Source: an uncultured archaeon (GTDB lineage Archaea; Aenigmatarchaeota; Aenigmatarchaeia; CG10238-14; SCSR01). Taken from it: 44,191 nucleotides of DNA. The notes under the pieces were generated by a model. That model made no database searches. It was not told the DNA's origin and saw nothing but the letters and a program-made list of their open reading frames with translations. Positions within the stretch are counted from its first letter, which is position 1. Every line of letters starts with the position of its first letter. The position numbers and the translations under genes were made by a program. The DNA lies in the NCBI GenBank assembly GCA_964514495.1, contig CAZERL010000001.1, positions 1-44,191 on the forward strand, in the 5' to 3' direction. Shown here one piece after another: positions 1-44,191 of this stretch.

Positions 1-70
1 GGTGTAGCTCAATTGGCAGAGCACTTGCCTTGTACGCAAGCGGTTGCTTGTTCAACTCAAGCCGCCGGCT
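1..70 (+). tRNA. tRNA-Thr (anticodon UGU); about 3 nt of the 5' acceptor stem are cut off by the window edge
   Basis: Cloverleaf read by eye. D arm GCTC/AATTGGCA/GAGC (7-22). Anticodon arm CTTGC/CTTGTAC/GCAAG (24-40) with TGT at 31-33. T arm GCTTG/TTCAACT/CAAGC (46-62). 3' acceptor CGCCGGC (63-69) pairs with the partial 5' GGTG. Discriminator T70; no encoded CCA. Confidence 0.85.
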
Positions 71-84
71 CTTTAGGTGGTTAA

Positions 85-792
85 ATGATAATAGCAGGAC
101 ATCAATCACATTATTTGCCAGGCATGAGGTTCTTTGCCAAAGTTATGTCGTGCGATAAGTTCATCATTGTCGATCATGTGCAGTTTGTGAAGAAGGAATG
201 GCAAAACAGAAATAAGATCAAGACCAAAGACGGACCTATGTGGCTGACTGTGCCGGTTTTGGTCAAAGGCAAATATAATCAAAGTATCAATGAGGTTGAA
301 ATTGACAATAAGCCAAATTGGCAAAAGACACACTGGCGTTCTATTGAAATCAATTATAACAAAGCTCCGTACTTTGATAGTTACAAGAATTTCTTTGAAT
401 CTATTTACAAGAAGAAATGGAACAAATTGGTGGACTTGAACTGGGAAATAATTAATTTCTTGTTAAAAGAACTTAAGATAAGCAAGGAAATAATTTTAAG
501 TTCATCTTTGAATCTTGCCAGCAAAAGTACAGATTTGCTAGTAGAATTATGTAAAAAACTAAATGCAGATACTTATTTGTCTGGAGAACAGGCAAAAACA
601 TACATTGATTTGTCGAAATTTAAAAACAAAAATTTAAATCATATTTTTATGAAATTCAATTACCCTATTTACCAGCAACAATTTGATGAGTTTATTCCAA
701 ATCTATCAATAATTGATGCATTGTTCAATTGCGGGAGTGAGGAAACCATAAGATTGTTAGAAGTGAATAGAGAATTTGAAAACCCATTATAA
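85..792 (+). CDS. WbqC-like family protein (function unknown, associated with polysaccharide loci)
   Basis: 235-aa ORF. HQSHYLPGMRFF..FIIVDHVQFVKKEWQNRNKIKT..GPMWLTVPV and NYNKAPYF match my recollection of the WbqC-like signature. AGGTGG Shine-Dalgarno at 75-80, 4 nt before the ATG. Confidence 0.8.
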   Translation: MIIAGHQSHYLPGMRFFAKVMSCDKFIIVDHVQFVKKEWQNRNKIKTKDGPMWLTVPVLVKGKYNQSINEVEIDNKPNWQKTHWRSIEINYNKAPYFDSYKNFFESIYKKKWNKLVDLNWEIINFLLKELKISKEIILSSSLNLASKSTDLLVELCKKLNADTYLSGEQAKTYIDLSKFKNKNLNHIFMKFNYPIYQQQFDEFIPNLSIIDALFNCGSEETIRLLEVNREFENPL

Positions 793-1734
793 CTTTAGCA
801 ATTCAGGATGTTCCTTCCACCATTCAACCGTCAGCCTTAACCCTTCCTTTAATGAAGTCTCAGGCTTCCACCCCAACTCTTTCATTACTTTAGAGCAATC
901 CCCATAAGACCTTGATATATCTTGCGTTCTCATAGATTCCCAAACAGGCTTTACATCAGAACCACACGCTTCTATTATTTCATTGCAAAAGTCGCCGATT
1001 CTTGTTTCAACACCGGAGCACAGATGATATACCTCACCCTTCTTACCCTTTTCCACAATTGTCATATACCCCTTGACTATATCCATCACATATGAATAGT
1101 CTCTAGTTGGATTAGGATTACCAAGTTTAGGTGCTTGCCCTTTCAAAACCTGCGATATTACCTTTGGTACAAAGAAATCACCACGCTGACCAGGGCCGTA
1201 TTTGTTGAATGCGCGTGAAATCACCACATCAAATCCCTGATCTATCAAAGGTTTCAAAATGACTTCTGCCGCAAATTTAGACGAAGAATAAATATCAACT
1301 GGATTTGGTGCAGCATCTTCTTTCAGAGGCAATTTATCCTCCGGTTGGTTGCCGTACACATGGCACGTAGATATATGCAGCATTCTTTCTGCATTACTTT
1401 TCATCGCAGCCCATGCAACATTAAAAGCACCTATTGTATTCACCTGTATCGTATTAGCTGGTACATCTCTAGCCCCAACAACAGGAACTACAGCCGCAGA
1501 ATGAAACACATAATCAACACCCTCCATAGCGTTAATCAAACTTGTCATGTCGGTTACATCACCATTCAAAATACTCACATCATTTTTGATTTCATTTAAA
1601 TTGAAAACCAACCCGCCTCTTTTAACAAAAGCTTTGACGTTCGCATTCTCTTCCAACAATGCTTTGCATAAGTTCGAGCCTGTAAACCCATTAGCGCCAG
1701 TAACTAATACAATCTTACCTTCCCAAAATCCCAT
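787..1734 (-). CDS. NAD-dependent sugar epimerase/reductase (extended SDR)
   Basis: 315 aa. Rossmann motif VTGANGFTGSNL. Catalytic region ISTCHVYG ... YSSSK (YxxxK). Confidence 0.85.
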   Translation of the reverse strand: MGFWEGKIVLVTGANGFTGSNLCKALLEENANVKAFVKRGGLVFNLNEIKNDVSILNGDVTDMTSLINAMEGVDYVFHSAAVVPVVGARDVPANTIQVNTIGAFNVAWAAMKSNAERMLHISTCHVYGNQPEDKLPLKEDAAPNPVDIYSSSKFAAEVILKPLIDQGFDVVISRAFNKYGPGQRGDFFVPKVISQVLKGQAPKLGNPNPTRDYSYVMDIVKGYMTIVEKGKKGEVYHLCSGVETRIGDFCNEIIEACGSDVKPVWESMRTQDISRSYGDCSKVMKELGWKPETSLKEGLRLTVEWWKEHPELLKL

Positions 1735-1742
1735 AACATCAC

Positions 1743-2726
1743 TTAAATTGTCTTAATATTATGGTTTATAAGTTCTACTAATGTGTCCTTGAAGTCTATT
1801 TCCGGCTTCCAATCTAACTCCCTTTTAGCTTTAGAATTATCCCCAATCAAAATCGGCATGTCCTTTTTTCTAAGCCTTTTTTTATCAATTTCTACTGGCA
1901 CATTATCCAAATTAAATTCTTTTATCAATTGTTGTATAAGATCCCGAATCTTGTATCCTTTGCCGCTGCATAAATTATATACATCACACTTCTTACACTT
2001 TTCCGCAGCCAAGATATAACCATTTACGATATCCCTAACATCACTGAAATCTCTAACTACATCAATGTTTCCAAAAAATAAAGTTTTAGCCCGCCCTTTT
2101 ACCACATTCGATATCTGCCTTACAATTTCCATCCCAACAACATCTTTATTGCACCTAGGTCCTTCATGGTGGAATGCTCTTGTTATTGCAATTGACATGC
2201 CATAAGCATTGGAATAGAATCTGCATAAACTATCTGCAGAAGCCTTTGATATACCATACATTTCAAAGGGCCTGATTTCCTGCGTTTCTTTGATTGGAAT
2301 CTCTTCAGGCTTCACATCACCATATACGTTAGATGAACTCGCAAAATGTATTTTCGAAATACCGCCCTCATATCTTCTAATCGCGTCCATTAAGTTCATA
2401 GTTCCTGTAAAGTTCAAAGAAAATGTTTTAAAAGGTTCGTCGTAGCTTATTTTAGCGAGGGCTTGTGCGGCCAAATGGAAGACAATATCAGGTTCACATT
2501 TCTTCACCGCAGACGATAAAGAATCTATTTTAAGTATATCCCCATTTAACAGAGTCATTTTATCTTTTAAGTGTTCCATATTTTCTAAAGACGAATTTTC
2601 CCTTTTCAGTCCAAACAGTTCAATTTTACTTCTTTCTAATAATTTTTCAGCCAGCCAAGAACCAGCAAATCCAGTAACCCCTGTTATGAGGATTCTCTTA
2701 TCATCCCAGAAATTAGATGACATCAA
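1743..2726 (-). CDS. Gmd/Rmd-clade extended SDR (NDP-4-keto-6-deoxyhexose reductase-like)
   Basis: 327 aa. ITGVTGFAGSWL, SSSNVYG, YGISK. FHHEGPR resembles the FNHESPRR block of the GDP-mannose dehydratase/reductase clade. Lies 8 nt upstream of the previous SDR on the same strand. Confidence 0.8.
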   Translation of the reverse strand: MMSSNFWDDKRILITGVTGFAGSWLAEKLLERSKIELFGLKRENSSLENMEHLKDKMTLLNGDILKIDSLSSAVKKCEPDIVFHLAAQALAKISYDEPFKTFSLNFTGTMNLMDAIRRYEGGISKIHFASSSNVYGDVKPEEIPIKETQEIRPFEMYGISKASADSLCRFYSNAYGMSIAITRAFHHEGPRCNKDVVGMEIVRQISNVVKGRAKTLFFGNIDVVRDFSDVRDIVNGYILAAEKCKKCDVYNLCSGKGYKIRDLIQQLIKEFNLDNVPVEIDKKRLRKKDMPILIGDNSKAKRELDWKPEIDFKDTLVELINHNIKTI

Positions 2727-2776
2727 TAGAATAGTGTTCTATAAATGTTTAAGTCCGTATCGGTCATTATAACCTT

Positions 2777-4051
2777 ATGCTAAAGGACGAAGCCATAAAA
2801 AACATAAGTCAAATAGTTATGGAGTATTTCAAAACTCAAAAATTCGAATTCGTACCAGGCAAAACTAAAATTCCTTTGCAATGGCCCAGCTACGGATACG
2901 AGGAGGTTAATGAAGCCATAGAATCCCTTTTGTCAACCTGGGTGACAATGGGCAAAAAAGTAAACGCTTTTGAAAATCTTTTCTCCAGCTATTTAGGCGC
3001 AAAATATTCTGCGATGGTGAATTCCGGCTCTTCCGCGAATCTGGCAGTATTAACAGCCTTGACAAACCCTGTATTGAGAGATAGAATAAACAAAGGTGAT
3101 GAAATAATCACTCCTGCTGTGACATGGGCTACTACAGTATATCCTATAGTCAATGTCGGGACCAAGCCTGTTTTTGTCGACGTTGGTCTTGATTATAACA
3201 TAGATGTGGATAAAATCGAATCGGCAATTACCGATAAAACTGCGGCAATAATGCCAGTGCATCTGCTTGGAAATCCCTCGGATATAAAAAGAATTATGGA
3301 GATTGCAGATGGTCATGACCTATTTGTTATAGAAGACAATTGCGAATCTTACGGGGCTGAGGTAAACGGCAAGAAAACAGGAACCTTCGGAGACGTAGGA
3401 ACCTCCAGTTTTTTCATCTCGCATCAGATAACGACAATAGAGGGAGGCATGATAAATACCGATGACGAAACACTTTTCGAGTTGGTAAAACAAATACGAG
3501 TTTTCGGATGGATAAGGGATTTAAAAGACAGAGAAGCTATAGCAAAGAAGTACAGCCACATAGACCCTAGATTCCTATTCATAAATATGGGATTCAATTT
3601 AAGGCCTACTGAAATACAAGGCGCATTTGGAATGCACCAACTGAAAAAGCTTGACTATTTCATAAAATTAAGGAAGGACAATGCAGACCTTTGGAACAAA
3701 AGGTTAGAAGAATTTTCAGATTATTTGATATTGCCGAAAGAGCGTCCAGGCACAAGGCATGTTTGGTTTTGCTACCCTTTGACCGTTAAACCTGATGCGC
3801 CATTTACAAGAAAAGAGCTGACAGATTTTCTGGAATCCAGGAAAATAGAAACAAGGCCAGTGCAGACTGGGAATATGGTGGAGCAACCGGTATCAGAATT
3901 TTTGGGTTATCGTGCATCAGGAGAATTAACAAATTCTAAACTTATAATGTATAATTCGTTTTTCTTTGGAAATCATCAGAATATTGGAAAACCCGAAAGG
4001 GAATATGTTGCTGATTGTATAGAAGAGTTCATAAAATCGAAGGTTATATAA
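2777..4051 (+). CDS. RfbH/ColD-like PMP-dependent NDP-4-keto-6-deoxyhexose 3-dehydratase (DegT/DnrJ/EryC1 fold)
   Basis: 424 aa. VNSGSSANLAVLTAL, GDEIITPAVTWATTVYP and FGDVGTSSFFISHQITTIEGGMI. His occupies the position of the Schiff-base Lys found in DegT aminotransferases (SFHPVKNITTGEGG). RfbH (SFYPAHHITMGEGG) and ColD have the same substitution. Confidence 0.75.
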   Translation: MLKDEAIKNISQIVMEYFKTQKFEFVPGKTKIPLQWPSYGYEEVNEAIESLLSTWVTMGKKVNAFENLFSSYLGAKYSAMVNSGSSANLAVLTALTNPVLRDRINKGDEIITPAVTWATTVYPIVNVGTKPVFVDVGLDYNIDVDKIESAITDKTAAIMPVHLLGNPSDIKRIMEIADGHDLFVIEDNCESYGAEVNGKKTGTFGDVGTSSFFISHQITTIEGGMINTDDETLFELVKQIRVFGWIRDLKDREAIAKKYSHIDPRFLFINMGFNLRPTEIQGAFGMHQLKKLDYFIKLRKDNADLWNKRLEEFSDYLILPKERPGTRHVWFCYPLTVKPDAPFTRKELTDFLESRKIETRPVQTGNMVEQPVSEFLGYRASGELTNSKLIMYNSFFFGNHQNIGKPEREYVADCIEEFIKSKVI

Positions 4052-4968
4052 TGAATTTTGACGGCAAGACCGCTATTGTAACCGGTGGTGCTGGATTTTT
4101 GGGTTCACACATCGTCGATAAATTACTAGACCTGGGCGTTAATGTCACTGTTGTTGATTTAGCAGCAAATGCAAAACGATTGTCGCATGTTGTTAACAAA
4201 ATCGAATTCGTAAATCTTGATATATCCAATGAAAAAAACTTAAAGAGCTTGAAGCCATCAGATTTTATTTTCCATCTTGCCGCTTACGCAGTCCCAAACC
4301 TATGCGAAAAAAATCCCGACATGGCCTTTAAGGCTAATGTGCTTGGCACATATAACATGCTTAAGTTTGCCTTGGAAACTTCAGCTAAGAAAATAATTTT
4401 CCCCTCATCGGCACTGTTATATGGAAAGCACCCAAAATATCTTCCAATAGACGAAAAACACCCTATAGAAATTGGTTCTGTATACAATTCAACAAAGAAA
4501 TTCGGCGAAGACATGTGCAACTATTTTCTCGAGAATCATAATTTACCTGTTGTCTATTTCAGATTGTTCAATTCATTCGGTCCTAGGCAGGATATCGATT
4601 ATTTCATACCAACAGTGATTGTGCAGGCATTGAAACAAAAAGAAATTGGAATTTGGAATGCAGAACCAACAAGAGATTTTACATTCGTGGCCGATACAGT
4701 CGATGCATTTATTAAAGCAGCAGAATCGAATTTTGTCGGGGGACCTATAAACATTGGTTCTGGCCGTGAGATAAAAGTTGGTGAAATAGCAAAGGTGATT
4801 GCTGAAAAACTTGATGCTAAGTTGGTAATGCTAAATAAAACTGTTTCAGGTTCAATGCGGCTTTCTTGCAATAATTTTTTAGGGAAAAAGACTATAGGAT
4901 GGGAACCGCACATAAAATTTGAAGACGGGCTTAACGAGACTATAGACTCGTTCATTAAGAATAAATAA
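4051..4968 (+). CDS. GalE-like NAD-dependent epimerase (extended SDR)
   Basis: MNFDGKTAIVTGGAGFLGSHIV, SSALLYG, YNSTK. I prefer the ATG at 4051, which shares its A with the upstream TAA (TAATG), over the ORF-track start at 4015. Confidence 0.85.
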   Translation: MNFDGKTAIVTGGAGFLGSHIVDKLLDLGVNVTVVDLAANAKRLSHVVNKIEFVNLDISNEKNLKSLKPSDFIFHLAAYAVPNLCEKNPDMAFKANVLGTYNMLKFALETSAKKIIFPSSALLYGKHPKYLPIDEKHPIEIGSVYNSTKKFGEDMCNYFLENHNLPVVYFRLFNSFGPRQDIDYFIPTVIVQALKQKEIGIWNAEPTRDFTFVADTVDAFIKAAESNFVGGPINIGSGREIKVGEIAKVIAEKLDAKLVMLNKTVSGSMRLSCNNFLGKKTIGWEPHIKFEDGLNETIDSFIKNK

Positions 4969-5013
4969 ACCATATCTATGAAACTATATTCCAGCGAATA
5001 CTTTTAAACCATA

Positions 5014-5733
5014 ATGTCAAATAATGGAAATATGATTTCAGTCGTTTTACCAACATACAATGAAAGAGAAAATATCGTCAATCTTATTACTCACATAGAG
5101 TCTGTTCTCAAAAGAAAAGGGCTGAAAGCTGAGATAGTGGTTGTTGACGATAATTCCCCAGATGGAACAGCAAGGATTGTAAGAAAGCTAAATAAAAAAT
5201 ATAGAAACATAAGAGTCTTTGTCCGCCCCAAAAAACTTGGTATAGGATCCGCACACCTTTTTGGCTATCAGAAAGCAAAAGGGTATATAGTAATTGCGAT
5301 GGATACAGACCTTTCACATGACCCAGAACAGATTGTCAACATGATTGAGAAAATTAATGAAGGCTATGACATCGTTGCCGGCTCAAGGCATATGAAAGGC
5401 TCATACTATGAGAGGAAAACGCCCGAAACAAGGAGAAAATATATTGCAAGCAAATACGGTAATATGCTGACAGCCTTCATATCTGGAGTCCCTATACACG
5501 ACTTTACTAACGGGTTCAGGGCAATAAGGAAAGATGTTGTGAAAAATGTCAAGACAGAATCTACAGGAAATTCGTTTCTCATGGAGTTCATAGTAAAGGC
5601 ACAAAACAAGGGCTACAGGGTTACTGAAATACCAGTGACTTTCAAGGACAGGAAGTTCGGCCAATCAAAGCTTCAGTTGGAAAAGGAATCTCTAAAATAT
5701 ATACTGGACCTGCTGAAGTATTCAAGAACCTAG
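5014..5733 (+). CDS. Dolichyl/polyprenyl-phosphate hexose synthase (GT2, Dpm1-like)
   Basis: 239 aa. ISVVLPTYNERENI..EIVVVDDNSPDGTA..MDTDLSHDP..AGSRH..DFTNGFRA is the classic Dpm1/polyprenol-monophosphomannose synthase layout. Confidence 0.85.
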   Translation: MSNNGNMISVVLPTYNERENIVNLITHIESVLKRKGLKAEIVVVDDNSPDGTARIVRKLNKKYRNIRVFVRPKKLGIGSAHLFGYQKAKGYIVIAMDTDLSHDPEQIVNMIEKINEGYDIVAGSRHMKGSYYERKTPETRRKYIASKYGNMLTAFISGVPIHDFTNGFRAIRKDVVKNVKTESTGNSFLMEFIVKAQNKGYRVTEIPVTFKDRKFGQSKLQLEKESLKYILDLLKYSRT

Positions 5734-5734
5734 G

Positions 5735-5740
5735 TTTTTT
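5735..5740 (+). terminator. Oligo-T tract immediately after the Dpm1-like stop codon (candidate archaeal terminator)
   Basis: TAG at 5731-5733 is followed by G and TTTTTT. This is one of the few co-directional junctions in the island with real spacer DNA after it. Confidence 0.3.
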
Positions 5741-5803
5741 AATGCACGCAGACTAAGGAGGAAGTGGAATACCCATGACAAATTTACAATAGTTTTAATA
5801 ACA

Positions 5804-6082
5804 ATGTACCTTTTCGTATTTAGCTTTATGGTATGGTATTTTAATATCATGCGCGTCGAAAAGGATACTTACGACTATATGTTTGGAAATGAATTAACTG
5901 AATTTTGTAAAACAAAAGGATTGAATTATTATTATGGTAGTGTTAGTATAAAAAATACCACACAATACGTAAGTCGCTGTGAAGAGGAAAAAATTAAATA
6001 TTTGCTTTTGGATGGGGAGAGGATCTGCATAGTCCCTTCAGAGACAGAAAGAATAATATGTAAAAGATTTCAAGTTAATTAG
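5804..6082 (+). CDS. Hypothetical small protein (92 aa, hydrophobic N-terminus, 4 Cys)
   Basis: The ORF is the only evidence; I recognise no family. It is very AT-rich. An alternative start is MRVEK. Confidence 0.3.
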   Translation: MYLFVFSFMVWYFNIMRVEKDTYDYMFGNELTEFCKTKGLNYYYGSVSIKNTTQYVSRCEEEKIKYLLLDGERICIVPSETERIICKRFQVN

Positions 6083-6094
6083 TTAAGTGATTCT

Positions 6095-6283
6095 ATGGGT
6101 CTGTTCCGATCTTTGCGTGCAATCTACAGCAAGCTGATGATAATGAAAGAGATGATTGTCTTTCTGTGGAAGTCGAAAAACTGGTGGCTTATACCTTTTG
6201 TAATTTTGCTTTTTGCATTCGGAATTTTATTTATAGTTGGCCAGTCTACACCATTGGGACCACTAATATACGCGTTGTTTTGA
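6095..6283 (+). CDS. DUF5989 / SxtK-like small single-pass membrane protein
   Basis: 62 aa. ..FLWKSKNWW-LIPFVILLFAFGILFIVG-QSTPLGPLIYALF shows a basic patch, WW, one TM helix and a GPxIYxLF C-terminus, as I recall for this family. An internal start at MIMKEM is possible. Confidence 0.7.
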   Translation: MGLFRSLRAIYSKLMIMKEMIVFLWKSKNWWLIPFVILLFAFGILFIVGQSTPLGPLIYALF

Positions 6284-6284
6284 T

Positions 6285-7133
6285 ATGGACATAACAGAAA
6301 AAGTCAAGGACTTTTACAACAGAACACCCTTTCCGGATTTTGAGTTAAGCAGGTTCAATTCTAAAGGCGATTTGATAAATAGTGCATTCCCATTTGCGAA
6401 ATATTTAAACGAAAAGATACCGAAGGATGCTAGTGTGATTGACATAGGTTGCGGAACAGGACAACTAGTTTCCCTGCTTTCATTGGAAAGAAATAATGTT
6501 GTCGGAGTAGACATGTCAGACTCCTCATTGGCCAAGGCTAAAAAGCTGAAAGAGAGGTTTGACCTAAAGACGTTGAGGCTGTTTCAAGCCGACATATTTA
6601 ACATTGGCATAGACGAGCAGTTTGACTATGTGCTCTGTCTTGGAGTACTGCATCACACCAAGGATGCAAAAGAAGCTTTTAGGCAGATTCTGAAATTGGC
6701 CAAGCCAAACGGGTACGTTGTAATAGGTCTATACAACAAGTTCGGAAGGATTTCCCTCTATCTCAGGAAATTCTTGTTGCATACAATTTTTAGGGACAAT
6801 GAAACAGTGAAGAGGCTGTTTCTTAAAAAGCAGATAATGTCTTTTAATGACAAGGAAAGGTTCCGAGGATGGTACAACGACCAGTTCGAGCATGTGCACG
6901 AGTCGGGGCATACGGTATCAGAAGTTCTGGGATGGTTCAAGGAAAATAACATCGAATATATCAATTCAATACCTACACTGAGATTGGCTTACGACTTTGA
7001 TATTACTAGCCAAAATTTGTTCGACAAAGAGGAGATAAACCTCAACTCAAAGCACATCATAAACCAGTTGCGGTGGATTTTCAGCACTGCGAATGACGGA
7101 GGTTATTTCATAACTGTAGGTAGGAAGATATGA
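6285..7133 (+). CDS. Class I SAM-dependent methyltransferase
   Basis: 282 aa. SAM motif I VIDIGCGTGQL; FDYVLCLGVLHH; PNGYVVIGLYN. Starts 1 nt after the upstream stop. Confidence 0.85.
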   Translation: MDITEKVKDFYNRTPFPDFELSRFNSKGDLINSAFPFAKYLNEKIPKDASVIDIGCGTGQLVSLLSLERNNVVGVDMSDSSLAKAKKLKERFDLKTLRLFQADIFNIGIDEQFDYVLCLGVLHHTKDAKEAFRQILKLAKPNGYVVIGLYNKFGRISLYLRKFLLHTIFRDNETVKRLFLKKQIMSFNDKERFRGWYNDQFEHVHESGHTVSEVLGWFKENNIEYINSIPTLRLAYDFDITSQNLFDKEEINLNSKHIINQLRWIFSTANDGGYFITVGRKI

Positions 7134-8191
7134 TACTTGGCGAAAATGAAAAGTTGTCCAGTGAGCACAAAAGATCTAGGGCAGCTGATGGACAACCTAG
7201 CATGGCGAAAAGAATTGTTGTAATCTTGCTGATGTTACTTACATTTGAGATTACATTTAGAGTTCTGAATGTAGAGAATTTTCGTGACGAGGCTTTGATT
7301 GAAGATGATTATTTGGGTCATGTGGTCAAGCCGAATCTGGATATCATCATCCAAAATGCAGATGAAATGGAAGTGCATGTGAAAACCATAGGTTACAATG
7401 GGATAGGGCTGAGGGACGATAAGTTGGAAAATCCGTATATTATAGCAATAGGTGACTCACACACCTTCGGGTTGGCCGTCAACGAAAGCGACCTTTGGGT
7501 GAACATTCTCGAAAAGAAACTAAATAAGGAAGTTCTAAACATGGGGATTGGAAGCTACGGGCTTATACAGGAGGAAAGGATGGTGAAAAAATATGCGTTG
7601 CAGACAGAACCAAAAATAATATTGTGGCAGTTCTCGCCAAACGATTACCTAGAAAGCTACAGATTCGAGAACAGAAACCTTAATTTTACCTGGCATAATT
7701 TGAAGCAGTTCGCAATAAACAACATCGCTATAGCGAAATTTGTGTGGAGCAAGCTGGGAGCCATAAAGCATGATGCGGCTGTTGTAGAATACAATGAGCA
7801 CAATTTGAGTTTCGTGTTTGAGCCTTACTCCTTTTTAAATCAGGCTGATGTCAACGAAGAAATAAGGGTTGGAGAGAATTTGGGGAAGCAGGCGGTAACA
7901 AGGGCAAAAAAACTCGCTGACGCTAATGATGTAAAACTTATAATGATTTTGATTCCCAGTAAGGAGGAGATATATTTTGACCTTACAAACAATTATCAGA
8001 TGGACTCAATGAGAAATTTTTGCGTGGAATTGGAATTTGATTGTGTCGATATGACTGAAGAATTTTCTAAGCAGGCAAAGATGTATAGGCAGCTATATTT
8101 CAGAAAGGACGCACACCTGAACTCTTTGGGTAATAAATTGGTTGCGGATGAAATTTACAATTACTTGATAGAAAATTATTTTATCAATTAG
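7130..8191 (+). CDS. Membrane-anchored SGNH/GDSL-fold protein (putative glycan O-acetyl esterase or transferase)
   Basis: 353 aa. N-terminal TM helix RIVVILLMLLTFEITF. Block I IIAIGDSHTFG. C-terminal DAHLNSLGNKLVA (DxxH). ATGA overlap with the methyltransferase. Confidence 0.7.
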   Translation: MILGENEKLSSEHKRSRAADGQPSMAKRIVVILLMLLTFEITFRVLNVENFRDEALIEDDYLGHVVKPNLDIIIQNADEMEVHVKTIGYNGIGLRDDKLENPYIIAIGDSHTFGLAVNESDLWVNILEKKLNKEVLNMGIGSYGLIQEERMVKKYALQTEPKIILWQFSPNDYLESYRFENRNLNFTWHNLKQFAINNIAIAKFVWSKLGAIKHDAAVVEYNEHNLSFVFEPYSFLNQADVNEEIRVGENLGKQAVTRAKKLADANDVKLIMILIPSKEEIYFDLTNNYQMDSMRNFCVELEFDCVDMTEEFSKQAKMYRQLYFRKDAHLNSLGNKLVADEIYNYLIENYFIN

Positions 8192-9339
8192 ACCATAAGT
8201 TCATTGTAGAGGTTTATGTAAGAATCAGTAACCTTCTTTACCGAGAATTCCTTTTCTACAAGTGTCCTGGCGTTCTTGCCTAACTTTTTCCCAAGAGCCT
8301 TGTCTTCAATCAAATTTAGAATGCCTTGAGCTATGCTTTCATGGTCCGCACGTTTTGCAAGCATTGCTATATCTAACGTAGGAACGTTATTCTCACCTGG
8401 CAGGCATTCTATTTCTGTCAGGACATTTGGAGTTCCAGATGCAAGAGATTCTAACACAGTAACACTGCCAGGATGACTGAATATAAAAGAATCAACAATA
8501 ATATCAGCAGCTCTGTAATAGTTTGGCATTTGTTTTTGTGGAACCCAACCTATGAATTTTACAGTTCCATTCAAATTGAGTTTATCAGTGAGATTTTGTA
8601 ATTTGTTGAGCATGCGGCCAGTACCACCTATAACTAACTTACAATCAAAGTTTTCTTTAGATACAATCTCCATTGCTCTGATTATATGAGCTATACCCAA
8701 TGCATTTGTGAGATACATGGGTTTTGCAGTGAAAATAATTTTTTCCGCATCCACCAATCTCTCTCTTACGGTTTTACCATCTACATTCGGACTAAACCTT
8801 TTTGTATCTACAGCACCAGGAATAACCATGCACTTACTTTCTTCTATGCCCCATTTGAGGAAATATTTATCAAGGATGTATCTACCCCATGATGCAAGGA
8901 CATCGAAATGCATTCTAGGTAATAAAAACTTGTGAAGTTGGAATAGCATCTTTGAATAAAGGCTCACATTCGAAACTCCCTCTATTGTTAAGACATGCGG
9001 TATTTTCTGTTTCTTTGCAAAGAGTCCAGCAGATGGTGCTGGGAACAAATGCTCGGAATGCATTAGTTCAAAATCTTCCTTTTTATGAATGTTTTCTATA
9101 ACCGGTGAAACTTTTGTCATGAATTCAAAGTAATCGGCAAAGATAGGCAACTCAAGATTAGTTCTATATACAGAAAGGCCACCTCTTTTCTCAACGGCTT
9201 TTGCAGAACCATTCCTTCTGGTCGTCACAACAACGACTTCAAAGCCATTGTCAACCAGCTCATTTACGAAATCATTGCTATAAGATGCGGCTGCTGTTTC
9301 TGCGGGTGGAAATGCATGTGTTAGAAAGCAGATTTTCAT
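8188..9339 (-). CDS. GT4 (group 1) glycosyltransferase
   Basis: 383 aa. MKICFLTHAFPP N-terminus and a C-terminal GT-B domain with SVTVLESLASGTPNV (E-x7-E-like region). Confidence 0.85.
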   Translation of the reverse strand: MKICFLTHAFPPAETAAASYSNDFVNELVDNGFEVVVVTTRRNGSAKAVEKRGGLSVYRTNLELPIFADYFEFMTKVSPVIENIHKKEDFELMHSEHLFPAPSAGLFAKKQKIPHVLTIEGVSNVSLYSKMLFQLHKFLLPRMHFDVLASWGRYILDKYFLKWGIEESKCMVIPGAVDTKRFSPNVDGKTVRERLVDAEKIIFTAKPMYLTNALGIAHIIRAMEIVSKENFDCKLVIGGTGRMLNKLQNLTDKLNLNGTVKFIGWVPQKQMPNYYRAADIIVDSFIFSHPGSVTVLESLASGTPNVLTEIECLPGENNVPTLDIAMLAKRADHESIAQGILNLIEDKALGKKLGKNARTLVEKEFSVKKVTDSYINLYNELMV

Positions 9340-9448
9340 TCAAGCACCTTGCAAAAGTACAAGCATTATTTACCAAGCCTATAAATTTAAAATATTAGAT
9401 TCAATTAAATAACTGCCTTTAAATAGGTAAAAATAGTAAGCCAGTTGT

Positions 9449-10264
9449 ATGTCAGTTTCTGTCATAATACCAGTATACAATGACGAAGGGTATGTTGGAA
9501 AACTATTGGACAGTCTGACAAAGCAGACAAAAAAGAGCTTCGAAGTTATCGTGATTGACGATGAATCTAAAGACAGCACAGTGAACATAGTAAATCAATT
9601 CATGGAGAAGTTGAACCTGAAACTGCTTTCATCCGGCAAACACAATCAATCATACTCAAGAAATCTAGGAATTAAGACTGCTAAAGGAGACATATTGGTT
9701 AATCTCGATTCCGATTGCTCTGTCAATGAGACCTTCATCGAAGGTATAATCGAGGCTTTTGAAGGTGACAACATAGAAGGCCTTAAAGTCGGCGAGAACT
9801 TTGCCATGGATCATCTGTTGGAGAAAGTAGACAACCTCAGGACCATGTCAAAGTACCGGGGCTATACACAAACAGTTAGGGTCTTCAAGAAAGGCTACAT
9901 GTACGATGACGATTTGGTATGCTTTGGTGACGATTTCGTTATACATAGAAAAATCAAGGGCAAAATAGGATATACTAAAAAGTCAACGATTATTAGTCAT
10001 CGTTTTCATTCTTGGTCTGACATAGTAAAATCTTGGAAAAGGTACCCAAGCGGTTTCGTCTATTATAGCAAGTACGAAAATCCGTTGAAAGGCTTCTTTC
10101 CATTGTTGTTGCCTGTGATTTCACCGATTGCAACTGCAATTGCTTTAATTAAATATAGAGATCCTGCAGCACTATTCATACCAATATATGATGTAGTCAG
10201 AAGTGCAGCCTATTTGTATGGGATGATAACAAACCCTATGCAGATGATCAGAGGAAGTAAGTAA
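9449..10264 (+). CDS. GT2 glycosyltransferase
   Basis: 271 aa. VSVIIPVYNDEGYV..FEVIVIDDESKDST..LDSDC (DxD). C-terminal hydrophobic helix. Confidence 0.85.
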   Translation: MSVSVIIPVYNDEGYVGKLLDSLTKQTKKSFEVIVIDDESKDSTVNIVNQFMEKLNLKLLSSGKHNQSYSRNLGIKTAKGDILVNLDSDCSVNETFIEGIIEAFEGDNIEGLKVGENFAMDHLLEKVDNLRTMSKYRGYTQTVRVFKKGYMYDDDLVCFGDDFVIHRKIKGKIGYTKKSTIISHRFHSWSDIVKSWKRYPSGFVYYSKYENPLKGFFPLLLPVISPIATAIALIKYRDPAALFIPIYDVVRSAAYLYGMITNPMQMIRGSK

Positions 10265-11356
10265 CTATTTTTCATAAATTTTTTCTATCCTGTCAATAAT
10301 ACCATTCCAATCAAATTTTTTGGTCGATATTCTAGCATTTCTACCCAATCGTTTTTGCAAATTTGTATTTTCGAGTACGCTAGAAATAATTTCTGCAGCC
10401 TTTTTGTAATTTTCAAAGTCTACAATGAAACCGTTTTTGCCATTTTCAACTATTTCATGCATGGTTTCTATATCGTTTACAATTGCCGGCAAACCAGAAG
10501 CCATAGCCTCCACGACACTTGTTCCAAAGCCCTCGTATTCAGATGACAATAGGAATATGTTAGACTTTGAAAAGTATCTGTAATGATTCCTTATTTTACT
10601 CAAAAACCGCACATGAGTTTTCAAGTTTAATTTTTTTGCCAATTTCAGTAACTTGGTTTTCTCTCCCCAATCTTCTCCAATTAATAGAAGTTTCGCATCT
10701 TTTACCCTTACTTTTAACTCAGCCATGACATGGAGCATTCTATCCAATCTTTTGTTCTCCGCAAATCTTCCAACATACAAAAGTGTATTCTTGTTTTTAA
10801 CACGTTTGAGCTTGCCTAATTCAGTCCAATTTACGCCAGGATAAACAACCCCCATTTTACCCTCGTCGCATATCTTTGAAAAAAGTTTGAAGTCCTTATG
10901 GCTCGTTGCAATTATGAAATCTGCATGCTTTAACGATTCCTTAACTAGTGATTTGAAATAAATTTTCTTGATGAACTTCATGTGGGGCGTGTGAAATATT
11001 CCTCCATGCGTGCTTACAATTATTTTACCAGATTTCCTGCTCTTAATTATATTTATGATATCTGTAAAAAATCCTATTGAATTGATGTGCAACACATCAT
11101 AATCCAAGTTTGGCAACATCTTGAGTGCACTTGGCGAGAAGTTATATCTCATGACCAATTTAAAAGGTACACGGTATACCTTGATACCATCGATTTCTTC
11201 GAATTTTTTCAGTCTTTTGCCGTTCCTAAGCCTATCACTAGTCACCACAGATACCTCATGGCCTCTGTCAGCCAGCCTTCTAGATAACTCATAAACGTAA
11301 GTCTCTATGCCGCCGATGGAAGGATAAAAATTCGGCGTTAAATATACAATGTGCAT
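10265..11356 (-). CDS. GT4 (group 1) glycosyltransferase
   Basis: MHIVYLTPNFYPSIGGIE and SSEYEGFGTSVVEAMASGLPAI (E-x7-E). I prefer the ATG at 11356; the ORF track extends to a GTG at 11365. Confidence 0.85.
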   Translation of the reverse strand: MHIVYLTPNFYPSIGGIETYVYELSRRLADRGHEVSVVTSDRLRNGKRLKKFEEIDGIKVYRVPFKLVMRYNFSPSALKMLPNLDYDVLHINSIGFFTDIINIIKSRKSGKIIVSTHGGIFHTPHMKFIKKIYFKSLVKESLKHADFIIATSHKDFKLFSKICDEGKMGVVYPGVNWTELGKLKRVKNKNTLLYVGRFAENKRLDRMLHVMAELKVRVKDAKLLLIGEDWGEKTKLLKLAKKLNLKTHVRFLSKIRNHYRYFSKSNIFLLSSEYEGFGTSVVEAMASGLPAIVNDIETMHEIVENGKNGFIVDFENYKKAAEIISSVLENTNLQKRLGRNARISTKKFDWNGIIDRIEKIYEK

Positions 11357-11402
11357 ATGTTCCACAAACCTTTATGAGACTATCTTTAAATTAATACTAC
11401 GT

Positions 11403-12314
11403 ATGGGCATGAAAGGCGCAAGCATAATAGTATCAACTTATAATAGATCATATCTTTTAAAAAAAGTTTTAAATGCTTTACTGAACCAAAAGACTCGACA
11501 CAAGTACGAGATAATAGTCATCAACGATAATTCCAAAGATAATACTAAGGCTGTTCTTGGACAATACAGAAAGAACTGGAAAATTAGGATAATAAATCTT
11601 AATAAGACGCTGGGACCAGCAATAACCAGAAATTTCGGTTTCAAAGCAGCCAAATATCTAGTTTCTATAGTCATGGACGACGATTGCATAGCAGGTGATA
11701 AGTGGTTGGACAAAATGATGGAGCCATTTCATGATCAAGAAGTCGGCGTCAGTTCACATTATTATGTCAAGTCGAATGGCGAATATTTTTATGGCGGCAC
11801 TAGTACAGCCTATCTAACTAAAGCCGTTAAGTCTGCAGGTTATTTCGATTATAGATTTACAGCATTGCCAATTAAATTTACTTTCAGGGAAGATACAGAT
11901 TTAGTGCTGCGTATCAATAATTTAGGGTTTAAAGTAGTTTATGCTAAAGGAGCAAACTTCACACATGTGCACAAATTACCAACCAAGCTGATAGATAAGA
12001 TACGATATTTGGTGACTAGAATCTGGATACACCAAGCAGATGTTCTGTTGTATAAAAAGCATCCAGAAAAATCCAAAATTCTTTTGGGAATAAAAGCAGG
12101 ATTTCTTATACCACCTCTCTCAGATTATAGAAAAGCCACAGGATTGTGGGGGAGTAACTCCCTATCCGTCTCAAGCCCTCAAGGCGTTGCATTTATCCGC
12201 GGAGGCAATATTTTATCCACCTTTGTTATAATGTCAATAGGCATAGCATACACATTTTTGATGAAACTTGTCAGATTATATGGCAGCATAAGATACAACA
12301 AGTTGCTTTTGTGA
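11403..12314 (+). CDS. GT2 glycosyltransferase
   Basis: ASIIVSTYNRSYLL..EIIVINDNSKDNT..MDDDC. I chose the ATG at 11403. The ORF-track start at 11349 would overlap the divergent GT4 start. Confidence 0.8.
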   Translation: MGMKGASIIVSTYNRSYLLKKVLNALLNQKTRHKYEIIVINDNSKDNTKAVLGQYRKNWKIRIINLNKTLGPAITRNFGFKAAKYLVSIVMDDDCIAGDKWLDKMMEPFHDQEVGVSSHYYVKSNGEYFYGGTSTAYLTKAVKSAGYFDYRFTALPIKFTFREDTDLVLRINNLGFKVVYAKGANFTHVHKLPTKLIDKIRYLVTRIWIHQADVLLYKKHPEKSKILLGIKAGFLIPPLSDYRKATGLWGSNSLSVSSPQGVAFIRGGNILSTFVIMSIGIAYTFLMKLVRLYGSIRYNKLLL

Positions 12315-12351
12315 AATATCGTTCCATTAGTTTTATTTATAAAATTGCGAA

Positions 12352-12813
12352 ATGATACCGATGAAAATAGGAATAGCCTGCAGTCCAGGAGGGCATTTAA
12401 CAGAAGCTTTACAAATGTTACCGATTTTGAACAAACATAAAATTTTCTTTTACACAATTGACGTGGAACACACTAGAAAAAATCTAGGAAAATATAAACG
12501 ATACTTGATACAAAATCCCATTAGAAACCCATTAAAGTACATCTCAGTAATTATTTCTTCCCTTTCTATATTGCTTAAAGAAAAACCGAAGGTTATAATT
12601 TCATTCGGAGCAGGGCCAACAGTTCCTATCGCATTGCTAGGCAAACTTCTATTTGGAAGTAAACTAATTTATATCGAATGTTCTGCGCAAGTTTATGAAC
12701 CATCCCTTTCAGGTAAAATTCTCTATCCATTTTCTGATTTGTTTTTTGTCCAGTGGAGATATCTAAAAGAAAAATATGGAGATAAAGCAATCTATGGGGG
12801 TTTGTTAATATGA
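12352..12813 (+). CDS. Alg14-like membrane-anchor subunit of a split GT (Cps14F/PssD type)
   Basis: 153 aa. KIGIACSPGGHLTEAL ... KPKVIISFGAGPTVP ... LIYIECSAQVYEPSLSGKILYPFSDLFFVQW matches the Alg14/Cps14F pattern as I recall it. Confidence 0.85.
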   Translation: MIPMKIGIACSPGGHLTEALQMLPILNKHKIFFYTIDVEHTRKNLGKYKRYLIQNPIRNPLKYISVIISSLSILLKEKPKVIISFGAGPTVPIALLGKLLFGSKLIYIECSAQVYEPSLSGKILYPFSDLFFVQWRYLKEKYGDKAIYGGLLI

Positions 12814-13286
12814 TTCTAGTAGCTACAGGTACTCACCCACAGCAATTTAACAGGCTCATACAAGCAGTCGATAATCTTGTAGGAAACAATGCTATCAATG
12901 GAAAAGTTGTAATTCAAGTCGGTTATTCAACTTATATACCAAAGAATGCTAAGTGGTTCAGATTCACTGGATATCCGAATATGCTTAGGTTGATTAAAAA
13001 ATCGTTAATTGTAATTACACATGGTGGAATAGGATCCATTTTACTTTCAGTCAAACTGAACAAAAAAATAATAGTTGTGCCAAGGTTAAAGAAATTTAAC
13101 GAACATACAAACGATCATCAACTTGAAATTGTGAAAGAGTTAGCGAAACAAGGAAAAATCATTCCAGTTTACGATATATCAAAACTGTATACAGCAATAA
13201 AAAGCGCAAAATTGTTCAATCCTAATAAATTCGAAAAAAACAACTTAATCTTAGACATGACAAAAAAGTTTTTGAGTGGATTGTGA
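12810..13286 (+). CDS. Alg13-like catalytic subunit (GT28 C-terminal domain, Cps14G/PssE type)
   Basis: 158 aa. MILVATGTHPQQFNRLIQAVD ... VITHGGIGSIL ... VVPRLKKFNEHTNDHQLEI. ATGA overlap with the Alg14-like gene. Confidence 0.85.
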   Translation: MILVATGTHPQQFNRLIQAVDNLVGNNAINGKVVIQVGYSTYIPKNAKWFRFTGYPNMLRLIKKSLIVITHGGIGSILLSVKLNKKIIVVPRLKKFNEHTNDHQLEIVKELAKQGKIIPVYDISKLYTAIKSAKLFNPNKFEKNNLILDMTKKFLSGL

Positions 13287-13290
13287 GTAT

Positions 13291-14448
13291 ATGATTATGC
13301 GAGTGTTGCAGCTAGGTAAATACTATTATCCGCATATGGGGGGAATTGAAAACCAACTCTATGTCTTATCAACAGAATTAGCTAAACTAGGAAATGATGT
13401 TACAGTTGCTGTTAGTAACGACAAACCAAAATTTTCGAAAGAAATTATATCTGGCGTTAAAGTACTTAGGTATCCTTTAATTACCAAAATAAAAAACGCA
13501 CCCGTCTCTTCATTTCCAGCCTTTGATGCAAAACAATTTGACATAGTTCACGTTCATTTACCAAATCCTTTAGCATCAATTCACGCGCTTTTAAATTATA
13601 CCGGAAATTTAGTCGTAACCTACCACAGTGATATAATAAAAGAAGGAATTTTGCCTAAATTGGCAAACATTATTTATACGAAGACAGTTTTATCGCAACT
13701 ACTGAAAAGAGCTAAAGTAATCATAGCAACAAGCCCAAACTACGTCTCGGGTTCTAAAATTTTGCAGAAATTTAATCATAAAGTAAAAGTGGTTCCGTAT
13801 GGTATCGATTTGAATTTATTTAAATTGAATTCTGCTTCTTCAAAGAAATTGGAGCAATTAAAGAAAAATTATGTCGGTAAGAAAGTTCTTTTGTTTGTAG
13901 GTAGATTGGTTCCTTACAAAGGCTTGAAATATCTTATTCATGCAATGCGGGAGGTTGTCGAAAAATATAATGAAATTGTTTTATTGATTGTTGGTGATGG
14001 TGTATTGAAATCTGAGTTGGAAGATATTGTTAAAAAACTAAACTTAACTAATCATGTTAAATTTTTATCTGAAATTCATAACAAAGACTTAACCCCTTAC
14101 TATTACCTGTCTGATATTTTTATCCTGCCGTCTATTTACAAATCTGAAGCTTTTGGAATAGTCCAATTGGAGGCAATGGCATGTTCGAAGCCAATTATAT
14201 CAACAAATGTACTTGGTAGTGGTATAAGCTACGTTAATAAAAACAACGAAACCGGTATTATAGTAGAGTCATACGATTCTGGAAAATTGTCATCAGCCAT
14301 GGTAAAACTTTTAAAAAACAATTCACTGAGGAAGAAACTTGGAAATAATGGTAAGCACAGAGTCAATACGCTTTTTTCAAAAGAAACAATGGTAAAAAAC
14401 ATCTTAAATATTTACAATCTCATTTTAAAGCATCCTTCGGAATCTTAA
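13291..14448 (+). CDS. GT4 (group 1) glycosyltransferase
   Basis: MIMRVLQLGKYYYPHMGGIE and PSIYKSEAFGIVQLEAMACSKPII (E-x7-E). I prefer the ATG at 13291 over the GTG at 13276, which overlaps the previous gene. Confidence 0.85.
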   Translation: MIMRVLQLGKYYYPHMGGIENQLYVLSTELAKLGNDVTVAVSNDKPKFSKEIISGVKVLRYPLITKIKNAPVSSFPAFDAKQFDIVHVHLPNPLASIHALLNYTGNLVVTYHSDIIKEGILPKLANIIYTKTVLSQLLKRAKVIIATSPNYVSGSKILQKFNHKVKVVPYGIDLNLFKLNSASSKKLEQLKKNYVGKKVLLFVGRLVPYKGLKYLIHAMREVVEKYNEIVLLIVGDGVLKSELEDIVKKLNLTNHVKFLSEIHNKDLTPYYYLSDIFILPSIYKSEAFGIVQLEAMACSKPIISTNVLGSGISYVNKNNETGIIVESYDSGKLSSAMVKLLKNNSLRKKLGNNGKHRVNTLFSKETMVKNILNIYNLILKHPSES

Positions 14449-15982
14449 ACTTGGTACATACAATTTCTCTTGTAGCGCACACATAATTACACAAATCGAC
14501 TTTTTCTTCTTCACTGTAATCATTATTCTTTATTACAGAAAACCTGCTAAAACCCTTTATTTTCACGAAAGCTTCATTTTCATCTATATACTTCATAAAA
14601 TCATTTTGTTTTTCTTTAAAACCTTGTCTGTCTTCATCCACTACTATATATTTTATGCCAAATTTCCGCATCAGCACGTCATAACTTTCATTCAAGAACT
14701 CAATTACACAAGGTCTTAGAACTTGATGTTCGAAGTTACTATTTCTAGCAATTTCAAAAATAAATGGGGATGCAGTTCCCAAGCCTGTATTAATCAATAC
14801 ATTCCCACTATTATCTTCCAGAATATACTTGGCAACACCCTCAACTTCTGGGAAACCGTAGATTAAATTTGCGAATGAAACCACATACTGGATTAGTGCG
14901 AGTACAACAATTAGTGTTAGTAGTATATGAGTACTGATTAGTTTTTTTAAAACCTTATGTAAAATATAAGAGCCAGGTATTACGAATGCTGGCAGAAAAT
15001 TCAAAGTATATCTGACATCTTTATTGTGTACTATTGTCATGATAAGATAAACAACTAATATCCATGTGGCAAAAAATTTCCAATCACGCTCTTTATTTAG
15101 GAAATAGGCAAATGTAGCCAGCGCTATTAAAATTCCTATAGGTAAAAAGAATTGGTCTTTTACAAAAGCCGACAAATAATAAACCCATCCTTTAGGTTGC
15201 ATCCAAGTGGGATCAAGCGGATCCGCTTCCAAATTCGCACTTAGCGGCAATAGCAGTAAGTTAGCTTTCCATAGCAGCAGGTAGTATGGCATTAACAAAG
15301 CTGTTGAAATTACTAGAGAAAATAATGTATACCTGAGTAGTCTTCTTTCAAAAACTATAACATACAGAAGAATTGCTGGAAAAATTGTAATTGCCTGCCA
15401 CTTAGTTAAGGTGGTTAGTGTCATTAAAACCGATAGTATTAGAAAATTTCTAATTTCAGGCTTCCCGCCTTTAATTAGATAGAGCCACATCATGGTAAGC
15501 GTGAAGAAAAATGCAAACGACATTTCCTGCATGGCTAAAATCGACATGTTTATTATGATAGGCGCAGTCATTAGCAAAGAAGTCGCAATGAACGCAACTA
15601 TCCTACTTTTGAAAATTATATTTGTGAATGAGTAAACTGTAAGCAAAAGCGCTAATGATGTCAAGATAATGACTAGCCTGCTAACTTGCAACGATGCTCC
15701 AAATATATTGTATGCTATTGAAAATAAGAACTGTGGTAAGGGCGGATAGTGTAAAGATATTTTAGGATAATATACCAGATACGAATTTAGATAATTATAG
15801 ATTTTATCGTACGATAGCGTAGGGGTTTTTATCAAATCATTCAAAAGATCTTTAAGAACCAGTCCAACAAATGAGTGCGTTGATTCATCTACATGATGCG
15901 GATTGTTGATAGGCATCAATAATGCAAACGTATAAATTATTGCAAATGTCACTAGGGTTTTATCTATTTTAAATCTAATCAT
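14420..15982 (-). CDS. GT-C fold glycosyltransferase, PMT/ArnT-like (GT39/GT83-like)
   Basis: 520 aa with more than 10 predicted TM helices. First-loop acidic motif HHVDESTH, then LHYPPLPQFL (the hPPL block typical of PMT_2/ArnT proteins). Cys-containing soluble C-terminal domain. Confidence 0.75.
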   Translation of the reverse strand: MIRFKIDKTLVTFAIIYTFALLMPINNPHHVDESTHSFVGLVLKDLLNDLIKTPTLSYDKIYNYLNSYLVYYPKISLHYPPLPQFLFSIAYNIFGASLQVSRLVIILTSLALLLTVYSFTNIIFKSRIVAFIATSLLMTAPIIINMSILAMQEMSFAFFFTLTMMWLYLIKGGKPEIRNFLILSVLMTLTTLTKWQAITIFPAILLYVIVFERRLLRYTLFSLVISTALLMPYYLLLWKANLLLLPLSANLEADPLDPTWMQPKGWVYYLSAFVKDQFFLPIGILIALATFAYFLNKERDWKFFATWILVVYLIMTIVHNKDVRYTLNFLPAFVIPGSYILHKVLKKLISTHILLTLIVVLALIQYVVSFANLIYGFPEVEGVAKYILEDNSGNVLINTGLGTASPFIFEIARNSNFEHQVLRPCVIEFLNESYDVLMRKFGIKYIVVDEDRQGFKEKQNDFMKYIDENEAFVKIKGFSRFSVIKNNDYSEEEKVDLCNYVCATREIVCTKFKIPKDALK

Positions 15983-16021
15983 TACTAATATTCTACCCAG
16001 TCCAATTTAAAAAGTGAATGT

Positions 16022-17548
16022 ATGAAGCTTAGGAAACTTGCATCTAATGTCGCTTATCTAACGATGGATTGGGTATCTATAACTGTATTGTCATCTTTAT
16101 TTTGGATAATTTCTGGTAAATTGTTGAGTTCTACAGAACTTGGTATAGTATCCACTGCAATTAATTTCGCCACTATACTGCAATTTTTCAGTACGCTTGG
16201 GATAGGTATAGCATTATCTAAGCTTATATCTGAATTTTCAGGAAACTCTAATGAGTATAAAATAAAAAATATTCTAAGTTCAGCAATTAAGTTGCTTCTA
16301 ATTTCAAATTTGTTACTGGTTCTTCTAGTTTTTGCATTTGTTGAGAATTTATCATCCGCGATTAAACTTACGCAGCAAACTATACTGATATCAATTGTAA
16401 TTGCTGTGTTCCTATCAATTTCAAACGTAGCCGGTTACATAATAATCGGGTTTCAAAATATGCGGAAATTAATGCTGACAAATTTGTTTTATCATCTAGC
16501 TAAAGTGTCGATTTCAGCGATTCTTGTTTTTATGGGTTTTAGTTTTCTCGGACCATTATTCGGCATAACTTTAGGGTTGTTACTTCTAATTATTCTAAGA
16601 CTAGACAGCTTCAGATTAGTTAAATTTGATTTGAAATCCCAAAATTACTATAGGGACATCCTGCAATATTCAATGCCAGCTTTCTTCGGTGGAATGGCAT
16701 ACTTAACCTTCAGCAATGCCCCATATATCACGCTTACTGTGGTGCAAGATCTATCGATTACGGGACTATTCACTCCTGCGATGCTACTGGCAACACCACT
16801 ATTTATTTTCCCATCTATCTTTGCATCCTCGCTGTTTCCTATAATTTCCAATCTAAGTGGACAAATAAAAGGAAGTAATGAAAACGCATTTTTGCTAAAT
16901 ATAGCATTTCGATATATAATTTTCCTAGCTTTACCGTTAGCAGTCTTTCTGATACTTTTTTCAGATCAAATAATTTTACTTCTCTTTAAACCAGAGTATC
17001 TGCCTGCAGCCGGACTTCTGAAAATCCTTTCTATAGGCACTTTACTTCAGGGCTTTAGTGGTATTTTCTTGAATGCTATCTATGCCTTGAAGAAACCAAA
17101 AATCCAGCAAAACATTTTAATCTCTGGGGCACTATTTTTCATCCTTCTATCTATACCATTTACGTATTATTACTCCGCTACTGGCATGAGCATAGCTTAT
17201 ATAATCTCTAACTTTATACTTTTCACTCTCAGTTATGTTTATTTAAGAAAATTAATTAGAATCAAGTTACCATATTCCGACATTTTTAAAATTTCACTGG
17301 CTGCGATTTTAATAACAGGCTTCATAGCATTAACTAAGCCAATGCTTCCAAATTTATTATCGGTCCTATTAGTTTTGCCTAGCATGGCAATTTTCCTTGT
17401 TTCTCTATTTTACATTAACTTCTATAATTCCTTGGATTTGAGATTGATAGAATTTTTATATTTGCGCGCGCCTAAATACCTCAAACTTCCACTAAAGTTA
17501 TCTTCCGAGATATTGCGAGCGAAATTAAAAAATACCTCTAGACAATAA
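16022..17548 (+). CDS. Wzx-type oligosaccharide flippase (MOP superfamily)
   Basis: 508 aa, about 14 hydrophobic helices, with the typical polysaccharide-biosynthesis-protein architecture. Confidence 0.8.
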   Translation: MKLRKLASNVAYLTMDWVSITVLSSLFWIISGKLLSSTELGIVSTAINFATILQFFSTLGIGIALSKLISEFSGNSNEYKIKNILSSAIKLLLISNLLLVLLVFAFVENLSSAIKLTQQTILISIVIAVFLSISNVAGYIIIGFQNMRKLMLTNLFYHLAKVSISAILVFMGFSFLGPLFGITLGLLLLIILRLDSFRLVKFDLKSQNYYRDILQYSMPAFFGGMAYLTFSNAPYITLTVVQDLSITGLFTPAMLLATPLFIFPSIFASSLFPIISNLSGQIKGSNENAFLLNIAFRYIIFLALPLAVFLILFSDQIILLLFKPEYLPAAGLLKILSIGTLLQGFSGIFLNAIYALKKPKIQQNILISGALFFILLSIPFTYYYSATGMSIAYIISNFILFTLSYVYLRKLIRIKLPYSDIFKISLAAILITGFIALTKPMLPNLLSVLLVLPSMAIFLVSLFYINFYNSLDLRLIEFLYLRAPKYLKLPLKLSSEILRAKLKNTSRQ

Positions 17549-18553
17549 AGGTAAAATACCAAAGATAGTTTGAATAACCATCATGAAGATTACAATTTGC
17601 CATTCTCTAAATCTTCCTAACTTCATCACGGCATGAGTTAATGAGAATATTCTATTTCCGTATTTCGATTTTATTGTGCCATCATTTCCGACTACACCCA
17701 AATCAGATGCGTATTGCCCCAACTTATGTTTGGAATAGAATTTTAAAATACCTTGTAAGATAAATGGCGTCATTACAATAAGGCCTATCTTCTCCATGTT
17801 GCCAACAACTACACCAGCAGCCACCAAAGACCCTAGCAAATAAGTCAAACTATCGCCTGGAAGAATTTTTGCAGGATACCAATTATACCTTAGAAATGCA
17901 ATCAGTGCTGCAGCAGCTATAAAAAATATAACAGAACTAAGGACATTAACGAACACAAATGCATACAAACCCAGCGATAGCATATAAATCAACCCCATTC
18001 CAGCCTCAACACCGTTATAACCACCAAGCATGTTGACCATATTAGAAGCACCTACAATGCCTATAGGCACCAGCAAAAGAGGGTACAATATCCCAAAATT
18101 GAAATCGCCTATGATAGGCAATGTTAATGTAGTCTCGCCAACACTTATAGCCATTAAAGGGACTGCAGCAGGTAAAGTTAATAGCGGCTTAACCCATCTA
18201 GGAAATCCAACACGTATGTCATAACCTTCATTAGTTCTTACTTTTTTTGATTTTACATTCAGATCATCAAAAAACCCAACAAACATGGCTATTAGTATCG
18301 ATGCAGTTACAGCTACCAGGTTTAAAATCGCCTGCCTATAAACAAAAGTCTGTATGGCTATGTAAACCAACAATCCAGCCAATACGCCTGCAGCCACTCC
18401 AATACCACCGGAGCTAGGTAGCATCGGTTTTTGTTGCTTGTTCAAATCAAGCCCCACTACTCCAGCCGCATATAAAAAGCGAATTAATTGAGGCATTATG
18501 AAAAATGTAGTGATAAATGCTACAGCCATTGATAGCAGTAAGCTAACGGCCAT
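17525..18553 (-). CDS. aglH: UDP-GlcNAc:dolichyl-phosphate GlcNAc-1-phosphate transferase (Alg7/AglH type)
   Basis: 342 aa polytopic protein. FFDDLN and NMVNMLGGYNGVEAG match the eukaryal/archaeal GPT form N-x-x-N-x-x-(A/G)-G-x-N-G-x-E-x-G. The bacterial WecA/MraY form is N-x-x-N-x-x-DG-x-DGL. Confidence 0.85.
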   Translation of the reverse strand: MAVSLLLSMAVAFITTFFIMPQLIRFLYAAGVVGLDLNKQQKPMLPSSGGIGVAAGVLAGLLVYIAIQTFVYRQAILNLVAVTASILIAMFVGFFDDLNVKSKKVRTNEGYDIRVGFPRWVKPLLTLPAAVPLMAISVGETTLTLPIIGDFNFGILYPLLLVPIGIVGASNMVNMLGGYNGVEAGMGLIYMLSLGLYAFVFVNVLSSVIFFIAAAALIAFLRYNWYPAKILPGDSLTYLLGSLVAAGVVVGNMEKIGLIVMTPFILQGILKFYSKHKLGQYASDLGVVGNDGTIKSKYGNRIFSLTHAVMKLGRFREWQIVIFMMVIQTIFGILPLLSRGIF

Positions 18554-18618
18554 GACATTAACTTGCTGATAGTTAATAAATTACTTCTGAAACTATAATT
18601 TGCCAACATTTCAAAAGG

Positions 18619-18626
18619 TTTAAATA
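18619..18626 (+). promoter_or_regulatory. TATA-like box (TTTAAATA) upstream of the FnlA-like gene
   Basis: Its centre lies about 30 nt upstream of the ATG at 18652 but only about 12 nt from the ATG at 18634. This spacing favours a leaderless start at 18652. Confidence 0.3.
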
Positions 18627-18633
18627 GTAATAA

Positions 18634-19770
18634 ATGAATTTGCGATTTATTATGCCAAGCTTGAATGGAAAACTTAAAGAAGATTGCAATAAGCAGTTGA
18701 GTGACAAAACAATATTGGTGACTGGCGGTACTGGTAGCTTTGGTCATTATATTGTCAGGGAACTGTTAAATTTCGATGTTAAAAAAATTATAGTTTTTAG
18801 CAGAGACGAGGATAAGCAATACAAAATGGAAATGGCTTATAAAAGCGGAAGGATAGAGTTTGCAGCCGGCGATGTTTTTAACATTAGTGAAGAAGAGCAG
18901 ATGGCTATCAGGCAGAATTGGAAAGGAGATAAACTTAATTTTGCTGTTGGTGATGTCCGAGATTTTGAGCGCTTGCGTGAGGTTGTGAAAGGCGTTGATA
19001 TAATTTATCATGCCGCTGCCTTAAAGCAGGTACCATTTTCTGAATTTCATCCGATGGAAGCAGTAAAAACAAATGTCATTGGAGCTTTTAACATAAAGCT
19101 TGCAGCTATAGAGAATGATATAGACAAAGTTATAGCAATAAGTACGGACAAAGCGGTTAAGCCAGTTAATGCTATGGGCATGAGTAAAGCGTTGCAAGAA
19201 AAAGTTTTACTTTCTGATGGTGAAGTAGAATACAATACTAAATTTACTTGTGTAAGATACGGCAATGTTCTGGGCAGTCGTGGCAGTGTAGTTCCTGTAT
19301 TCAAAGAAAAAATTTTGCGAGGCGAACCTTTAGTTGTAACCCATAACGACATGACGCGCTTTATGCTAACACTCGAAGATGCTGTGCATCTAGTTCTTTA
19401 TGCGACTGTTTATGGCAATGGAGGCGAAGTATTTGTTAAAAAAGCGCCAGCAATGAAAATATCAGAATTCGCAAATACTTTTGCTGAGGCATTAGCAGGT
19501 AAAAAAGATTATCCAGTAAAAATCACTGGTATTAGGCCTGGCGAAAAGATAAATGAAGTTTTAGTTTCTGAGGATGAAATGTATAGGACGAGGGAAGAAG
19601 AAGGTTTTTACATTATACATCCATACAACTATTATTTGAATTTGAAGGGAGCTGGTAATTTAGATTTTTTCAAAAAAGCTACAAGTATATCCGAATATAC
19701 ATCTGCAACTACAAAAATCTTAAACCGCGACGAGATTTTAGCTCTTCTCAAAAAAACAGGATGGGTTTGA
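18634..19770 (+). CDS. UDP-GlcNAc 4,6-dehydratase/5-epimerase, FnlA/CapE/WbvB type
   Basis: 378 aa. ILVTGGTGSFG. ISTDKAV (the dehydratase D-K pair). NAMGMSKALQEK carries the M-x-x-x-K variant of YxxxK that characterises CapE/FnlA. The start may be the ATG at 18652. Confidence 0.85.
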   Translation: MNLRFIMPSLNGKLKEDCNKQLSDKTILVTGGTGSFGHYIVRELLNFDVKKIIVFSRDEDKQYKMEMAYKSGRIEFAAGDVFNISEEEQMAIRQNWKGDKLNFAVGDVRDFERLREVVKGVDIIYHAAALKQVPFSEFHPMEAVKTNVIGAFNIKLAAIENDIDKVIAISTDKAVKPVNAMGMSKALQEKVLLSDGEVEYNTKFTCVRYGNVLGSRGSVVPVFKEKILRGEPLVVTHNDMTRFMLTLEDAVHLVLYATVYGNGGEVFVKKAPAMKISEFANTFAEALAGKKDYPVKITGIRPGEKINEVLVSEDEMYRTREEEGFYIIHPYNYYLNLKGAGNLDFFKKATSISEYTSATTKILNRDEILALLKKTGWV

Positions 19771-19802
19771 ATACCTCCAATTATTACAAGAAATTTTCAC
19801 AA

Positions 19803-19810
19803 TTTTTAAA
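19803..19810 (+). promoter_or_regulatory. TATA-like box (TTTTTAAA) upstream of the RmlD-like gene
   Basis: About 22 nt upstream of the ATG at 19828 with no SD motif between, consistent with a leaderless or short-leader transcript. Confidence 0.3.
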
Positions 19811-19827
19811 GTTTCAAAAGTTGTATT

Positions 19828-20541
19828 ATGATGCTGATAACCGGAAGTTCGGGAAAATTAGGAAGGCAATTGAAAAAATCCTTCCCTGAAGCTTTAGCGC
19901 CGAAACATGAAGAACTGGATACTAAAGACAAAGGCGAAGTCGAATCCTATATTAAAAAATTCCAACCCGATACAATAATCCATGCAGCCGCTTTAACCAA
20001 CGTTAGGCAGTGTGAAATCGACAAAGAATCGACATGGGCTACAAATGTAGTCGGCACAGAAAATTTAGTTAATGCCTGCAATTTATTCATCCCAAACTGT
20101 TATTTTGTTTATATGTCGACAGCCTGTGTCTTTTATGGAGATAAAGGCGATTACATCGAGACCGACATACCCAACCCCAAAAACTTCTATTCATTTACAA
20201 AACTTTTGGGAGAATTTATAGTAAAAAAATTATCTAACCACCTTGTAATAAGAACAAATTTTGTTGAACGTGGAAAATGGCCATATGAAAAGGCATTCAC
20301 AGACAGATTTGGCACATATTTGTTTGTAGATGACCTTGCTTTAGCTATCAAAGAAGTTATTCGGAAAAAATTAGCAGGAGTAGTTCATGTCACCGGCGAT
20401 AAAAAATTCTCTATGTTTGAATTGGCCAAGTTGACTACGCCAGATATAAAACCTATGACTATGAAAGAAGCTGATTTACCGCTGACTCAAGATATGACAC
20501 TTCTAAGTATTCGCATTGCGCCATTTAAATTGACACTATAG
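19828..20541 (+). CDS. RmlD-like NDP-4-keto-6-deoxyhexose reductase (compact, 237 aa)
   Basis: MMLITGSSGKLGRQL, ELDTKD, PDTIIHAAALTNV, YSFTK (YxxxK). Confidence 0.75.
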   Translation: MMLITGSSGKLGRQLKKSFPEALAPKHEELDTKDKGEVESYIKKFQPDTIIHAAALTNVRQCEIDKESTWATNVVGTENLVNACNLFIPNCYFVYMSTACVFYGDKGDYIETDIPNPKNFYSFTKLLGEFIVKKLSNHLVIRTNFVERGKWPYEKAFTDRFGTYLFVDDLALAIKEVIRKKLAGVVHVTGDKKFSMFELAKLTTPDIKPMTMKEADLPLTQDMTLLSIRIAPFKLTL

Positions 20542-20542
20542 T

Positions 20543-21439
20543 TTACATGTAATCTCTATAATTTTTTATGTTCCACAGGACCGCATTTATCATAGCTTTG
20601 CTTAAATCTGGTCTCATCTGGTATAGAAAATTAAAGACTTTAAAGCAATAGTATGCTAAATTGAACGACAGGGCCAATATTTTTTCCAGCATACCATAAT
20701 TCTTTAGAATATATCTCAACTTGTTTTTGTAAGAATTAAAGATTAAAAAATAACTGCCGCGTTTTATAGTCCTCGAGCCTTTATGCCATAGCTTTGAAGT
20801 CGGAACTACTATAGTTTTGTAACCAGCCTTCCTTGCCCTGCTACAAAAATCCACTTCCTCGAAACCACCGGCGAACATTTTTTCATCGTATAAGCCGATT
20901 TTTTTTATAACAGCCCTCCTTATTAAGCCATTGAGAAAATGAGTCTCCAACGATTCAGTAAACTGCCCCCTATCTTTTAGGCCCCTTGCATAAGGCATTA
21001 CAGAGCCTGTTATCCTGTTAGACTCTATCGAGCCCAGTCTATCGATTGTATCAGGTTTGTCGTAAAACAAAATCATACTACCAACAATTCCAAATTCCTT
21101 ATTAGATTCTGCAACTTTAACAAGTTCTGACAACCAATCTTTGTGGACAACCATATCGTTGTTCATGAGGAAAAAATAATCGCCTCTGCCATTTTTAATG
21201 CCAATATTGTTTCCAGCAGCAAATCCAACGTTCTTTTCATTCTGGGTTATTTTAACGTCCATGAATTTATTTCTTATAGCATTTACACTGCCATCTCTCG
21301 AACCCTGGTCTACAACAATCACTTCATGATTTTTATAGGTTGTTTTCCTCAGCGAATTTAGCAATTCTATTGTGTCCTCCTTCCCGTCCCAATTTAGGAT
21401 GACTATCGAAACCAATGGCATATTTCCCATATGAATCAT
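20543..21439 (-). CDS. GT2 glycosyltransferase
   Basis: 298 aa. VSIVILNWDGKEDT..EVIVVDQGSRDGS..MNNDMVV. Confidence 0.85.
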   Translation of the reverse strand: MIHMGNMPLVSIVILNWDGKEDTIELLNSLRKTTYKNHEVIVVDQGSRDGSVNAIRNKFMDVKITQNEKNVGFAAGNNIGIKNGRGDYFFLMNNDMVVHKDWLSELVKVAESNKEFGIVGSMILFYDKPDTIDRLGSIESNRITGSVMPYARGLKDRGQFTESLETHFLNGLIRRAVIKKIGLYDEKMFAGGFEEVDFCSRARKAGYKTIVVPTSKLWHKGSRTIKRGSYFLIFNSYKNKLRYILKNYGMLEKILALSFNLAYYCFKVFNFLYQMRPDLSKAMINAVLWNIKNYRDYM

Positions 21440-21482
21440 ACCTTATTTTAATTTGTTCATGATATAGATGAAAATAATAAAT

Positions 21483-22547
21483 TTATGAACTGATACCATA
21501 CTCTTGCTGGAACCATTGAATCGTTCTTTTTAGGCCAGATTTCAAATCAACTCTCGCCTGATAGCCTATGAGTTTATTGATTTTTGTCAAATCTGGGCAT
21601 CGTCTTTTGGGATCGGCACTTGCATAGGCTTCATTAGGACTTGAAATTTTCTTTATGCTCAGTTTGTTATCAAAAATTTCCGACACGAGTTTAGCAAAAT
21701 CAATAATGCTTATCTCCTCCTTTTGGTTCCCGATATTGAAAACCTCCCCGTTGAAATCTGAGAATAGGACTTGATAGATTCCTGTAATAGCATCTGTGAT
21801 ATAACAGAAAGCCCTTGTATGATTCCCTTCACCATACACCGGCAAAGGATTTCCTTTAAGTGCGCTATGTATGAAATTTGGGAGTACGCGAAAATCATCA
21901 GGTTTTATTCCTGGTCCATATACATTAAACGGCCTCACTACTTTTGCAGGCAGTCTAAATAGCTGGTAGTATGTCATGCATAAAGTCTCACCGAGTCTTT
22001 TTGATTCATCATAGCATGCTCTTGGACCAATTGTGTTTACATTGCCAAAATAAGTTTCCGGCGTAGGTACAAACTTTGGATCAGGGTCACCATAAACCTC
22101 ACTCGAACTTAAAAAAACGAAGCTCTCGACATTTTTCTCTTTTGCCAGTTCCAGCATATTTTTTGTACCTATTGTACCTACCTCTATAGTTTCCATAGGA
22201 AATTTAGTATAGTAGAATGGAGAAGCTATGCCGGCTGCATGTATGATGAAATTTATATCCTCTTCTAATTTCAATGGATTTCTAACGTCATGATTTATTA
22301 CTTTTACACTGTTGTTATTGCTTAGAATCATATTTTTCGAGCCTGTTATAAAGTTGTCTACTGAGATTACTTTACATGGCTTTTCTAGGGCAATTTTATT
22401 GATAAAATCTATGGCTGATGTGAGGTAACGGCCTATAAACCCACCACCTCCAGTGATTAACAGTGTCTTGTTTTGTAATTTCCTAGAACAGCCTGCTAGA
22501 TTTTCTACAATAGTTTTTAAATCCTCCTCTATTATTTTAGAGACCAT
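21483..22547 (-). CDS. UDP-glucuronate decarboxylase (UXS)-like extended SDR
   Basis: 354 aa. LLITGGGGFIGRYL, LSSSEVYGDPDP, YDESKRLGETLC (compare UXS: TSEVYGDP / YDEGKR.AE). Confidence 0.8.
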   Translation of the reverse strand: MVSKIIEEDLKTIVENLAGCSRKLQNKTLLITGGGGFIGRYLTSAIDFINKIALEKPCKVISVDNFITGSKNMILSNNNSVKVINHDVRNPLKLEEDINFIIHAAGIASPFYYTKFPMETIEVGTIGTKNMLELAKEKNVESFVFLSSSEVYGDPDPKFVPTPETYFGNVNTIGPRACYDESKRLGETLCMTYYQLFRLPAKVVRPFNVYGPGIKPDDFRVLPNFIHSALKGNPLPVYGEGNHTRAFCYITDAITGIYQVLFSDFNGEVFNIGNQKEEISIIDFAKLVSEIFDNKLSIKKISSPNEAYASADPKRRCPDLTKINKLIGYQARVDLKSGLKRTIQWFQQEYGISS

Positions 22548-22603
22548 TTGAATACAACTACTAAAATATTTTATACGGACCTATTAATACAGACAATTAG
22601 ACT

Positions 22604-22987
22604 CTAAACCAATTTAAACTTTGTAGTGTGTTCCTCATACTTGTCTGCATCTCTAGTTCCTGTGGTGAAAGTAAGAAACACTGAATCCTCTAAAAATCCC
22701 ATCGCATGTACTACCATAGGAGGAGTTATTACCAAGTCACCAGGCTCAATTATGTTTGTTTCAACTTTACCATCTTCATTTCTAATATCTTTAGTCACAT
22801 ACTCATACTTACCACTCAAAAGATAGTCATTTTGTATCTGATTGGGATGATAATGGTTGCCTCTAATAGAGCCGGCCTTCGACGTTATTAATGCCACATG
22901 TTCGATTGGCGCATCCAGCAAGTTTGATATCTCACCTCTTTCATCTACGAAAGCAGGCCTAATTTTTCTTATGGTTATAAGCGTCAT
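22604..22987 (-). CDS. Small cupin protein (sugar-nucleotide ketoisomerase/epimerase-like; FdtA/WxcM or CapF C-terminal-domain-like)
   Basis: 127 aa. DERGEISNL..GSIRGNHYHPN..LLSGKYEY..VITPPMVVHA has the cupin two-His motif spacing. Subfamily assignment is tentative. Confidence 0.6.
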   Translation of the reverse strand: MTLITIRKIRPAFVDERGEISNLLDAPIEHVALITSKAGSIRGNHYHPNQIQNDYLLSGKYEYVTKDIRNEDGKVETNIIEPGDLVITPPMVVHAMGFLEDSVFLTFTTGTRDADKYEEHTTKFKLV

Positions 22988-23051
22988 AATTTCACATATT
23001 TAAACTAACACTATTATTTTTAAATACTAGTTTTTAACTAGGTGCATAGAT

Positions 23052-23792
23052 ATTCAATTAAAAGGTAAAATAGCCGTTATAACCGGTGGTAGCAAAGGAC
23101 TTGGAAAAGAGCTAGCTAAATTTTTTTCCGCCGAAGGTAGCACAGTTGTCATCTGTTCAAGAAGCGCGAATGACCTGAAGAGTGTTTGCAATGAAATTGT
23201 TGGTGCTGGCGGGAAGTGCGAATATTTTGTAGTTGATGTAACCAATAAAAAACAAGTCGACAAGCTTATTGATAAAGTTCTCAGTTCACATGGCAGAGTT
23301 GATGTTTTAGTCAATAATGCTGGATATGCCACCAAGTGGAAGGGCATAGAGAAAAATACTGAAGGAGAATTCGAAACATGCTTTAGAACTAACGTATATT
23401 CAATTTTCTATTTCCTTAAAAAAATAGTTCCGATAATGCGAAGGCAGAATTCAGGCTCGATAATCAACATATCATCCATGGCTGGGAAAAGAGGGATTCC
23501 AAACTTGGCAGCATATTGCGCTAGTAAATTTGCAGTGGTGGGGCTCACCCAATCTGTTGCTAAAGAGCTTAAGGATACTGATGTCCTCTGTATAAGTGTA
23601 TGCCCAGGAGGAATGTCCACAGAAATGCGGTCAAAGATATTTGGATTGGAAGATGCCAAGAAGCAACAAAGCCCACAGTATGTCGCAAATGTAATTAAAG
23701 ATGTTTTGTTAGGTAAGATAAAAGTTCCTAATGGCGGCGATATAATCATAAGGCATGGCAAAATAATGGCTATTAATCCCGCGCCAGAATAA
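23052..23792 (+). CDS. Classical SDR oxidoreductase (FabG-like), with no canonical start codon; proposed ATT start
   Basis: The frame is open from 23031 to 23792. It reads ..IQLKGKIAVITGGSKGLG (TGxxxGxG), NNAG, and SSMAG..YCASK (S-Y-K triad). There is no in-frame ATG, GTG or TTG before 23436, which lies downstream of the Rossmann and NNAG motifs. GGTG at 23041-23044 sits 7 nt before the ATT at 23052. Confidence 0.6.
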   Translation: MQLKGKIAVITGGSKGLGKELAKFFSAEGSTVVICSRSANDLKSVCNEIVGAGGKCEYFVVDVTNKKQVDKLIDKVLSSHGRVDVLVNNAGYATKWKGIEKNTEGEFETCFRTNVYSIFYFLKKIVPIMRRQNSGSIINISSMAGKRGIPNLAAYCASKFAVVGLTQSVAKELKDTDVLCISVCPGGMSTEMRSKIFGLEDAKKQQSPQYVANVIKDVLLGKIKVPNGGDIIIRHGKIMAINPAPE

Positions 23793-23835
23793 ATCTTATT
23801 TCAATATTTTTATTGTATTGCAACCAGGGATAAAG

Positions 23836-25056
23836 ATGAAATGCAAAATATGCGATAATCAGAATCTCCAAAAATTTCTTTCGTTAGGTGAAACGCCCTT
23901 GGCTAACAATTTCTTGAGAGAAGGTGATTTGCCTAAATCAGAGAAAACATTCCCTTTAGATGTTTACTTTTGTCCAAATTGCAAATTAGTACAATTGGGT
24001 TATGTAGTGCCACCAGAAATGATGTTTACAAATTACTTTTATGTGTCTTCAACTTCGAACACTTTTCAGCTACATTTTTCCAAGATGGCGGAAGAACTTA
24101 CGAATATGCTGAAGTTAGATGGCAATTCACTCGCAGTTGACATAGGAAGCAATGATGGTGTGCTTCTTAAAGGATTTCAGAAGTTTGGGGTTCGCACTGT
24201 TGGTGTAGAGCCTGCCACAAACATCGCAGAAATTGCAAAAAAGGATGGCATTGATACTATTAAAGATTTTTTTAGCGATAATGCTACAGATCAAATACTA
24301 TCTTCCGAAGGATATGCAGATGTCATCACAGCCAATAATGTTTTTGCACACACCGGAGCAATAAAGCGAATAATATACAATGTTAAAAGACTTTTAAAGG
24401 ACGATGGAATCTTTGTAATAGAAGTGGCTTACCTTCTTGATATGCTTCAAAAGATGACATTTGACATAGTTTATCATGAGCACCTTTTCTACTATTCATT
24501 AACACCACTAGACTACCTTTTCAATCAGCAGGGCATGCAAATATTTGATGTACAAAGAATTCCTACCCATGGAGGCTCTTTGAGAGTTTTTATTAAGAAA
24601 TCAGAGTCATCCAAACCCATCAAAAAGTCGGTATCCGAAATCCTTGGAAAAGAAAAGGAGATGGGAATTCATGAACTGGAAACTTATGAAAATTTTACCA
24701 ATAGCGTGTATAAAGCAAAAGAACAACTGGCAAAACTAATAATGGATCTTAAAAATCAAGGAAAAACAATCGCCGGTTATGGTGCTCCCGCGAAATCAAC
24801 GACTTTATTGAATTTTTGCGGCTTAGGTGGAGATTTCATCGAGTATATAGTTGATGAGAATGACCTAAAGCAAGGATTGTATACACCAGGCACACACATC
24901 CCAATAGTACCTCCGAGCATGCTAGACAAAAAGAGACCGGACTATATTTTGATTCTTGCGTGGAATTTCGCCGAAGAAATCTTGAATAAGACAAAGAAAT
25001 ATAAAGCTGATGGCGTAAAATTTATAATCCCTCTTCCAGAACTAATGACAGTTTGA
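23836..25056 (+). CDS. NDP-hexose C-methyltransferase (TylC3-like: Zn ribbon + SAM MTase + C-methyltransferase C-terminal domain)
   Basis: MKCKICDNQ..CPNCKLVQL (four-Cys ribbon), VDIGSNDGVLL (SAM motif I), ANNVFAH, and the long C-terminal domain typical of this family. I prefer the ATG at 23836 over the TTG at 23818. Confidence 0.8.
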   Translation: MKCKICDNQNLQKFLSLGETPLANNFLREGDLPKSEKTFPLDVYFCPNCKLVQLGYVVPPEMMFTNYFYVSSTSNTFQLHFSKMAEELTNMLKLDGNSLAVDIGSNDGVLLKGFQKFGVRTVGVEPATNIAEIAKKDGIDTIKDFFSDNATDQILSSEGYADVITANNVFAHTGAIKRIIYNVKRLLKDDGIFVIEVAYLLDMLQKMTFDIVYHEHLFYYSLTPLDYLFNQQGMQIFDVQRIPTHGGSLRVFIKKSESSKPIKKSVSEILGKEKEMGIHELETYENFTNSVYKAKEQLAKLIMDLKNQGKTIAGYGAPAKSTTLLNFCGLGGDFIEYIVDENDLKQGLYTPGTHIPIVPPSMLDKKRPDYILILAWNFAEEILNKTKKYKADGVKFIIPLPELMTV

Positions 25057-25061
25057 TAATT

Positions 25062-26039
25062 ATGATGGTATCTATAGTAATGCCGACATTCAACCGCAAG
25101 GATATTTTGCTTAAATGTTTAAGGCACTTGGATATGCAAACCTTTCCCAAAAGAGGTTTCGAGATTATAATTTGCGATGATGGTTCAACTGATGGAACTA
25201 AATTGGCAGTTAAGAAATTCAAGAAATCATCCAAATTAAACATAAAATACATTTACAGCGAGCATGTAGGCTCGTCACCAGTAAGAAATTTCGGGATCAA
25301 AATTGCTACTGGCAAATACATTGCGCTTATCAACGATGACATGATTCCTGACAGGCATTGGTTGGAAGAACACATGAAAACTCATGAAAAGGAAAAGGGC
25401 GTTGCCGTTCACGGTTTTGTAGACTGGGATCCAGAAATTGAGATTAACGAATTTATGCGTTTCATTGCCCCGTTCGGCCCAGAATACGACTGCAGGATAA
25501 AAAATTGGAATAATGCAGGATACAAAAATTTCATGACATCGAACCTAACCTTAGAAAGGAGATGGTTGGAATTAGAAAAATTCAACGAGGATATAAAGTT
25601 CGCATCATGCGAAGATATTGACTTGGGGATCAGACTTGAGAAACATGGCCTAAGGGTCGTTTATAACCCTAAAGCAGCTGTTTACCACAGCCACATCTAT
25701 TACGAAACACCTTTTTACAGAAAAATGTTTATAGTAGGCAGAGATTTGAACAAGATGAACAAGAGATTTCCTGAGGCTTTCAAGCCTAGTCCATTAGAAC
25801 TAATGAAGCTTATTTTTAGCAGATTCTATTTCCTGTTCCTTTTCAACAAAAGATTTTATTGGAGGATGAAATGCGGGTTTTTTTATTACCTCGGATATTT
25901 TTCAGAGAGTTTCAACAAGGATATCTTTAGTAGGGCCATTTATGTGTCGATTAGGATGATTTACGAATTTCAAGAATCTTTGCAAAAATTTTTAGGTGTT
26001 GACACACCAGATATACTTCCTTTATTAAGAAGGCGCTGA
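25062..26039 (+). CDS. GT2 glycosyltransferase
   Basis: VSIVMPTFNRKDIL..EIIICDDGSTDGT..INDDMIP. The start could be the TTG at 25053 or an ATG at 25062 or 25065. Confidence 0.85.
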   Translation: MMVSIVMPTFNRKDILLKCLRHLDMQTFPKRGFEIIICDDGSTDGTKLAVKKFKKSSKLNIKYIYSEHVGSSPVRNFGIKIATGKYIALINDDMIPDRHWLEEHMKTHEKEKGVAVHGFVDWDPEIEINEFMRFIAPFGPEYDCRIKNWNNAGYKNFMTSNLTLERRWLELEKFNEDIKFASCEDIDLGIRLEKHGLRVVYNPKAAVYHSHIYYETPFYRKMFIVGRDLNKMNKRFPEAFKPSPLELMKLIFSRFYFLFLFNKRFYWRMKCGFFYYLGYFSESFNKDIFSRAIYVSIRMIYEFQESLQKFLGVDTPDILPLLRRR

Positions 26040-26044
26040 TAGAG

Positions 26045-26716
26045 ATGCTGAATGCCGCGGTGAGATACCATCCTATAGTGCGATTCATTAAAAAGAAGAA
26101 ACCTGAAACTATTTGCGAGATAGGCAGTGGGTCGAACGGCTTAGGAGAATTTCTGAATGTAAAATTTGTTGGCTGCGACATAGAATTTCCCGCTCGAATA
26201 AACAAAAACATGGTTCCGGTAAAAGCCGATGCTAGAAGATTGCCATTCCCTGCCAACTCATTTGACCTAGTTTTCTCTCTGGATACCATAGAGCATATTC
26301 CTGCCAAAGACCGCAAAAAAGTTTTGGAAGAGATGTTTAGAATTTCAAAAAAATATGTTATTTTAGGTTTCCCTTGCGATGATGTTGCAAGAGATATTGA
26401 TGCAGAAGTAAACAAATTCTATGACATCTTAGGTCTTAAAAAGCCTGCATGGATAGATGAGCATTTGACAAATGTATATCCGACATCAAAAGATATGTAT
26501 GCCCTATTGAAGAAATTCAAATGCTCGTACAAGGTCATGGCAAATGGCAATTTACTGTTTCATAAACTAGTTATTCTTGTAGAATCCTTGCCGTTAATTT
26601 TCTTGATAACCAATATATTTGGTAAATTATTTATTAGATTGCCAGAGACTATGATTAACCTTTTTAACAGGGGGCAAGCATACAGGAAAATATTTTACAT
26701 TGAAAAAGCCAGTTAG
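26045..26716 (+). CDS. Class I SAM-dependent methyltransferase (Methyltransf_11-like)
   Basis: 223 aa. ICEIGSGSNGLG, ADARRLPFPANSFDLVFSLDTIEHI. Confidence 0.75.
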   Translation: MLNAAVRYHPIVRFIKKKKPETICEIGSGSNGLGEFLNVKFVGCDIEFPARINKNMVPVKADARRLPFPANSFDLVFSLDTIEHIPAKDRKKVLEEMFRISKKYVILGFPCDDVARDIDAEVNKFYDILGLKKPAWIDEHLTNVYPTSKDMYALLKKFKCSYKVMANGNLLFHKLVILVESLPLIFLITNIFGKLFIRLPETMINLFNRGQAYRKIFYIEKAS

Positions 26717-26773
26717 CTGTATGCAGCTATTAATGGATGTGAAAATAAGAATTACGTAAACTAAGGTGATTTA

Positions 26774-26883
26774 ATGAAGTTTATTGACTCTTTGAAAGGC
26801 ATTTTAAGCATAATAAAAGAATTATTGAGCCTCCTATGGAGGAAGAAACTTTGGTGGGACCATTTATTTATGCTTTGTTTTAG
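26774..26883 (+). pseudogene. Decayed DUF5989/SxtK-like gene: N- and C-terminal motifs in different frames, TM core deleted
   Basis: AAGGTGA Shine-Dalgarno, then ATG at 26774. The reading gives MKFIDSLKGILSIIKELLSLLWRKKLWW (frame 1). The family C-terminus GPFIYALF-stop appears at 26857-26883 in another frame. The roughly 22-codon hydrophobic segment present in the intact paralog at 6095-6283 is missing. Confidence 0.55.
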
Positions 26884-26907
26884 ATTTCTTAAATTGAACG
26901 TGATTGC

Positions 26908-27132
26908 TTGAAAGGTATATGGAAAAAATGGCTGTTTGTATCCGAAAAGATCGGAAACTTCATGTCCAGAGTAATTCTCACCTTGCTTTATTTTACAATT
27001 TTCGCGATTCCAGGCATCGCTTCTAGACTCTTCACAGATAAGCTGCAGATCAAGAAAAGAAAAACTTCATACTGGGTTGACATCAAAGATAAAGTACCCA
27101 AGGATATAGAAGAAAGCAGAAATCAAGGCTGA
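26908..27132 (+). CDS. SxtJ-like (short form) small membrane protein, partner of the carbamoyltransferase
   Basis: 74 aa from a TTG start. KKWLFVSEKIGNFMSRVILTLLYFTIFAIPGIASRLFTDKLQIKKRKTSYWVD resembles, from memory, the C-terminal half of SxtJ-family proteins (..SPIVLGLLFF..P.GLLMRL.GKDPL.L......SYW..). Confidence 0.6.
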   Translation: MKGIWKKWLFVSEKIGNFMSRVILTLLYFTIFAIPGIASRLFTDKLQIKKRKTSYWVDIKDKVPKDIEESRNQG

Positions 27133-27161
27133 ACAGCCGATAAAATTCAAAATGTGTCAAT

Positions 27162-28889
27162 ATGGTGGCAATATTAGGTATTTCATGTTACTATCATGAT
27201 GCTACCGCATCAATAATAAAGGATGGTAAAATTTTAGCAGCTGCTGCCGAGGAAAGATTCAGCAGAAAAAAGCACGATTTCGGATTTCCTCAAGCTGCAA
27301 TAAATCTTTGCTTAAGAAAAGCTGGTGTTGGTAGCAATGGCTTGGATTATGTCGTATTTCACGAAAAACCCTTCGTTAGATTCGAGAGGCTGCTAAGGAC
27401 TATACTAGAGACATACCCGAAATCATCGACAGTTTTTAGAGAGTCTATGCTGAGCTGGATGAAGGATAAGCTTTGGATTAAAAATACAATAGCACAGAAA
27501 CTTGGGTTAAAAGATGATAAAAAAATATTGTTTAGCGATCACCATCTTTCCCACGCTGCCAGCGCGTTTTTCTGCTCACCATTCAAAGAATCCGCAATAA
27601 TTACGGCCGATGCAGTAGGCGAGTGGACAACAGCAACCATCGGGTCTGGGAAAGATAACAAAATAACTTTGTTGAAAGAACTGAGATTCCCCCATTCTTT
27701 CGGGCTTTTGTACAGTGCTGTAACAGCCTTTCTTGGATTTGAGGTAAATGAGGGGGAATATAAGGTAATGGGTTTGGCGCCATTCGGCAACCCAAAGTAT
27801 AAAGATAAGATATACAAGTTAATCAACCTCTGTGGCGATGGAAGCTTTTCTCTGAATATGAAATATTTCATGTACCACCGGTCTGTTGACAAGATGTTCA
27901 GCAAGGAGTTTGAAAAATTGTTCGGCAAGCCTTGCCCACCAGAAGATAGAGATAAAGTGATTCCATATTATGCGGATATCGCAGCCAGCATACAAGAAGT
28001 TTTGGAAGAGTTGTTGATAAAAACTGCCAATTATGCATATGAACTGACTAAAATGAAAAATCTATGTTTTGCCGGTGGGGTTGCGCTAAATAGCAAAGCA
28101 AACTATAGGATACTCAATGAAACGCCATTCGAGGATATGTTTATACAACCTGCTGCAGGTGATGATGGTGGTTCTTTGGGGGCGGCCTTGTTTGCATATT
28201 ATTCTTTGTTGAATAACGAAAGGAATCCCTATCAACTCGTTTTAAAGAGCGCATATTTCGGCGAAGAATATACTGAGGAAGAAATTAAAAATTTCCTTGA
28301 AAGCAACAAAATAAAATACCAATATTTCGAAGATGAGGACGAATTTTTAAGCGAAGTAGTAAATCATTTGCTAAACCAAAAAGTTATAGGCTGGTTCCAA
28401 GGCAGGTTCGAATGGGGACCAAGGGCATTGGGCAACAGAAGTATCATAGCCGATCCCAGAAATCCTGAAATGAAGGACACAGTTAACAATAAAATTAAAT
28501 TCAGAGAGCCTTTCAGACCCTTTGCACCATCTGTACTTGCCGAAAGGGCGCATGAGTTCTTTGAATTGCCAGAAGTAAGAGACTTTTCTCCCATTAGATT
28601 CATGGTGTACGTCACGCCTGTAAAAAAAGACAAGCGGCATGTAATACCTGCAGTCACGCATATTGACGGTACTGGAAGGTTGCAGACTGTTTCAAAGGAA
28701 GACAACCCAAGATACTATAAGCTGATAGAAAAATTCGAAAATAAGACAAAAGTGCCAGTGATATTGAATACCAGTTTCAATCTAAAAGGGGAGCCTATTG
28801 TCAATAGCCCTGAGGAAGCATATAGTTCATTCATGAGAAGTGGCATGGATTTTCTAGTCTTAGAAAAATTTATTGTTGCTAAAACTTAA
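27162..28889 (+). CDS. NodU/CmcH/SxtI-family O-carbamoyltransferase
   Basis: 575 aa. ILGISCYYHDATASIIKDGKILAAAAEERFSRKKHD..FP is the canonical N-terminus. A C-terminal YrdC/Kae1-like region contains PSVL..FF. Confidence 0.9.
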   Translation: MVAILGISCYYHDATASIIKDGKILAAAAEERFSRKKHDFGFPQAAINLCLRKAGVGSNGLDYVVFHEKPFVRFERLLRTILETYPKSSTVFRESMLSWMKDKLWIKNTIAQKLGLKDDKKILFSDHHLSHAASAFFCSPFKESAIITADAVGEWTTATIGSGKDNKITLLKELRFPHSFGLLYSAVTAFLGFEVNEGEYKVMGLAPFGNPKYKDKIYKLINLCGDGSFSLNMKYFMYHRSVDKMFSKEFEKLFGKPCPPEDRDKVIPYYADIAASIQEVLEELLIKTANYAYELTKMKNLCFAGGVALNSKANYRILNETPFEDMFIQPAAGDDGGSLGAALFAYYSLLNNERNPYQLVLKSAYFGEEYTEEEIKNFLESNKIKYQYFEDEDEFLSEVVNHLLNQKVIGWFQGRFEWGPRALGNRSIIADPRNPEMKDTVNNKIKFREPFRPFAPSVLAERAHEFFELPEVRDFSPIRFMVYVTPVKKDKRHVIPAVTHIDGTGRLQTVSKEDNPRYYKLIEKFENKTKVPVILNTSFNLKGEPIVNSPEEAYSSFMRSGMDFLVLEKFIVAKT

Positions 28890-30483
28890 GCTCATAAATT
28901 ATATTACCGTCACACCCACCTTGTTGTATACACTGCTTTAGGGGTGGGCCATTTTCGTATACTTTTACAAAAGTTTCATTGTTTTCTTCAAAAAACATGA
29001 TTGTATCTATTTTATATGTTTCACTTATAGCTTCATTGCCAAGACTAAACTTTTGTATGAACAAATGAGTTATGCCGACTTCATTGATATCTTTCCTTAT
29101 AAGCTCCAAGTCTTTGCTCAAGAAAATATCAGGCGGATTGCCAACCACAATTCTTTCGCAGCTGTAAGCAGCCCTATGCACCCACACAGTAGATAGTACA
29201 ACATCCTTAGGTAGATTATTTCGAACCCATTCACACGTCTCGAAGAACGCAGGGGAGAATTGTTTTACCTGCTTCATTACTATGAGTTTAGATGACAAAT
29301 TTTGGTATGCCAAAATTATAACTATTAGGAATACTATTACTGCAATATACTTTTGGTGAGACTGTAAAAATTCATATAATCTGCCGAAATATACACCTGT
29401 AAGAATTGCAAAAATTGGTGTCCATGCCAATATGTTTCTTGCAGCGTCTTCGGCTCTTGCTGTAGTAAAATGGAAGTATGGTACAAATGTGAACAAAGCC
29501 AGTAAAAGCAATACACTTGTTACATCTCTGCGTTGCAATAGAATTACCAATCCACCAAAAATACCTAGTGTTACTAGCCATATGTTTCCGAATGCAAAAT
29601 CCAAAAAGTTGGTTATACCCATTCTATAAACACCTTCGTTAGAACCCCCGCCTTGGGTTATAGCCTGATACTGGTATGATTGTTCCCTTAATAGGGTTCC
29701 ATATTCGCAGCCAGCCCTGCCAAAAATTTTATCGGTAAATGGCAAGTAACACTCTGGCACTTTGTAGATGCCCAAATTTCTTACAAAAAAACCGCTTATT
29801 AAGACAATGAATAAAACGAATATTGTCGCGTATTTTGTTATTTGGAAATTTCTTCGTGCCAAATCATAAAACGCCGCCAATAAAATGAATATAATTAAAT
29901 TTACTGACGAGACTTCTGTTAGGAATGCGAATGCAGCAAACGCACCAGTCAGCAATAGGTATTTTTTACTTTCTGTTTTGGCGCTATACAGAAACAATAA
30001 TACAGTAAGTGCAAAATAAAGCGTTACAAGGCCTTCTGTATAGAAAGTTACTGCATATGTTACCACAGAGGGTATAGAAATGAAAACAATCGCTGCAATA
30101 AATCCAATTTTATCATCAAATATTTTCTTTACTAAGATATAGATGGACAATGCGGTCAATAGCGATATAAAGGGCAGTAGTAATTTTACTATAACTTCAT
30201 TGAAGCCAAATACAAGAAAGAAGCCAGCCTCTAACAAATGCAACATAGGTGGTTTACCGAAATTATTCCTACCGGCCTCAGTTCCCTCTATGGTTATCCA
30301 AGCTGAATAATCCTTCTCTTTTGCAATGTAACGTGCCATTCCAGTGTGGAAGGCTTCGTCGCCAAATGTTATAGGACTGGGAAGCGTTACCTGCAGTTCT
30401 AATACAAAAAATACTAATAAGATTACCAATAATGCGATAAGAGATGTATTCTTGAATTCCAGTACTATTTTCTCGTCTGCCAA
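28879..30483 (-). CDS. GT-C fold glycosyltransferase, PMT/ArnT-like (second copy)
   Basis: 534 aa polytopic protein. First-loop FGDEAFHTG, then GKPPMLHLLEAG. Cys-rich soluble C-terminal domain. Confidence 0.75.
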   Translation of the reverse strand: MADEKIVLEFKNTSLIALLVILLVFFVLELQVTLPSPITFGDEAFHTGMARYIAKEKDYSAWITIEGTEAGRNNFGKPPMLHLLEAGFFLVFGFNEVIVKLLLPFISLLTALSIYILVKKIFDDKIGFIAAIVFISIPSVVTYAVTFYTEGLVTLYFALTVLLFLYSAKTESKKYLLLTGAFAAFAFLTEVSSVNLIIFILLAAFYDLARRNFQITKYATIFVLFIVLISGFFVRNLGIYKVPECYLPFTDKIFGRAGCEYGTLLREQSYQYQAITQGGGSNEGVYRMGITNFLDFAFGNIWLVTLGIFGGLVILLQRRDVTSVLLLLALFTFVPYFHFTTARAEDAARNILAWTPIFAILTGVYFGRLYEFLQSHQKYIAVIVFLIVIILAYQNLSSKLIVMKQVKQFSPAFFETCEWVRNNLPKDVVLSTVWVHRAAYSCERIVVGNPPDIFLSKDLELIRKDINEVGITHLFIQKFSLGNEAISETYKIDTIMFFEENNETFVKVYENGPPLKQCIQQGGCDGNIIYELKF

Positions 30484-30667
30484 TCAACCACTTGAATTAA
30501 ACCTAATTACAAGACTGCAAGATTATAAGTTTATTACAAATAATAAAAAAATCTATATAACCCCTTAAATCTTTAACTGCTACAGTAAGCGCATGGAACT
30601 ATGTTCCAGTCTACATTTAATACGTTTAAAAAAGAAATTTTATTAAAGGTAGAACATTGGTGATTGA

Positions 30668-32209
30668 TTGAAAGTATTGTTGTTGAACCCACCTAACCAA
30701 TTCAAAATAAGCAAGACAAGCAGATGGCCCGAATGGACGAAAAGCGGGACTTTATATTATCCATTTTGGCTAGCTTATGCCACATCAGTTCTAATGGAAT
30801 CCAAACACAAACCACTGCTTTTGGATGCTATTGCAAAAAATCTAGACTTCCAGATGACTTTAGAAAAAATCCAGGATTTCAATCCTGATATGGTTGTTAT
30901 AGAATCCTCAACACCCAGTGTGCATAGAGATGCACAGTTTGCCGATGATGTGAAGAAGATATCTGATTCAAAAATAGTTTTCGCTGGTAGACATGTAACC
31001 GCTACAACCGAACAAACCCTGAAGATGTTCAAATCAATTGACATAGTTGCAAGAGGCGAGTATGATTACACTATTTTGGATATTGCAAATGAGCTCAACA
31101 ACGGGCAAAACCTCAAAGAAGTCGTTGGCATCTCATTTAGAAAAAACGGAAATATAATAAATACCCCGATAAGACAATTGACTCAGAATTTAGACGAAAT
31201 GCCGTTCGTATCAAAAGCATACAGGGAATTTTTGGATGTGAGAGATTACAGGTATGCATTAGCACAGCATCCCATGTTGCAGCTTTGGAGCAGTAGAGGA
31301 TGCCCAAATAGATGTACATATTGCGACTATCCTCAGGTGATGACGATGCATACATTCAGAATGAGAAGTGCAAAAAACGTCGTTGATGAAATGGAATACA
31401 TTCATAAAAACTTGCCAAATGTCAAAGAAATTTTCCTTGAAGATGACACATTTACAATTGATAGAAATCGTACGTTTGAAATTTGTAAAGAAATACAAGA
31501 GAGAAAATTAAAACTCATTTGGTCTTGTAATGTTAGAGCTAATCTTGATTATGATATTTTGAAGGCAATGAAGGAAGCTGGTTGTCGTATTTTGATTGTG
31601 GGATACGAAAGTGGCAATCAACAAGTTTTAAACAACATAAAGAAAGGCATTGCGTTAAAACAGGCAGAGGAATTCACCAAACACGCACAAAAACTCGGCT
31701 TAAGGATATTCGGTTGTTTCATGATAGGTTTACCAGGCGATACAAAAGGAAGCATAAATGATACATTGCAGTTTGCAAAAAAGATGCATCCTGATATGGT
31801 ATTTTTCCAACAGGGTGTACCGTTCCCAGGAACAGAATTCTACGAATGGGCTAAGTATATGGGGTATCTGAAGACAGAGGACTACAGCAAGTGGTTTGAC
31901 GAAACAGGTAGACTGGACTGTTTAGTGAATCAGCCAGGCTTGAGTGGAGAAGAGGTTAAAAAAATGAGAGAAAACCTTATGCTGCGATATTACTTGGATC
32001 CAAGGCACATATTCTATACCTTGAGAAGGAATCTCCATCCTTTCGAATTTGTAAGGGTTGTACATTATGCTAAAGATTACCTTGCCTTCCTTATGTTAAA
32101 GAAGCTTAAATCAATGCAAAAGAAAAGCGTGAAAGACGATACGCCTCTAATTCACCACAAGCATGAAGAGAAAGGACCATTTGAAGAAAGACTACTCCAA
32201 TCGACTTAA
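30668..32209 (+). CDS. B12-binding-domain radical SAM enzyme (class B)
   Basis: 513 aa from a TTG start. N-terminal MKVLLLNPP..DMVVIESSTPS..IVFAGRHVT (cobalamin-binding Rossmann-like domain), then SSRGCPNRCTYCDYP (CxxxCxxC). Confidence 0.85.
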   Translation: MKVLLLNPPNQFKISKTSRWPEWTKSGTLYYPFWLAYATSVLMESKHKPLLLDAIAKNLDFQMTLEKIQDFNPDMVVIESSTPSVHRDAQFADDVKKISDSKIVFAGRHVTATTEQTLKMFKSIDIVARGEYDYTILDIANELNNGQNLKEVVGISFRKNGNIINTPIRQLTQNLDEMPFVSKAYREFLDVRDYRYALAQHPMLQLWSSRGCPNRCTYCDYPQVMTMHTFRMRSAKNVVDEMEYIHKNLPNVKEIFLEDDTFTIDRNRTFEICKEIQERKLKLIWSCNVRANLDYDILKAMKEAGCRILIVGYESGNQQVLNNIKKGIALKQAEEFTKHAQKLGLRIFGCFMIGLPGDTKGSINDTLQFAKKMHPDMVFFQQGVPFPGTEFYEWAKYMGYLKTEDYSKWFDETGRLDCLVNQPGLSGEEVKKMRENLMLRYYLDPRHIFYTLRRNLHPFEFVRVVHYAKDYLAFLMLKKLKSMQKKSVKDDTPLIHHKHEEKGPFEERLLQST

Positions 32210-32236
32210 ATTAGTTACTAAGTCTCATTAATTTAG

Positions 32237-33208
32237 GTGAGTAAAATTAAGAGACCACCATCTGTAACAATCCATGTGACAGTCAAGAACGCCGAGGATA
32301 CAATCAAGAAATGTGTAGAGTCTTTGTTGTCTTTGGATTACCCTAACAAACAAATCTATATTACAGAAGCCTATTCGACTGATAGAACATATGATATTCT
32401 AAAACAATATGGAAAACGCATAAAACTTGAAAGGGTGAGAGGTACTGCACCAAAAGCACACAACCATGTTTTCAAAAAAATCAAAACCGATTTCATTGCA
32501 ATGACTGATGCAGATTGTGTTGTCGACAAAAATTGGTTGAAGGATTTGATTAATGCAATAAACTCTGAAGACATTATTGCGTCTGGCGGATTCTGCAAGA
32601 CACCAAGTGATGTTAACAATTTACAGAGGCTTATAGGCATAGAGCTTGAGGATAGATTCAATAGAATGCCTAAGTATGTCAATAGGCTCCCTACTATGAA
32701 TTTTTGCGTTAGAACTGACATCGCCAAGAAAGTGAGGATGAACGAATCTTTAGCTGTTACATTTGAAGCGGATTGGGGAAACCTTTTGTCTAAATTTGGT
32801 AAAATCGCTTATGTGCCAGAAGCCGTAGTATCTCACTACCATCGGTCCACATGGAAAAGCTTTTTCAAGCAACAATTCAATTACGGAAAATACGTGGTGA
32901 AAACTCCTCATGTTTATGTCAAAGCTGGCAAGTTCGGTGATTATCTATCAAAACCAATAATGGGTCTGCAGTTGGTTGCATTCAATTTGTTCCTATTGTC
33001 ATTGTTCGCATCCCTAGTCTCAATGCCACTGATTATAATTTCTTTTAGTTTATTCATCGTGCTTCTAATCATCTATATTTCGGATATACTTAAATTTTCA
33101 AGAAAACCATTAGACGTGTTTAGCTATCTAATGTTATTTTTCGTTAGAACTTTTGCATGGACTTTGGGTTTTGTTACTGGCATATCAGAGATAATCCGAG
33201 GCAAATAG
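32237..33208 (+). CDS. Membrane-anchored GT2 glycosyltransferase (cellulose-synthase-like subgroup)
   Basis: 323 aa from a GTG start. TIHVTVKNAEDTI, MTDADCVV (DxD), degenerate QxxRW region KQQFNYG, and 2-3 C-terminal TM helices. Confidence 0.8.
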   Translation: MSKIKRPPSVTIHVTVKNAEDTIKKCVESLLSLDYPNKQIYITEAYSTDRTYDILKQYGKRIKLERVRGTAPKAHNHVFKKIKTDFIAMTDADCVVDKNWLKDLINAINSEDIIASGGFCKTPSDVNNLQRLIGIELEDRFNRMPKYVNRLPTMNFCVRTDIAKKVRMNESLAVTFEADWGNLLSKFGKIAYVPEAVVSHYHRSTWKSFFKQQFNYGKYVVKTPHVYVKAGKFGDYLSKPIMGLQLVAFNLFLLSLFASLVSMPLIIISFSLFIVLLIIYISDILKFSRKPLDVFSYLMLFFVRTFAWTLGFVTGISEIIRGK

Positions 33209-34249
33209 ATGAAAATTTTAGTCGCTCATGAAAAATTTCCGCCTGAAGTAGCTGGCGGTGGCGAAACAATAGTCTACAATCTAGTAAAAGGCTTGATTAC
33301 GCGCGGACATCATGTGACTGTAATCACAACAGGAAATCCAAAGATAAAGCAATTCGATGGGATAAAAACCATAAGAATCCCAATCAACCGCTACCTGATG
33401 AACCTTTCGTATCCAATAATTCTCAAGCATGCAAAGGACTACGATTTAATTCAAACAACATCTGGAAACATGTGTTTTCCATCATGGAAGGCTGCAAAAA
33501 CATTGAACAAGCCAATAGTTTGCTTAATTCTTCATCTGTTATCCCACCATTGGAAAACAATTCGAGGTGATTTTGTCGGCACAATCTTCCTCCAGATGGA
33601 AAAATTATTTTTAGGAAGAAATTATGATTCGATTGTTGTGATGAATGACAATGCAAAAAATCTTTTAAGGAAAATAAATAAAGCAAGTAAAGTTTATGAA
33701 ATACCTTCCGGTTTCGACTTCAAGTCTCCAAAACCAGTTAAAAAAACCAAATCAATTTTATTCGTCGGAAATCTTTCCATGAATAAGACCATGATTAAAT
33801 TAAAAGGTCTGACAGAATTTGTTGTGACCGCAAAATACTTTCCCGATTACGAGTTCTATGTAGTAGGCAAGGGAGATTATCTCAGCGAGATTAAGAGGCA
33901 TTCACCTTCAAATGTAATTTTTACAGGACCTTTATTCGGAGATAAATTGAGAAACCTATTTTCCAAATCAGAAATTTTCTGCAATTTATCATTGAGCGAA
34001 GGCTTCGGCCTCACAACTGCAGAAGCAATGGCATCAGGCTGTGCGGTAATCTCAACCATCGATATAGGACAATTGGGAATGTTTGTCAATCCTAAAGATG
34101 TCCACGGTTTGAGAAGCGCACTACATTACCTACTCACACACCCAACAGAAATGAAGCAAATGGTCAGCCGCAACAAAAAAATAGCCCAGAAATACACATG
34201 GGATAGATTTGTCGAAGGATTTGTAAAAATTTACAAGCATTTAGTTTAA
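33209..34249 (+). CDS. GT4 (group 1) glycosyltransferase
   Basis: 346 aa. MKILVAHEKFPPEVAGGGE and LSLSEGFGLTTAEAMASGCAVI (E-x7-E). The ATG directly follows the upstream stop. Confidence 0.85.
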   Translation: MKILVAHEKFPPEVAGGGETIVYNLVKGLITRGHHVTVITTGNPKIKQFDGIKTIRIPINRYLMNLSYPIILKHAKDYDLIQTTSGNMCFPSWKAAKTLNKPIVCLILHLLSHHWKTIRGDFVGTIFLQMEKLFLGRNYDSIVVMNDNAKNLLRKINKASKVYEIPSGFDFKSPKPVKKTKSILFVGNLSMNKTMIKLKGLTEFVVTAKYFPDYEFYVVGKGDYLSEIKRHSPSNVIFTGPLFGDKLRNLFSKSEIFCNLSLSEGFGLTTAEAMASGCAVISTIDIGQLGMFVNPKDVHGLRSALHYLLTHPTEMKQMVSRNKKIAQKYTWDRFVEGFVKIYKHLV

Positions 34250-35562
34250 ACTTTCGTTCCAGTACCGATTCCAATAACTGGCACATGCAACTTTGGCAAA
34301 ATATTTTTACCGTCCACAACAAACTTCAATCCAGGAACCTTCCTATAGTCAAAATTCTTGAATTGCGAATGGTCACAGCCTATAATTAAAACGTCGCATC
34401 CATCTTTCTCAGGATCGCATGGCATAAATCCCATTTTTGCCAACTCTTCATCCGCGAATAGCGGCTCGTACACATAAGTCTTAATACCCTCACGCTTCAG
34501 AAGATTGTGCAAAACTATTGCAGGACTATCCCTCAAATCCCTTACATCACCCTTGTACGCCAATCCGAATATAACAACTTTCGAATTATGAAGTTTGACA
34601 TTGAATTCTTCACCCGCCTTTTTCAAAAGATTGTATGTATAATACGGCATACTTTCATTCGACCACATCGCATTCCATAAAGTAGTAAACTGAACACCAG
34701 CTTCTTCACCGGCAGATATAAGATAATAGGGGTCTTTAGGGATGCAACTACCACCCACACCTATGCCCGGATAATGTTTTGAAAATCCAATTGGCTTTGT
34801 TGCAGCAGCATTTACAACTTCTACAACATTTATCCCAGCAGCATCACAGAACTTCGCAAACTCGTTAATGAACCCGATATTTAATGCTCTATAAGAATTT
34901 TCCAGCATCTTTGTAGCTTCTGCAGCTTCTAAGGATGAAACAGGATGAACCTTCTCAATAAAATTAGAATAGAAAGCCACACCAACCCCCAAACTATCTT
35001 TAGTTATCCCACCAACAACTTTAGGAATTTTATTTATAGTGTAAGTAGTATTTCCAGGGTCTATCCTTTCAGGCGATGCAACAAGATAAAAATCATCGCC
35101 AGCTTTCATTCCAGACTCTTCTTCTATTATAGGCACAATCTCCTTTCTTGTCATTCCAGGCGCAACAGTACTTTCATTTACCACCAAACTCCCTCTCTTC
35201 AAGTCCTTCCCAATCACCCTAGCTATATCCTTGACTGCAGTTAGATTTGGCCTTCTGTCTGGAAACATCGGGGTCTGCACACAAATCATCGTAACATCAG
35301 AATTTTTTTCATATTCGTTAGAAAATGTCATCTTCCCTTCCGATGCCAACCTCTTTAGAGCCGTAGAGTCGATTTCTTTCAAGTCTTCCAAAGGATTTTC
35401 CCCTTTAGATAAAGCGCTAGTCTTCCATTCGTTTCTATCCGTCCCATGCACCTTAAATCCAGCTTTCCCTATCTCTACAGCCAATGGTATGCCAACATAG
35501 CCCATCCCAAAGACATTTACAACAGCTGTTTTGTTAGTTATCTTCTCCTTAAGGCTCTCCAT
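34246..35562 (-). CDS. Nucleotide-sugar 6-dehydrogenase (UDP-glucose/GDP-mannose dehydrogenase family; Ugd or WecC type)
   Basis: 438 aa. VFGMGYVGIPLA (GxGxxG) and GVGGSCIPKDP (catalytic Cys motif GGxCxxKD). Confidence 0.85.
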   Translation of the reverse strand: MESLKEKITNKTAVVNVFGMGYVGIPLAVEIGKAGFKVHGTDRNEWKTSALSKGENPLEDLKEIDSTALKRLASEGKMTFSNEYEKNSDVTMICVQTPMFPDRRPNLTAVKDIARVIGKDLKRGSLVVNESTVAPGMTRKEIVPIIEEESGMKAGDDFYLVASPERIDPGNTTYTINKIPKVVGGITKDSLGVGVAFYSNFIEKVHPVSSLEAAEATKMLENSYRALNIGFINEFAKFCDAAGINVVEVVNAAATKPIGFSKHYPGIGVGGSCIPKDPYYLISAGEEAGVQFTTLWNAMWSNESMPYYTYNLLKKAGEEFNVKLHNSKVVIFGLAYKGDVRDLRDSPAIVLHNLLKREGIKTYVYEPLFADEELAKMGFMPCDPEKDGCDVLIIGCDHSQFKNFDYRKVPGLKFVVDGKNILPKLHVPVIGIGTGTKV

Positions 35563-35636
35563 TCTAAATAGCTATTACTATAGATTTATTACCTTTACGT
35601 TTCGATTATCTGTTAAGAACTATAAATGGTTTGAAC

Positions 35637-37856
35637 ATGACATTAATCAAAAAAATATTCAACAATTGGCTTTTTCCATTAGCAATTCTTGCTTTAATAA
35701 TTTTCATAGGTGTATCTGTCCGTTTAACTACAATAAATGCACCTACAGTGCTAGATTATGATCCGTGGTGGTATTACAGACATGCGACAGAAATAATAAA
35801 CAACAACATGCAACCACCAAAATGGGATTTACTTAGTTACTATCCACCTGGAAGACCGTTTGAACCATTTTTAGGTTGGATTTATACCATGATTCTATTC
35901 TTCAAGATCGCTCAAATATTCGTTAGTGATATAGCGTTTGTAGTCATAGCCAAATGGTCACCATTAATAATGGTTGCTCTCGGTGGCATTTCAGCATTCT
36001 TTTTGGGAAAATTAATCACCAACAATATAGGCGGTTTATTTACAGCATTGTTTGCCATACTGCCGCCAACTTTTATCGGAGTCTCTATGGCGGGCTACTC
36101 AGATAACGATCCTGTTGTAGTGTTCTATACGTTCCTGTCAATGTTCTCTATAATGCTCGCAATGAAAAAGCGATCAGTGCCATTTTACGTCTTGGCGATA
36201 CTAACGAATTTAATTTTTGCATATAATTGGAATGGTGGCTGGTTTGTATCGCTTCTGTTTTTAATCTTTTTGCCAGCCTTAGTTATTTTTAGAATTGTCG
36301 AAGAAACTATTCACAACAGAAATCTGAAAGTAAATTTAAGCAATATACTATTTGAAATAAAGCATCTGGCCGTACCATTGCTGATTGTTATTGTCATCGC
36401 CAATTTAATCGGTGTAATAACCAACCTTGGTAATGTCTTCATATCTTTTCTGATAAGCCTGGGTTTCGTAAATCCTGGCCAAGGCCTATTAGTTAACATT
36501 TCAGTCGCGGAATTGCAGAGAATAAACGTTCTCACTACAGAAGGATTTCTTACTATTGCAAGTAGGATCGGAGTGACACCTACTTTATTAGCACTTATAG
36601 GGTTACCTTTATTGGTAATCTACAAACTATATAGAAGGATTAAAATAGAGTATCATGAAATTTTCCTGTTTCTCTGGCTTGCCGCCACTTTTTACATGAT
36701 ATTAAACGGCACCAGATTTTCTTTGCAATTCTCCTCGGCCGTTGCTGCCTCAGCTGGCTATTTGATAGCCCAATTTTCCAAATACAAAAGAACATCATTG
36801 GTGATACTTACCTCTATTTTAATTTATATGACATCCATCAACAACACATTTTTACTGCCCACATTTTTAGTAACTATGATAACAATTTTTTCATTGTTTA
36901 AACGGCATACAGAAACCCCAGACCTGCATCTGGCAACTTTATTCGGGGTTGTACTCATCTTATCACTCTTTTTCATTTCTGAGGCAATTCAAGTTGGCCA
37001 AGGCTCTACTGGCTTAGAAATAAGTGGAAATTGGCTAAACGGTTTGGAATGGCTCAAGCAAAATGCCGATAAAGATGCATTAATTGCAACTTGGTGGGAT
37101 CCTGGTCATATTATAGCTGGATATACTGGATTGAAAGTTCATGCGGATGGGGCGCATTGTGCTCCTGGCGAGTGCATACCCTACAACCATAACATAAGAA
37201 TCCAAGATATGGGCAGAACATTTTCGATAAGCAATGAAGAAGAAGCTGTGAAAATTTTAAAGAAATATATGCAACTGACGCCAGAACAGTGCAGCGAAGC
37301 TAAGAAGCAATTTGCAGATATAATGCCTCAAGATGCGTGCAAACCTGTCAGTGAGATGTATGTCATCGCCAGCAGCGATTTAATCGGCAAATATTATTGG
37401 CTAAATTATTTCGGTACAGGGGCTGGAAGAAATTTTATAGAATGCCGATTATCACAGGAGTTGACACAACAGCAGAACACCCCATCGTATGGCTGTGCTA
37501 CAGGCTCTCCCATGACAGTAACAATGGCTCAAAAGGATGATCAGGTATTTGCTGTAATAAATATGCCTTCTCTGGGTTTAAGAAATGCAATTAGCAGAGA
37601 TTTGATTTACTTTAATAATAATCAAGAAGTTAGAGTTCGAACGAATATAACAAATGCTATAGATGGGCTAATGCTTATAGAACCAGGATTCGGCATATCC
37701 ATTTTTATGGAACAAGCTGTTCGCGACTCCATTTACACAAACATGTATTTCTTTAATGGAAATGGTATATCTGAATTCAACATACCAAAACTTAATAAGT
37801 TCAAGCTGGTTTATAACAACCCAGAATTAAAGATATTCAAAGTTGACTTCTCATAA
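35637..37856 (+). CDS. aglB: Archaeal oligosaccharyltransferase AglB (STT3 family)
   Basis: About 739 aa. First-loop LDYDPWWYYRH (DxD), EL5 motif NISVAELQ (TIxE/SVSE type) and ATWWDPGH (WWDxG). 13-TM-like N-terminal domain plus a soluble C-terminal domain. A TTG at 35631 is an alternative start. Confidence 0.9.
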   Translation: MTLIKKIFNNWLFPLAILALIIFIGVSVRLTTINAPTVLDYDPWWYYRHATEIINNNMQPPKWDLLSYYPPGRPFEPFLGWIYTMILFFKIAQIFVSDIAFVVIAKWSPLIMVALGGISAFFLGKLITNNIGGLFTALFAILPPTFIGVSMAGYSDNDPVVVFYTFLSMFSIMLAMKKRSVPFYVLAILTNLIFAYNWNGGWFVSLLFLIFLPALVIFRIVEETIHNRNLKVNLSNILFEIKHLAVPLLIVIVIANLIGVITNLGNVFISFLISLGFVNPGQGLLVNISVAELQRINVLTTEGFLTIASRIGVTPTLLALIGLPLLVIYKLYRRIKIEYHEIFLFLWLAATFYMILNGTRFSLQFSSAVAASAGYLIAQFSKYKRTSLVILTSILIYMTSINNTFLLPTFLVTMITIFSLFKRHTETPDLHLATLFGVVLILSLFFISEAIQVGQGSTGLEISGNWLNGLEWLKQNADKDALIATWWDPGHIIAGYTGLKVHADGAHCAPGECIPYNHNIRIQDMGRTFSISNEEEAVKILKKYMQLTPEQCSEAKKQFADIMPQDACKPVSEMYVIASSDLIGKYYWLNYFGTGAGRNFIECRLSQELTQQQNTPSYGCATGSPMTVTMAQKDDQVFAVINMPSLGLRNAISRDLIYFNNNQEVRVRTNITNAIDGLMLIEPGFGISIFMEQAVRDSIYTNMYFFNGNGISEFNIPKLNKFKLVYNNPELKIFKVDFS

Positions 37857-37857
37857 A

Positions 37858-37866
37858 TTTATATTA
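37858..37866 (+). promoter_or_regulatory. TATA box (TTTATATTA) for the histone gene, with leaderless spacing
   Basis: Centred about 25 nt upstream of the ATG at 37887, preceded by the A-rich BRE-like CATAAA, with no SD motif between. Confidence 0.35.
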
Positions 37867-37886
37867 TTCAAATTAGAATTCTAACT

Positions 37887-38093
37887 ATGCCTATCCTGCC
37901 CCGTGCGCCCTTTGAAAGATTCCTAAAGCAAGCAGGTGCAAAAAGAGTATCTCAAGATGCCTTGGATGAATTTGCAAACGTCTTGGAAGAAAAACTGTCT
38001 AAAATAGTCGCCGACGCAGCACTTCTCGCCAAACACGCCGGCAGGAAAACTATTTTGGCAGAAGATATACGCATGGCCAGGAAAAAAGTTTAA
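37887..38093 (+). CDS. Archaeal histone (HMfA/B family)
   Basis: 68 aa. PILPRAPFERFLKQAGAKRVSQDALDEF..LAKHAGRKTILAEDIRMA aligns along its full length with my memory of HMf-type histone folds. Confidence 0.9.
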   Translation: MPILPRAPFERFLKQAGAKRVSQDALDEFANVLEEKLSKIVADAALLAKHAGRKTILAEDIRMARKKV

Positions 38094-38115
38094 TGTATAT
38101 CCTGATATTGTTTAT

Positions 38116-39072
38116 ATGGATTTCTCAGATGAGATTTTGGATAAGATTTCAAGGAAAAGCGGCTTGTCAAAGGAAGAATTGGTAAATAGGATAAATGACA
38201 AGGCTAATGAATTTTCAGGACTAATTACAAAGGAAGGCGCAGTCTATATCGTAGGCAAGGAATTGGGCGTGGAAATGGAAAAAGCGAATAAACTATTGAA
38301 ATTGAAGGACATAACACCTGATTTCAAGAAATTGAGCGTTTCAGGCAGGGTAATTAGAATTTCGCCTATAAAGGAATTTGTAAAAAGCAACGGCAACAAA
38401 GGCAGGGTAGCAAACATTTACTTAAGCGACGGCACGGGGTATGTGAGATTGCCTTTGTGGGACGACCAAGTTAATTTGGTCGAAGAGGGCCTGGTTTCGT
38501 TGAATAGCATAATTGAAGTATCGGATGCAATGTTAAGGGAGAATACTTTCGGGGAGCTGGAGATTTCACTGGGCAGATTCGGCAGTATCCGCCTTGCAGA
38601 CGATATCCATAATCTCCCTTCTTCAGAAGAATTGATTGAAAAATACTTCCCATCATCTCCTAGAAGAACGTTTATAAAAGACATAGTGCCAGGCAGTGTT
38701 GAAATCTCGGGCCATGTCGTTCAAATCTTCAAAGGCAAGTTTGTGTTCAATAACCAGGAAAACGAGGACTATATAATTATTTCTTGTATACTTGACGACG
38801 GCACTGGCGACATCAGAGCAGTTTTCTTTAGAGAACTGGCGGAAGAGATTAGCGGGTTAAAAACAGATGCGTTGGTTGGATTAGATTTTGACCAAAGATA
38901 TCAACTTGTGTCCAAAAATTTGCTGGGCAAAGAGCTTGTTGTACAAGGCAGGGTAGTTAAAAACAGGAATTTTGATAGGCTGGAAATGACGGCTAATCAA
39001 ATCAAAAGCTTAAATGTTTTAGAAGAGAGTAGAAAATTAGTCGATTCGTTAGAAACGATAGTTGGTGTGTAG
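38116..39072 (+). CDS. RPA-like single-stranded-DNA-binding protein (two OB folds)
   Basis: 318 aa. N-terminal helical ..[19 protein letters not shown] fold 1 [37 protein letters not shown] second OB fold is at [23 protein letters not shown]. Confidence 0.75.
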
Positions 39073-40021
39073 ATTGCCAAAGAAGGAAATTACAATAGAC
39101 GATTTGCCTGGTGTAGGGGAAAAGATAGGCGAAAAGTTGAGGGAAATAGGCTATTCAGATCCTATGGCAATTGCAGTCACATCACCGTCTGAATTGGCTG
39201 CGATAGCTGAGATAGGCGAAGGGCAGGCAGCAAAGATAATCAATGCCGCAAGGCAGAAGCTTGATATTGGTTATGAGACTGCGGACAAGATTTTGGAAAG
39301 GAGGACTTCTGTTGCAAAGATTTCAACCGGCTGCAAGGGTTTAGATAATCTGCTCGGCGGTGGTATAGAGACACAAGCCATCACGGAAATGTACGGTGCA
39401 TTTGGTTCGGGAAAAACCCAGATAGGATTCCAAATAGCAGTGAATGTTCAATTACCAAAGGAGCAAGGCGGGTTAGACGGGAGTGTGCTTTTTATTGATA
39501 CTGAGAACACTTTCAGGCCAGAAAGGATCGTGCAGATAGCAAAAGGGTTGAAATTAGACCCGGAAAAGGTCTTGAAAAATATTTCGGTTGCCAGGGCGTT
39601 TAATTCAGAACACCAAATGCTTCTTATAGAGAAAGTTCCGGAGATGATAGAAGAAAAGAAAGTTAAATTAATTATAATTGACAGCCTAACGTCGCACTTC
39701 AGAGCTGACTTTATTGGTAGAGGTGAATTGGCCAGCAGACAGCAGAAGTTAAACAAGCATTTGCACCAACTCCAGAGACTAGCCGATGCCTACAATTTAG
39801 TAGTCTATATCACAAACCAAGTCATGTCAAGGCCAGATATTTTATTCGGAGACCCGACAAGTCCGATAGGTGGTCATGTCCTTGCACATCAAGCCACTTA
39901 TAGGTGCTACCTAAGACGAGGCAGGGAAAACACCAGAGTATGCAAATTAGTTGATAGTCCTGGGTTGCCGGAGAGCGAAGCTGTATTCAAAATTACTGAA
40001 GCAGGCGTAAAAGATATCTAG
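39062..40021 (+). CDS. radA: DNA repair and recombination protein RadA
   Basis: 319 aa. HhH region [18 protein letters not shown], Walker [10 protein letters not shown], Walker B LIIIDS. The start is uncertain (TTG at 39062, GTG at 39065 or TTG at 39074). Confidence 0.92.
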
Positions 40022-40022
40022 A

Positions 40023-40604
40023 TTATTTAACCAGGCTGTAAATGGGCGGGCCGAATTGCGTGAAGATTACCAAATTGAATATTATGTTTGTTATCGAAAA
40101 TGGTATGTAATATCCTAAATTTTGCGGGAATGTAATTGCAGTCAAGATTATGCTGATTGCATTGATTCCTATTGTGATGTAAATGCCTAAAGTAGCAAAG
40201 TCAATTCCTGTTATCGTACTTCCCAAAATGCCTGCTGCGACATAAAACGGAATTGTCCATAAGATGTATATCCCAGCTGCAAAATGGCCGACGATCAAAT
40301 GTGTTACAATCAAAATAAATCCTACAATGGCTCCTGCGGTTGGCCCAAAGGCAAAGCCAGCAAGAACACTAGTAAACGTAACCAGCTCTACGCCTATCGA
40401 CTTGGCCATCTGGAAAGTCCCTATCAAGTAGCTTATTGCCAAACTTATGCCAATCAGCAAAGCCAGCAGGAAAAATTTCTGTAGAATCAAAACCATGACA
40501 AGAATCGAGAAACCCAAGGCCAGATATTTCATCAGGCCCCTGTTTTCCACCACATCTATTAATTTCATTAATTTCAAATCGTTGTTTAACATTAATAAGT
40601 GCAC
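40023..40604 (-). CDS. Hypothetical polytopic membrane protein
   Basis: About 5 hydrophobic helices; I recognise no family. The GTG at 40604 leaves only 13 nt to the divergent Bud32 start. The ATG at 40532 (MKYLALGF, preceded by AGGGG) may be the real start. Confidence 0.5.
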   Translation of the reverse strand: MHLLMLNNDLKLMKLIDVVENRGLMKYLALGFSILVMVLILQKFFLLALLIGISLAISYLIGTFQMAKSIGVELVTFTSVLAGFAFGPTAGAIVGFILIVTHLIVGHFAAGIYILWTIPFYVAAGILGSTITGIDFATLGIYITIGINAISIILTAITFPQNLGYYIPFSITNIIFNLVIFTQFGPPIYSLVK

Positions 40605-40617
40605 TATAGGCGATAGT

Positions 40618-41241
40618 ATGGAGATAATTTACAGGGGTGCTGAAAGCATAATCAGTCTTGGTTCGTTTGAAGGTCAGGAGGCTATAGTCAAAGAAAGGGT
40701 TACAAAAGACTACAGAATCAAGCAATTGGATGATAAGCTGAGGAAAGAGAGGACGAAGAAAGAAGTGAAACTGCTTACAGAGGCAAGAAAGGTCGGCGTG
40801 CTCACGCCGAAAATACTCAATGTGAATGAAAAGAATTTTAAGATAGTCATGGAGAACATTTCTGGTGTTAGGGTGAAGGAATTTCTAAATTCTTCTGGGG
40901 AGGATGAGATTAAGGATACCTGTTTTAAGATAGGCAAGCTTGTCGGCAAGCTGCATCAGAATAACATAATCCACGGCGATTTGACAACTTCCAACATGAT
41001 TTTAAAAGGCGATGAAATATATTTCATTGATTTTAGTTTGGGCGATATATCCAGCAGGATTGAGGACAAAGGGGTGGATTTGAATTTGTTTAAAGAAGCG
41101 CTGAAGTCAACTCATTTCAAGATTGTTGATAAGTGTTGGCTTAACTTCCTTGAGGGATATAGGAAGGAATATTTGGGTTCTGAGGACGTATTATTAAAGC
41201 TTAAAGAGATAAAAAAACGTGTAAGATATGCAGAGAGGTAG
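40618..41241 (+). CDS. Bud32/PRPK-type atypical kinase (KEOPS subunit), stand-alone
   Basis: 207 aa from the ATG at 40618. MEIIYRGAES..VKERV.K.YR...LD..LR..RT..E.KLL..A...GV..P, catalytic loop HGDLTTSNMIL, then IDFSLG. The ORF-track start at 40447 would overlap the divergent membrane gene. Confidence 0.85.
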   Translation: MEIIYRGAESIISLGSFEGQEAIVKERVTKDYRIKQLDDKLRKERTKKEVKLLTEARKVGVLTPKILNVNEKNFKIVMENISGVRVKEFLNSSGEDEIKDTCFKIGKLVGKLHQNNIIHGDLTTSNMILKGDEIYFIDFSLGDISSRIEDKGVDLNLFKEALKSTHFKIVDKCWLNFLEGYRKEYLGSEDVLLKLKEIKKRVRYAER

Positions 41242-41259
41242 TATAAAGCAAGTGATCTG

Positions 41260-41490
41260 ATGAATTTGTTGTTTAATCTAAAAGGTAAGGACAAGTACGA
41301 GACTGTGGAAAACTATTCTATTGCAGTCATTTTGATAGGCGGCTTGATTTTGTCATCTGGCATGGCTCTAACAGCGATTGCTACAAAAGGAATACCAGCT
41401 ATTCTAGCTATGCTAGGCAGCTTAATTTCTTTCTTGGGTACCGTGGTATTGGTTTTTAGCTGGCTGGTAAAAGAGTTCAAAAGTGGTTGA
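41260..41490 (+). CDS. Hypothetical small 2-TM membrane protein
   Basis: 76-aa ORF with two hydrophobic helices. Its TGA directly abuts the S15 ATG (TGAATG). Confidence 0.45.
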   Translation: MNLLFNLKGKDKYETVENYSIAVILIGGLILSSGMALTAIATKGIPAILAMLGSLISFLGTVVLVFSWLVKEFKSG

Positions 41491-41949
41491 ATGGCAAGAA
41501 TATATTCAGGGAAAAAGGGTCGTTCAGGTTCAAAAAAACCAGTAACTAAGGTTAAGCCCAAATGGGTAAAGCAGACAGCAGAGGAAATCGAAAAGCTGAT
41601 TGTGGATTTGGCAAAGAGCAAATACAGATCTGCCTATATAGGAAATATTTTAAGGGACAGGCATGGTGTGCCTGATTCCAAACTAATAACAGGTAAAACG
41701 GTAAGCCGGATAATTAGTGAGAACAATTTATATCCAGATTATCCAGAAGATTTGCTAAATTTGTTCAAAAAGGTAGTTACGGTAAAAGAGCATTTGAATC
41801 TGAATAAATCCGATAAGCATACCAAAAGAGGTTTGCAAAATCTGGAGGCTAAAATAAGAAGGCTGATAAAGTACTATGGCGGAGAGGGGAAGATTCCCAA
41901 AGGTTTTGCATACGATTACCAGAAGGTGAAATTACTAGTTCAAAAGTAA
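41491..41949 (+). CDS. rps15: 30S ribosomal protein S15 (uS15, archaeal S15P/S13e type)
   Basis: 152 aa. MARIYSGKKGRSGSKKP N-terminus. C-terminal H..D.H..RGL..LE.KIRRL.KYY. Confidence 0.9.
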   Translation: MARIYSGKKGRSGSKKPVTKVKPKWVKQTAEEIEKLIVDLAKSKYRSAYIGNILRDRHGVPDSKLITGKTVSRIISENNLYPDYPEDLLNLFKKVVTVKEHLNLNKSDKHTKRGLQNLEAKIRRLIKYYGGEGKIPKGFAYDYQKVKLLVQK

Positions 41950-42007
41950 CTCCTAATGCAAAACTTAAAACTATATCTTGACAATGTTTTTAGATAAGTG
42001 ATGTAAA

Positions 42008-42559
42008 TTGGCGGCAAAGAAAATCAAAGAATGGTACAATGTTATAGCCCCAAAATACTTTGGGGAGAAAGAGATAGGGAAAACTTTGGCCACAGAACCG
42101 TCTAACTTGATTGGCAAGATAATCAATTTAAGCGCGGTTGAGTTGACAGACAACTTCAGCAAATATTACCTGAAATTCGCATTTAGAATCACTAAAGTGG
42201 AGGGAAAATCTGCATTCACTGATTTTGGCGGAACCGAATGCCTTAGAGATTATCTGTCTAGGATGGTATTGAGGAGAATCAGACGAATCGATACGGTTCA
42301 AGATTTAGTGACTTCTGACAAAAGGAAAATAAGGGTTAAAGGTTTAGGTGTAATCGGCAGAAGGGCTAAAAGCAGCATACAAGTGAAAGTCAGAAACAAG
42401 ATAAAGGATACGTTGAAATCTATCGTTGAAACTAGCACCTTGGAAGAATTTGTGGACGGAATGATTTCCGATGAAATCAAAAGCAGTATTATGAGAGAAG
42501 TTCGCAGCACTTATCCATTGAGGAACTTTGAGGTAAGAAAGACTGAGATTATTTCATGA
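42008..42559 (+). CDS. rps3ae: 30S ribosomal protein S3Ae (eS1)
   Basis: 183 aa from a TTG start. AAKKIKEWYNVIAPKYFGEKEIGKT... is the typical eS1 N-terminus. Confidence 0.9.
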   Translation: MAAKKIKEWYNVIAPKYFGEKEIGKTLATEPSNLIGKIINLSAVELTDNFSKYYLKFAFRITKVEGKSAFTDFGGTECLRDYLSRMVLRRIRRIDTVQDLVTSDKRKIRVKGLGVIGRRAKSSIQVKVRNKIKDTLKSIVETSTLEEFVDGMISDEIKSSIMREVRSTYPLRNFEVRKTEIIS

Positions 42560-43679
42560 AAGATCTTATAATAGGGATTCCGAGGATGTTGAAAAGGAAC
42601 AGGATGGCTACGGCGATTGAAATGAATTTCATTAGCTTCTTGCTTCTGTCACCAAAATATTTCTTGAGTATTTCTTCGTAGAACAGGCCGCCATCGAGCG
42701 GTTTTATAGGCAGCATGTTGGCCATGCCAACGCCTAGGTTAAGTATGTGCAGCCATACTATCAACCCATAGAACCAGTCAATAGGAACCTTATACAGTTT
42801 TATTTCATCTTTTACGTCAACATCAGTCGACGCATTGCTTATTCCTATATAGGAGCCTAACTGGTCATCAGGTCTACTTACAGTTTCAAGTGTGAATTTG
42901 CCTTCCGTTGTTATTATCCGCAGTTCAGTTCCGGGTTCAGTCTCGTTCAGAATTTTTGACAAATCTTGTATAGTCTTTACAGATTTATCATTTATCGTAG
43001 TTATAATGCCGTTTAAGCCAACTTTGTTTGCTGGCATGTCTTCAACTGTCCCGGCAAATACTACGCCTTTTGTTTCATAGATGCTGAAAAATAAGCCAAC
43101 TGCAACCGCTAAAAACAGCAAACCTAGAAAGATGTTGATGAAACTGCCGGATGAAAGGAGTCTCAATTTTTTGAGCGTGCTTAGTTTTTTTATCTGCTTT
43201 TCGTCAGGGTCTACGAATGCGCCTATTGGCAATACAAGAAATGTAATCAAGCCATAGCTCTTTATCCTGACCTTATCTAATCTAGCGAATATGCCATGCA
43301 TGCTTTCGTGGACAAATACTATGACAAAAACTCCTATCACCCAGTACCAGAATGGAACGCCTATGATTGGGGCAGGATAAGAAATACCTGAAACAGAGGG
43401 CAGAGCCAATGCAAACGCTTGCTGGAACTTGAGACTGAATTGAAGAATGTAAAAAATCGATAGGATTGTTGCCAATATACCTACTACAATCGACAGGATT
43501 CCTATTGCAGGCAAGATTTTCCTATACTTGTTGGCGATTACATCTAAGATTTCCTTTCCACGCTTCCAGCGGATTATCGAAATGCCGCCTTTGTATGTGA
43601 TGTGTTTCTTGTTTTTCAGAAGATAGAGACCTATTAATGCAAAAAATATCAGCAAGGATATGATTTCTAAGCTTACCAT
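42549..43679 (-). CDS. Site-2 protease family (M50) membrane metalloprotease with PDZ domain
   Basis: 376 aa. HESMHGIFA (HExxH within a TM helix), an internal PDZ-like segment (GTVEDMPANKVGLNGIITTINDKSV) and MLPIKPLDGG. Confidence 0.85.
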   Translation of the reverse strand: MVSLEIISLLIFFALIGLYLLKNKKHITYKGGISIIRWKRGKEILDVIANKYRKILPAIGILSIVVGILATILSIFYILQFSLKFQQAFALALPSVSGISYPAPIIGVPFWYWVIGVFVIVFVHESMHGIFARLDKVRIKSYGLITFLVLPIGAFVDPDEKQIKKLSTLKKLRLLSSGSFINIFLGLLFLAVAVGLFFSIYETKGVVFAGTVEDMPANKVGLNGIITTINDKSVKTIQDLSKILNETEPGTELRIITTEGKFTLETVSRPDDQLGSYIGISNASTDVDVKDEIKLYKVPIDWFYGLIVWLHILNLGVGMANMLPIKPLDGGLFYEEILKKYFGDRSKKLMKFISIAVAILFLFNILGIPIIRSFMK

Positions 43680-43705
43680 TTACATCATTAGGATTTTTTT
43701 ATTTA

Positions 43706-44107
43706 TTAGTGTGTACGGATATTGAATTTACCTTTTATTTTATTAAAAATCCAAATTAAGCTACTGATTATAAAATACCACCATGCAAATAAACTTAATA
43801 CAGCAATTAAAAATGACAAAAGCGATTGATTAAATAAAAAATACAGAAAAACAAAGAGAGCAGGAAGCGATAAAATCGAAAGAACATCCAAATCTATTGT
43901 TTCTGACAAATTATGATAAATCAAAAACGGATATAGAATAGGGTTTATAGAACTATCACAATACCATGGAGAATATGTCGGCAATTCCTCTAACATGCTA
44001 ATACTTTCACAATAACCAGCTACCTGCACAAGAGTGACTAAACCTGTAAAAATTATTGAAATTATTATCTTTTCTTTTGAAAGTTTCAAAAACTTTTTCA
44101 AAACCAT
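43706..44107 (-). CDS. Hypothetical membrane protein
   Basis: 133-aa ORF with 3-4 hydrophobic helices. It is very AT-rich and I recognise no family. Confidence 0.45.
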   Translation of the reverse strand: MVLKKFLKLSKEKIIISIIFTGLVTLVQVAGYCESISMLEELPTYSPWYCDSSINPILYPFLIYHNLSETIDLDVLSILSLPALFVFLYFLFNQSLLSFLIAVLSLFAWWYFIISSLIWIFNKIKGKFNIRTH

Positions 44108-44138
44108 AATTTTAATTATCTTCTAATAAAAATAAAGA

Positions 44139-44191
44139 TGCAGGGGGTGAGATTTGAACTCACGAAGGTACTAAACCACTAGCTCCTGAAG
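44139..44191 (-). tRNA. tRNA-Leu (probable anticodon CAG), 3' two-thirds only; the 5' part lies beyond the window edge
   Basis: The reverse complement reads c-TT-CAG-GA-gctag / long variable arm tggtttagtaccttc / T arm GTGAG-TTCAAAT-CTCAC / acceptor CCCCTGC / discriminator A. The long variable arm, G37, A73 and an implied GCAGGGG 5' end fit archaeal tRNA-Leu. Confidence 0.75.

Follow-up and report, generated by a model that had tools for sequence, protein, structure and literature searches.

A histidine-type DegT-fold protein encoded in an archaeal surface-glycan gene island is predicted to be a ColD-like sugar-nucleotide C-3 dehydratase

The gene at positions 2777..4051 (+ strand) of the window, that is, of the whole 44,191-nucleotide stretch of archaeal DNA that was analyzed, encodes a DegT-fold protein of 424 aa (ATG start) in which the Schiff-base lysine of the family is replaced by histidine. 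This protein is probably a PMP-dependent NDP-4-keto-sugar C-3 dehydratase that resembles ColD in operating without an Fe-S cluster or a reductase, and that would act in the pathway proposed below. The ColD-type 3-dehydratase chemistry itself, which is assigned by analogy to characterized enzymes, is very likely, and there is about an even chance that the substrate is a GDP-linked 6-deoxyhexose.

The protein matches the Pfam family DegT_DnrJ_EryC1 (PF01041) with 303.6 bits, and its AF2 model (pLDDT 94.4) displays the DegT/AAT type-I fold. Two characterized enzymes are used for comparison: E1 (also known as RfbH, DdhC or AscC; PDB 3BCX), the CDP-4-keto-6-deoxy-D-glucose 3-dehydrase, and ColD (WbdK of E. 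coli O55; PDB 2GMS/3B8X), the GDP-4-keto-6-deoxy-D-mannose 3-dehydratase, with which the heptose C3-dehydratase of C. jejuni HS:5 is grouped here. In phmmer searches of the PDB, ColD was retrieved at 6e-85 and E1 at 3.8e-80; the top Foldseek matches of the model were E1, as the best match (TM 0.93), and ColD (TM 0.85/0.93), with identities in the structural alignments of 35% and 38%, respectively. The best NCBIfam score was obtained for RfbH (NF011936), with 379.9 bits under the equivalog cutoff of 423. The alignment with E1 is full-length (residues 3-419) and includes an N-terminal helix, which is formed by about 40 additional residues that distinguish the protein from ColD. Fold and cofactor-binding blocks are shared, in addition, with the DegT/DnrJ/EryC1 aminotransferases, such as the GDP-perosamine synthase PerA and ArnB, and so is the predicted type of substrate, an NDP-4-keto sugar.

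The replacement of the PLP lysine by histidine, on which the original prediction was built, was borne out by the alignment of the active-site block SSFFISHQITTIEGG (3404..3448, + strand; residues 210-224) with wild-type and mutant ColD chains and with E1. His216 (nt 3422-3424) occupies the column of the Schiff-base Lys, that is, the K of the DegT/DnrJ/EryC1 block S-x-x-x-x-K-x-I-x-x-G-E-G-G; it aligns with His188 of wild-type ColD in the phmmer comparison with the PDB, in which the mutant ColD chains H188N, H188K and S187N/H188K diverge precisely at this site, and with His220 of E1 (SFYPAHHITMGEGG). The pair Ser215-His216 corresponds to the Ser187-His188 dyad of ColD, which takes the place of the Asn/x-Lys of the aminotransferases, whereas E1 has Ala before its His. 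Three further blocks of the PLP/PMP site, SGSSANL, EDNCES and TIEGG, are conserved between the protein and ColD. In an alignment of 49 close relatives, His216 is invariant (49/49), Ser215 is present in 46 of the 49, and no sequence has a Lys anywhere at columns 206-227, so that a lysine one or two positions away, which could have served as the Schiff base instead, can be discarded. Among 157 relatives chosen to represent clusters at 50% identity, 156 have His at the catalytic column, and the sole other DegT protein of the same genome is a separate, Lys-type protein that reads SFFPTKPMTTGEGG; both facts argue that the histidine, as judged from these alignments, is no chance substitution.

The protein has three cysteines (C189, C332 and C414), as had been counted originally, and C189, the counterpart of the Cys in the EDNCES block of ColD and of C193 in E1, is the only one conserved in the 49-sequence alignment. 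A stronger fact than this count is the deletion of a loop relative to E1: a gap of 10 residues lies opposite RDCYCAPGCDNTC of E1 (C251/C253/C257/C261), and the GWIRDL loop at this site (3506..3523, + strand) is as short and Cys-free as the GWTRNL of ColD, in keeping with a common GW.R pattern. Of the four-Cys [2Fe-2S] motif of Yersinia E1 (C193, C251, C253 and C261), the equivalent of C193 alone is retained. The assignment of these ligands in E1 is said to go back to Agnihotri et al. in 2004, to whom the review PMC8987622 refers. A census of this loop among 156 His-type representatives yielded 121 Cys-less and 35 Cys-rich versions. In agreement with the earlier observation that no E3-type Fe-S flavoprotein reductase is encoded nearby, Pfam scans detected no E3-type reductase within the window, and the genome, which is about 95% complete, yielded no Fer2 domain. 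Because the Fe-S loop of E1 is missing and an E3 partner is absent, the best reading is the ColD-like, reductase-independent mechanism that had been favored over the E1/E3 system from the outset. Two proteins with NAD_binding_1 matches are encoded elsewhere in the genome; they were ruled out as E3, since the target has no Fe-S site with which an E3 could work.

The phylogenetic analyses are consistent with this assignment. In a FastTree phylogeny of 159 rows, including two Lys-type outgroup sequences, the His-type enzymes are monophyletic versus the Lys-type DegT proteins (support 100), and the target is found inside a Cys-less superclade of 106 rows that also contains ColD (support 99). The protein thus groups with the PMP-dependent 3-dehydratases, and not with the aminotransferases. 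Within the superclade, ColD belongs to a subclade of 22 rows (support 100), whereas the target belongs to a different one of 13 rows (support 95); a second, careful tree gave the same separation and also placed the target outside the E1 clade. This combination, a common superclade but a separate subclade, together with the lack of an Fe-S loop and of E3, points to a ColD-like mechanism without ColD orthology. The protein is not an ortholog of ColD, from which its 38% identity and its E1-like N-terminal helix also set it apart, but it is probably similar to ColD in mechanism.

The putative catalytic cycle can be taken over from the established mechanism of ColD. L-glutamate would convert PLP to PMP, which would then condense with the keto group at C-4 of the sugar nucleotide to give a ketimine. 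His216, with Ser215 before it as in the dyad of ColD, would abstract the C-4' proton, and the 3-OH would be expelled; hydrolysis of the resulting enamine would then yield an NDP-3-deoxy-4-keto sugar and ammonia, with regeneration of PLP.

The host is a tiny uncultured DPANN archaeon (Aenigmarchaeota-like), and the gene sits in a surface-glycan gene island (AglB/GT-C). The partners differ from those of ColD in that they are three atypical SDRs, none of which contains the canonical T-[SD]-E triad. The first of these, the extended SDR SDR305 (4051..4968, + strand), is joined to the target by translational coupling (TAATG overlap). No other neighbor is as constant in the target subclade (SDR305 occurs in 9/19 loci), and four loci have it as their sole SDR partner. 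This overlap and the synteny suggest that it is the 4-ketoreductase that would reduce C-4 of the 3-deoxy-4-keto product. Its motifs are PSSALLYG and YNSTK, and the acid/base pair after the catalytic Ser is absent. The top PDB matches of SDR305 are UXS and epimerases, but a role as a UXS/ArnA-type decarboxylase is unlikely because the required Glu is missing.

SDR327 (1743..2726, - strand), which is transcribed divergently from the target, is a GMD/RMD-family SDR and the only GMD-family protein of the genome, in which it is the best match to GMD (34% identity). In its motif, ASSSNVYG, the catalytic Glu of GMD is replaced by Asn (by Tyr in one ortholog), and the protein is therefore unlikely to be a hidden GMD; in the surveyed loci it never occurs alongside a canonical GMD. 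It may be similar to GDP-4-keto-sugar reductases. In the third protein, the extended SDR SDR315 (787..1734, - strand), Cys and His fill the Asp/Glu acid-base positions of dTDP-glucose 4,6-dehydratase. The respective motif, S-T-C-H-V-Y-G, is strictly conserved (6/6 cassette orthologs and 73 of about 79 family clusters), and SDR315 is co-located with a His-type DegT in the target window and in six further loci; it may be an epimerase or an atypical 4,6-dehydratase. The greatest novelty lies in the cassette of atypical SDRs. Directly downstream of the cassette, a GT2 of the Dpm1/ArnC/AglJ type (5014..5733, + strand) is encoded, which is similar to polyprenyl-phosphate sugar synthases; its best NCBIfam matches are ArnC-type, Dol-P-hexose transferase and AglJ, all under the cutoffs, and its orthologs adjoin the cassette in three of the six further loci. 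Its putative role is to transfer the completed sugar to dolichyl phosphate, from which the AglB/GT-C glycan island would be supplied. Membership of a WbqC-like gene (85-792) in the cassette is not supported: it is adjacent in the closest relatives alone and elsewhere accompanies a PIG-L gene together with a DegT of the Lys type.

The most likely substrate would be of the GDP-4-keto-6-deoxy-D-mannose type, resulting in a GDP-3,6-dideoxyhexose, and candidate suppliers of the 4-keto sugar are SDR315, with its S-T-C-H motif, and the Rmd-like SDR327. The evidence for this GDP-6-deoxyhexose route consists of the latter neighbor and of three relatives within the target subclade: in L068 and L071, the His-type DegT is immediately preceded by a canonical GMD (6e-143 versus PDB GMDs), and L074 has the gene order GMD, Fcl/ColC-like SDR, His-type DegT. 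In having GMD and Fcl/ColC-like genes alongside, these relatives are similar to ColD loci, and in a sister clade (L084/L087) the classical combination of ColD, GMD and Fcl genes is present. The target locus and genome, in contrast, contain neither a canonical GMD nor a Cys/His Fcl-type ColC. More generally, no canonical 4,6-dehydratase (GMD, RmlB or RfbG type) was found in the locus or in the genome, and canonical GMD is also absent from four sister genomes that carry the same cassette. In the target genome and in these four, all without a canonical 4,6-dehydratase, the three atypical SDRs form a conserved set in its stead. A 3,6-dideoxyhexose had been predicted as the product, which requires a 4,6-dehydratase. 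The predicted C-3 dehydration is very likely, whereas the 3,6-dideoxyhexose is supported in part.

The nature of the nucleotide is not readable from the genes that might be expected to reveal it: NCBIfam typing of the three cassette SDRs, of the other genomic SDRs and of four nucleotidyltransferases gave no match above an equivalog cutoff, and the best matches of the nucleotidyltransferases, to Man-1-P guanylyltransferases, are weak and do not discriminate between GDP, CDP, UDP and dTDP. The loci used for the comparison of gene contexts were drawn from contigs encoding relatives, from genome searches, and from a metagenome scan with subsequent alignment. The finding that 25 of the 49 E1-type loci have an RfbF-like nucleotidyltransferase at a distance of about 1 kb indicates that this survey recovers known pathway logic. 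A far-reaching and rather doubtful proposal is that SDR315, SDR327, the His-type DegT, SDR305 and the Dpm1-like GT2 form a self-sufficient, GMD-free route to a 3,6-dideoxyhexose, in which the S-T-C-H SDR would be a hitherto unrecognized catalytic variant of the NDP-hexose 4,6-dehydratases (with Cys/His for Asp/Glu or Ser/Glu), the Fe-S-free 3-dehydratase together with SDR305 would complete the sugar, and dolichyl phosphate would carry it to DPANN surface glycans, where it would be the first 3,6-dideoxyhexose of Archaea.

It should be noted that the same ColD-type dehydration might act on a substrate other than a GDP-6-deoxyhexose, for example, a 6-OH-retaining NDP-4-keto-hexose, a UDP-4-keto-pentose derived from UDP-glucuronate by an Arn-like set (Ugd, SDR, DegT, ArnC-like GT2, ArnT-like GT-C), or an analogue of the heptose or 2-acetamido type. 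In these cases, a 3-deoxy sugar and not a 3,6-dideoxyhexose would be formed. This is unlikely, although the lack of a canonical 4,6-dehydratase in cassette and genome would fit, and the locus is similar to Arn in combining an SDR, a DegT, an ArnC-like GT2 and GT-C proteins. The window also encodes a UDPG_MGDP dehydrogenase (34246-35562), a UXS-like SDR (21483-22547) and two PMT_2/ArnT-like GT-C proteins, and among solved structures SDR305 is closest to UDP-glucuronate decarboxylases; the dehydrogenase, however, is 30 kb away from the target, and the Glu required by UXS and ArnA is absent from SDR305. In the target subclade, L009 has the order UDPG/GDP-Man dehydrogenase, S-S-E SDR, His-type DegT, an arrangement that is also found in a separate Cys-less "A-H-N" clade (three loci), and in L072 a T-S-E SDR is encoded upstream of the His-type DegT. 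Owing to this heterogeneity of gene contexts, the substrates may differ between members of the subclade. Nevertheless, in the careful tree the members linked to GMD occupy basal positions in the target subclade and are also scattered among its other branches, and the GMD-family SDR327 of the cassette points to GDP-sugars.

It is very improbable that the protein is a sugar aminotransferase in spite of its histidine and produces a 4-amino sugar. Fold and cofactor site are indeed of the aminotransferase type, and SpnQ, the mechanistic features of which have been reviewed together with those of E1 and ColD (PMC8987622), catalyzes such a reaction in vitro with PLP and glutamate when no reductase is present. 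However, wild-type ColD and E1 lack this activity under comparable conditions (PMC8987622). In addition, the Ser-His dyad of the target is not the Asn-Lys pair with which ColD becomes an aminotransferase (the S187N/H188K chain aligns there), the His is kept throughout a very large clade, and the genome encodes its Lys-type DegT separately. That the protein depends, like E1 or SpnQ, on external electrons from ferredoxin or flavodoxin and reductases is hardly credible, for in spite of the top NCBIfam score for RfbH, the best fold match to E1 and the common N-terminal helix, the RfbH score is below the cutoff, three of the four cluster Cys of E1 fall into the deleted loop, the genome has neither Fer2 nor E3, no RfbF- or RfbG-type genes are neighbors (in contrast to the E1-type loci with RfbF mentioned above), and the protein is outside the E1 clade.

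The reaction type is already known from bacterial O-antigen pathways, and the target does not represent an enzyme of a new kind. The suggested novelty for Archaea is not established. No report of 3,6-dideoxyhexoses in archaeal glycans was found in the literature searched, and the gene hints at a 3-deoxy sugar that is not known to have been documented there; however, the wording of a genome survey implies that earlier predictions of colitose pathways exist for some non-TACK archaea (PMC7725333), and homologs of the target are abundant. If the prediction is true, DPANN archaea of the Aenigmarchaeota-like type bear a 3-deoxy or 3,6-dideoxy sugar on their surface glycans, and sugars so far found in bacterial O-antigens and capsules would widen the archaeal glycan repertoire. 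The S-T-C-H SDR family may, moreover, reveal a new route for the synthesis of 4-keto sugars.

The target represents a very large uncharacterized subclade of Fe-S-free 3-dehydratases, for which the labels assigned by annotation pipelines, "aminotransferase" or "CDP-6-deoxy-D-xylo-4-hexulose-3-dehydrase", are both probably wrong in detail, and many annotations would be corrected by characterizing just one member. Homologs are found in archaeal as well as bacterial metagenomes, with thousands of sequences at about 60% identity from Archaea, Chloroflexota and other groups.

The open reading frame at 2777-4051 (+), which starts with ATG, encodes a 424-residue protein of the DegT fold (303.6 bits against Pfam DegT_DnrJ_EryC1), and its translated active-site block, SSFFISHQITTIEGG at residues 210-224, carries His216 in place of the PLP lysine, as the original prediction had stated. 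Its best matches among PDB sequences are ColD, the Fe-S-free GDP-sugar 3-dehydratase (2GMS, 6e-85), and E1/RfbH, the Fe-S CDP-sugar 3-dehydrase (3BCX, 3.8e-80), with Lys-type aminotransferases at 1e-53 or weaker; the top NCBIfam model is the RfbH equivalog, at 379.9 bits under its 423-bit cutoff. In these alignments His216 occupies the column of ColD His188, at which the H188N, H188K and S187N/H188K mutant chains of ColD differ, and it also aligns with E1 His220. The alignment of 49 close relatives has His216 in all 49 and Ser215 in 46, and a search for an alternative lysine at columns 206-227 found none in any of them. Histidine is present at the catalytic column in 156 of 157 representatives of 50%-identity clusters, and the source genome's only other DegT protein has a normal block (SFFPTKPMTTGEGG). 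Judged from the alignments, the replacement is real and no chance substitution.

In a tree with two Lys-type DegT proteins as the outgroup, the His-type enzymes form a single clade (support 100), which includes an E1-type group bearing a Cys-rich loop and a Cys-less superclade (106 rows, support 99) holding both ColD and the query. ColD falls into a 22-row subclade, to which the characterised C. jejuni heptose C3-dehydratases also belong, because they are 62-67% identical to ColD (PMC10440746). The query lies in a separate 13-row subclade, in which we found no characterised member, and is 38% identical to ColD; the orthology to ColD that had been implied is not established. The AlphaFold2 model (pLDDT 94.4, pTM 0.92) matches E1 best (TM 0.93, 35% identity), because the N-terminal helix of E1 is present in the query, and ColD next (TM 0.85/0.93). 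Taken together, tree and structure matches therefore indicate a protein that shares mechanistic features with ColD and its N-terminus with E1, yet is an ortholog of neither; it belongs to an established enzyme kind, and its subclade is large and uncharacterised. It should be added that many His-type representatives (P0157, P0171, P0172, P0175, P0178 and others), mostly of the E1 type, are fusions of 540-890 aa with the extra domain at the N- or C-terminus.

The Cys-rich loop of E1, RDCYCAPGCDNTC (C251, C253, C257, C261), follows the active-site strand; at this position the alignment gives the query a 10-residue gap, and it reads GWIRDL, resembling GWTRNL of ColD. The query does have the three cysteines originally counted (189, 332 and 414), of which only C189, within an EDNCES block common to ColD, is conserved. 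A four-Cys motif binds a [2Fe-2S] cluster in E1 and SpnQ, while ColD is devoid of it and regenerates PMP from glutamate with no reductase (PMC8987622). No open reading frame in the window resembles E3, the reductase of E1, which agrees with the earlier remark that none is encoded nearby, and the source genome (1.04 Mb, about 95% complete) yielded no Fer2 domain. The missing loop, the ColD-like GWIRDL and the lack of Fer2 and E3 support the proposed ColD-like, reductase-independent mechanism.

As to the sugar, a GDP-6-deoxyhexose route is favoured by the canonical GDP-mannose 4,6-dehydratase (GMD; 6e-143 against solved GMDs) directly 5' of the enzyme in subclade members L068 and L071, by the order GMD, Fcl/ColC-like SDR (SSTCVYS), His-type DegT in L074, by the classical ColD-GMD-Fcl set of the sister clade L084/L087, and by a careful tree in which GMD-linked members branch both at the base of and among the cassette-linked ones. 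The gene content argues against this route: the T-[SD]-E triad that marks known 4,6-dehydratases is missing from all three cassette SDRs, no canonical GMD was found in the source genome (nearest match SDR327, 34% identity) or in four sister genomes bearing the cassette, and some other subclade members adjoin different SDRs (UDPG/GDP-Man dehydrogenase, S-S-E SDR and His-type DegT in L009). On this balance, the predicted 3-deoxygenation is well supported and a GDP-linked substrate is favoured; a sugar that is also 6-deoxy, and hence the 3,6-dideoxyhexose originally proposed, is a possible but not an established product. The gene order of L009 (5702-9281) is also a conserved operon in a separate Cys-less "A-H-N" clade (SFFVAHNMTTGEGG; L086:1477-5130, L113:5598-9182, L114:2267-5783), which suggests that the 4-keto sugar 3-deoxygenated there is uronate-derived or of another non-GMD origin.

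The cassette recurs in the window and four related genomes, with SDR315 (787-1734, -) and SDR327 (1743-2726, -) on one strand and, on the other, the His-type DegT, SDR305 (4051-4968, +), whose start overlaps the DegT end (TAATG), and a Dpm1/ArnC-like GT2 (5014-5733, +). Within 3 kb in 19 subclade loci with usable flanks, orthologs of SDR305, SDR315 and SDR327 were present in 9, 6 and 5 loci, respectively, and a canonical GMD in 2, plus L068 with its short flanks; as a method control, 25 of 49 E1-type loci had an RfbF-like nucleotidyltransferase within this distance. The greatest novelty lies in the cassette of atypical SDRs. SDR315 has the motif S-T-C-H-V-Y-G in all six cassette orthologs, and of the roughly 79 clusters of its family, 73 keep S-T-C-H-[VI]-Y-G. 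Its Cys and His directly follow the catalytic Thr, in the two places where the acid-base pair of RmlB, GMD and CDP-glucose 4,6-dehydratase stands (D-E, S-E, D-K). The family is found together with the His-type DegT on most contigs examined, and in one Elusimicrobia locus instead with PDH-E1-like TPP subunits; such enzymes of branched-sugar pathways also need an NDP-4-keto sugar. By motif and context, SDR315 would fit as the 4-keto-forming step, an epimerase being equally possible. Pipelines name the family "GDP-mannose 4,6-dehydratase" or "dTDP-glucose 4,6-dehydratase" without equivalog support, and it may represent a new catalytic variant. SDR327 belongs to the GMD/RMD family, with similarity to Rmd (2PK3) in the 38-40% range, and its ASSSNVYG motif shows Asn where the catalytic Glu or Asp is expected; none of the five cassette-bearing genomes has another GMD-family protein, and a canonical GMD was never seen alongside it in the surveyed loci.

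Two further findings concern other loci. The Dehalococcoidales contig L012 (3788-10216) is a duplicated 3-dehydratase module, with an SDR305-like gene after each of two tandem His-type DegT copies and an Fcl-type SDR (SSTCVYS) plus another SDR between them. A divergent 276-aa nucleotidyltransferase (contig C2:6896-7570 of the source genome, L004:1483-2313, -) is the ortholog (392 bits) of one flanking the cassette in L010 (10245-11078), and in both it lies divergent from a UDPG/GDP-Man dehydrogenase gene; no NCBIfam model exceeds about 60 bits, and the top PDB matches are weak, of Man-1-P guanylyltransferase types.

Aenigmarchaeota MAGs supply the nearest homologs of the query, at 87% and 71% identity. 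The distribution of the enzyme is patchy, with matches at E <= 1e-60 in 26 of 201 related genomes, about 10 of them with at least 59% identity, and the His-type family as a whole has a very large membership in metagenomes of both domains. The window itself constitutes an archaeal glycan island, with AglB/STT3, Alg13/14-like genes, an AglH-type GT4, a flippase, two PMT_2-type GT-C proteins, many other glycosyltransferases, a TylC3-like C-methyltransferase, a B12-radical SAM enzyme and a carbamoyltransferase. A tRNA gene (1-70, +; Rfam 54.4 bits), cut by the 5' end of the window, directly precedes the WbqC-like first gene of the island. A second deoxysugar module (21483-25056) comprises a UXS-like SDR (SSSEVYG, GPRACYDESKR), a small cupin (22604-22987) and the C-methyltransferase (Methyltransf_13/14; 23818-25056). 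L066 and L070 likewise have an ortholog of this methyltransferase close to the His-type DegT, which hints at a branched-chain sugar. The B12-binding radical SAM protein (30668-32209, +; top model hopanoid HpnJ, 446 bits, below the 577.6 cutoff) has homologs in the related glycan loci L009, L011, L071 and L113, and looks like a glycan-modifying enzyme.

Follow-up and report, generated by a model that had tools for sequence, protein, structure and literature searches.

In the saxitoxin gene cluster the genes sxtI, sxtJ, sxtK and sxtL stand in that order, the last of them encoding a GDSL protein, and reviews (one of them from 2025) still list SxtJ and SxtK as unknown proteins that are presumed to be partners of SxtI. 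Our search for published literature on DUF5989, the family to which SxtK-type peptides belong, or on a carbamoyltransferase together with an SGNH protein and carbamoylation, returned none. The family is large and occurs in the surface-glycan clusters of many phyla. Carbamoyltransferases of the NodU family are also linked to methyltransferases in the Nod systems, where NodS is the Nod factor N-methyltransferase and NodU the 6-O-carbamoyltransferase. To our knowledge, Nod systems have no SxtJ, SxtK or SGNH components.

Two further described systems, DltX-DltD, which serves the D-alanylation of teichoic acid, and PatA-PatB, which serves the O-acetylation of peptidoglycan, are of interest here for the C-terminus of their first partner. 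DltX ends in ...KFIYNEF and NgPatA in FIYANF, the acyl-shuttle motif FXYXXF having been defined in PMC12148441; the tyrosine of the motif is a proven acyl carrier, and the acylated tyrosine of DltX or PatA donates its group to an SGNH partner, DltD or PatB. In the crocagin cluster an SGNH-fold hydrolase, CgnD, is encoded together with CgnI, a carbamoyltransferase, and CgnL, a methyltransferase.

Here we describe a locus in a 44,191-nucleotide stretch of DNA from an uncultured archaeon (contig CAZERL010000001.1), referred to below as the window. As in the saxitoxin cluster, the window has a DUF5989 member and an SxtJ-like gene beside an SxtI-type carbamoyltransferase (CT), and just as sxtL follows sxtK, an SGNH/GDSL gene accompanies its SxtK gene. 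Unlike in the saxitoxin cluster, the intact SxtK gene lies 20.9 kb from the CT gene and has a methyltransferase (MT) gene and an SGNH gene as its immediate neighbours, the SxtK gene adjacent to the CT is a pseudogene, the putative SxtJ is a 74-aa short form under Pfam detection, and the context is an archaeal surface-glycan island and not a toxin cluster. The linkage of a SAM methyltransferase to a NodU-family CT is shared with NodS-NodU.

Methods

A census of DUF5989 loci was compiled with a hand-made degenerate DNA pattern, which covers ~66% of the DUF5989 family representatives. The census holds at least 120 bacterial and archaeal loci from diverse phyla (given L numbers below) and is a biased sample; each locus is an 8-kb chunk that was cut without centring on the match. 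Neighbouring families were assigned by iterated profiles of trimmed domains, the SGNH and MT profiles being broad. A DUF5989 HMM was built from 121 census peptides. The SxtJ HMM was trained only on those bacterial SxtJ-position proteins that had not been recovered by the first search pass.

Results

The intact SxtK gene and its sub-operon

The first of two putative sub-operons in the window consists of the following genes:

5804..6082, + strand: small conserved protein of 92 aa, hydrophobic near the N-terminus, rich in Cys towards the C-terminus and ending in FQVN
6095..6283, + strand: intact SxtK/DUF5989 microprotein, 62 aa, identified by Pfam PF19451, the family HMM, dN/dS and conserved gene order
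6285..7133, + strand: class I SAM methyltransferase (MT), 282 aa, matching Pfam Methyltransf_31/11/12/25 and NodS
7130..8191, + strand: membrane-anchored SGNH protein, 353 aa, matching ALGX and Lipase_GDSL_2, with predicted Ser110, Asp327 and His329

The 62-aa translation of 6095-6283, MGLFRSLRAIYSKLMIMKEMIVFLWKSKNWWLIPFVILLFAFGILFIVGQSTPLGPLIYALF, begins with a basic, amphipathic segment, followed by WW, a single TM helix (its one hydrophobic stretch, of 21 residues) and the tail GPLIYALF, in which Tyr59 stands at position -4. It matched Pfam DUF5989 (PF19451) over profile positions 3-49 of 49 with 52.6 bits (E 4.9e-14; gathering cutoff 27) and the HMM built from the census peptides with an E-value of 4e-18. 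P34 and Y59 are invariant across 118 DUF5989 sequences, and W31, P56 and F62 are conserved in at least 90% of them. Comparison with two relatives gave dN/dS values of ~0.08 and 0.19, which denote purifying selection, and at least 1,373 cluster representatives (50% identity) from bacteria and archaea match the DUF5989 profile at E ≤ 0.001. Judged by its sequence, the ORF is confirmed as a genuine SxtK/DUF5989 membrane microprotein. The best scores of the peptide were against SxtK peptides whose gene follows an SGNH gene. The N-terminus bears a net charge of +3.7 and the tail one of ~0; the predicted topology comes from the positive-inside rule only.

The 92-aa ORF ends 12 nt ahead of the DUF5989 gene and possibly opens the sub-operon. 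Its product gave no significant match in Pfam and NCBIfam (best E 0.08) and is 48% identical (E 8e-35) to the product of a 104-aa ORF that immediately precedes the DUF5989 gene of L008; a counterpart was called in L001-L005 as well. Scans of the window for sigma-70 promoters and terminators, with models that are not applicable to archaea, stayed at background level, and a tRNA scan of the window found none.

On the other side, the TGA of the DUF5989 gene (6281-6283) is separated from the ATG of the MT gene (6285-6287) by a single nucleotide, t 6284. The MT scored 81.9 bits against Methyltransf_31 and 32.2 bits against NodS (cutoff 24), generic methyltransferase models thus outscoring NodS by far, and a PDB search returned generic class I methyltransferases only, with no clue to the substrate. 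In the bacterial locus L105 a CT is fused to a C-terminal MT domain, with which the window MT shares 36% identity over its full length (E 7e-57), and L073 has the row SxtJ-SxtK-MT-CT, whose MT is 32% identical to that of the window; these two loci hold the only clear members of the subfamily among the matches listed. Homologues also occur near DUF5989 genes in L136 and L137. The MT subfamily is one associated with CT cassettes.

The SGNH gene begins within the end of the MT gene, the two sharing ATGA at 7130-7133. Its product matched ALGX with 30.1 bits (cutoff 26.5), Lipase_GDSL_2 with 30.3 bits and the NCBIfam LA_2486 SGNH family with 44.9 bits, the last being under that model's cutoff. The motifs GDS (residues 108-110, block I) and DAH (residues 327-329, block V) supply a predicted catalytic Ser-Asp-His triad, and in a set of 26 DUF5989-adjacent SGNH proteins Ser110 and His329 are present throughout and Asp327 in at least 90%, and the protein is assigned on these features to the AlgX/AlgJ-like branch of the SGNH/GDSL superfamily. 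A hydrophobic TM helix is predicted at residues ~25-50; it was the sole confident part of a single-sequence AlphaFold2 model (mean pLDDT 33), and the protein would be oriented with its N-terminus inside and its domain outside. A PDB search with the sequence alone gave one weak match, while the family profile matched AlgJ (4o8v) and AlgX (4knc) in the block V region. Among solved structures, CgnD (PDB 8a2n; E 8e-13) alone aligns with the SxtK-adjacent SGNH family over almost the full length, with profile positions 48-325 matched to chain residues 30-344. Unlike the membrane-anchored protein of the window, CgnD is soluble, and it slowly hydrolyses a leader peptide in the pathway to a peptide natural product; the CgnD paper reports no membrane anchor. 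A gene-adjacent SGNH protein with an N-terminal TM anchor and a Ser-Asp-His triad is a likeness to DltD and PatB, the gene being two genes downstream of SxtK in the window.

These results bear out what the earlier note had read from the DNA: a DUF5989/SxtK peptide (52.6 bits against a cutoff of 27) with WW, one TM helix and GPLIYALF, joined by a 1-nt gap to a SAM methyltransferase (81.9 bits) that overlaps by ATGA a membrane-anchored SGNH protein (ALGX 30.1 bits, helix at ~25-50), some 21 kb from the only carbamoyltransferase.

Every relative whose peptide is 76-100% identical (L001-L008, L135, L139 and L140) keeps the order SxtK-MT-SGNH, homologues of 76-81% identity among them; L008 does so even though the flanks differ, and no CT was found within ~10 kb of the triad in L135 and L008. 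L135 is a MAG labelled Aenigmarchaeota, and the close relatives are apparently DPANN archaea similar to Aenigmarchaeota. L136 has an MT with 57% identity to that of the window, an extra 50-aa ORF between its MT and SGNH genes, and a CT 4.4 kb from the triad.

The CT-side sub-operon

The second sub-operon consists of three genes:

26774..26911, + strand: decayed second DUF5989 gene (psiSxtK), N-terminal 28 codons intact, MKFIDSLKGILSIIKELLSLLWRKKLWW
26908..27132, + strand: putative short-form SxtJ homologue, 74 aa, TTG start, with a hydrophobic hairpin-like core between two basic flanks
27162..28889, + strand: NodU/CmcH/SxtI-type O-carbamoyltransferase (CT), 575 aa, with Carbam_trans_N and Carbam_trans_C

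The CT has both domains at full length (Carbam_trans_N 287.5 bits, Carbam_trans_C 240.5 bits) and scored 148.8 bits against NCBIfam NodU, far under the cutoff of 1000. It is the window's only carbamoyltransferase, being the sole phmmer match among the window ORFs, and lies 20,879 nt downstream of the gene at 6095-6283.

Immediately upstream of the CT stand psiSxtK and the short SxtJ-like gene, neither of which had been noticed in the earlier note. In psiSxtK a 70-nt deletion after the 28 intact codons takes out the TM helix, and a remnant of the C-terminus, GPFIYALF-stop, persists out of frame and ends near 26874. The remnant was the sole other match of the DUF5989 HMM among 322 window ORFs (E ~1e-3) and reached at most 13.2 bits in Pfam and NCBIfam. 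Alignment to the intact gene of L129 makes the 70-nt gap evident; the same gap is present in L133 and L134, from other metagenomes, and in L130 and L131 the CT-adjacent SxtK is wholly lost.

The 74-aa ORF had no match in Pfam (E up to 10) or NCBIfam, and was matched with an E-value of 6.4e-13 by the HMM of bacterial SxtJ-position proteins. Against Pfam SxtJ (PF19588) these bacterial proteins scored 33.9 bits for the long member in L016 and 18-20 bits for the short forms, which align to profile positions 48-99. The 74-aa ORF is thus a putative SxtJ by transitive homology, with the C-terminal half of the model only.

Gene neighbourhoods of DUF5989

Among the 120 matches listed, SxtJ was present in 92, CT in 88 and the SGNH family of the window in 53, which makes the last the commonest neighbour after SxtJ and CT among these loci. 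Where at least 2 kb of flank was available on both sides (51 listed loci), CT was found in 44 and SGNH in 30. The nearest CT, among listed loci having one, was at a median distance of 494 nt from SxtK and never beyond 3,440 nt, so the 20.9-kb separation in the window is unusual. All four archaeal loci among the matches listed have a CT next to SxtK. At 6095 this typical context, next to SxtJ and CT, is absent, and the canonical position is occupied by psiSxtK. In 26 loci among the matches listed, an SGNH gene is no more than 300 nt away from SxtK and shares its strand; SGNH genes are absent from 67 of the 120 listed chunks and from 21 of the 51 well-flanked loci. Generic methyltransferases were neighbours in 11 listed loci; the remaining families reached at most 7, the recurrent ones being generic glycan genes.

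SGNH genes thus recur with DUF5989, and the window's MT subfamily with CT (L073, L105). In L129, L101, L112 and L125 the SGNH gene stands inside the CT cassette, L129 carrying the intact row MT-SGNH-SxtK-SxtJ-CT. The conserved set is CT, SxtJ, SxtK, SGNH and sometimes MT, which is more than CT and two small ORFs. DUF5989 genes also pair with SGNH or MT genes, at times in stretches of several kb that hold no CT (L020, L036, L038, L060, L124 and L046), a minority of the listed bacterial loci contain the pair SGNH-SxtK but lack a CT over the surrounding 2-7 kb, and loci with a lone SxtK adjoin Wzy_C, GT2 and other glycan genes. The SxtK-adjacent methyltransferase of L046 is of the Methyltransf_23 type and was rejected as a member of the window MT subfamily. 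A supposed CT-SxtK fusion in L037 was rejected too, the long ORF being an overlapping-frame artefact in GC-rich DNA.

Discussion

A gene set probably split in two

On balance, we take the 62-aa ORF to be the only intact SxtK of a split CT gene set. The set of CT, SxtJ, SxtK, SGNH and sometimes MT would be a glycan-tailoring set widespread in bacteria and archaea, here divided between two sub-operons, ORF92-SxtK-MT-SGNH (5.8-8.2 kb) and psiSxtK-SxtJ-CT (26.8-28.9 kb), within one surface-glycan/N-glycosylation island of a DPANN-type archaeon. SxtK would be bitopic, its basic N-terminal amphipathic helix turned to the cytoplasm, where CT, SxtJ and MT would act, and its strictly C-terminal PFIYxLF tail facing outwards. 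It would pair with the membrane-anchored extracytoplasmic SGNH enzyme as DltX does with DltD, and cytoplasmic carbamoylation or methylation of a lipid-linked glycan would be coupled to an SGNH-catalysed step outside the cell.

Since this lineage has either lost its CT-adjacent copy or keeps it only as a dead gene, the 6095 copy most likely acts for SxtJ-CT in trans as well; the decay of the local copy is the one observation that points to such action across 21 kb, and SxtK might instead be dispensable for CT. The natural split, together with the progressive loss of the CT-adjacent copy, suggests one peptide for both halves. Given the triads that have no CT nearby (L135, L008) and the minority of bacterial loci of this kind, the SxtK-SGNH pair may also work without CT.

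A possible tyrosine shuttle

A mechanistic sharpening of this explanation, possible but unlikely in our estimate, makes SxtK a DltX-like carrier whose C-terminal tyrosine is transiently carbamoylated or acylated and passes the group to the SGNH serine and then to an extracytoplasmic glycan, with CT and SxtJ replacing MBOAT and carrier protein as loaders. The likeness to DltX and PatA lies in a single-TM microprotein of ~50-60 aa with the family tail F-I-Y-x-x-F and a near-invariant Tyr. Of 150 DUF5989 representatives, 146 carry Tyr at -4, 132 carry Phe at -1 and 124 carry Phe at -6; FxYxxF is exactly C-terminal in 112, and the family consensus ends APFIYTLF-COOH. DltX and NgPatA, for which the Tyr carrier is proven, share this tail, and the size, the single TM helix and the predicted C-out topology of SxtK agree with DltX, as do the TM anchor and intact triad of its SGNH partner with DltD and PatB. 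Such ends are also rare elsewhere: the listed census loci contain 5,313 ORFs that are 45 aa or longer, and only 3 besides SxtK have one. The one long ORF of these is an MBOAT next to an SGNH gene; a single MBOAT, in L053, belongs to a separate MBOAT-SGNH pair.

Against the shuttle stand several differences. Unlike DltX and PatA, the SxtK sets are without MBOAT and carrier protein, their partners being a cytoplasmic CT and SxtJ; no MBOAT or AT3 was found among the window ORFs, and none was recurrent among the 120 matches listed. The CT is cytoplasmic whereas the Tyr is predicted to lie outside, and the conserved core of SxtJ, judged by sequence, resembles a re-entrant hairpin that keeps both of its basic flanks on the inner side, rather than a channel. 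The window peptide, ending LIYALF, keeps the Tyr and the terminal Phe but has Leu in place of the first Phe (-6). When the peptide was compared with all Pfam models (E up to 1), DUF5989, DUF7807 and Ferlin_C were the only ones to match, and no DltX model did. The 67 listed chunks and 21 well-flanked loci that lack SGNH also speak against a shuttle.

That DUF5989/SxtK is the tyrosine shuttle of an unrecognised MBOAT-independent pathway, loaded by an SxtJ-docked CT and unloaded by SGNH outside the cytoplasm, is a bolder claim that we regard as improbable. If true, it would mean extracytoplasmic O-carbamoylation of cell-surface polymers, and in the archaeal locus the loading half (SxtJ-CT) would have become naturally separated from the delivery half (SxtK-MT-SGNH). 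A DltX/PatA-type hexapeptide without MBOAT offers a testable idea for a family that has no known function, and either answer, scaffold or shuttle, would annotate thousands of genes and bear on how archaeal and bacterial surface glycans gain carbamoyl, methyl and acyl decorations.

Rival readings: a general adaptor or unrelated loci

The earlier note had called the peptide an orphan and proposed that it is a general membrane adaptor for enzymes of glycan decoration, here serving MT and SGNH only and independent of carbamoylation, a reading that we consider rather unlikely. Part of it stands, as DUF5989 does pair with SGNH or MT where no CT is near: the triad is translationally coupled and is kept with differing flanks in L008 and with no CT within ~10 kb in L135, some bacterial loci have SGNH-SxtK or SxtK-MT in a chunk without CT, and lone SxtK genes lie beside Wzy_C, GT2 and other glycan genes. 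The independence from carbamoylation is not supported. As the note had said, DUF5989 peptides normally lie beside carbamoyltransferases (44 of 51 well-flanked loci among the matches listed, at a median of 494 nt among listed loci with a CT) and are not routinely unlinked from them (CT in 88 of the 120 listed). The peptide is no orphan either, with SxtJ-CT and a decayed SxtK in the same island and the intact row in the relative L129. SGNH (53 of 120 listed loci; inside the cassette in L129, L101, L112 and L125) and MT (fused to CT in L105), which the note had read as evidence of independence from carbamoylation, are themselves recurrent members of CT cassettes, and the saxitoxin cluster has the GDSL gene sxtL after sxtK; in L136, moreover, the CT is 4.4 kb from the triad.

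We find it very doubtful that the two loci are functionally unrelated, the local SxtK having decayed because it is dispensable for SxtJ-CT and the 6095 gene being a diverged paralogue for its own SGNH. Consistent with this are L130 and L131, which on a contig-level view have no SxtK next to SxtJ-CT, the identity of only 32% between the window SGNH and the cassette SGNH of L129, and the clade-specific KSKNWW and GPLIYALF of the window peptide, which are missing from psiSxtK. Most lineages, however, from very distant parts of the phylogeny, have SxtK in the company of CT, and this speaks for a function that is needed.

The ORF is short and its homologues in L135 and L136 were overlooked by gene callers, but a chance reading frame is refuted, with next to no probability left to it, by a Pfam score of twice the cutoff, 1,373 matching cluster representatives (E ≤ 0.001), dN/dS of 0.08-0.19 and a conserved position and gene order. 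A metagenome scan with the alignment of close relatives recovered 5 loci, most of them from one sample.

Sequence and conservation of the SxtK peptide gene

The earlier note had assigned the 62-aa ORF to the DUF5989/SxtK family and an HMM check bore this out, the peptide matching Pfam PF19451 with 52.6 bits, twice the gathering score, over profile positions 3-49 of 49. The gene and its immediate neighbours are as follows:

5804-6082, + strand: 92-aa ORF upstream of the peptide gene, hydrophobic at its N-terminus and Cys-rich towards its C-terminal FQVN
6095-6283, + strand: SxtK/DUF5989 peptide ORF, 62 codons, TGA at 6281-6283 (ORF list and raw sequence)
6285-7133, + strand: class I SAM methyltransferase (MT), 282 codons (ORF list, raw sequence and Pfam)
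7130-8191, + strand: SGNH protein, 353 codons (ORF list, raw sequence and Pfam)

The tight packing described previously was seen in the raw sequence: the TGA of the peptide gene is followed by a single t and the ATG of the MT gene, whose stop in turn overlaps the ATG of the SGNH ORF (ATGA). In Pfam, the MT scored approximately 82 bits with generic methyltransferase models and 32.2 bits with NodS (cutoff 24); the SGNH protein passed ALGX (30.1 versus 26.5 bits) and nearly passed Lipase_GDSL_2.

A profile built from six close homologues of the peptide and searched against 1.84 billion proteins matched 1,373 cluster representatives at E values up to 0.001, and the dN/dS of the gene was approximately 0.08 and 0.19 against two relatives. 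These results rule out a chance ORF, and the copy beside the MT and SGNH genes is under purifying selection. Among the representatives, P0128 and P0142 carry DUF5989 as the C-terminus of 203-204-aa proteins with an extra N-terminal domain of about four TM helices, and P0149, 100 aa long, is a chimera whose DUF5989 PFIYA runs directly into the C-terminal half of SxtJ.

The peptide-MT-SGNH triad is a conserved module, found in this order in all contigs whose peptide is 76-100% identical (L001-L008, L139, L140 and L135), and the genes flanking it differ in L008. The 92-aa ORF, which had no family match in Pfam or NCBIfam, shares 48% identity (E 8e-35) with the ORF at the same position 5' of the L008 DUF5989 gene and probably belongs to the unit. 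In contig L136 (MT 57% identical) the order is SxtK-MT-(50-aa ORF)-SGNH, with a carbamoyltransferase (CT) 4.4 kb upstream. The DUF5989 genes of L135 (9790-9999, E 3e-19) and L136 (5833-5991, E 4e-23 with the family HMM) were not called in the source assemblies, hence annotation-based censuses will undercount the family.

A probable short SxtJ and a decayed second SxtK beside the carbamoyltransferase

A distance of 20,879 nt separates the only CT of the window from the peptide gene, in agreement with the roughly 21 kb reported before. The peptide had also been described as an orphan; this does not hold, since the 446-nt stretch 5' of the CT is occupied by two small ORFs that had been overlooked, a probable short SxtJ and a decayed second DUF5989 gene:

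26774-26911, + strand: decayed DUF5989, N-terminal half (MKFIDSLKGILSIIKELLSLLWRKKLWW), TM helix gone
26908-27132, + strand: short-form SxtJ homologue, 74 aa (HMM of bacterial SxtJ-position proteins)
27162-28889, + strand: carbamoyltransferase

The 74-aa ORF had no Pfam or NCBIfam match, and its relatives are present in 92 of the 120 DUF5989 loci listed in the census below. It was the sole window match (E 6.4e-13) of an HMM built from bacterial SxtJ members only, all of them absent from the results of the first search. Long bacterial relatives score 33.9 bits with Pfam SxtJ and short ones align to its C-terminal half, and on the strength of these matches and the HMM E value the ORF was assigned as a probable short-form SxtJ.

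The ORF at 26774-26911 starts with MKFIDSLKGILSIIKELLSLLWRKKLWW, and directly after its WW, one base out of frame, reads GGA CCA TTT ATT TAT GCT TTG TTT TAG (GPFIYALF-stop). Aligned with the intact CT-adjacent gene of the related contig L129, the remnant lacks exactly 70 nt, corresponding to the transmembrane helix. An assembly error was ruled out as the cause because L133 and L134, contigs of other metagenomes, carry the same deletion. The CT-adjacent SxtK is thus intact in L129, has lost its TM-helix segment in the window and is entirely absent in the relatives L130 and L131. When the census DUF5989 HMM was run on 322 window ORFs it found the intact gene (E 4e-18), the remnant (E approximately 1e-3) and no other. 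The undisturbed order in L129 is MT (FkbM type)-SGNH-SxtK-SxtJ-CT.

Census of DUF5989 neighbourhoods

The census used a degenerate DNA pattern, WW-[LMVI]-x-P, a gap of 60-66 nt and P-[FL]-x-Y-x-x-F-stop, with one genome per species; 103 of 156 sequences of the family conform to the pattern, and the census is biased accordingly. The pattern matched once in the window, where none was expected by chance, and yielded at least 120 loci, four of them archaeal and the rest spread over many phyla of bacteria. Each locus is a short 8-kb chunk with the match off-centre, and all frequencies are therefore lower bounds.

Gene families beside DUF5989 genes (lower bounds; SGNH and MT counts rest on broad, iterated profiles)
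Carbamoyltransferase: 88/120 listed loci; 44/51 loci flanked by 2 kb or more on each side
SxtJ: 92/120 listed loci
SGNH family, seeded by the window protein: 53/120 listed loci; 30/51 loci flanked by 2 kb or more on each side
Methyltransferase, generic profile: 11/120 listed loci

The expected association of DUF5989 with a neighbouring CT is upheld by these counts. DUF5989 is not routinely unlinked from CT, which makes the 21-kb separation in the window unusual. Among the loci listed, the nearest CT lies a median of 494 nt and at most 3,440 nt from SxtK, a CT adjoins the peptide gene in all four archaeal loci, and a same-strand SGNH gene lies within 300 nt of SxtK in 26. CT-J-K (J, SxtJ; K, SxtK; SG, SGNH) is the commonest order (24 loci), and CT-J-K-SG, CT-SG-K-J and SG-K-J-CT recur. 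Generic methyltransferases aside, no other family occurs in more than 7 of the 120; epimerases, GT2, GT4 and DegT are the minor recurrent neighbours.

Seven of the 51 well-flanked listed loci have no CT, three of them with an adjacent SGNH gene; SGNH-SxtK pairs with no CT in the chunk occur for example in L020, L036, L038, L060 and L124. Lone SxtK genes neighbour Wzy_C, GT2, a carbamoyl-phosphate-synthase-like ATP-grasp protein or unrelated genes. The ATP-grasp protein, resembling the synthase large chain (L061, 3521-5074, - strand), is followed 192 nt downstream by the DUF5989 gene, and the chunk lacks a CT; this hints that this unlinked copy is still tied to carbamoyl metabolism. In L142 (6264-8640), two CT fragments, possibly one broken CT, and a convergent SGNH gene come after a DUF5989 gene whose product shares 43% identity with the window peptide.

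A gene set split in the window lineage

The SGNH protein and the MT subfamily of the window are regular members of the CT/SxtJ/SxtK set, and this set has been split in the window lineage. The best scores of the window peptide among the listed loci were with peptides encoded directly 3' of an SGNH gene (L039, L112, L126 and L101). The full-length MT is 36% identical (E 7e-57) to the C-terminal domain of a CT-MT fusion of 938 aa that a Vicinamibacterales MAG (L105, 2878-5694, - strand) encodes 563 nt upstream of a DUF5989 gene, and 32% identical to the MT of an SxtJ-SxtK-MT-CT row in a Pelagibacterales MAG (L073). These two are the only clear members of the subfamily among the listed census loci; the MT of L046 was rejected as being of another type. 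Contig L137 encodes a 54%-identical homologue with SxtK and SxtJ genes 4.4 kb away.

The earlier interpretation is sustained only in part: the separation is indeed unusual, but the SGNH and MT genes belong to the CT/SxtJ/SxtK set, and the view that the peptide is not specific to carbamoylation is not supported. The simplest reading is that a single SxtK peptide would suffice, serving both halves of the split set; a rival reading, to be set beside the loss of the CT-adjacent copy in L130 and L131, is that SxtK may be dispensable for the CT. The locus is a novel variant, split and with a decaying duplicate; the underlying gene set is already known but uncharacterised. Its founding example is the saxitoxin sxt cluster with sxtI (CT), sxtJ, sxtK and sxtL, the last encoding a GDSL-family protein, and the gene set of the window likewise joins CT, SxtJ and SxtK with an SGNH/GDSL protein. 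In a PDB profile search the closest solved near-full-length relative of the SxtK-adjacent SGNH family was CgnD of the crocagin cluster, which also encodes a CT and an MT, a parallel offered as a lead only.

Predicted topology and possible mechanism of SxtK

Tail statistics come from 150 representatives of the family, found by an HMM search that did not use the DNA pattern. The C-terminal consensus is A-P-F-I-Y-T-L-F, with Tyr at -4 in 146, Pro at -7 in 139, Phe at -1 in 132 and Phe at -6 in 124, and FxYxxF is exactly C-terminal in 112. Mean net charge is +3.7 in the N-terminal part and approximately 0 in the tail, which predicts an N-in, C-out topology. Judged by sequence, the tail is the "acyl shuttle" motif FXYXXF. 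As a control, all 5,313 ORFs of 45 aa or more in the listed census loci were searched. Apart from SxtK, just three carry a terminal FxYxxF, and of these a single one is long, a bona fide MBOAT (121.9 bits) with the terminus FIYFDF, beside an SGNH gene. This MBOAT (PF03062, 470 aa; L053, 1686-3098, + strand) shares its 8-kb chunk with a DUF5989 gene and a CT fragment, placing a classical MBOAT-SGNH pair side by side with a DUF5989 cassette.

DltX is a 49-aa single-TM microprotein ending KFIYNEF, whose Tyr takes an acyl group from an MBOAT and hands it on to an SGNH partner, where the catalytic Ser receives it; the PatA C-terminus, ending FIYANF, acts in the same relay, and in both SGNH partners, DltD and PatB, an N-terminal TM helix serves as the anchor (PMC12148441, PMC13653941). 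The SxtK family shares the C-terminal FxYxxF, and the SxtK-adjacent SGNH proteins likewise carry a predicted N-terminal anchor. In 26 of these proteins Ser110 and His329 are invariant and Asp327 nearly so, and their block V region is similar to that of AlgJ and AlgX. Unlike the DltX system, SxtK cassettes have no recurrent MBOAT and instead conserve CT and SxtJ. The literature searched held no mention of DUF5989 and no link of SxtK to DltX or to SGNH proteins.

We lean towards a scaffold model, in which SxtK, as a bitopic microprotein, would pair with the SGNH enzyme and couple it to the cytoplasmic CT, SxtJ and MT enzymes. That SxtK is a covalent carbamoyl- or acyl-Tyr shuttle, as the tail likeness might suggest, appears unlikely: no MBOAT or AT3 is present in the window and none recurs among the listed census loci, the conserved partners are the cytoplasmic CT and SxtJ, no sequence homology to DltX is detectable, and the window peptide has Leu at -6. 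These points led us to prefer the scaffold over a literal DltX-like mechanism. The conserved SxtJ core, basic-flanked on both sides, moreover looks re-entrant, unlike a channel.

Glycan island around the genes

The window is an archaeal surface-glycan island, encoding WbqC, several NDP-sugar epimerases/dehydratases, DegT aminotransferases, many GT2 and GT4, Alg13/Alg14-like proteins, two PMT_2 (GT-C), a Wzx-type flippase, a GT4 phosphotransferase, a C-methyltransferase, a B12-radical SAM enzyme and AglB/STT3, followed by RadA, RIO kinase and the archaeal ribosomal proteins S3Ae and S15. A 77%-identical homologue of the MT is annotated by NCBI to a Candidatus Aenigmarchaeota MAG, which makes a DPANN archaeon the probable source of the window. 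Two genes of the island are placed as follows:

23436-23792, + strand: truncated-SDR-like ORF, 118 aa, matching short-chain dehydrogenase model positions 123-190 only
30668-32209, + strand: B12-binding radical SAM enzyme, just past the PMT_2 gene convergent to the CT

The former looks like the remnant of a truncated SDR gene and the latter may serve further glycan modification. The 3' ends of the CT and the convergent PMT_2 (GT-C) gene (28879-30483, - strand) share 11 nt (28879-28889). In L135, an Aenigmarchaeota MAG contig, the homologous island is broken at 2962-5574 by a ParE-toxin gene, an RHS-repeat protein and an Imm11-like gene.

Follow-up and report, generated by a model that had tools for sequence, protein, structure and literature searches.

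Among carbamoyltransferases of the NodU/CmcH family, NodU and NolO, which act in Nod-factor carbamoylation, provide a precedent for the transfer of carbamoyl to sugar hydroxyls in glycans that are secreted or belong to the envelope. The O-carbamoylation of an LPS-core heptose in Pseudomonas is a further precedent for modification of sugar hydroxyls (PMC8005017), and the roles of a general-base His and a His2Asp2 iron site have been described for class III carbamoyltransferases (PMC9633730). The gene content of the cassette treated here is also that of sxtI-sxtJ-sxtK(-sxtL) in the cyanobacterial saxitoxin clusters, which encodes an O-carbamoyltransferase, an SxtJ-type membrane protein, DUF5989/SxtK (about 55-60 aa) and a protein of the GDSL/SGNH class; the last of these, the GDSL-lipase SxtL, was assigned decarbamoylation (PMC2679770). 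Ever since the first description of the sxt cluster, SxtI has been depicted with SxtJ and SxtK as its partners, but neither of the two has ever been characterised (PMC2885083, PMC12300590).

We analysed a 44,191-nt window (the whole stretch of DNA presented here) in which a carbamoyltransferase (CT) module lies within an archaeal glycan island (Table 1). The sequence-only reading had described a NodU/CmcH-family carbamoyltransferase inside an aglB island, following a co-directional block with a GT2 and a SAM methyltransferase and converging on a GT-C enzyme with an 11-nt overlap, and each of these points was borne out. The contig carries archaeal markers (RadA, ribosomal S3Ae and S15, DUF2240 and AglB), and its nearest relative is an Aenigmatarchaeota MAG. 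Since the contig is archaeal, the CT module is not a binning artefact.

Table 1. Features of the CT module and its surroundings (J, SxtJ-like protein; K, DUF5989/SxtK protein; loci L001 and L002 are related loci)
Feature	Coordinates	Strand	Details
Intact K paralogue (DUF5989/SxtK)	6095..6283	+	62 aa
SAM methyltransferase between intact K and SGNH	6285..7133	+	Pfam Methyltransf_31/11/12
SGNH/AlgX-like, membrane-anchored	7130..8191	+	353 aa; Pfam ALGX, Lipase_GDSL_2
Sugar C-methyltransferase	23818..25056	+	Methyltransf_14 E 2.7e-62, Methyltransf_13 E 1.5e-23
GT2 glycosyltransferase	25053..26039	+	Pfam Glycos_transf_2 E 2.6e-28; syntenic in L002
SAM methyltransferase directly upstream of module	26045..26716	+	Pfam Methyltransf_11/25
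K pseudogene (DUF5989/SxtK)	26774..26883	+	alignment to intact L001 gene, three-frame translation
J, short-form SxtJ-like single-TM membrane protein	26908..27132	+	74 aa, TTG start
CT, class III (TobZ/NodU/GdmN-type) O-carbamoyltransferase	27162..28889	+	575 aa, full-length
PMT_2-type GT-C glycosyltransferase, convergent with CT	28879..30483	-	Pfam PMT_2 E 4e-16, 60.1 bits
AglB/STT3 oligosaccharyltransferase	35631..37856	+	Pfam STT3 E 3.7e-27, 96.3 bits

Both Pfam domains of the CT are full-length: Carbam_trans_N (PF02543) matches with E 2.3e-85 and 287.5 bits (cut-off 24; profile 2-346 of 346), and Carbam_trans_C (PF16861) with E 9.8e-72 and 240.5 bits (cut-off 27; profile 2-170 of 170). The solved carbamoyltransferases 7xb6, NovN, GdmN and TobZ match at E 2e-93 to 1e-70. 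His12 takes the aligned position of the GdmN general base H27, while H127, H131, D150 and D334 align with the GdmN Fe ligands H133, H137, D156 and D333. The motifs of the YrdC-like domain are kept, as are GPRALGNRS, REPFRPFAP, THxDGTxRxQ and NTSFN. Because the domains are full-length and the catalytic and metal residues conserved, the active site appears intact and the enzyme active. The NodU equivalog model of NCBIfam (NF041651) gave a partial match of 148.8 bits against a cut-off of 1000, and we place the CT in the same superfamily as NodU, not as a NodU orthologue. Across relatives, pN was 0.09 for the CT gene and 0.14-0.18 for the 74-aa J gene, versus pS of 0.6-0.88 at synonymous sites that are saturated or close to saturation; these values point to strong purifying selection on both genes. 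For J the dN/dS is 0.07-0.17 (about 0.1), and this purifying selection marks the 74-aa ORF as a real gene.

The J gene ends 29 nt upstream of the CT gene. Its product was said to resemble the C-terminal half of SxtJ, a claim that fails with the curated SxtJ HMMs, the check that the reading itself had named, and stands in profile-profile alignment. No Pfam match was obtained even at E<=10, SxtJ PF19588 (gathering score 24.4 bits) included, nor any in NCBIfam; a bacterial short-form relative reached 20.6 bits on PF19588, below the gathering score. The homology surfaced only after exhaustive profile search and hhalign, where 87 short-form sequences were compared with 27 long forms from CT-J-K loci (the four of the 27 checked as bona fide SxtJ scored 42.6-48 bits on PF19588). 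The two families align over 72 columns with a probability of 99.4% and E 1.8e-21, J residues 2-74 corresponding to 59-133 of long SxtJ. We take J to be a homologue of the C-terminal part of SxtJ, its last helix and charged tail, a homology seen only at the profile-profile level since the curated SxtJ HMMs miss it. With 74 aa and a single hydrophobic segment, at 19-37, J is without the typical SxtJ size of about 130-160 aa and three hydrophobic helices, as the long forms have. The short form is nevertheless, to judge from its distribution, the norm and not an accident: a profile search found 437 representative clusters of the family, 87 of 148 representative clusters are of <=85 aa, and an entire clade of CTs, spread over many bacterial phyla, has short J as its companion.

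An AlphaFold2 monomer of J (4-sequence alignment) is one long helix with pLDDT 68, uninformative for topology. J or K domains fused within the CT were found in none of the 120 closest CT homologues, and neither this result nor the J model lends support to a physical CT-J-K complex, a point against the explanation that we prefer below. An apparent CT-DUF5989 fusion in L076 was rejected as an artefact: the DNA there is GC-rich and has an extended frame free of stops.

The SxtK remnant that had been noticed before J is a DUF5989/SxtK pseudogene. Relative to the intact 59-aa K of L001 it has an internal deletion of 70 nt that takes out the TM helix and shifts the frame; the halves, N-terminal ...LLWRKKLWW and C-terminal GPFIYALF with its stop, now lie in different frames, and spliced together they score 13.2 bits on DUF5989 (PF19451), where 27 bits are needed. 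In the 97%-related L005 the K gene is broken in another way, by a frameshift and a stop, and L002/L006 and L092 have no K. Given these dead and missing copies, either the module can do without K or it is itself degraded in part. A 62-aa partner had also been proposed for the CT. An intact 62-aa DUF5989 protein does exist, the only one in the window, but it is not beside the CT, lying 20.7 kb upstream. It matches PF19451 with E 4.9e-14 and 52.6 bits (profile 3-49 of 49) and a custom K profile with E 3.8e-21, has one TM segment at 31-49, and may substitute for the dead CT-adjacent copy.

Two genes after the intact K comes an SGNH gene. The protein has an ALGX match of 30.1 bits (cut-off 26.5) and a Lipase_GDSL_2 match in Pfam, an N-terminal signal-anchor at 25-43, and a visible GDSH nucleophile motif (GDSHTFG) and distal DAH (DAHLN). 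It is 31-32% identical to two other SGNH proteins, that of L001, whose gene neighbours K-J-CT, and that of L085, whose gene separates CT from K; a further SGNH homologue lies next to the cassette in each of 24 other loci. The methyltransferase between K and SGNH is not homologous to the Methyltransf_21 protein that L001 has in the corresponding position.

We counted neighbours in the 60 related loci whose flank is 1 kb or longer. J and/or K lay within 2.5 kb of the CT in 57 of them, and both did in 41. CT, SxtJ-like protein and DUF5989, often with SGNH, form a widespread cassette, whose loci span about 20 bacterial phyla and several DPANN archaea, usually within glycan clusters. Some bacterial loci show the sxtIJKL-like order CT-J-K-SGNH. 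The bacterial cassette is mostly in polysaccharide loci, among Wzz/Wzy/Bac_transf genes, glycosyltransferases, flippases and methyltransferases. Glycan context is seen in three archaeal lineages: the window with L002 (AglB island), L041 (GT2, PMT_2 and SGNH neighbours) and L036 (dTDP-rhamnose genes and GT2). Archaeal L087 and some bacterial loci (L003, L004) have no obvious glycan neighbours, and this counts against the explanation that we prefer below.

In a neighbour-joining tree of CTs, built without support values, the archaeal CTs nest in the bacterial 'J-upstream' clade, and they are about 60% identical to bacterial CTs. This is indicative of a bacterial origin of the cassette, which an Aenigmatarchaeota lineage would have taken up and integrated into its AglB glycan island. 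GC at the module is 0.38-0.40 against about 0.36 for the island, and because this is no marked anomaly a very recent transfer is not supported.

The module ends a co-directional plus-strand block of SDR, C-methyltransferase, GT2 and SAM methyltransferase genes; the last of these is also found ahead of J-CT in two loci that have no K, L002 and L092. The SDR gene at the head of the block has no ATG, GTG or TTG before residue 1; it was considered as a pseudogene and rejected as such, being intact over 240 aa. Nucleotide-sugar tailoring enzymes (C-methyltransferase, aminotransferase, epimerases) are abundant in the island, and AglB has a WWDPG motif, meeting WWDxG, at residue 488. The 11-nt overlap of the GT-C gene with the CT stop recurs in Aenigmatarchaeota L002. 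GT-C orthologues adjoin the CT in L001, L002/L006 and L005, and a homologue does so in Woesearchaeota L041; two distinct clades of archaeal CTs have a PMT_2 GT-C as partner. A search by jackhmmer with the window GT-C found no such partner within about 4 kb of bacterial CTs. By analogy with sugar addition at the outer face in Haloferax N-glycosylation (AglD/AglR/AglS), the presence of a GT2 and a PMT-like GT-C in an Agl island suggests synthesis of a Dol-P-sugar inside the cell and its transfer on the outside. We found no precedent in the literature for carbamoylation of a Dol-P-sugar.

We infer an O-carbamoylated glycan from this gene context, and hold, with confidence a little above even, that the locus encodes a functioning module for the O-carbamoylation of a surface glycan. 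Its most likely function would be cytoplasmic O-carbamoylation of a lipid-linked sugar. By family chemistry, the YrdC-like domain would convert ATP and carbamoyl phosphate to carbamoyl-AMP, and the Kae1-like domain would pass the carbamoyl to a hydroxyl, with His12 as general base and the iron site at H127/H131/D150/D334. The acceptor would most probably be a sugar on dolichyl phosphate or a lipid-linked oligosaccharide, carbamoylated at the cytoplasmic face before flipping, with the 74-aa short SxtJ possibly tethering the soluble CT to the membrane. The modified sugar could then be transferred by the adjacent PMT_2-type GT-C or by AglB; the target would be either the AglB N-glycan or a GT-C-dependent glycan. 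DPANN archaea have a reduced metabolism, and the need for a source of carbamoyl phosphate is a point against this explanation.

Instead of a lipid-linked glycan, the CT might modify some soluble precursor (a nucleotide-activated sugar or a small molecule that is no glycan), in which case the small proteins would not be tethers and might serve in export or regulation. All the characterised relatives (TobZ, NovN, GdmN, SxtI) use soluble small molecules (PMC9633730; PMC2679770), certain cassettes have no glycan genes around them, and the island abounds in enzymes that tailor nucleotide sugars. A purely soluble pathway is, however, hard to square with a CT whose gene nearly always has that of a tiny membrane protein, or two of them, for a neighbour, and often that of an SGNH protein anchored in the membrane; the window holds no secondary-metabolite genes, and the GT-C of Dol-P-sugar type that partners the CT in two archaeal clades also speaks against it. 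We consider a soluble precursor unlikely. Decay of the module, with the dead DUF5989 as its first sign and the 74-aa ORF as the stump of a longer sxtJ, would account for the K lesions here and in L005, for the missing K of L002/L006 and L092, and for a J that spans only the C-terminal part of long SxtJ. Against it stand the strong purifying selection on CT and J, the prevalence of short J, the full set of CT catalytic residues and the intact DUF5989 paralogue in the same island, and a module that is no longer functional seems to us scarcely credible.

A two-sided system, in which the carbamoyl is added inside and removed or relayed outside by the SGNH/AlgX-like protein with J and K as the membrane link, would make the carbamoyl a group that is present for a time or handed on, much as formyl is in the Arn pathway or acetyl in O-acetylation by MBOAT/SGNH. 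Beside CT, J and K there do recur SGNH homologues that carry a signal-anchor at the N-terminus; SxtL was assigned decarbamoylation (PMC2679770); and in the window, as in L089, an intact DUF5989 lies just upstream of the SGNH gene, away from the CT. Yet an SGNH homologue is nearby in only 24 of the other fetched loci, the chemistry of the CT is complete within one enzyme (PMC9633730), and J, with 1-3 TM, and K, with 1 TM, would make a very small conduit, all of which leaves such a system very unlikely. A broader proposal would make CT, SxtJ-type protein, DUF5989 and membrane-anchored SGNH one ancient mobile envelope-glycan system common to DPANN archaea and numerous bacterial phyla, with the small proteins as obligate membrane adaptors, an outside SGNH that processes the carbamoyl after export, sxtIJKL recruited from the system, and the first O-carbamoylated archaeal glycan at this locus; we regard it as distinctly unlikely in this full form.

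If the working module for a surface glycan is correct, O-carbamoyl would be a decoration that we have not found reported for Archaea, brought into a DPANN lineage from bacteria. No paper was found that combines carbamoylation, Archaea and N-glycans (two papers on carbamoyl, AglB and archaea looked unrelated), and none was found that names DUF5989. The cassette is known in kind but uncharacterised, and the window locus adds an archaeal glycan-island example. SxtJ/SxtK-type proteins also occur with CTs in ordinary polysaccharide loci of many phyla, so that their function could be approached genetically in bacteria that are harmless and cultivable. There is an annotation gap as well, in that the widespread short SxtJ form escapes both Pfam and NCBIfam.

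With TobZ, GdmN and NovN the window CT shares the Kae1-like and YrdC-like domains, the general-base His, the His2Asp2 iron site and the common motifs. Those enzymes tailor antibiotics and have no known need for membrane partners; GdmN Tyr82 is His67 in the window CT, and the C-terminal dimerisation extension of GdmN is missing (575 aa versus 682). Compared with NodU/NolO and the Pseudomonas core carbamoyltransferase, the window CT differs in substrate and domain of life and has cassette partners. In its GT2, tailoring enzymes and convergent PMT_2 GT-C, the locus is like Haloferax AglD/AglR/AglS by arrangement. The association with the small proteins is of the sxtI-J-K type, as had been claimed, and recurs as counted above, but the order is K-J-CT and not I-J-K, the adjacent K is dead, and SGNH and the intact K are about 20 kb off. 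The window J is a one-helix short form below Pfam SxtJ detection, the window SGNH and SxtL are alike at the level of the GDSL/SGNH class, and in place of an alkaloid pathway the context here is an archaeal glycan island.

The 575-aa carbamoyltransferase (CT), which had been read from sequence alone as a member of the NodU/CmcH family, covers both Carbam_trans_N (E 2.3e-85) and Carbam_trans_C (E 9.8e-72) end to end in a Pfam profile search, upholding that identity. It aligns over its full length with the solved O-carbamoyltransferases 7xb6, NovN, GdmN and TobZ (E 2e-93 to 1e-70). Residue roles reported for GdmN (PMC9633730) were mapped onto it by alignment: the general base H27 corresponds to H12, and the iron ligands H133, H137, D156 and D333 to H127, H131, D150 and D334. 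The YrdC-like half keeps the conserved motifs GPRALGNRS, REPFRPFAP, THIDGTGRLQ and NTSFN. Judged from this alignment and these conserved residues and motifs, the enzyme is very probably catalytically competent. Its score against the curated NCBIfam NodU model is 148.8 bits (cut-off 1000), so it is not a NodU orthologue. Enzymes of this family form carbamoyl-AMP from ATP and carbamoyl phosphate and then pass the carbamoyl group to a hydroxyl (PMC9633730).

Features of the window, with the basis of each call
Feature	Position	Strand	Basis or remark
Sugar-pathway genes	85..4968		WbqC-like, two GDP-mannose-dehydratase/epimerase-type, DegT aminotransferase, further epimerase
Intact DUF5989/SxtK (K), 62 aa	6095..6283		own K profile; Pfam DUF5989, 52.6 bits
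SAM methyltransferase	6285..7133		between intact K and SGNH gene
Membrane-anchored SGNH/AlgX-like protein	7130..8191		3′ of intact K and methyltransferase
Split Alg14-like (153 aa) and Alg13-like/GT28 C-terminal (158 aa) genes	12352..13286		4-nt overlap
First GT-C, PMT_2-type	14420..15982	-
SDR	23031..23792		stop-free alignment (240 aa) to 244-aa L002 orthologue
K remnant, 45-codon ORF	at 26774		begins DUF5989-like
Short SxtJ (J), 74 aa	26908..27132	+	ORF scan; profile-profile homology to SxtJ
CT, 575 aa	27162..28889	+	ORF scan; both Pfam CT domains
Second GT-C, PMT_2-type, 534 aa	28879..30483	-	Pfam
B12-binding radical SAM enzyme	30668..32209		directly after second GT-C
AglB/STT3	35631..37856	+	WWDPG motif

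The 74-aa protein failed the SxtJ-family HMM check that the sequence-only reading had proposed, with no Pfam or NCBIfam match even at E<=10; its suggested likeness to the C-terminal part of SxtJ was borne out by profile-profile comparison. An exhaustive profile search gave 437 representative clusters, which group by length at about 75 aa or about 115-175 aa; in the longer members it is always the C-terminus that matches. Near relatives of the 74-aa protein are 66-78 aa long and 75-78% identical to it. One bacterial short form matched Pfam SxtJ at 20.6 bits, just under threshold, over profile positions 54-98 of 99, and four long members from loci ordered CT-J-K are bona fide Pfam SxtJ (42.6-48 bits). 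When 87 short sequences were aligned by hhalign with 27 long ones, all of the latter from CT-J(-K) loci and 129-194 aa long, the probability was 99.4% (E 1.8e-21), with short-form residues 2-74 in register with residues 59-133 of a 133-aa SxtJ. Hydropathy gives three helices in the long protein and one in the short, the latter with a W-x-x-W segment on one side and a strongly charged tail on the other. Pairwise dN/dS for the gene is 0.07-0.17 (four relatives), and divergent pairs have pN 0.14-0.18 vs pS 0.6-0.84. By its relatives, the two length classes, the hhalign homology and the low dN/dS, the ORF is a real gene under selection, encoding a natural short SxtJ and not a stump. Elsewhere in the family a 266-aa protein (P0244) naturally joins a HAD-type phosphatase (D,D-heptose bisphosphate phosphatase/PNK3P-like) to a C-terminal short-SxtJ module, which shows that the module can anchor a soluble enzyme of a sugar pathway in the membrane.

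The SxtK remnant proposed upstream of the 74-aa ORF is a DUF5989 pseudogene: the ORF starts like the family (...ELLSLLWRKKLWW), the family C-terminus GPFIYALF* lies in another frame, and the remnant, when aligned to the 59-aa gene that is intact in related locus L001, lacks 70 nt, a deletion that takes out the transmembrane helix. The decay is biological and not an assembly error, because in the 97%-related L005 the gene is damaged in another way (a frameshift follows WWL, and there is a premature stop). Within the clade, L001/L091 and L093 keep an intact K, L002/L006 and L092 have none, and the window and L005 retain it as a pseudogene. A second, intact K in the window was unexpected. With the adjoining methyltransferase and SGNH genes it looks like the cassette's other half, split 20 kb from CT; the order in L001 and L091 is SGNH-K-J-CT.

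Scanning one genome per species gave 80 loci with related CTs, six of them archaeal (Aenigmatarchaeota, two Woesearchaeota and three labelled 'uncultured archaeon') and the remainder from about 20 bacterial phyla. J and K were detected with our own profiles against six-frame ORFs, and counts were restricted to the 60 loci in which CT has 1 kb or more of flanking sequence on each side. The sxtI-J-K-type association noticed earlier proved general: J and/or K lies within 2.5 kb of CT in 57/60 loci, and both are present in 41/60. The order is J-CT-K in 24 of the 60 and CT-J-K, the sxt order, in 13; K-J-CT, as in the window, is the rarest (window, L001, L005, L033, L034). Gene order tracks CT clade in a neighbour-joining tree. 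Homologues of the window SGNH gene adjoin the cassette in 24 other loci, as J-CT-SGNH-K in L085, L090 and L041, and as CT-J-K-SGNH in L048, which is the sxtI-J-K-L order of the saxitoxin cluster. Two bacterial cassettes have a 23S_rRNA_IVP-family gene (116 aa) between CT and DUF5989 (L003 7849..8199, L004 7155..7505). Directly 5′ of the intact K-J-CT of L093, a close relative, is an ORF (572..997) that, judged from sequence by eye, we take to resemble transposases of the IS200/IS605 type; such an identity would be a hint of cassette mobility.

The contig also bears RadA, S3Ae and S15 ribosomal proteins, DUF2240, RIO kinase and the split Alg14/Alg13-like genes; since these archaeal markers share it with CT, the host is archaeal and the linkage cannot have arisen through mis-binning. 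Among named relatives of CT, the nearest (84% identity) belongs to an Aenigmatarchaeota MAG, whose contig is syntenic with the window from the cupin gene as far as AglB and an archaeal histone gene. Many bacterial CTs share 59-62% identity with the window CT, and in the neighbour-joining tree, which is without support values and so indicative only, the Aenigmatarchaeota and Woesearchaeota groups occupy separate positions inside the bacterial 'J-upstream' clade, which would fit at least two bacteria-to-DPANN transfers. GC content has no sharp anomaly at the module, which lends no support to a very recent transfer.

The proposed aglB island setting holds, as do the co-directional block (SDR, sugar C-methyltransferase, GT2 and SAM methyltransferase lie 5′ of the module on its strand) and the 11-nt overlap of the CT stop with the convergent GT-C gene. 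From the stop preceding the SDR gene (23028) to the first residue that aligns (TTA, 23058) there is no ATG, GTG or TTG; only ATA/ATT codons are available, so the start of this gene is either non-canonical or lost. The island has three GT-C enzymes including AglB, and the two PMT_2-type ones are mutually divergent (jackhmmer with the second missed the first at E<=1e-5), which suggests that glycosylation at the outer face proceeds by more than one step or pathway. The radical SAM enzyme, in the same place in L002 and with a counterpart near the L086 CT, may add a further unusual sugar modification, e.g. methylation. The split Alg14/Alg13-like pair resembles the eukaryote-type two-part GlcNAc transferase arrangement, and an amino-deoxy-sugar pathway (85..4968) forms the island edge.

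Other archaeal loci are glycan loci too: L041 has GT2, a PMT_2 GT-C and three SGNH paralogues, and L036 has dTDP-rhamnose pathway genes and GT2. A PMT_2 GT-C beside CT was found in archaeal loci only, in two separate CT clades. Typical bacterial contexts are polysaccharide loci (Wzz, Bac_transf, Wzy, glycosyltransferases, flippases, sulfotransferases); a few cassettes stand alone. The bacterial Wzy-type locus L089 (3774..14837) reads K-GDSL-Wzy-J-CT and continues with WecG, two sulfotransferases and another carbamoyltransferase unlike the first (588 aa, HypF_C_2 match), making its product a candidate doubly carbamoylated, sulfated polysaccharide.

The analysis shows that the active site of CT is intact, that its short-SxtJ partner is under selection, that the cassette genes are strongly linked and that their context is one of glycan genes. 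Carbamoyl-AMP formation and transfer to a hydroxyl must take place in the cytoplasm. We propose that the acceptor would be a dolichol-linked sugar or oligosaccharide, that J (and K) may hold the soluble CT at the membrane, and that the product might be flipped, after which the convergent GT-C or AglB would use it; the SGNH protein would face outward and may remove or process the carbamoyl group, or serve an unrelated O-acylation.

The original observation is confirmed, and the prediction of an O-carbamoylated glycan finds support to the extent that sequence evidence can provide it. A literature search of limited coverage found no paper on DUF5989 or on carbamoylated archaeal glycans. In known systems sxtJ and sxtK adjoin sxtI, with database homologues of which none is characterised (reviews; PMC2885083), and SxtI/J/K were still drawn as a presumed complex in a 2025 review (PMC12300590). 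The SxtJ and DUF5989 families are already in Pfam, and NodU-family sugar O-carbamoylation is established in bacteria (e.g. PMC8005017). Against this background the locus counts as a new example, archaeal and in part degraded, of a cassette that is already known but has yet to be characterised. Useful by-products are the short form of SxtJ, the link to SGNH genes and the wide spread of the cassette.

Follow-up and report, generated by a model that had tools for sequence, protein, structure and literature searches.

What does a radical SAM enzyme with a B12-binding domain do at the head of a block of glycosyltransferases in an archaeon? The question is raised by three co-directional genes in the window, by which we mean the whole stretch of 44,191 nucleotides analysed here, the DNA of a small DPANN archaeon of symbiotic type. 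The radical SAM (rSAM) gene lies at 30668-32209 on the plus strand (513 aa, TTG start) and is followed on the same strand by a membrane GT2 gene (32237-33208, 323 aa, GTG start) and a GT4 gene (33209-34249, 346 aa, ATG start). A sequence-only reading had described this trio with spacers of 184 nt before the rSAM gene, 27 nt between rSAM and GT2 and 0 nt between GT2 and GT4, and the open reading frames were recovered exactly so. The same reading took the 184-nt gap for the largest of the island, which is incorrect, since the gaps at 22988-23435 and 26717-27161 (about 445 nt each, without a called gene) exceed it. Read directly, the 184-nt region (30484-30667) is AT-rich and separates two divergent genes, whose promoters presumably both lie within it; scans of it for sigma-70 promoters and terminators stayed at chance level and are uninformative for an archaeon. 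The TTG start of the rSAM gene is supported by an SD-like GGTGA 4-8 nt 5' of it and by the alignment of residue 1 with residue 1 of true HpnJ. Gene callers begin the GT2 gene 39 nt later, giving 310 aa, but the start at 32237 is favoured over theirs because the N-terminus is conserved among orthologs. The GT2 stop codon is followed at once by the ATG of the GT4 gene, so the two genes may be translationally coupled.

Judged by its sequence, the first gene product is a class-B (B12-binding-domain) radical SAM enzyme, for which the use of cobalamin is itself a prediction. The B12-binding domain PF02310 matched residues 25-136 (E 9.5e-11, 42 bits against a cutoff of 32.1) and PF04055 matched residues 209-370 (E 4e-24, 86 bits). 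Moreover, the motif C212-P-N-R-C216-T-Y-C219 is present, and its three cysteines are invariant across 40 homologs. The earlier description of an N-terminal cobalamin-binding domain with CPNRCTYC is thus borne out. The AlphaFold model (pLDDT 86.6) had AprD4, TsrM, MgmA, OxsB, CysS and TokK as its top Foldseek neighbours (E 1e-17 to 4e-26, TMq 0.60-0.71). The closest solved structure, AprD4 (TMq 0.69-0.71), is a B12-domain rSAM enzyme that dehydrates an aminoglycoside sugar and reportedly does not use cobalamin. The radical left after hydrogen abstraction from a ring carbon of a sugar has several possible fates, and the window enzyme might perform other radical chemistry that keeps the carbon skeleton of the GT2-installed sugar, such as C5 or other epimerisation, AprD4-like 1,2-diol dehydration or deoxygenation, or oxidation. 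We consider this very unlikely: the AprD4 model reached 96 bits against 446 bits for the HpnJ model, and the gene context gives no pointer to such reactions.

On sequence comparison, the nearest characterised relative of the enzyme is HpnJ, and the enzyme belongs to a sister clade of the true HpnJ proteins. The HpnJ model TIGR03471 aligned residues 1-477 with model positions 1-469 of 472 at 446 bits, below the cutoff of 577.6 bits; the positive control, Mycetohabitans HpnJ, reached 844 bits, and the DPANN rSAM clade reached 438-464 bits. The second-best model, BchE, scored 162 bits. The annotated HpnJ of an hpnI-hpnJ-hpnK cluster shared 36% identity with the window enzyme over 467 aa (E 1e-103), with the same two-domain architecture and collinearity from residue 1 to about residue 470. 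Among the 87 HpnJ-like sequences compared, 58 positions were at least 95% conserved. Identity to HpnJ (35-41%) was modestly above that to other class-B paralogs of the same loci (25-35%). In a rough NJ tree, midpoint-rooted and without bootstrap, the DPANN rSAM clade stood outside the HpnI-linked clade and joined clades from Clostridia, gut archaea and gut bacteria. An identity as true HpnJ was rejected on the basis of the score below the cutoff, the sister-clade position and the lack of an hpnI/hpnK neighbourhood. Membership of four methylase families was also rejected, as the scores of PhpK (136 bits, cutoff 600), HpnR (91, cutoff 650), KedN5 (86, cutoff 700) and the Trp methyltransferase (40, cutoff 500) were all far below their cutoffs; these are the methylase models held in NCBIfam, and MoeK5, Fom3 and GenK, with which the window enzyme has the class-B fold in common, were compared by description.

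HpnJ is a B12-domain rSAM enzyme of bacteriohopanetetrol cyclitol ether synthesis that acts after HpnI, a GT2, and HpnK, a deacetylase, and it is proposed to contract the glucosamine of the hopanoid to a cyclitol while the sugar is lipid-bound. In archaea, the calditol synthase Cds of Sulfolobus acidocaldarius (Saci_1489), likewise an rSAM enzyme, is proposed to make a cyclopentitol ether by contracting a hexose that is bound to lipid (PMC13459092, PMC9092360). For both enzymes there is genetic support for ring contraction of sugars already attached to lipid; in vitro reconstitution of HpnJ has never been achieved (PMC9092360, PMC13459092). The sequence-only reading had proposed a C-methylated or rearranged sugar as the product of the block. 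The second of these gains weight because the nearest characterised relative, HpnJ (446 bits), is a proposed ring-contraction enzyme, the named methylases being much more distant (HpnR, 91 bits). Ring contraction is the favoured, still tentative assignment of the chemistry.

The first option, the main rival, would make the rSAM protein a cobalamin-dependent C-methyltransferase that places a methyl branch on an unactivated carbon of a lipid-linked sugar, yielding a C-methyl branched archaeal glycan sugar. Such a reaction would be the canonical class-B activity, as most characterised enzymes of the class are methylases; MoeK5 is proposed to methylate the lipid-linked sugar of moenomycin, and the protein, with its class-B fold, resembles TsrM, MgmA, CysS and TokK. 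Also in favour are the 18 positions that differ fixedly between true HpnJ and the DPANN plus gut clade, and the score below the HpnJ cutoff. A published similarity network places HpnJ itself together with two C-methylases, Fom3 and MoeK5, at a stringent threshold (PMC9204698). Methylation genes are also plentiful in the glycan island; however, they already include a classical NDP-hexose C-methyltransferase (23818-25056, Methyltransf_13/14). The available methylase models scored 86-136 bits (PhpK, HpnR, KedN5) against 446 bits for HpnJ, and the recurrent association with a GT2 parallels hpnI-hpnJ. Taken together, methylation appears rather unlikely.

The partner GT2 matched PF00535 and PF13641. 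In its AlphaFold model (pLDDT 94), residues 240-258, 264-284 and 291-320 form three hydrophobic helices towards the C-terminus, and the sequence carries TDADC (DxD), FEADW and, near residue 212 where QxxRW is expected, QQFNYG. The earlier statement that this GT2 has C-terminal transmembrane helices and a degenerate QxxRW region, QQFNYG, agrees with this. The top Foldseek matches were Chlorella virus hyaluronan synthase (TMq 0.64-0.70), PcManGT (6yv7, 0.60) and BcsA, and the protein is therefore predicted to be a membrane GT2 with a minimal cellulose/hyaluronan-synthase fold and three transmembrane helices. PcManGT, a GT2 mannosyltransferase of Pyrobaculum calidifontis, shares the GT-A domain, interface helices and three transmembrane helices with the predicted fold; it is said to depend on dolichyl phosphate and to sit in an N-glycan cluster. 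In contrast, identity to PcManGT and to the hyaluronan and cellulose synthase cores is 10-16%, QQFNYG replaces QxxRW, and the window GT2 gives no sign of processivity. A DPMS/GtrB/ArnC type was rejected, as no such protein appeared among PDB sequence matches at E 0.01 or among the top 50 Foldseek matches, and an HpnI orthology was rejected as well (E 0.29 on comparison with HpnI). About 115 DPANN cluster representatives are at least 37% identical to this GT2, and 20 of them are on contigs equal in size to contigs with rSAM matches. The third gene product had been read as a GT4, a type with a GT-B fold, and this is confirmed by its matches to PF13439 and PF00534/PF13692.

Upstream of the trio and divergent from it, a gene on the minus strand (28879-30483) encodes a GT-C glycosyltransferase of the PMT_2 family (534 aa; PF13231, E 4e-16), in which the first loop carries FGDEAFH, similar to the PMT 'DE' motif. 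Downstream, the AglB (STT3) oligosaccharyltransferase lies at 35631-37856 on the plus strand (PF02516, E 3.7e-27). Between the trio and AglB, and convergent with the trio, is an NDP-sugar dehydrogenase (34246-35562, minus strand) nearest to the UDP-ManNAc/UDP-GlcNAc dehydrogenase type (TIGR03026, 366 bits, above cutoff); it was found in this lineage alone and is absent at that position from the other DPANN loci. Core lipid-linked-oligosaccharide genes, identified by Pfam matches, occupy 12352-18553: an Alg14-like and Alg13-like pair (12352-13286; PF08660, PF04101), a GT4 (13276-14448), a second PMT_2 protein (14420-15982, minus strand; PF13231), a Wzx-type flippase (16022-17548; PF01943) and an AglH-like GlcNAc-1-P transferase (17525-18553, minus strand; PF00953). 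A GT2 of 239 aa at 5014-5733 on the plus strand resembles the Dol-P-Man synthase of Pyrococcus furiosus (5mlz, E 9.4e-40) and also matches ArnC and GtrB; it is likely to make a dolichyl-phosphate-sugar donor for the GT-C enzymes of the island. AglB, GlcNAc-1-P transferase, glycosyltransferases and flippase are thus clustered as in an N-glycosylation (Agl) island.

The module is not confined to the window. It recurs in 12 independent DPANN loci at 51-66% identity, as a divergent PMT_2 GT-C, the rSAM gene, then GT2 and/or GT4 orthologs and usually AglB. PMT_2 orthologs (222-482 bits) divergently adjoin the rSAM gene in 10 of the 11 DPANN loci having upstream DNA, which makes this GT-C the most constant rSAM partner among the DPANN relatives. 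GT4 orthologs (259-343 bits) adjoin the rSAM gene or its GT2 in eight loci (L001, L004, L006, L009, L014, L017, L094 and L095), and an STT3 gene is found within about 5 kb of the rSAM gene in 9/12. The trio had been regarded as one functional block; the same GT2 and GT4 orthologs recur beside the enzyme in DPANN relatives down to 51% identity, so that a lack of conservation can no longer be held against it. The block was nevertheless drawn too narrowly, as it omitted the PMT_2 GT-C and the AglB that usually follows. Recurrence in 12 independent loci indicates more than a chance arrangement; the conservation statistics are biased, because the genome scan selected loci on the motif RGCP..C. Related small genomes also keep the neighbouring histone-RPA-RadA genes in place, and common descent, rather than function, may account for part of the conserved gene order. 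In L001 the GT-C is on the same strand as DegT, epimerase and PIG-L genes. These family placements, the conservation of the module and its island context are direct observations, and the rSAM protein is almost certainly an HpnJ-like class-B enzyme that works with the adjacent glycosyltransferases.

A comparable pairing is found across the superfamily. Among 19 non-hopanoid HpnJ-like loci, 15 have a GT2 adjacent to and co-directional with the rSAM gene; in L031, L032, L025, L028 and L027 a GT2 stands directly upstream and scores 74-194 bits against a profile of the window GT2 family. The bacterial contexts are polyprenol (Und-P)-linked polysaccharide clusters with Bac_transf, Wzx and GT4 genes. 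A GT2 beside HpnJ-like rSAM genes is widespread in these clusters and mirrors hpnI-hpnJ. An adjacent HpnI is present in 30 bacterial loci of the HpnJ clade. Neither the window nor any of the DPANN loci examined has an HpnI or HpnK homolog, and no deacetylase of HpnK or PIG-L type belongs to the conserved module. The window system thus resembles HpnJ in pairing the rSAM enzyme with a membrane GT2 that would put a sugar on a lipid-linked acceptor, but differs in its archaeal host, in lacking hopanoid genes nearby, an HpnI-type GT2 and HpnK, and in having a GT-C, a GT4 and AglB as partners.

The context also bears on the acceptor. The sequence-only reading had named, as one possibility, a modified glycolipid head group rather than a protein glycan. 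On that account, the GT2 would glycosylate a free hydroxyl of archaeol or GDGT, possibly scavenged from a host, the sugar would become a calditol-like cyclitol ether through the rSAM enzyme, and a second sugar from the GT4 would complete a glycolipid that withstands both acid and glycosidases. Both genetically characterised precedents of ring contraction, HpnJ and Cds, act on a membrane-lipid-attached sugar (PMC9092360, PMC13459092). In addition, the GT2 orthologs match Pfam GT21, of the ceramide glucosyltransferase/HpnI type, and an LPG_synthase_TM-domain gene is shared by the hopanoid cluster, where it adjoins hpnK, and L096, where it lies close to the module. Against this, the module lies within an N-glycosylation island, with AglB following it directly in most loci and AglH, Alg13/14 and flippase genes in the window, and not among GDGT lipid genes as for Cds; the bacterial relatives are in Und-P-linked clusters; the GT2 is not an HpnI ortholog; and the best 80 relatives in the genome scan included no Sulfolobales locus. 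A membrane-lipid head group is thus improbable, and the context favours a dolichol-linked glycan; the substrate of the rSAM enzyme is probably a sugar of a lipid-linked glycan.

For ring contraction on such a glycan, the following scheme may be proposed, in which the nature of the acceptor, the sequence of steps, the position of hydrogen abstraction and the contraction itself are all inferred. On the cytoplasmic side of the membrane, the membrane GT2 would transfer a hexose or N-acetylhexosamine onto a lipid-linked acceptor. The best candidate for this acceptor is a dolichyl-(pyro)phosphate oligosaccharide that already bears the core made by AglH and Alg13/14. The rSAM enzyme would cleave SAM at the [4Fe-4S] cluster of CPNRCTYC, and the resulting 5'-deoxyadenosyl radical would take a ring hydrogen from the newly added sugar, possibly from C5, as has been proposed for HpnJ and Cds. 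The pyranose would then rearrange, preferably to a C1-C5-bonded cyclopentitol that is still ether-linked to its aglycone and resistant to hydrolysis. Cds, likened to the window enzyme by description rather than sequence, would share this chemistry. The GT4 would extend the rearranged product, and the glycan would be flipped and delivered by AglB and/or decorated extracellularly by the PMT_2 GT-C with Dol-P-sugar donors. The constant PMT_2 neighbour and the DPMS/ArnC-like GT2 of the island also recall the three-part Arn/AglD/AglS systems (polyprenyl-phosphate GT2, on-carrier modification and GT-C transfer), but the GT2 paired with the rSAM enzyme is not of the DPMS/ArnC/GtrB type. Moreover, a ring-contracted sugar phosphate cannot be a glycosyl donor, so that Arn/Agl logic fits methylation or epimerisation only.

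Overall, it is plausible, although short of probable, that 28879-34249 and the downstream AglB form a conserved sugar-editing module of a DPANN N-glycosylation island, with ring contraction as its favoured chemistry. The trio had been called a candidate for unprecedented chemistry, which goes too far, because a GT2 with an HpnJ-type rSAM enzyme follows the head-group logic of hpnI-hpnJ and also occurs in bacterial polysaccharide clusters. No description of such a module was found in the literature searched. With its HpnJ-like enzyme, this conserved gene set beside DPANN protein-glycosylation genes points to a step of radical sugar editing not yet described for archaeal surface glycans.

In this study, the class-B radical SAM protein encoded at 30668-32209 of the forward strand (rSAM; 513 aa, TTG start) is assigned by its sequence to an HpnJ-like group, but not to the HpnJ equivalogs, on the basis of its identities to each group of relatives, its score below the curated cutoff and its position in the tree. 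Pfam placed a B12-binding domain (PF02310) at residues 25-136 and a radical SAM domain (PF04055) at residues 209-370, with the cluster motif C212-PNR-C216-TY-C219. Against the NCBIfam model TIGR03471 ("hopanoid biosynthesis associated radical SAM protein HpnJ") rSAM scored 446 bits (E 1.6e-133), with residues 1-477 covering model positions 1-469 of 472, that is, end to end. The next best model was BchE (162 bits), followed by PhpK (136 bits), HpnR (91 bits) and KedN5 (86 bits). Only 86 bits were obtained with TIGR04190 (Ta0216 family), which might be the family of Cds, the calditol synthase of Sulfolobus acidocaldarius. Under one rival reading the product of rSAM would be a calditol-like lipid head group and not a glycan; to our knowledge, Cds has never been reconstituted in vitro. 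The score of 446 bits falls below the TIGR03471 cutoff of 577.6 bits, as do those of close relatives of rSAM (438-464 bits), while the control, the annotated HpnJ in the hpnI-hpnJ-hpnK cluster of the Mycetohabitans rhizoxinica megaplasmid, reached 844 bits. This HpnJ and rSAM are 36% identical over 467 collinear residues (E 1e-103). The AlphaFold model of rSAM (pLDDT 86.6) has a class-B fold, and the nearest solved structures were AprD4, TsrM, MgmA, OxsB, CysS and TokK; no solved structure of HpnJ was found. That AprD4 is the nearest of them supports a second rival, in which rSAM would perform some other radical chemistry on a sugar.

The rSAM gene is followed on the same strand by a GT2 gene (32237-33208; 323 aa, GTG start) and a GT4 gene (33209-34249; 346 aa, ATG start). 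The sequence-only reading had proposed this trio as a candidate for radical chemistry on a glycan or glycolipid, and its ORF coordinates and its spacers (184 nt upstream, then 27 and 0 nt) agreed exactly with our results, and its calls for all three proteins were supported. It was mistaken in taking the 184-nt gap as the largest of the island, for 22988-23435 and 26717-27161 each extend for about 445 nt without a called gene; they contain only short ORFs (up to 97 aa), and Rfam gave no match in either. The TTG start of rSAM is supported by the alignment, in which its residue 1 pairs with residue 1 of true HpnJ, and by a GGTGA just upstream. Gene callers placed the GT2 start 39 nt later; the conserved N-terminus of the orthologs favours 32237. 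Promoter and terminator scans, with models of bacterial design applied to an archaeal host, gave results at chance level. The Rfam and tRNA scans of the window returned only a tRNA gene at 1-70 that lacks its 5' part, cut away by the window start (RF00005, 54 bits).

A genome scan for rSAM relatives returned 589, and among the best 80, which were kept, identity to rSAM fell into three ranges: 57-63% in Aenigmatarchaeota and other uncultured archaea; 45-50% in Methanobrevibacter, Ca. Methanovirga, Christensenellaceae, Coriobacteriales and Margulisiibacteriota; and 36-42% in Clostridia, including [Clostridium] symbiosum ATCC 14940, and Dehalococcoidales, then in many Acidobacteriota and Binatia. 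In the Acidobacteriota and Binatia the top-scoring neighbour was HpnI, often with HpnK as well, and these are therefore true HpnJ loci. In a rough distance tree (neighbour-joining, without bootstrap, midpoint-rooted), rSAM lay within a DPANN clade (56-66% identity) whose sister was a gut-associated clade (47-50%). Both joined a clade of Clostridia (37-40%) and Lawsonia; opposite these, together with a few basal lineages, lay the HpnI-linked HpnJ clade (35-41%). Other class-B paralogs of the same loci were 25-35% identical to rSAM. Two homologs, P0018 (837 aa) and P0034 (859 aa), were 61-63% identical over their matching halves, and in both a LAGLIDADG (PF14528) segment separates the B12-binding part from the radical SAM part. 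From its sequence this insertion looks like an intein; inteins usually reside in highly conserved, important proteins.

The module was compared across 12 independent DPANN loci (the window, L001, L004/L016, L006, L008, L009, L014, L015, L017, L094, L095 and L096). The most constant partner of rSAM is the PMT_2 GT-C glycosyltransferase gene at 28879-30483, outside the stretch marked by the sequence-only reading; its ortholog (222-482 bits) divergently adjoins rSAM in 10 of the 11 loci whose sequence extends upstream. A GT2 ortholog lies directly 3' of rSAM in 7 of the 12 loci; in L094 it is no more than two genes away, and in L004, L009 and L014 no more than 7 kb. Only three loci show no GT4 ortholog: L008 and L096 lack the gene, and the contig of L015 stops just past rSAM. 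The STT3 (AglB) gene is found within about 5 kb of rSAM in 9 of the 12. In an independent check, 20 of the closest database relatives of GT2 were on contigs equal in size to those of the rSAM relatives. The earlier reading had named a lack of conservation elsewhere as a ground against the trio; instead, the trio recurs across DPANN loci. Part of this synteny reflects shared ancestry, since conservation extends to the histone, RPA and RadA genes beside the module. The PMT_2-rSAM pair stays fixed while the positions of GT2 and GT4 vary among the loci, which argues for selection on the pair.

Several of these loci had further features. Although the label of L009 (GCA_039804145.1, JBDRZW010000011.1) reads "candidate division WOR-3 bacterium", the DPANN module is accompanied there by STT3 and Alg13/Alg14-like genes, and L009 is probably an archaeal contig in the wrong bin. 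In L094, on a Nanoarchaeota-labelled contig, a DUF362 protein with a 4Fe-4S ferredoxin domain (11314-12336) shares an operon with rSAM, GT2 and GT4 and could be the electron donor of rSAM. Further radical SAM genes occur in the DPANN islands (L006 11423-12880; L008 1332-2765; L094 14090-15446; L004 5304-6203; L095 3139-4269), including SPASM-type proteins and second B12-domain paralogs, which again matched the HpnJ model best, though with only 223-289 bits; DPANN glycan pathways may make general use of radical chemistry.

Taken together, the genes of the window form an N-glycosylation island containing an AglH-like GlcNAc-1-P transferase, an Alg14/Alg13 pair, a Wzx-type flippase, AglB, many GT2 and GT4 genes and nucleotide-sugar enzymes. 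A classical NDP-hexose C-methyltransferase (Methyltransf_13/14) and a NodU-like carbamoyltransferase are encoded at 23818-25056 and 27162-28889, so conventional enzymes probably already make the glycan branched or methylated, as well as carbamoylated. The GT2 of the trio matched PF00535 and PF13641, with QQFNYG at the site of QxxRW, a motif of processive GT2 enzymes. Its AlphaFold model (mean pLDDT 94) ends in three hydrophobic helices, and the predicted fold matched Chlorella virus hyaluronan synthase (TMq 0.64-0.70), PcManGT (0.60), an N-glycan mannosyltransferase of Pyrobaculum, and BcsA. It was rejected as an HpnI ortholog (BLASTP E 0.29). Also rejected, on sequence and fold, was an Arn-like logic in which this GT2 would make Dol-P-sugar for the GT-C enzyme: DPMS, GtrB and ArnC appeared neither in the PDB sequence search nor among the top 50 structural matches. 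That role probably falls to a separate DPMS-like GT2 at 5014-5733 (E 9.4e-40 to 5mlz), by its sequence the likely source of Dol-P-sugar donor for both PMT_2 GT-C enzymes. The PMT_2 protein had no match among PDB sequences.

Beyond DPANN, GT2 was adjacent to and co-directional with rSAM in 15 of 19 non-hopanoid loci. The upstream GT2 of L031, L032, L025, L028 and L027 matched the profile of the window GT2 family (74-194 bits), and the order GT2, rSAM, GT4 was found in five loci (L025, L026, L032, L036 and L039). The bacterial settings were polyprenol-linked polysaccharide clusters, with the order Bac_transf, GT2, rSAM in C. symbiosum, a Wzx flippase in L021 and a DUF2206 membrane protein in L031 and L032. 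Plasmid 1 (NC_008012.1, 27 kb) of Lawsonia intracellularis, an obligate intracellular pig pathogen, encodes a 41% identical HpnJ-like rSAM (16055-17518); its cluster also holds five class I methyltransferases, another rSAM, GT2 genes and genes resembling those of a heptose pathway (SIS, HAD-IIIA, GHMP kinase). Since GT2 thus stands beside HpnJ-like rSAMs in non-hopanoid loci beyond DPANN too, the sequence comparisons indicate that the pairing is ancient and that hpnI-hpnJ is one specialised instance of it. LPG_synthase_TM and type I phosphodiesterase (PF01663) genes also recur by HpnJ-like rSAMs (L096 445-2840; L011 8273-9334; L036 13139-14578) in unrelated lineages, namely beside hpnK in Mycetohabitans, in one DPANN locus and in Clostridia, and may be further pathway components.

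Alongside the observed family assignments, module conservation and island context, we infer the substrate and chemistry of rSAM. The membrane GT2 would place a sugar on a lipid-linked acceptor, probably a dolichol-linked oligosaccharide; rSAM would then generate a 5'-deoxyadenosyl radical and take a hydrogen from the sugar ring, and the pyranose, by analogy with what is proposed for HpnJ and Cds, would shrink to an ether-linked cyclopentitol. GT4 would extend the product, and the flippase, AglB and/or the GT-C enzyme would complete the pathway. It is a tentative and rather unlikely proposal that in DPANN, and by extension in some gut methanogens, Clostridia and other anaerobes that carry the sister clades, an HpnJ-like rSAM contracts a pyranose within a dolichol- or undecaprenol-linked oligosaccharide, giving a glycosidase-resistant, carbocyclic, ether-linked pseudo-sugar inside an N-linked or surface glycan. 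The main rival is C-methylation of a lipid-linked sugar by rSAM, which is supported by the fact that most class-B radical SAM enzymes are methylases. It is also supported by a published similarity network in which HpnJ groups with Fom3 and MoeK5 (PMC9204698). Ring contraction has itself been proposed for HpnJ and Cds (PMC13459092, PMC9092360), and for HpnJ itself the evidence is genetic only, the enzyme never having been reconstituted in vitro (PMC9092360, PMC13459092).

The literature searched described no N-glycosylation pathway, of archaea and DPANN or otherwise, with a step catalysed by a radical SAM enzyme, no HpnJ homologs in archaea or in glycan clusters, nothing of relevance on B12-rSAMs in such clusters and no carbasugar like a ring-contracted, ether-linked pseudo-sugar in a protein-linked glycan. 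Judged from the gene content, the known part would be the GT2 plus HpnJ-type logic, and the new part its recruitment into an AglB island, where a GT-C enzyme is the partner. Many orthologs in the rSAM clade are small and look soluble, and each has a defined partner GT2, so that the proposed ring contraction could be tested on them. Moreover, hopanoid head-group chemistry is tied to a far wider, unrecognised family in bacterial polysaccharide clusters, including that of the cultured [Clostridium] symbiosum ATCC 14940. Archaeal N-glycans are of great chemical diversity, and the pathway steps in the literature searched were all nucleotide-sugar enzymes, glycosyltransferases and ordinary methyl or acyl transferases. 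If true, a conserved radical SAM step in an AglB island would be a new kind of chemistry for protein glycosylation. The cell-cell contact of DPANN with their hosts depends on the envelope, and such a step would partly account for the "unknown sugar" problem of DPANN surface biology.
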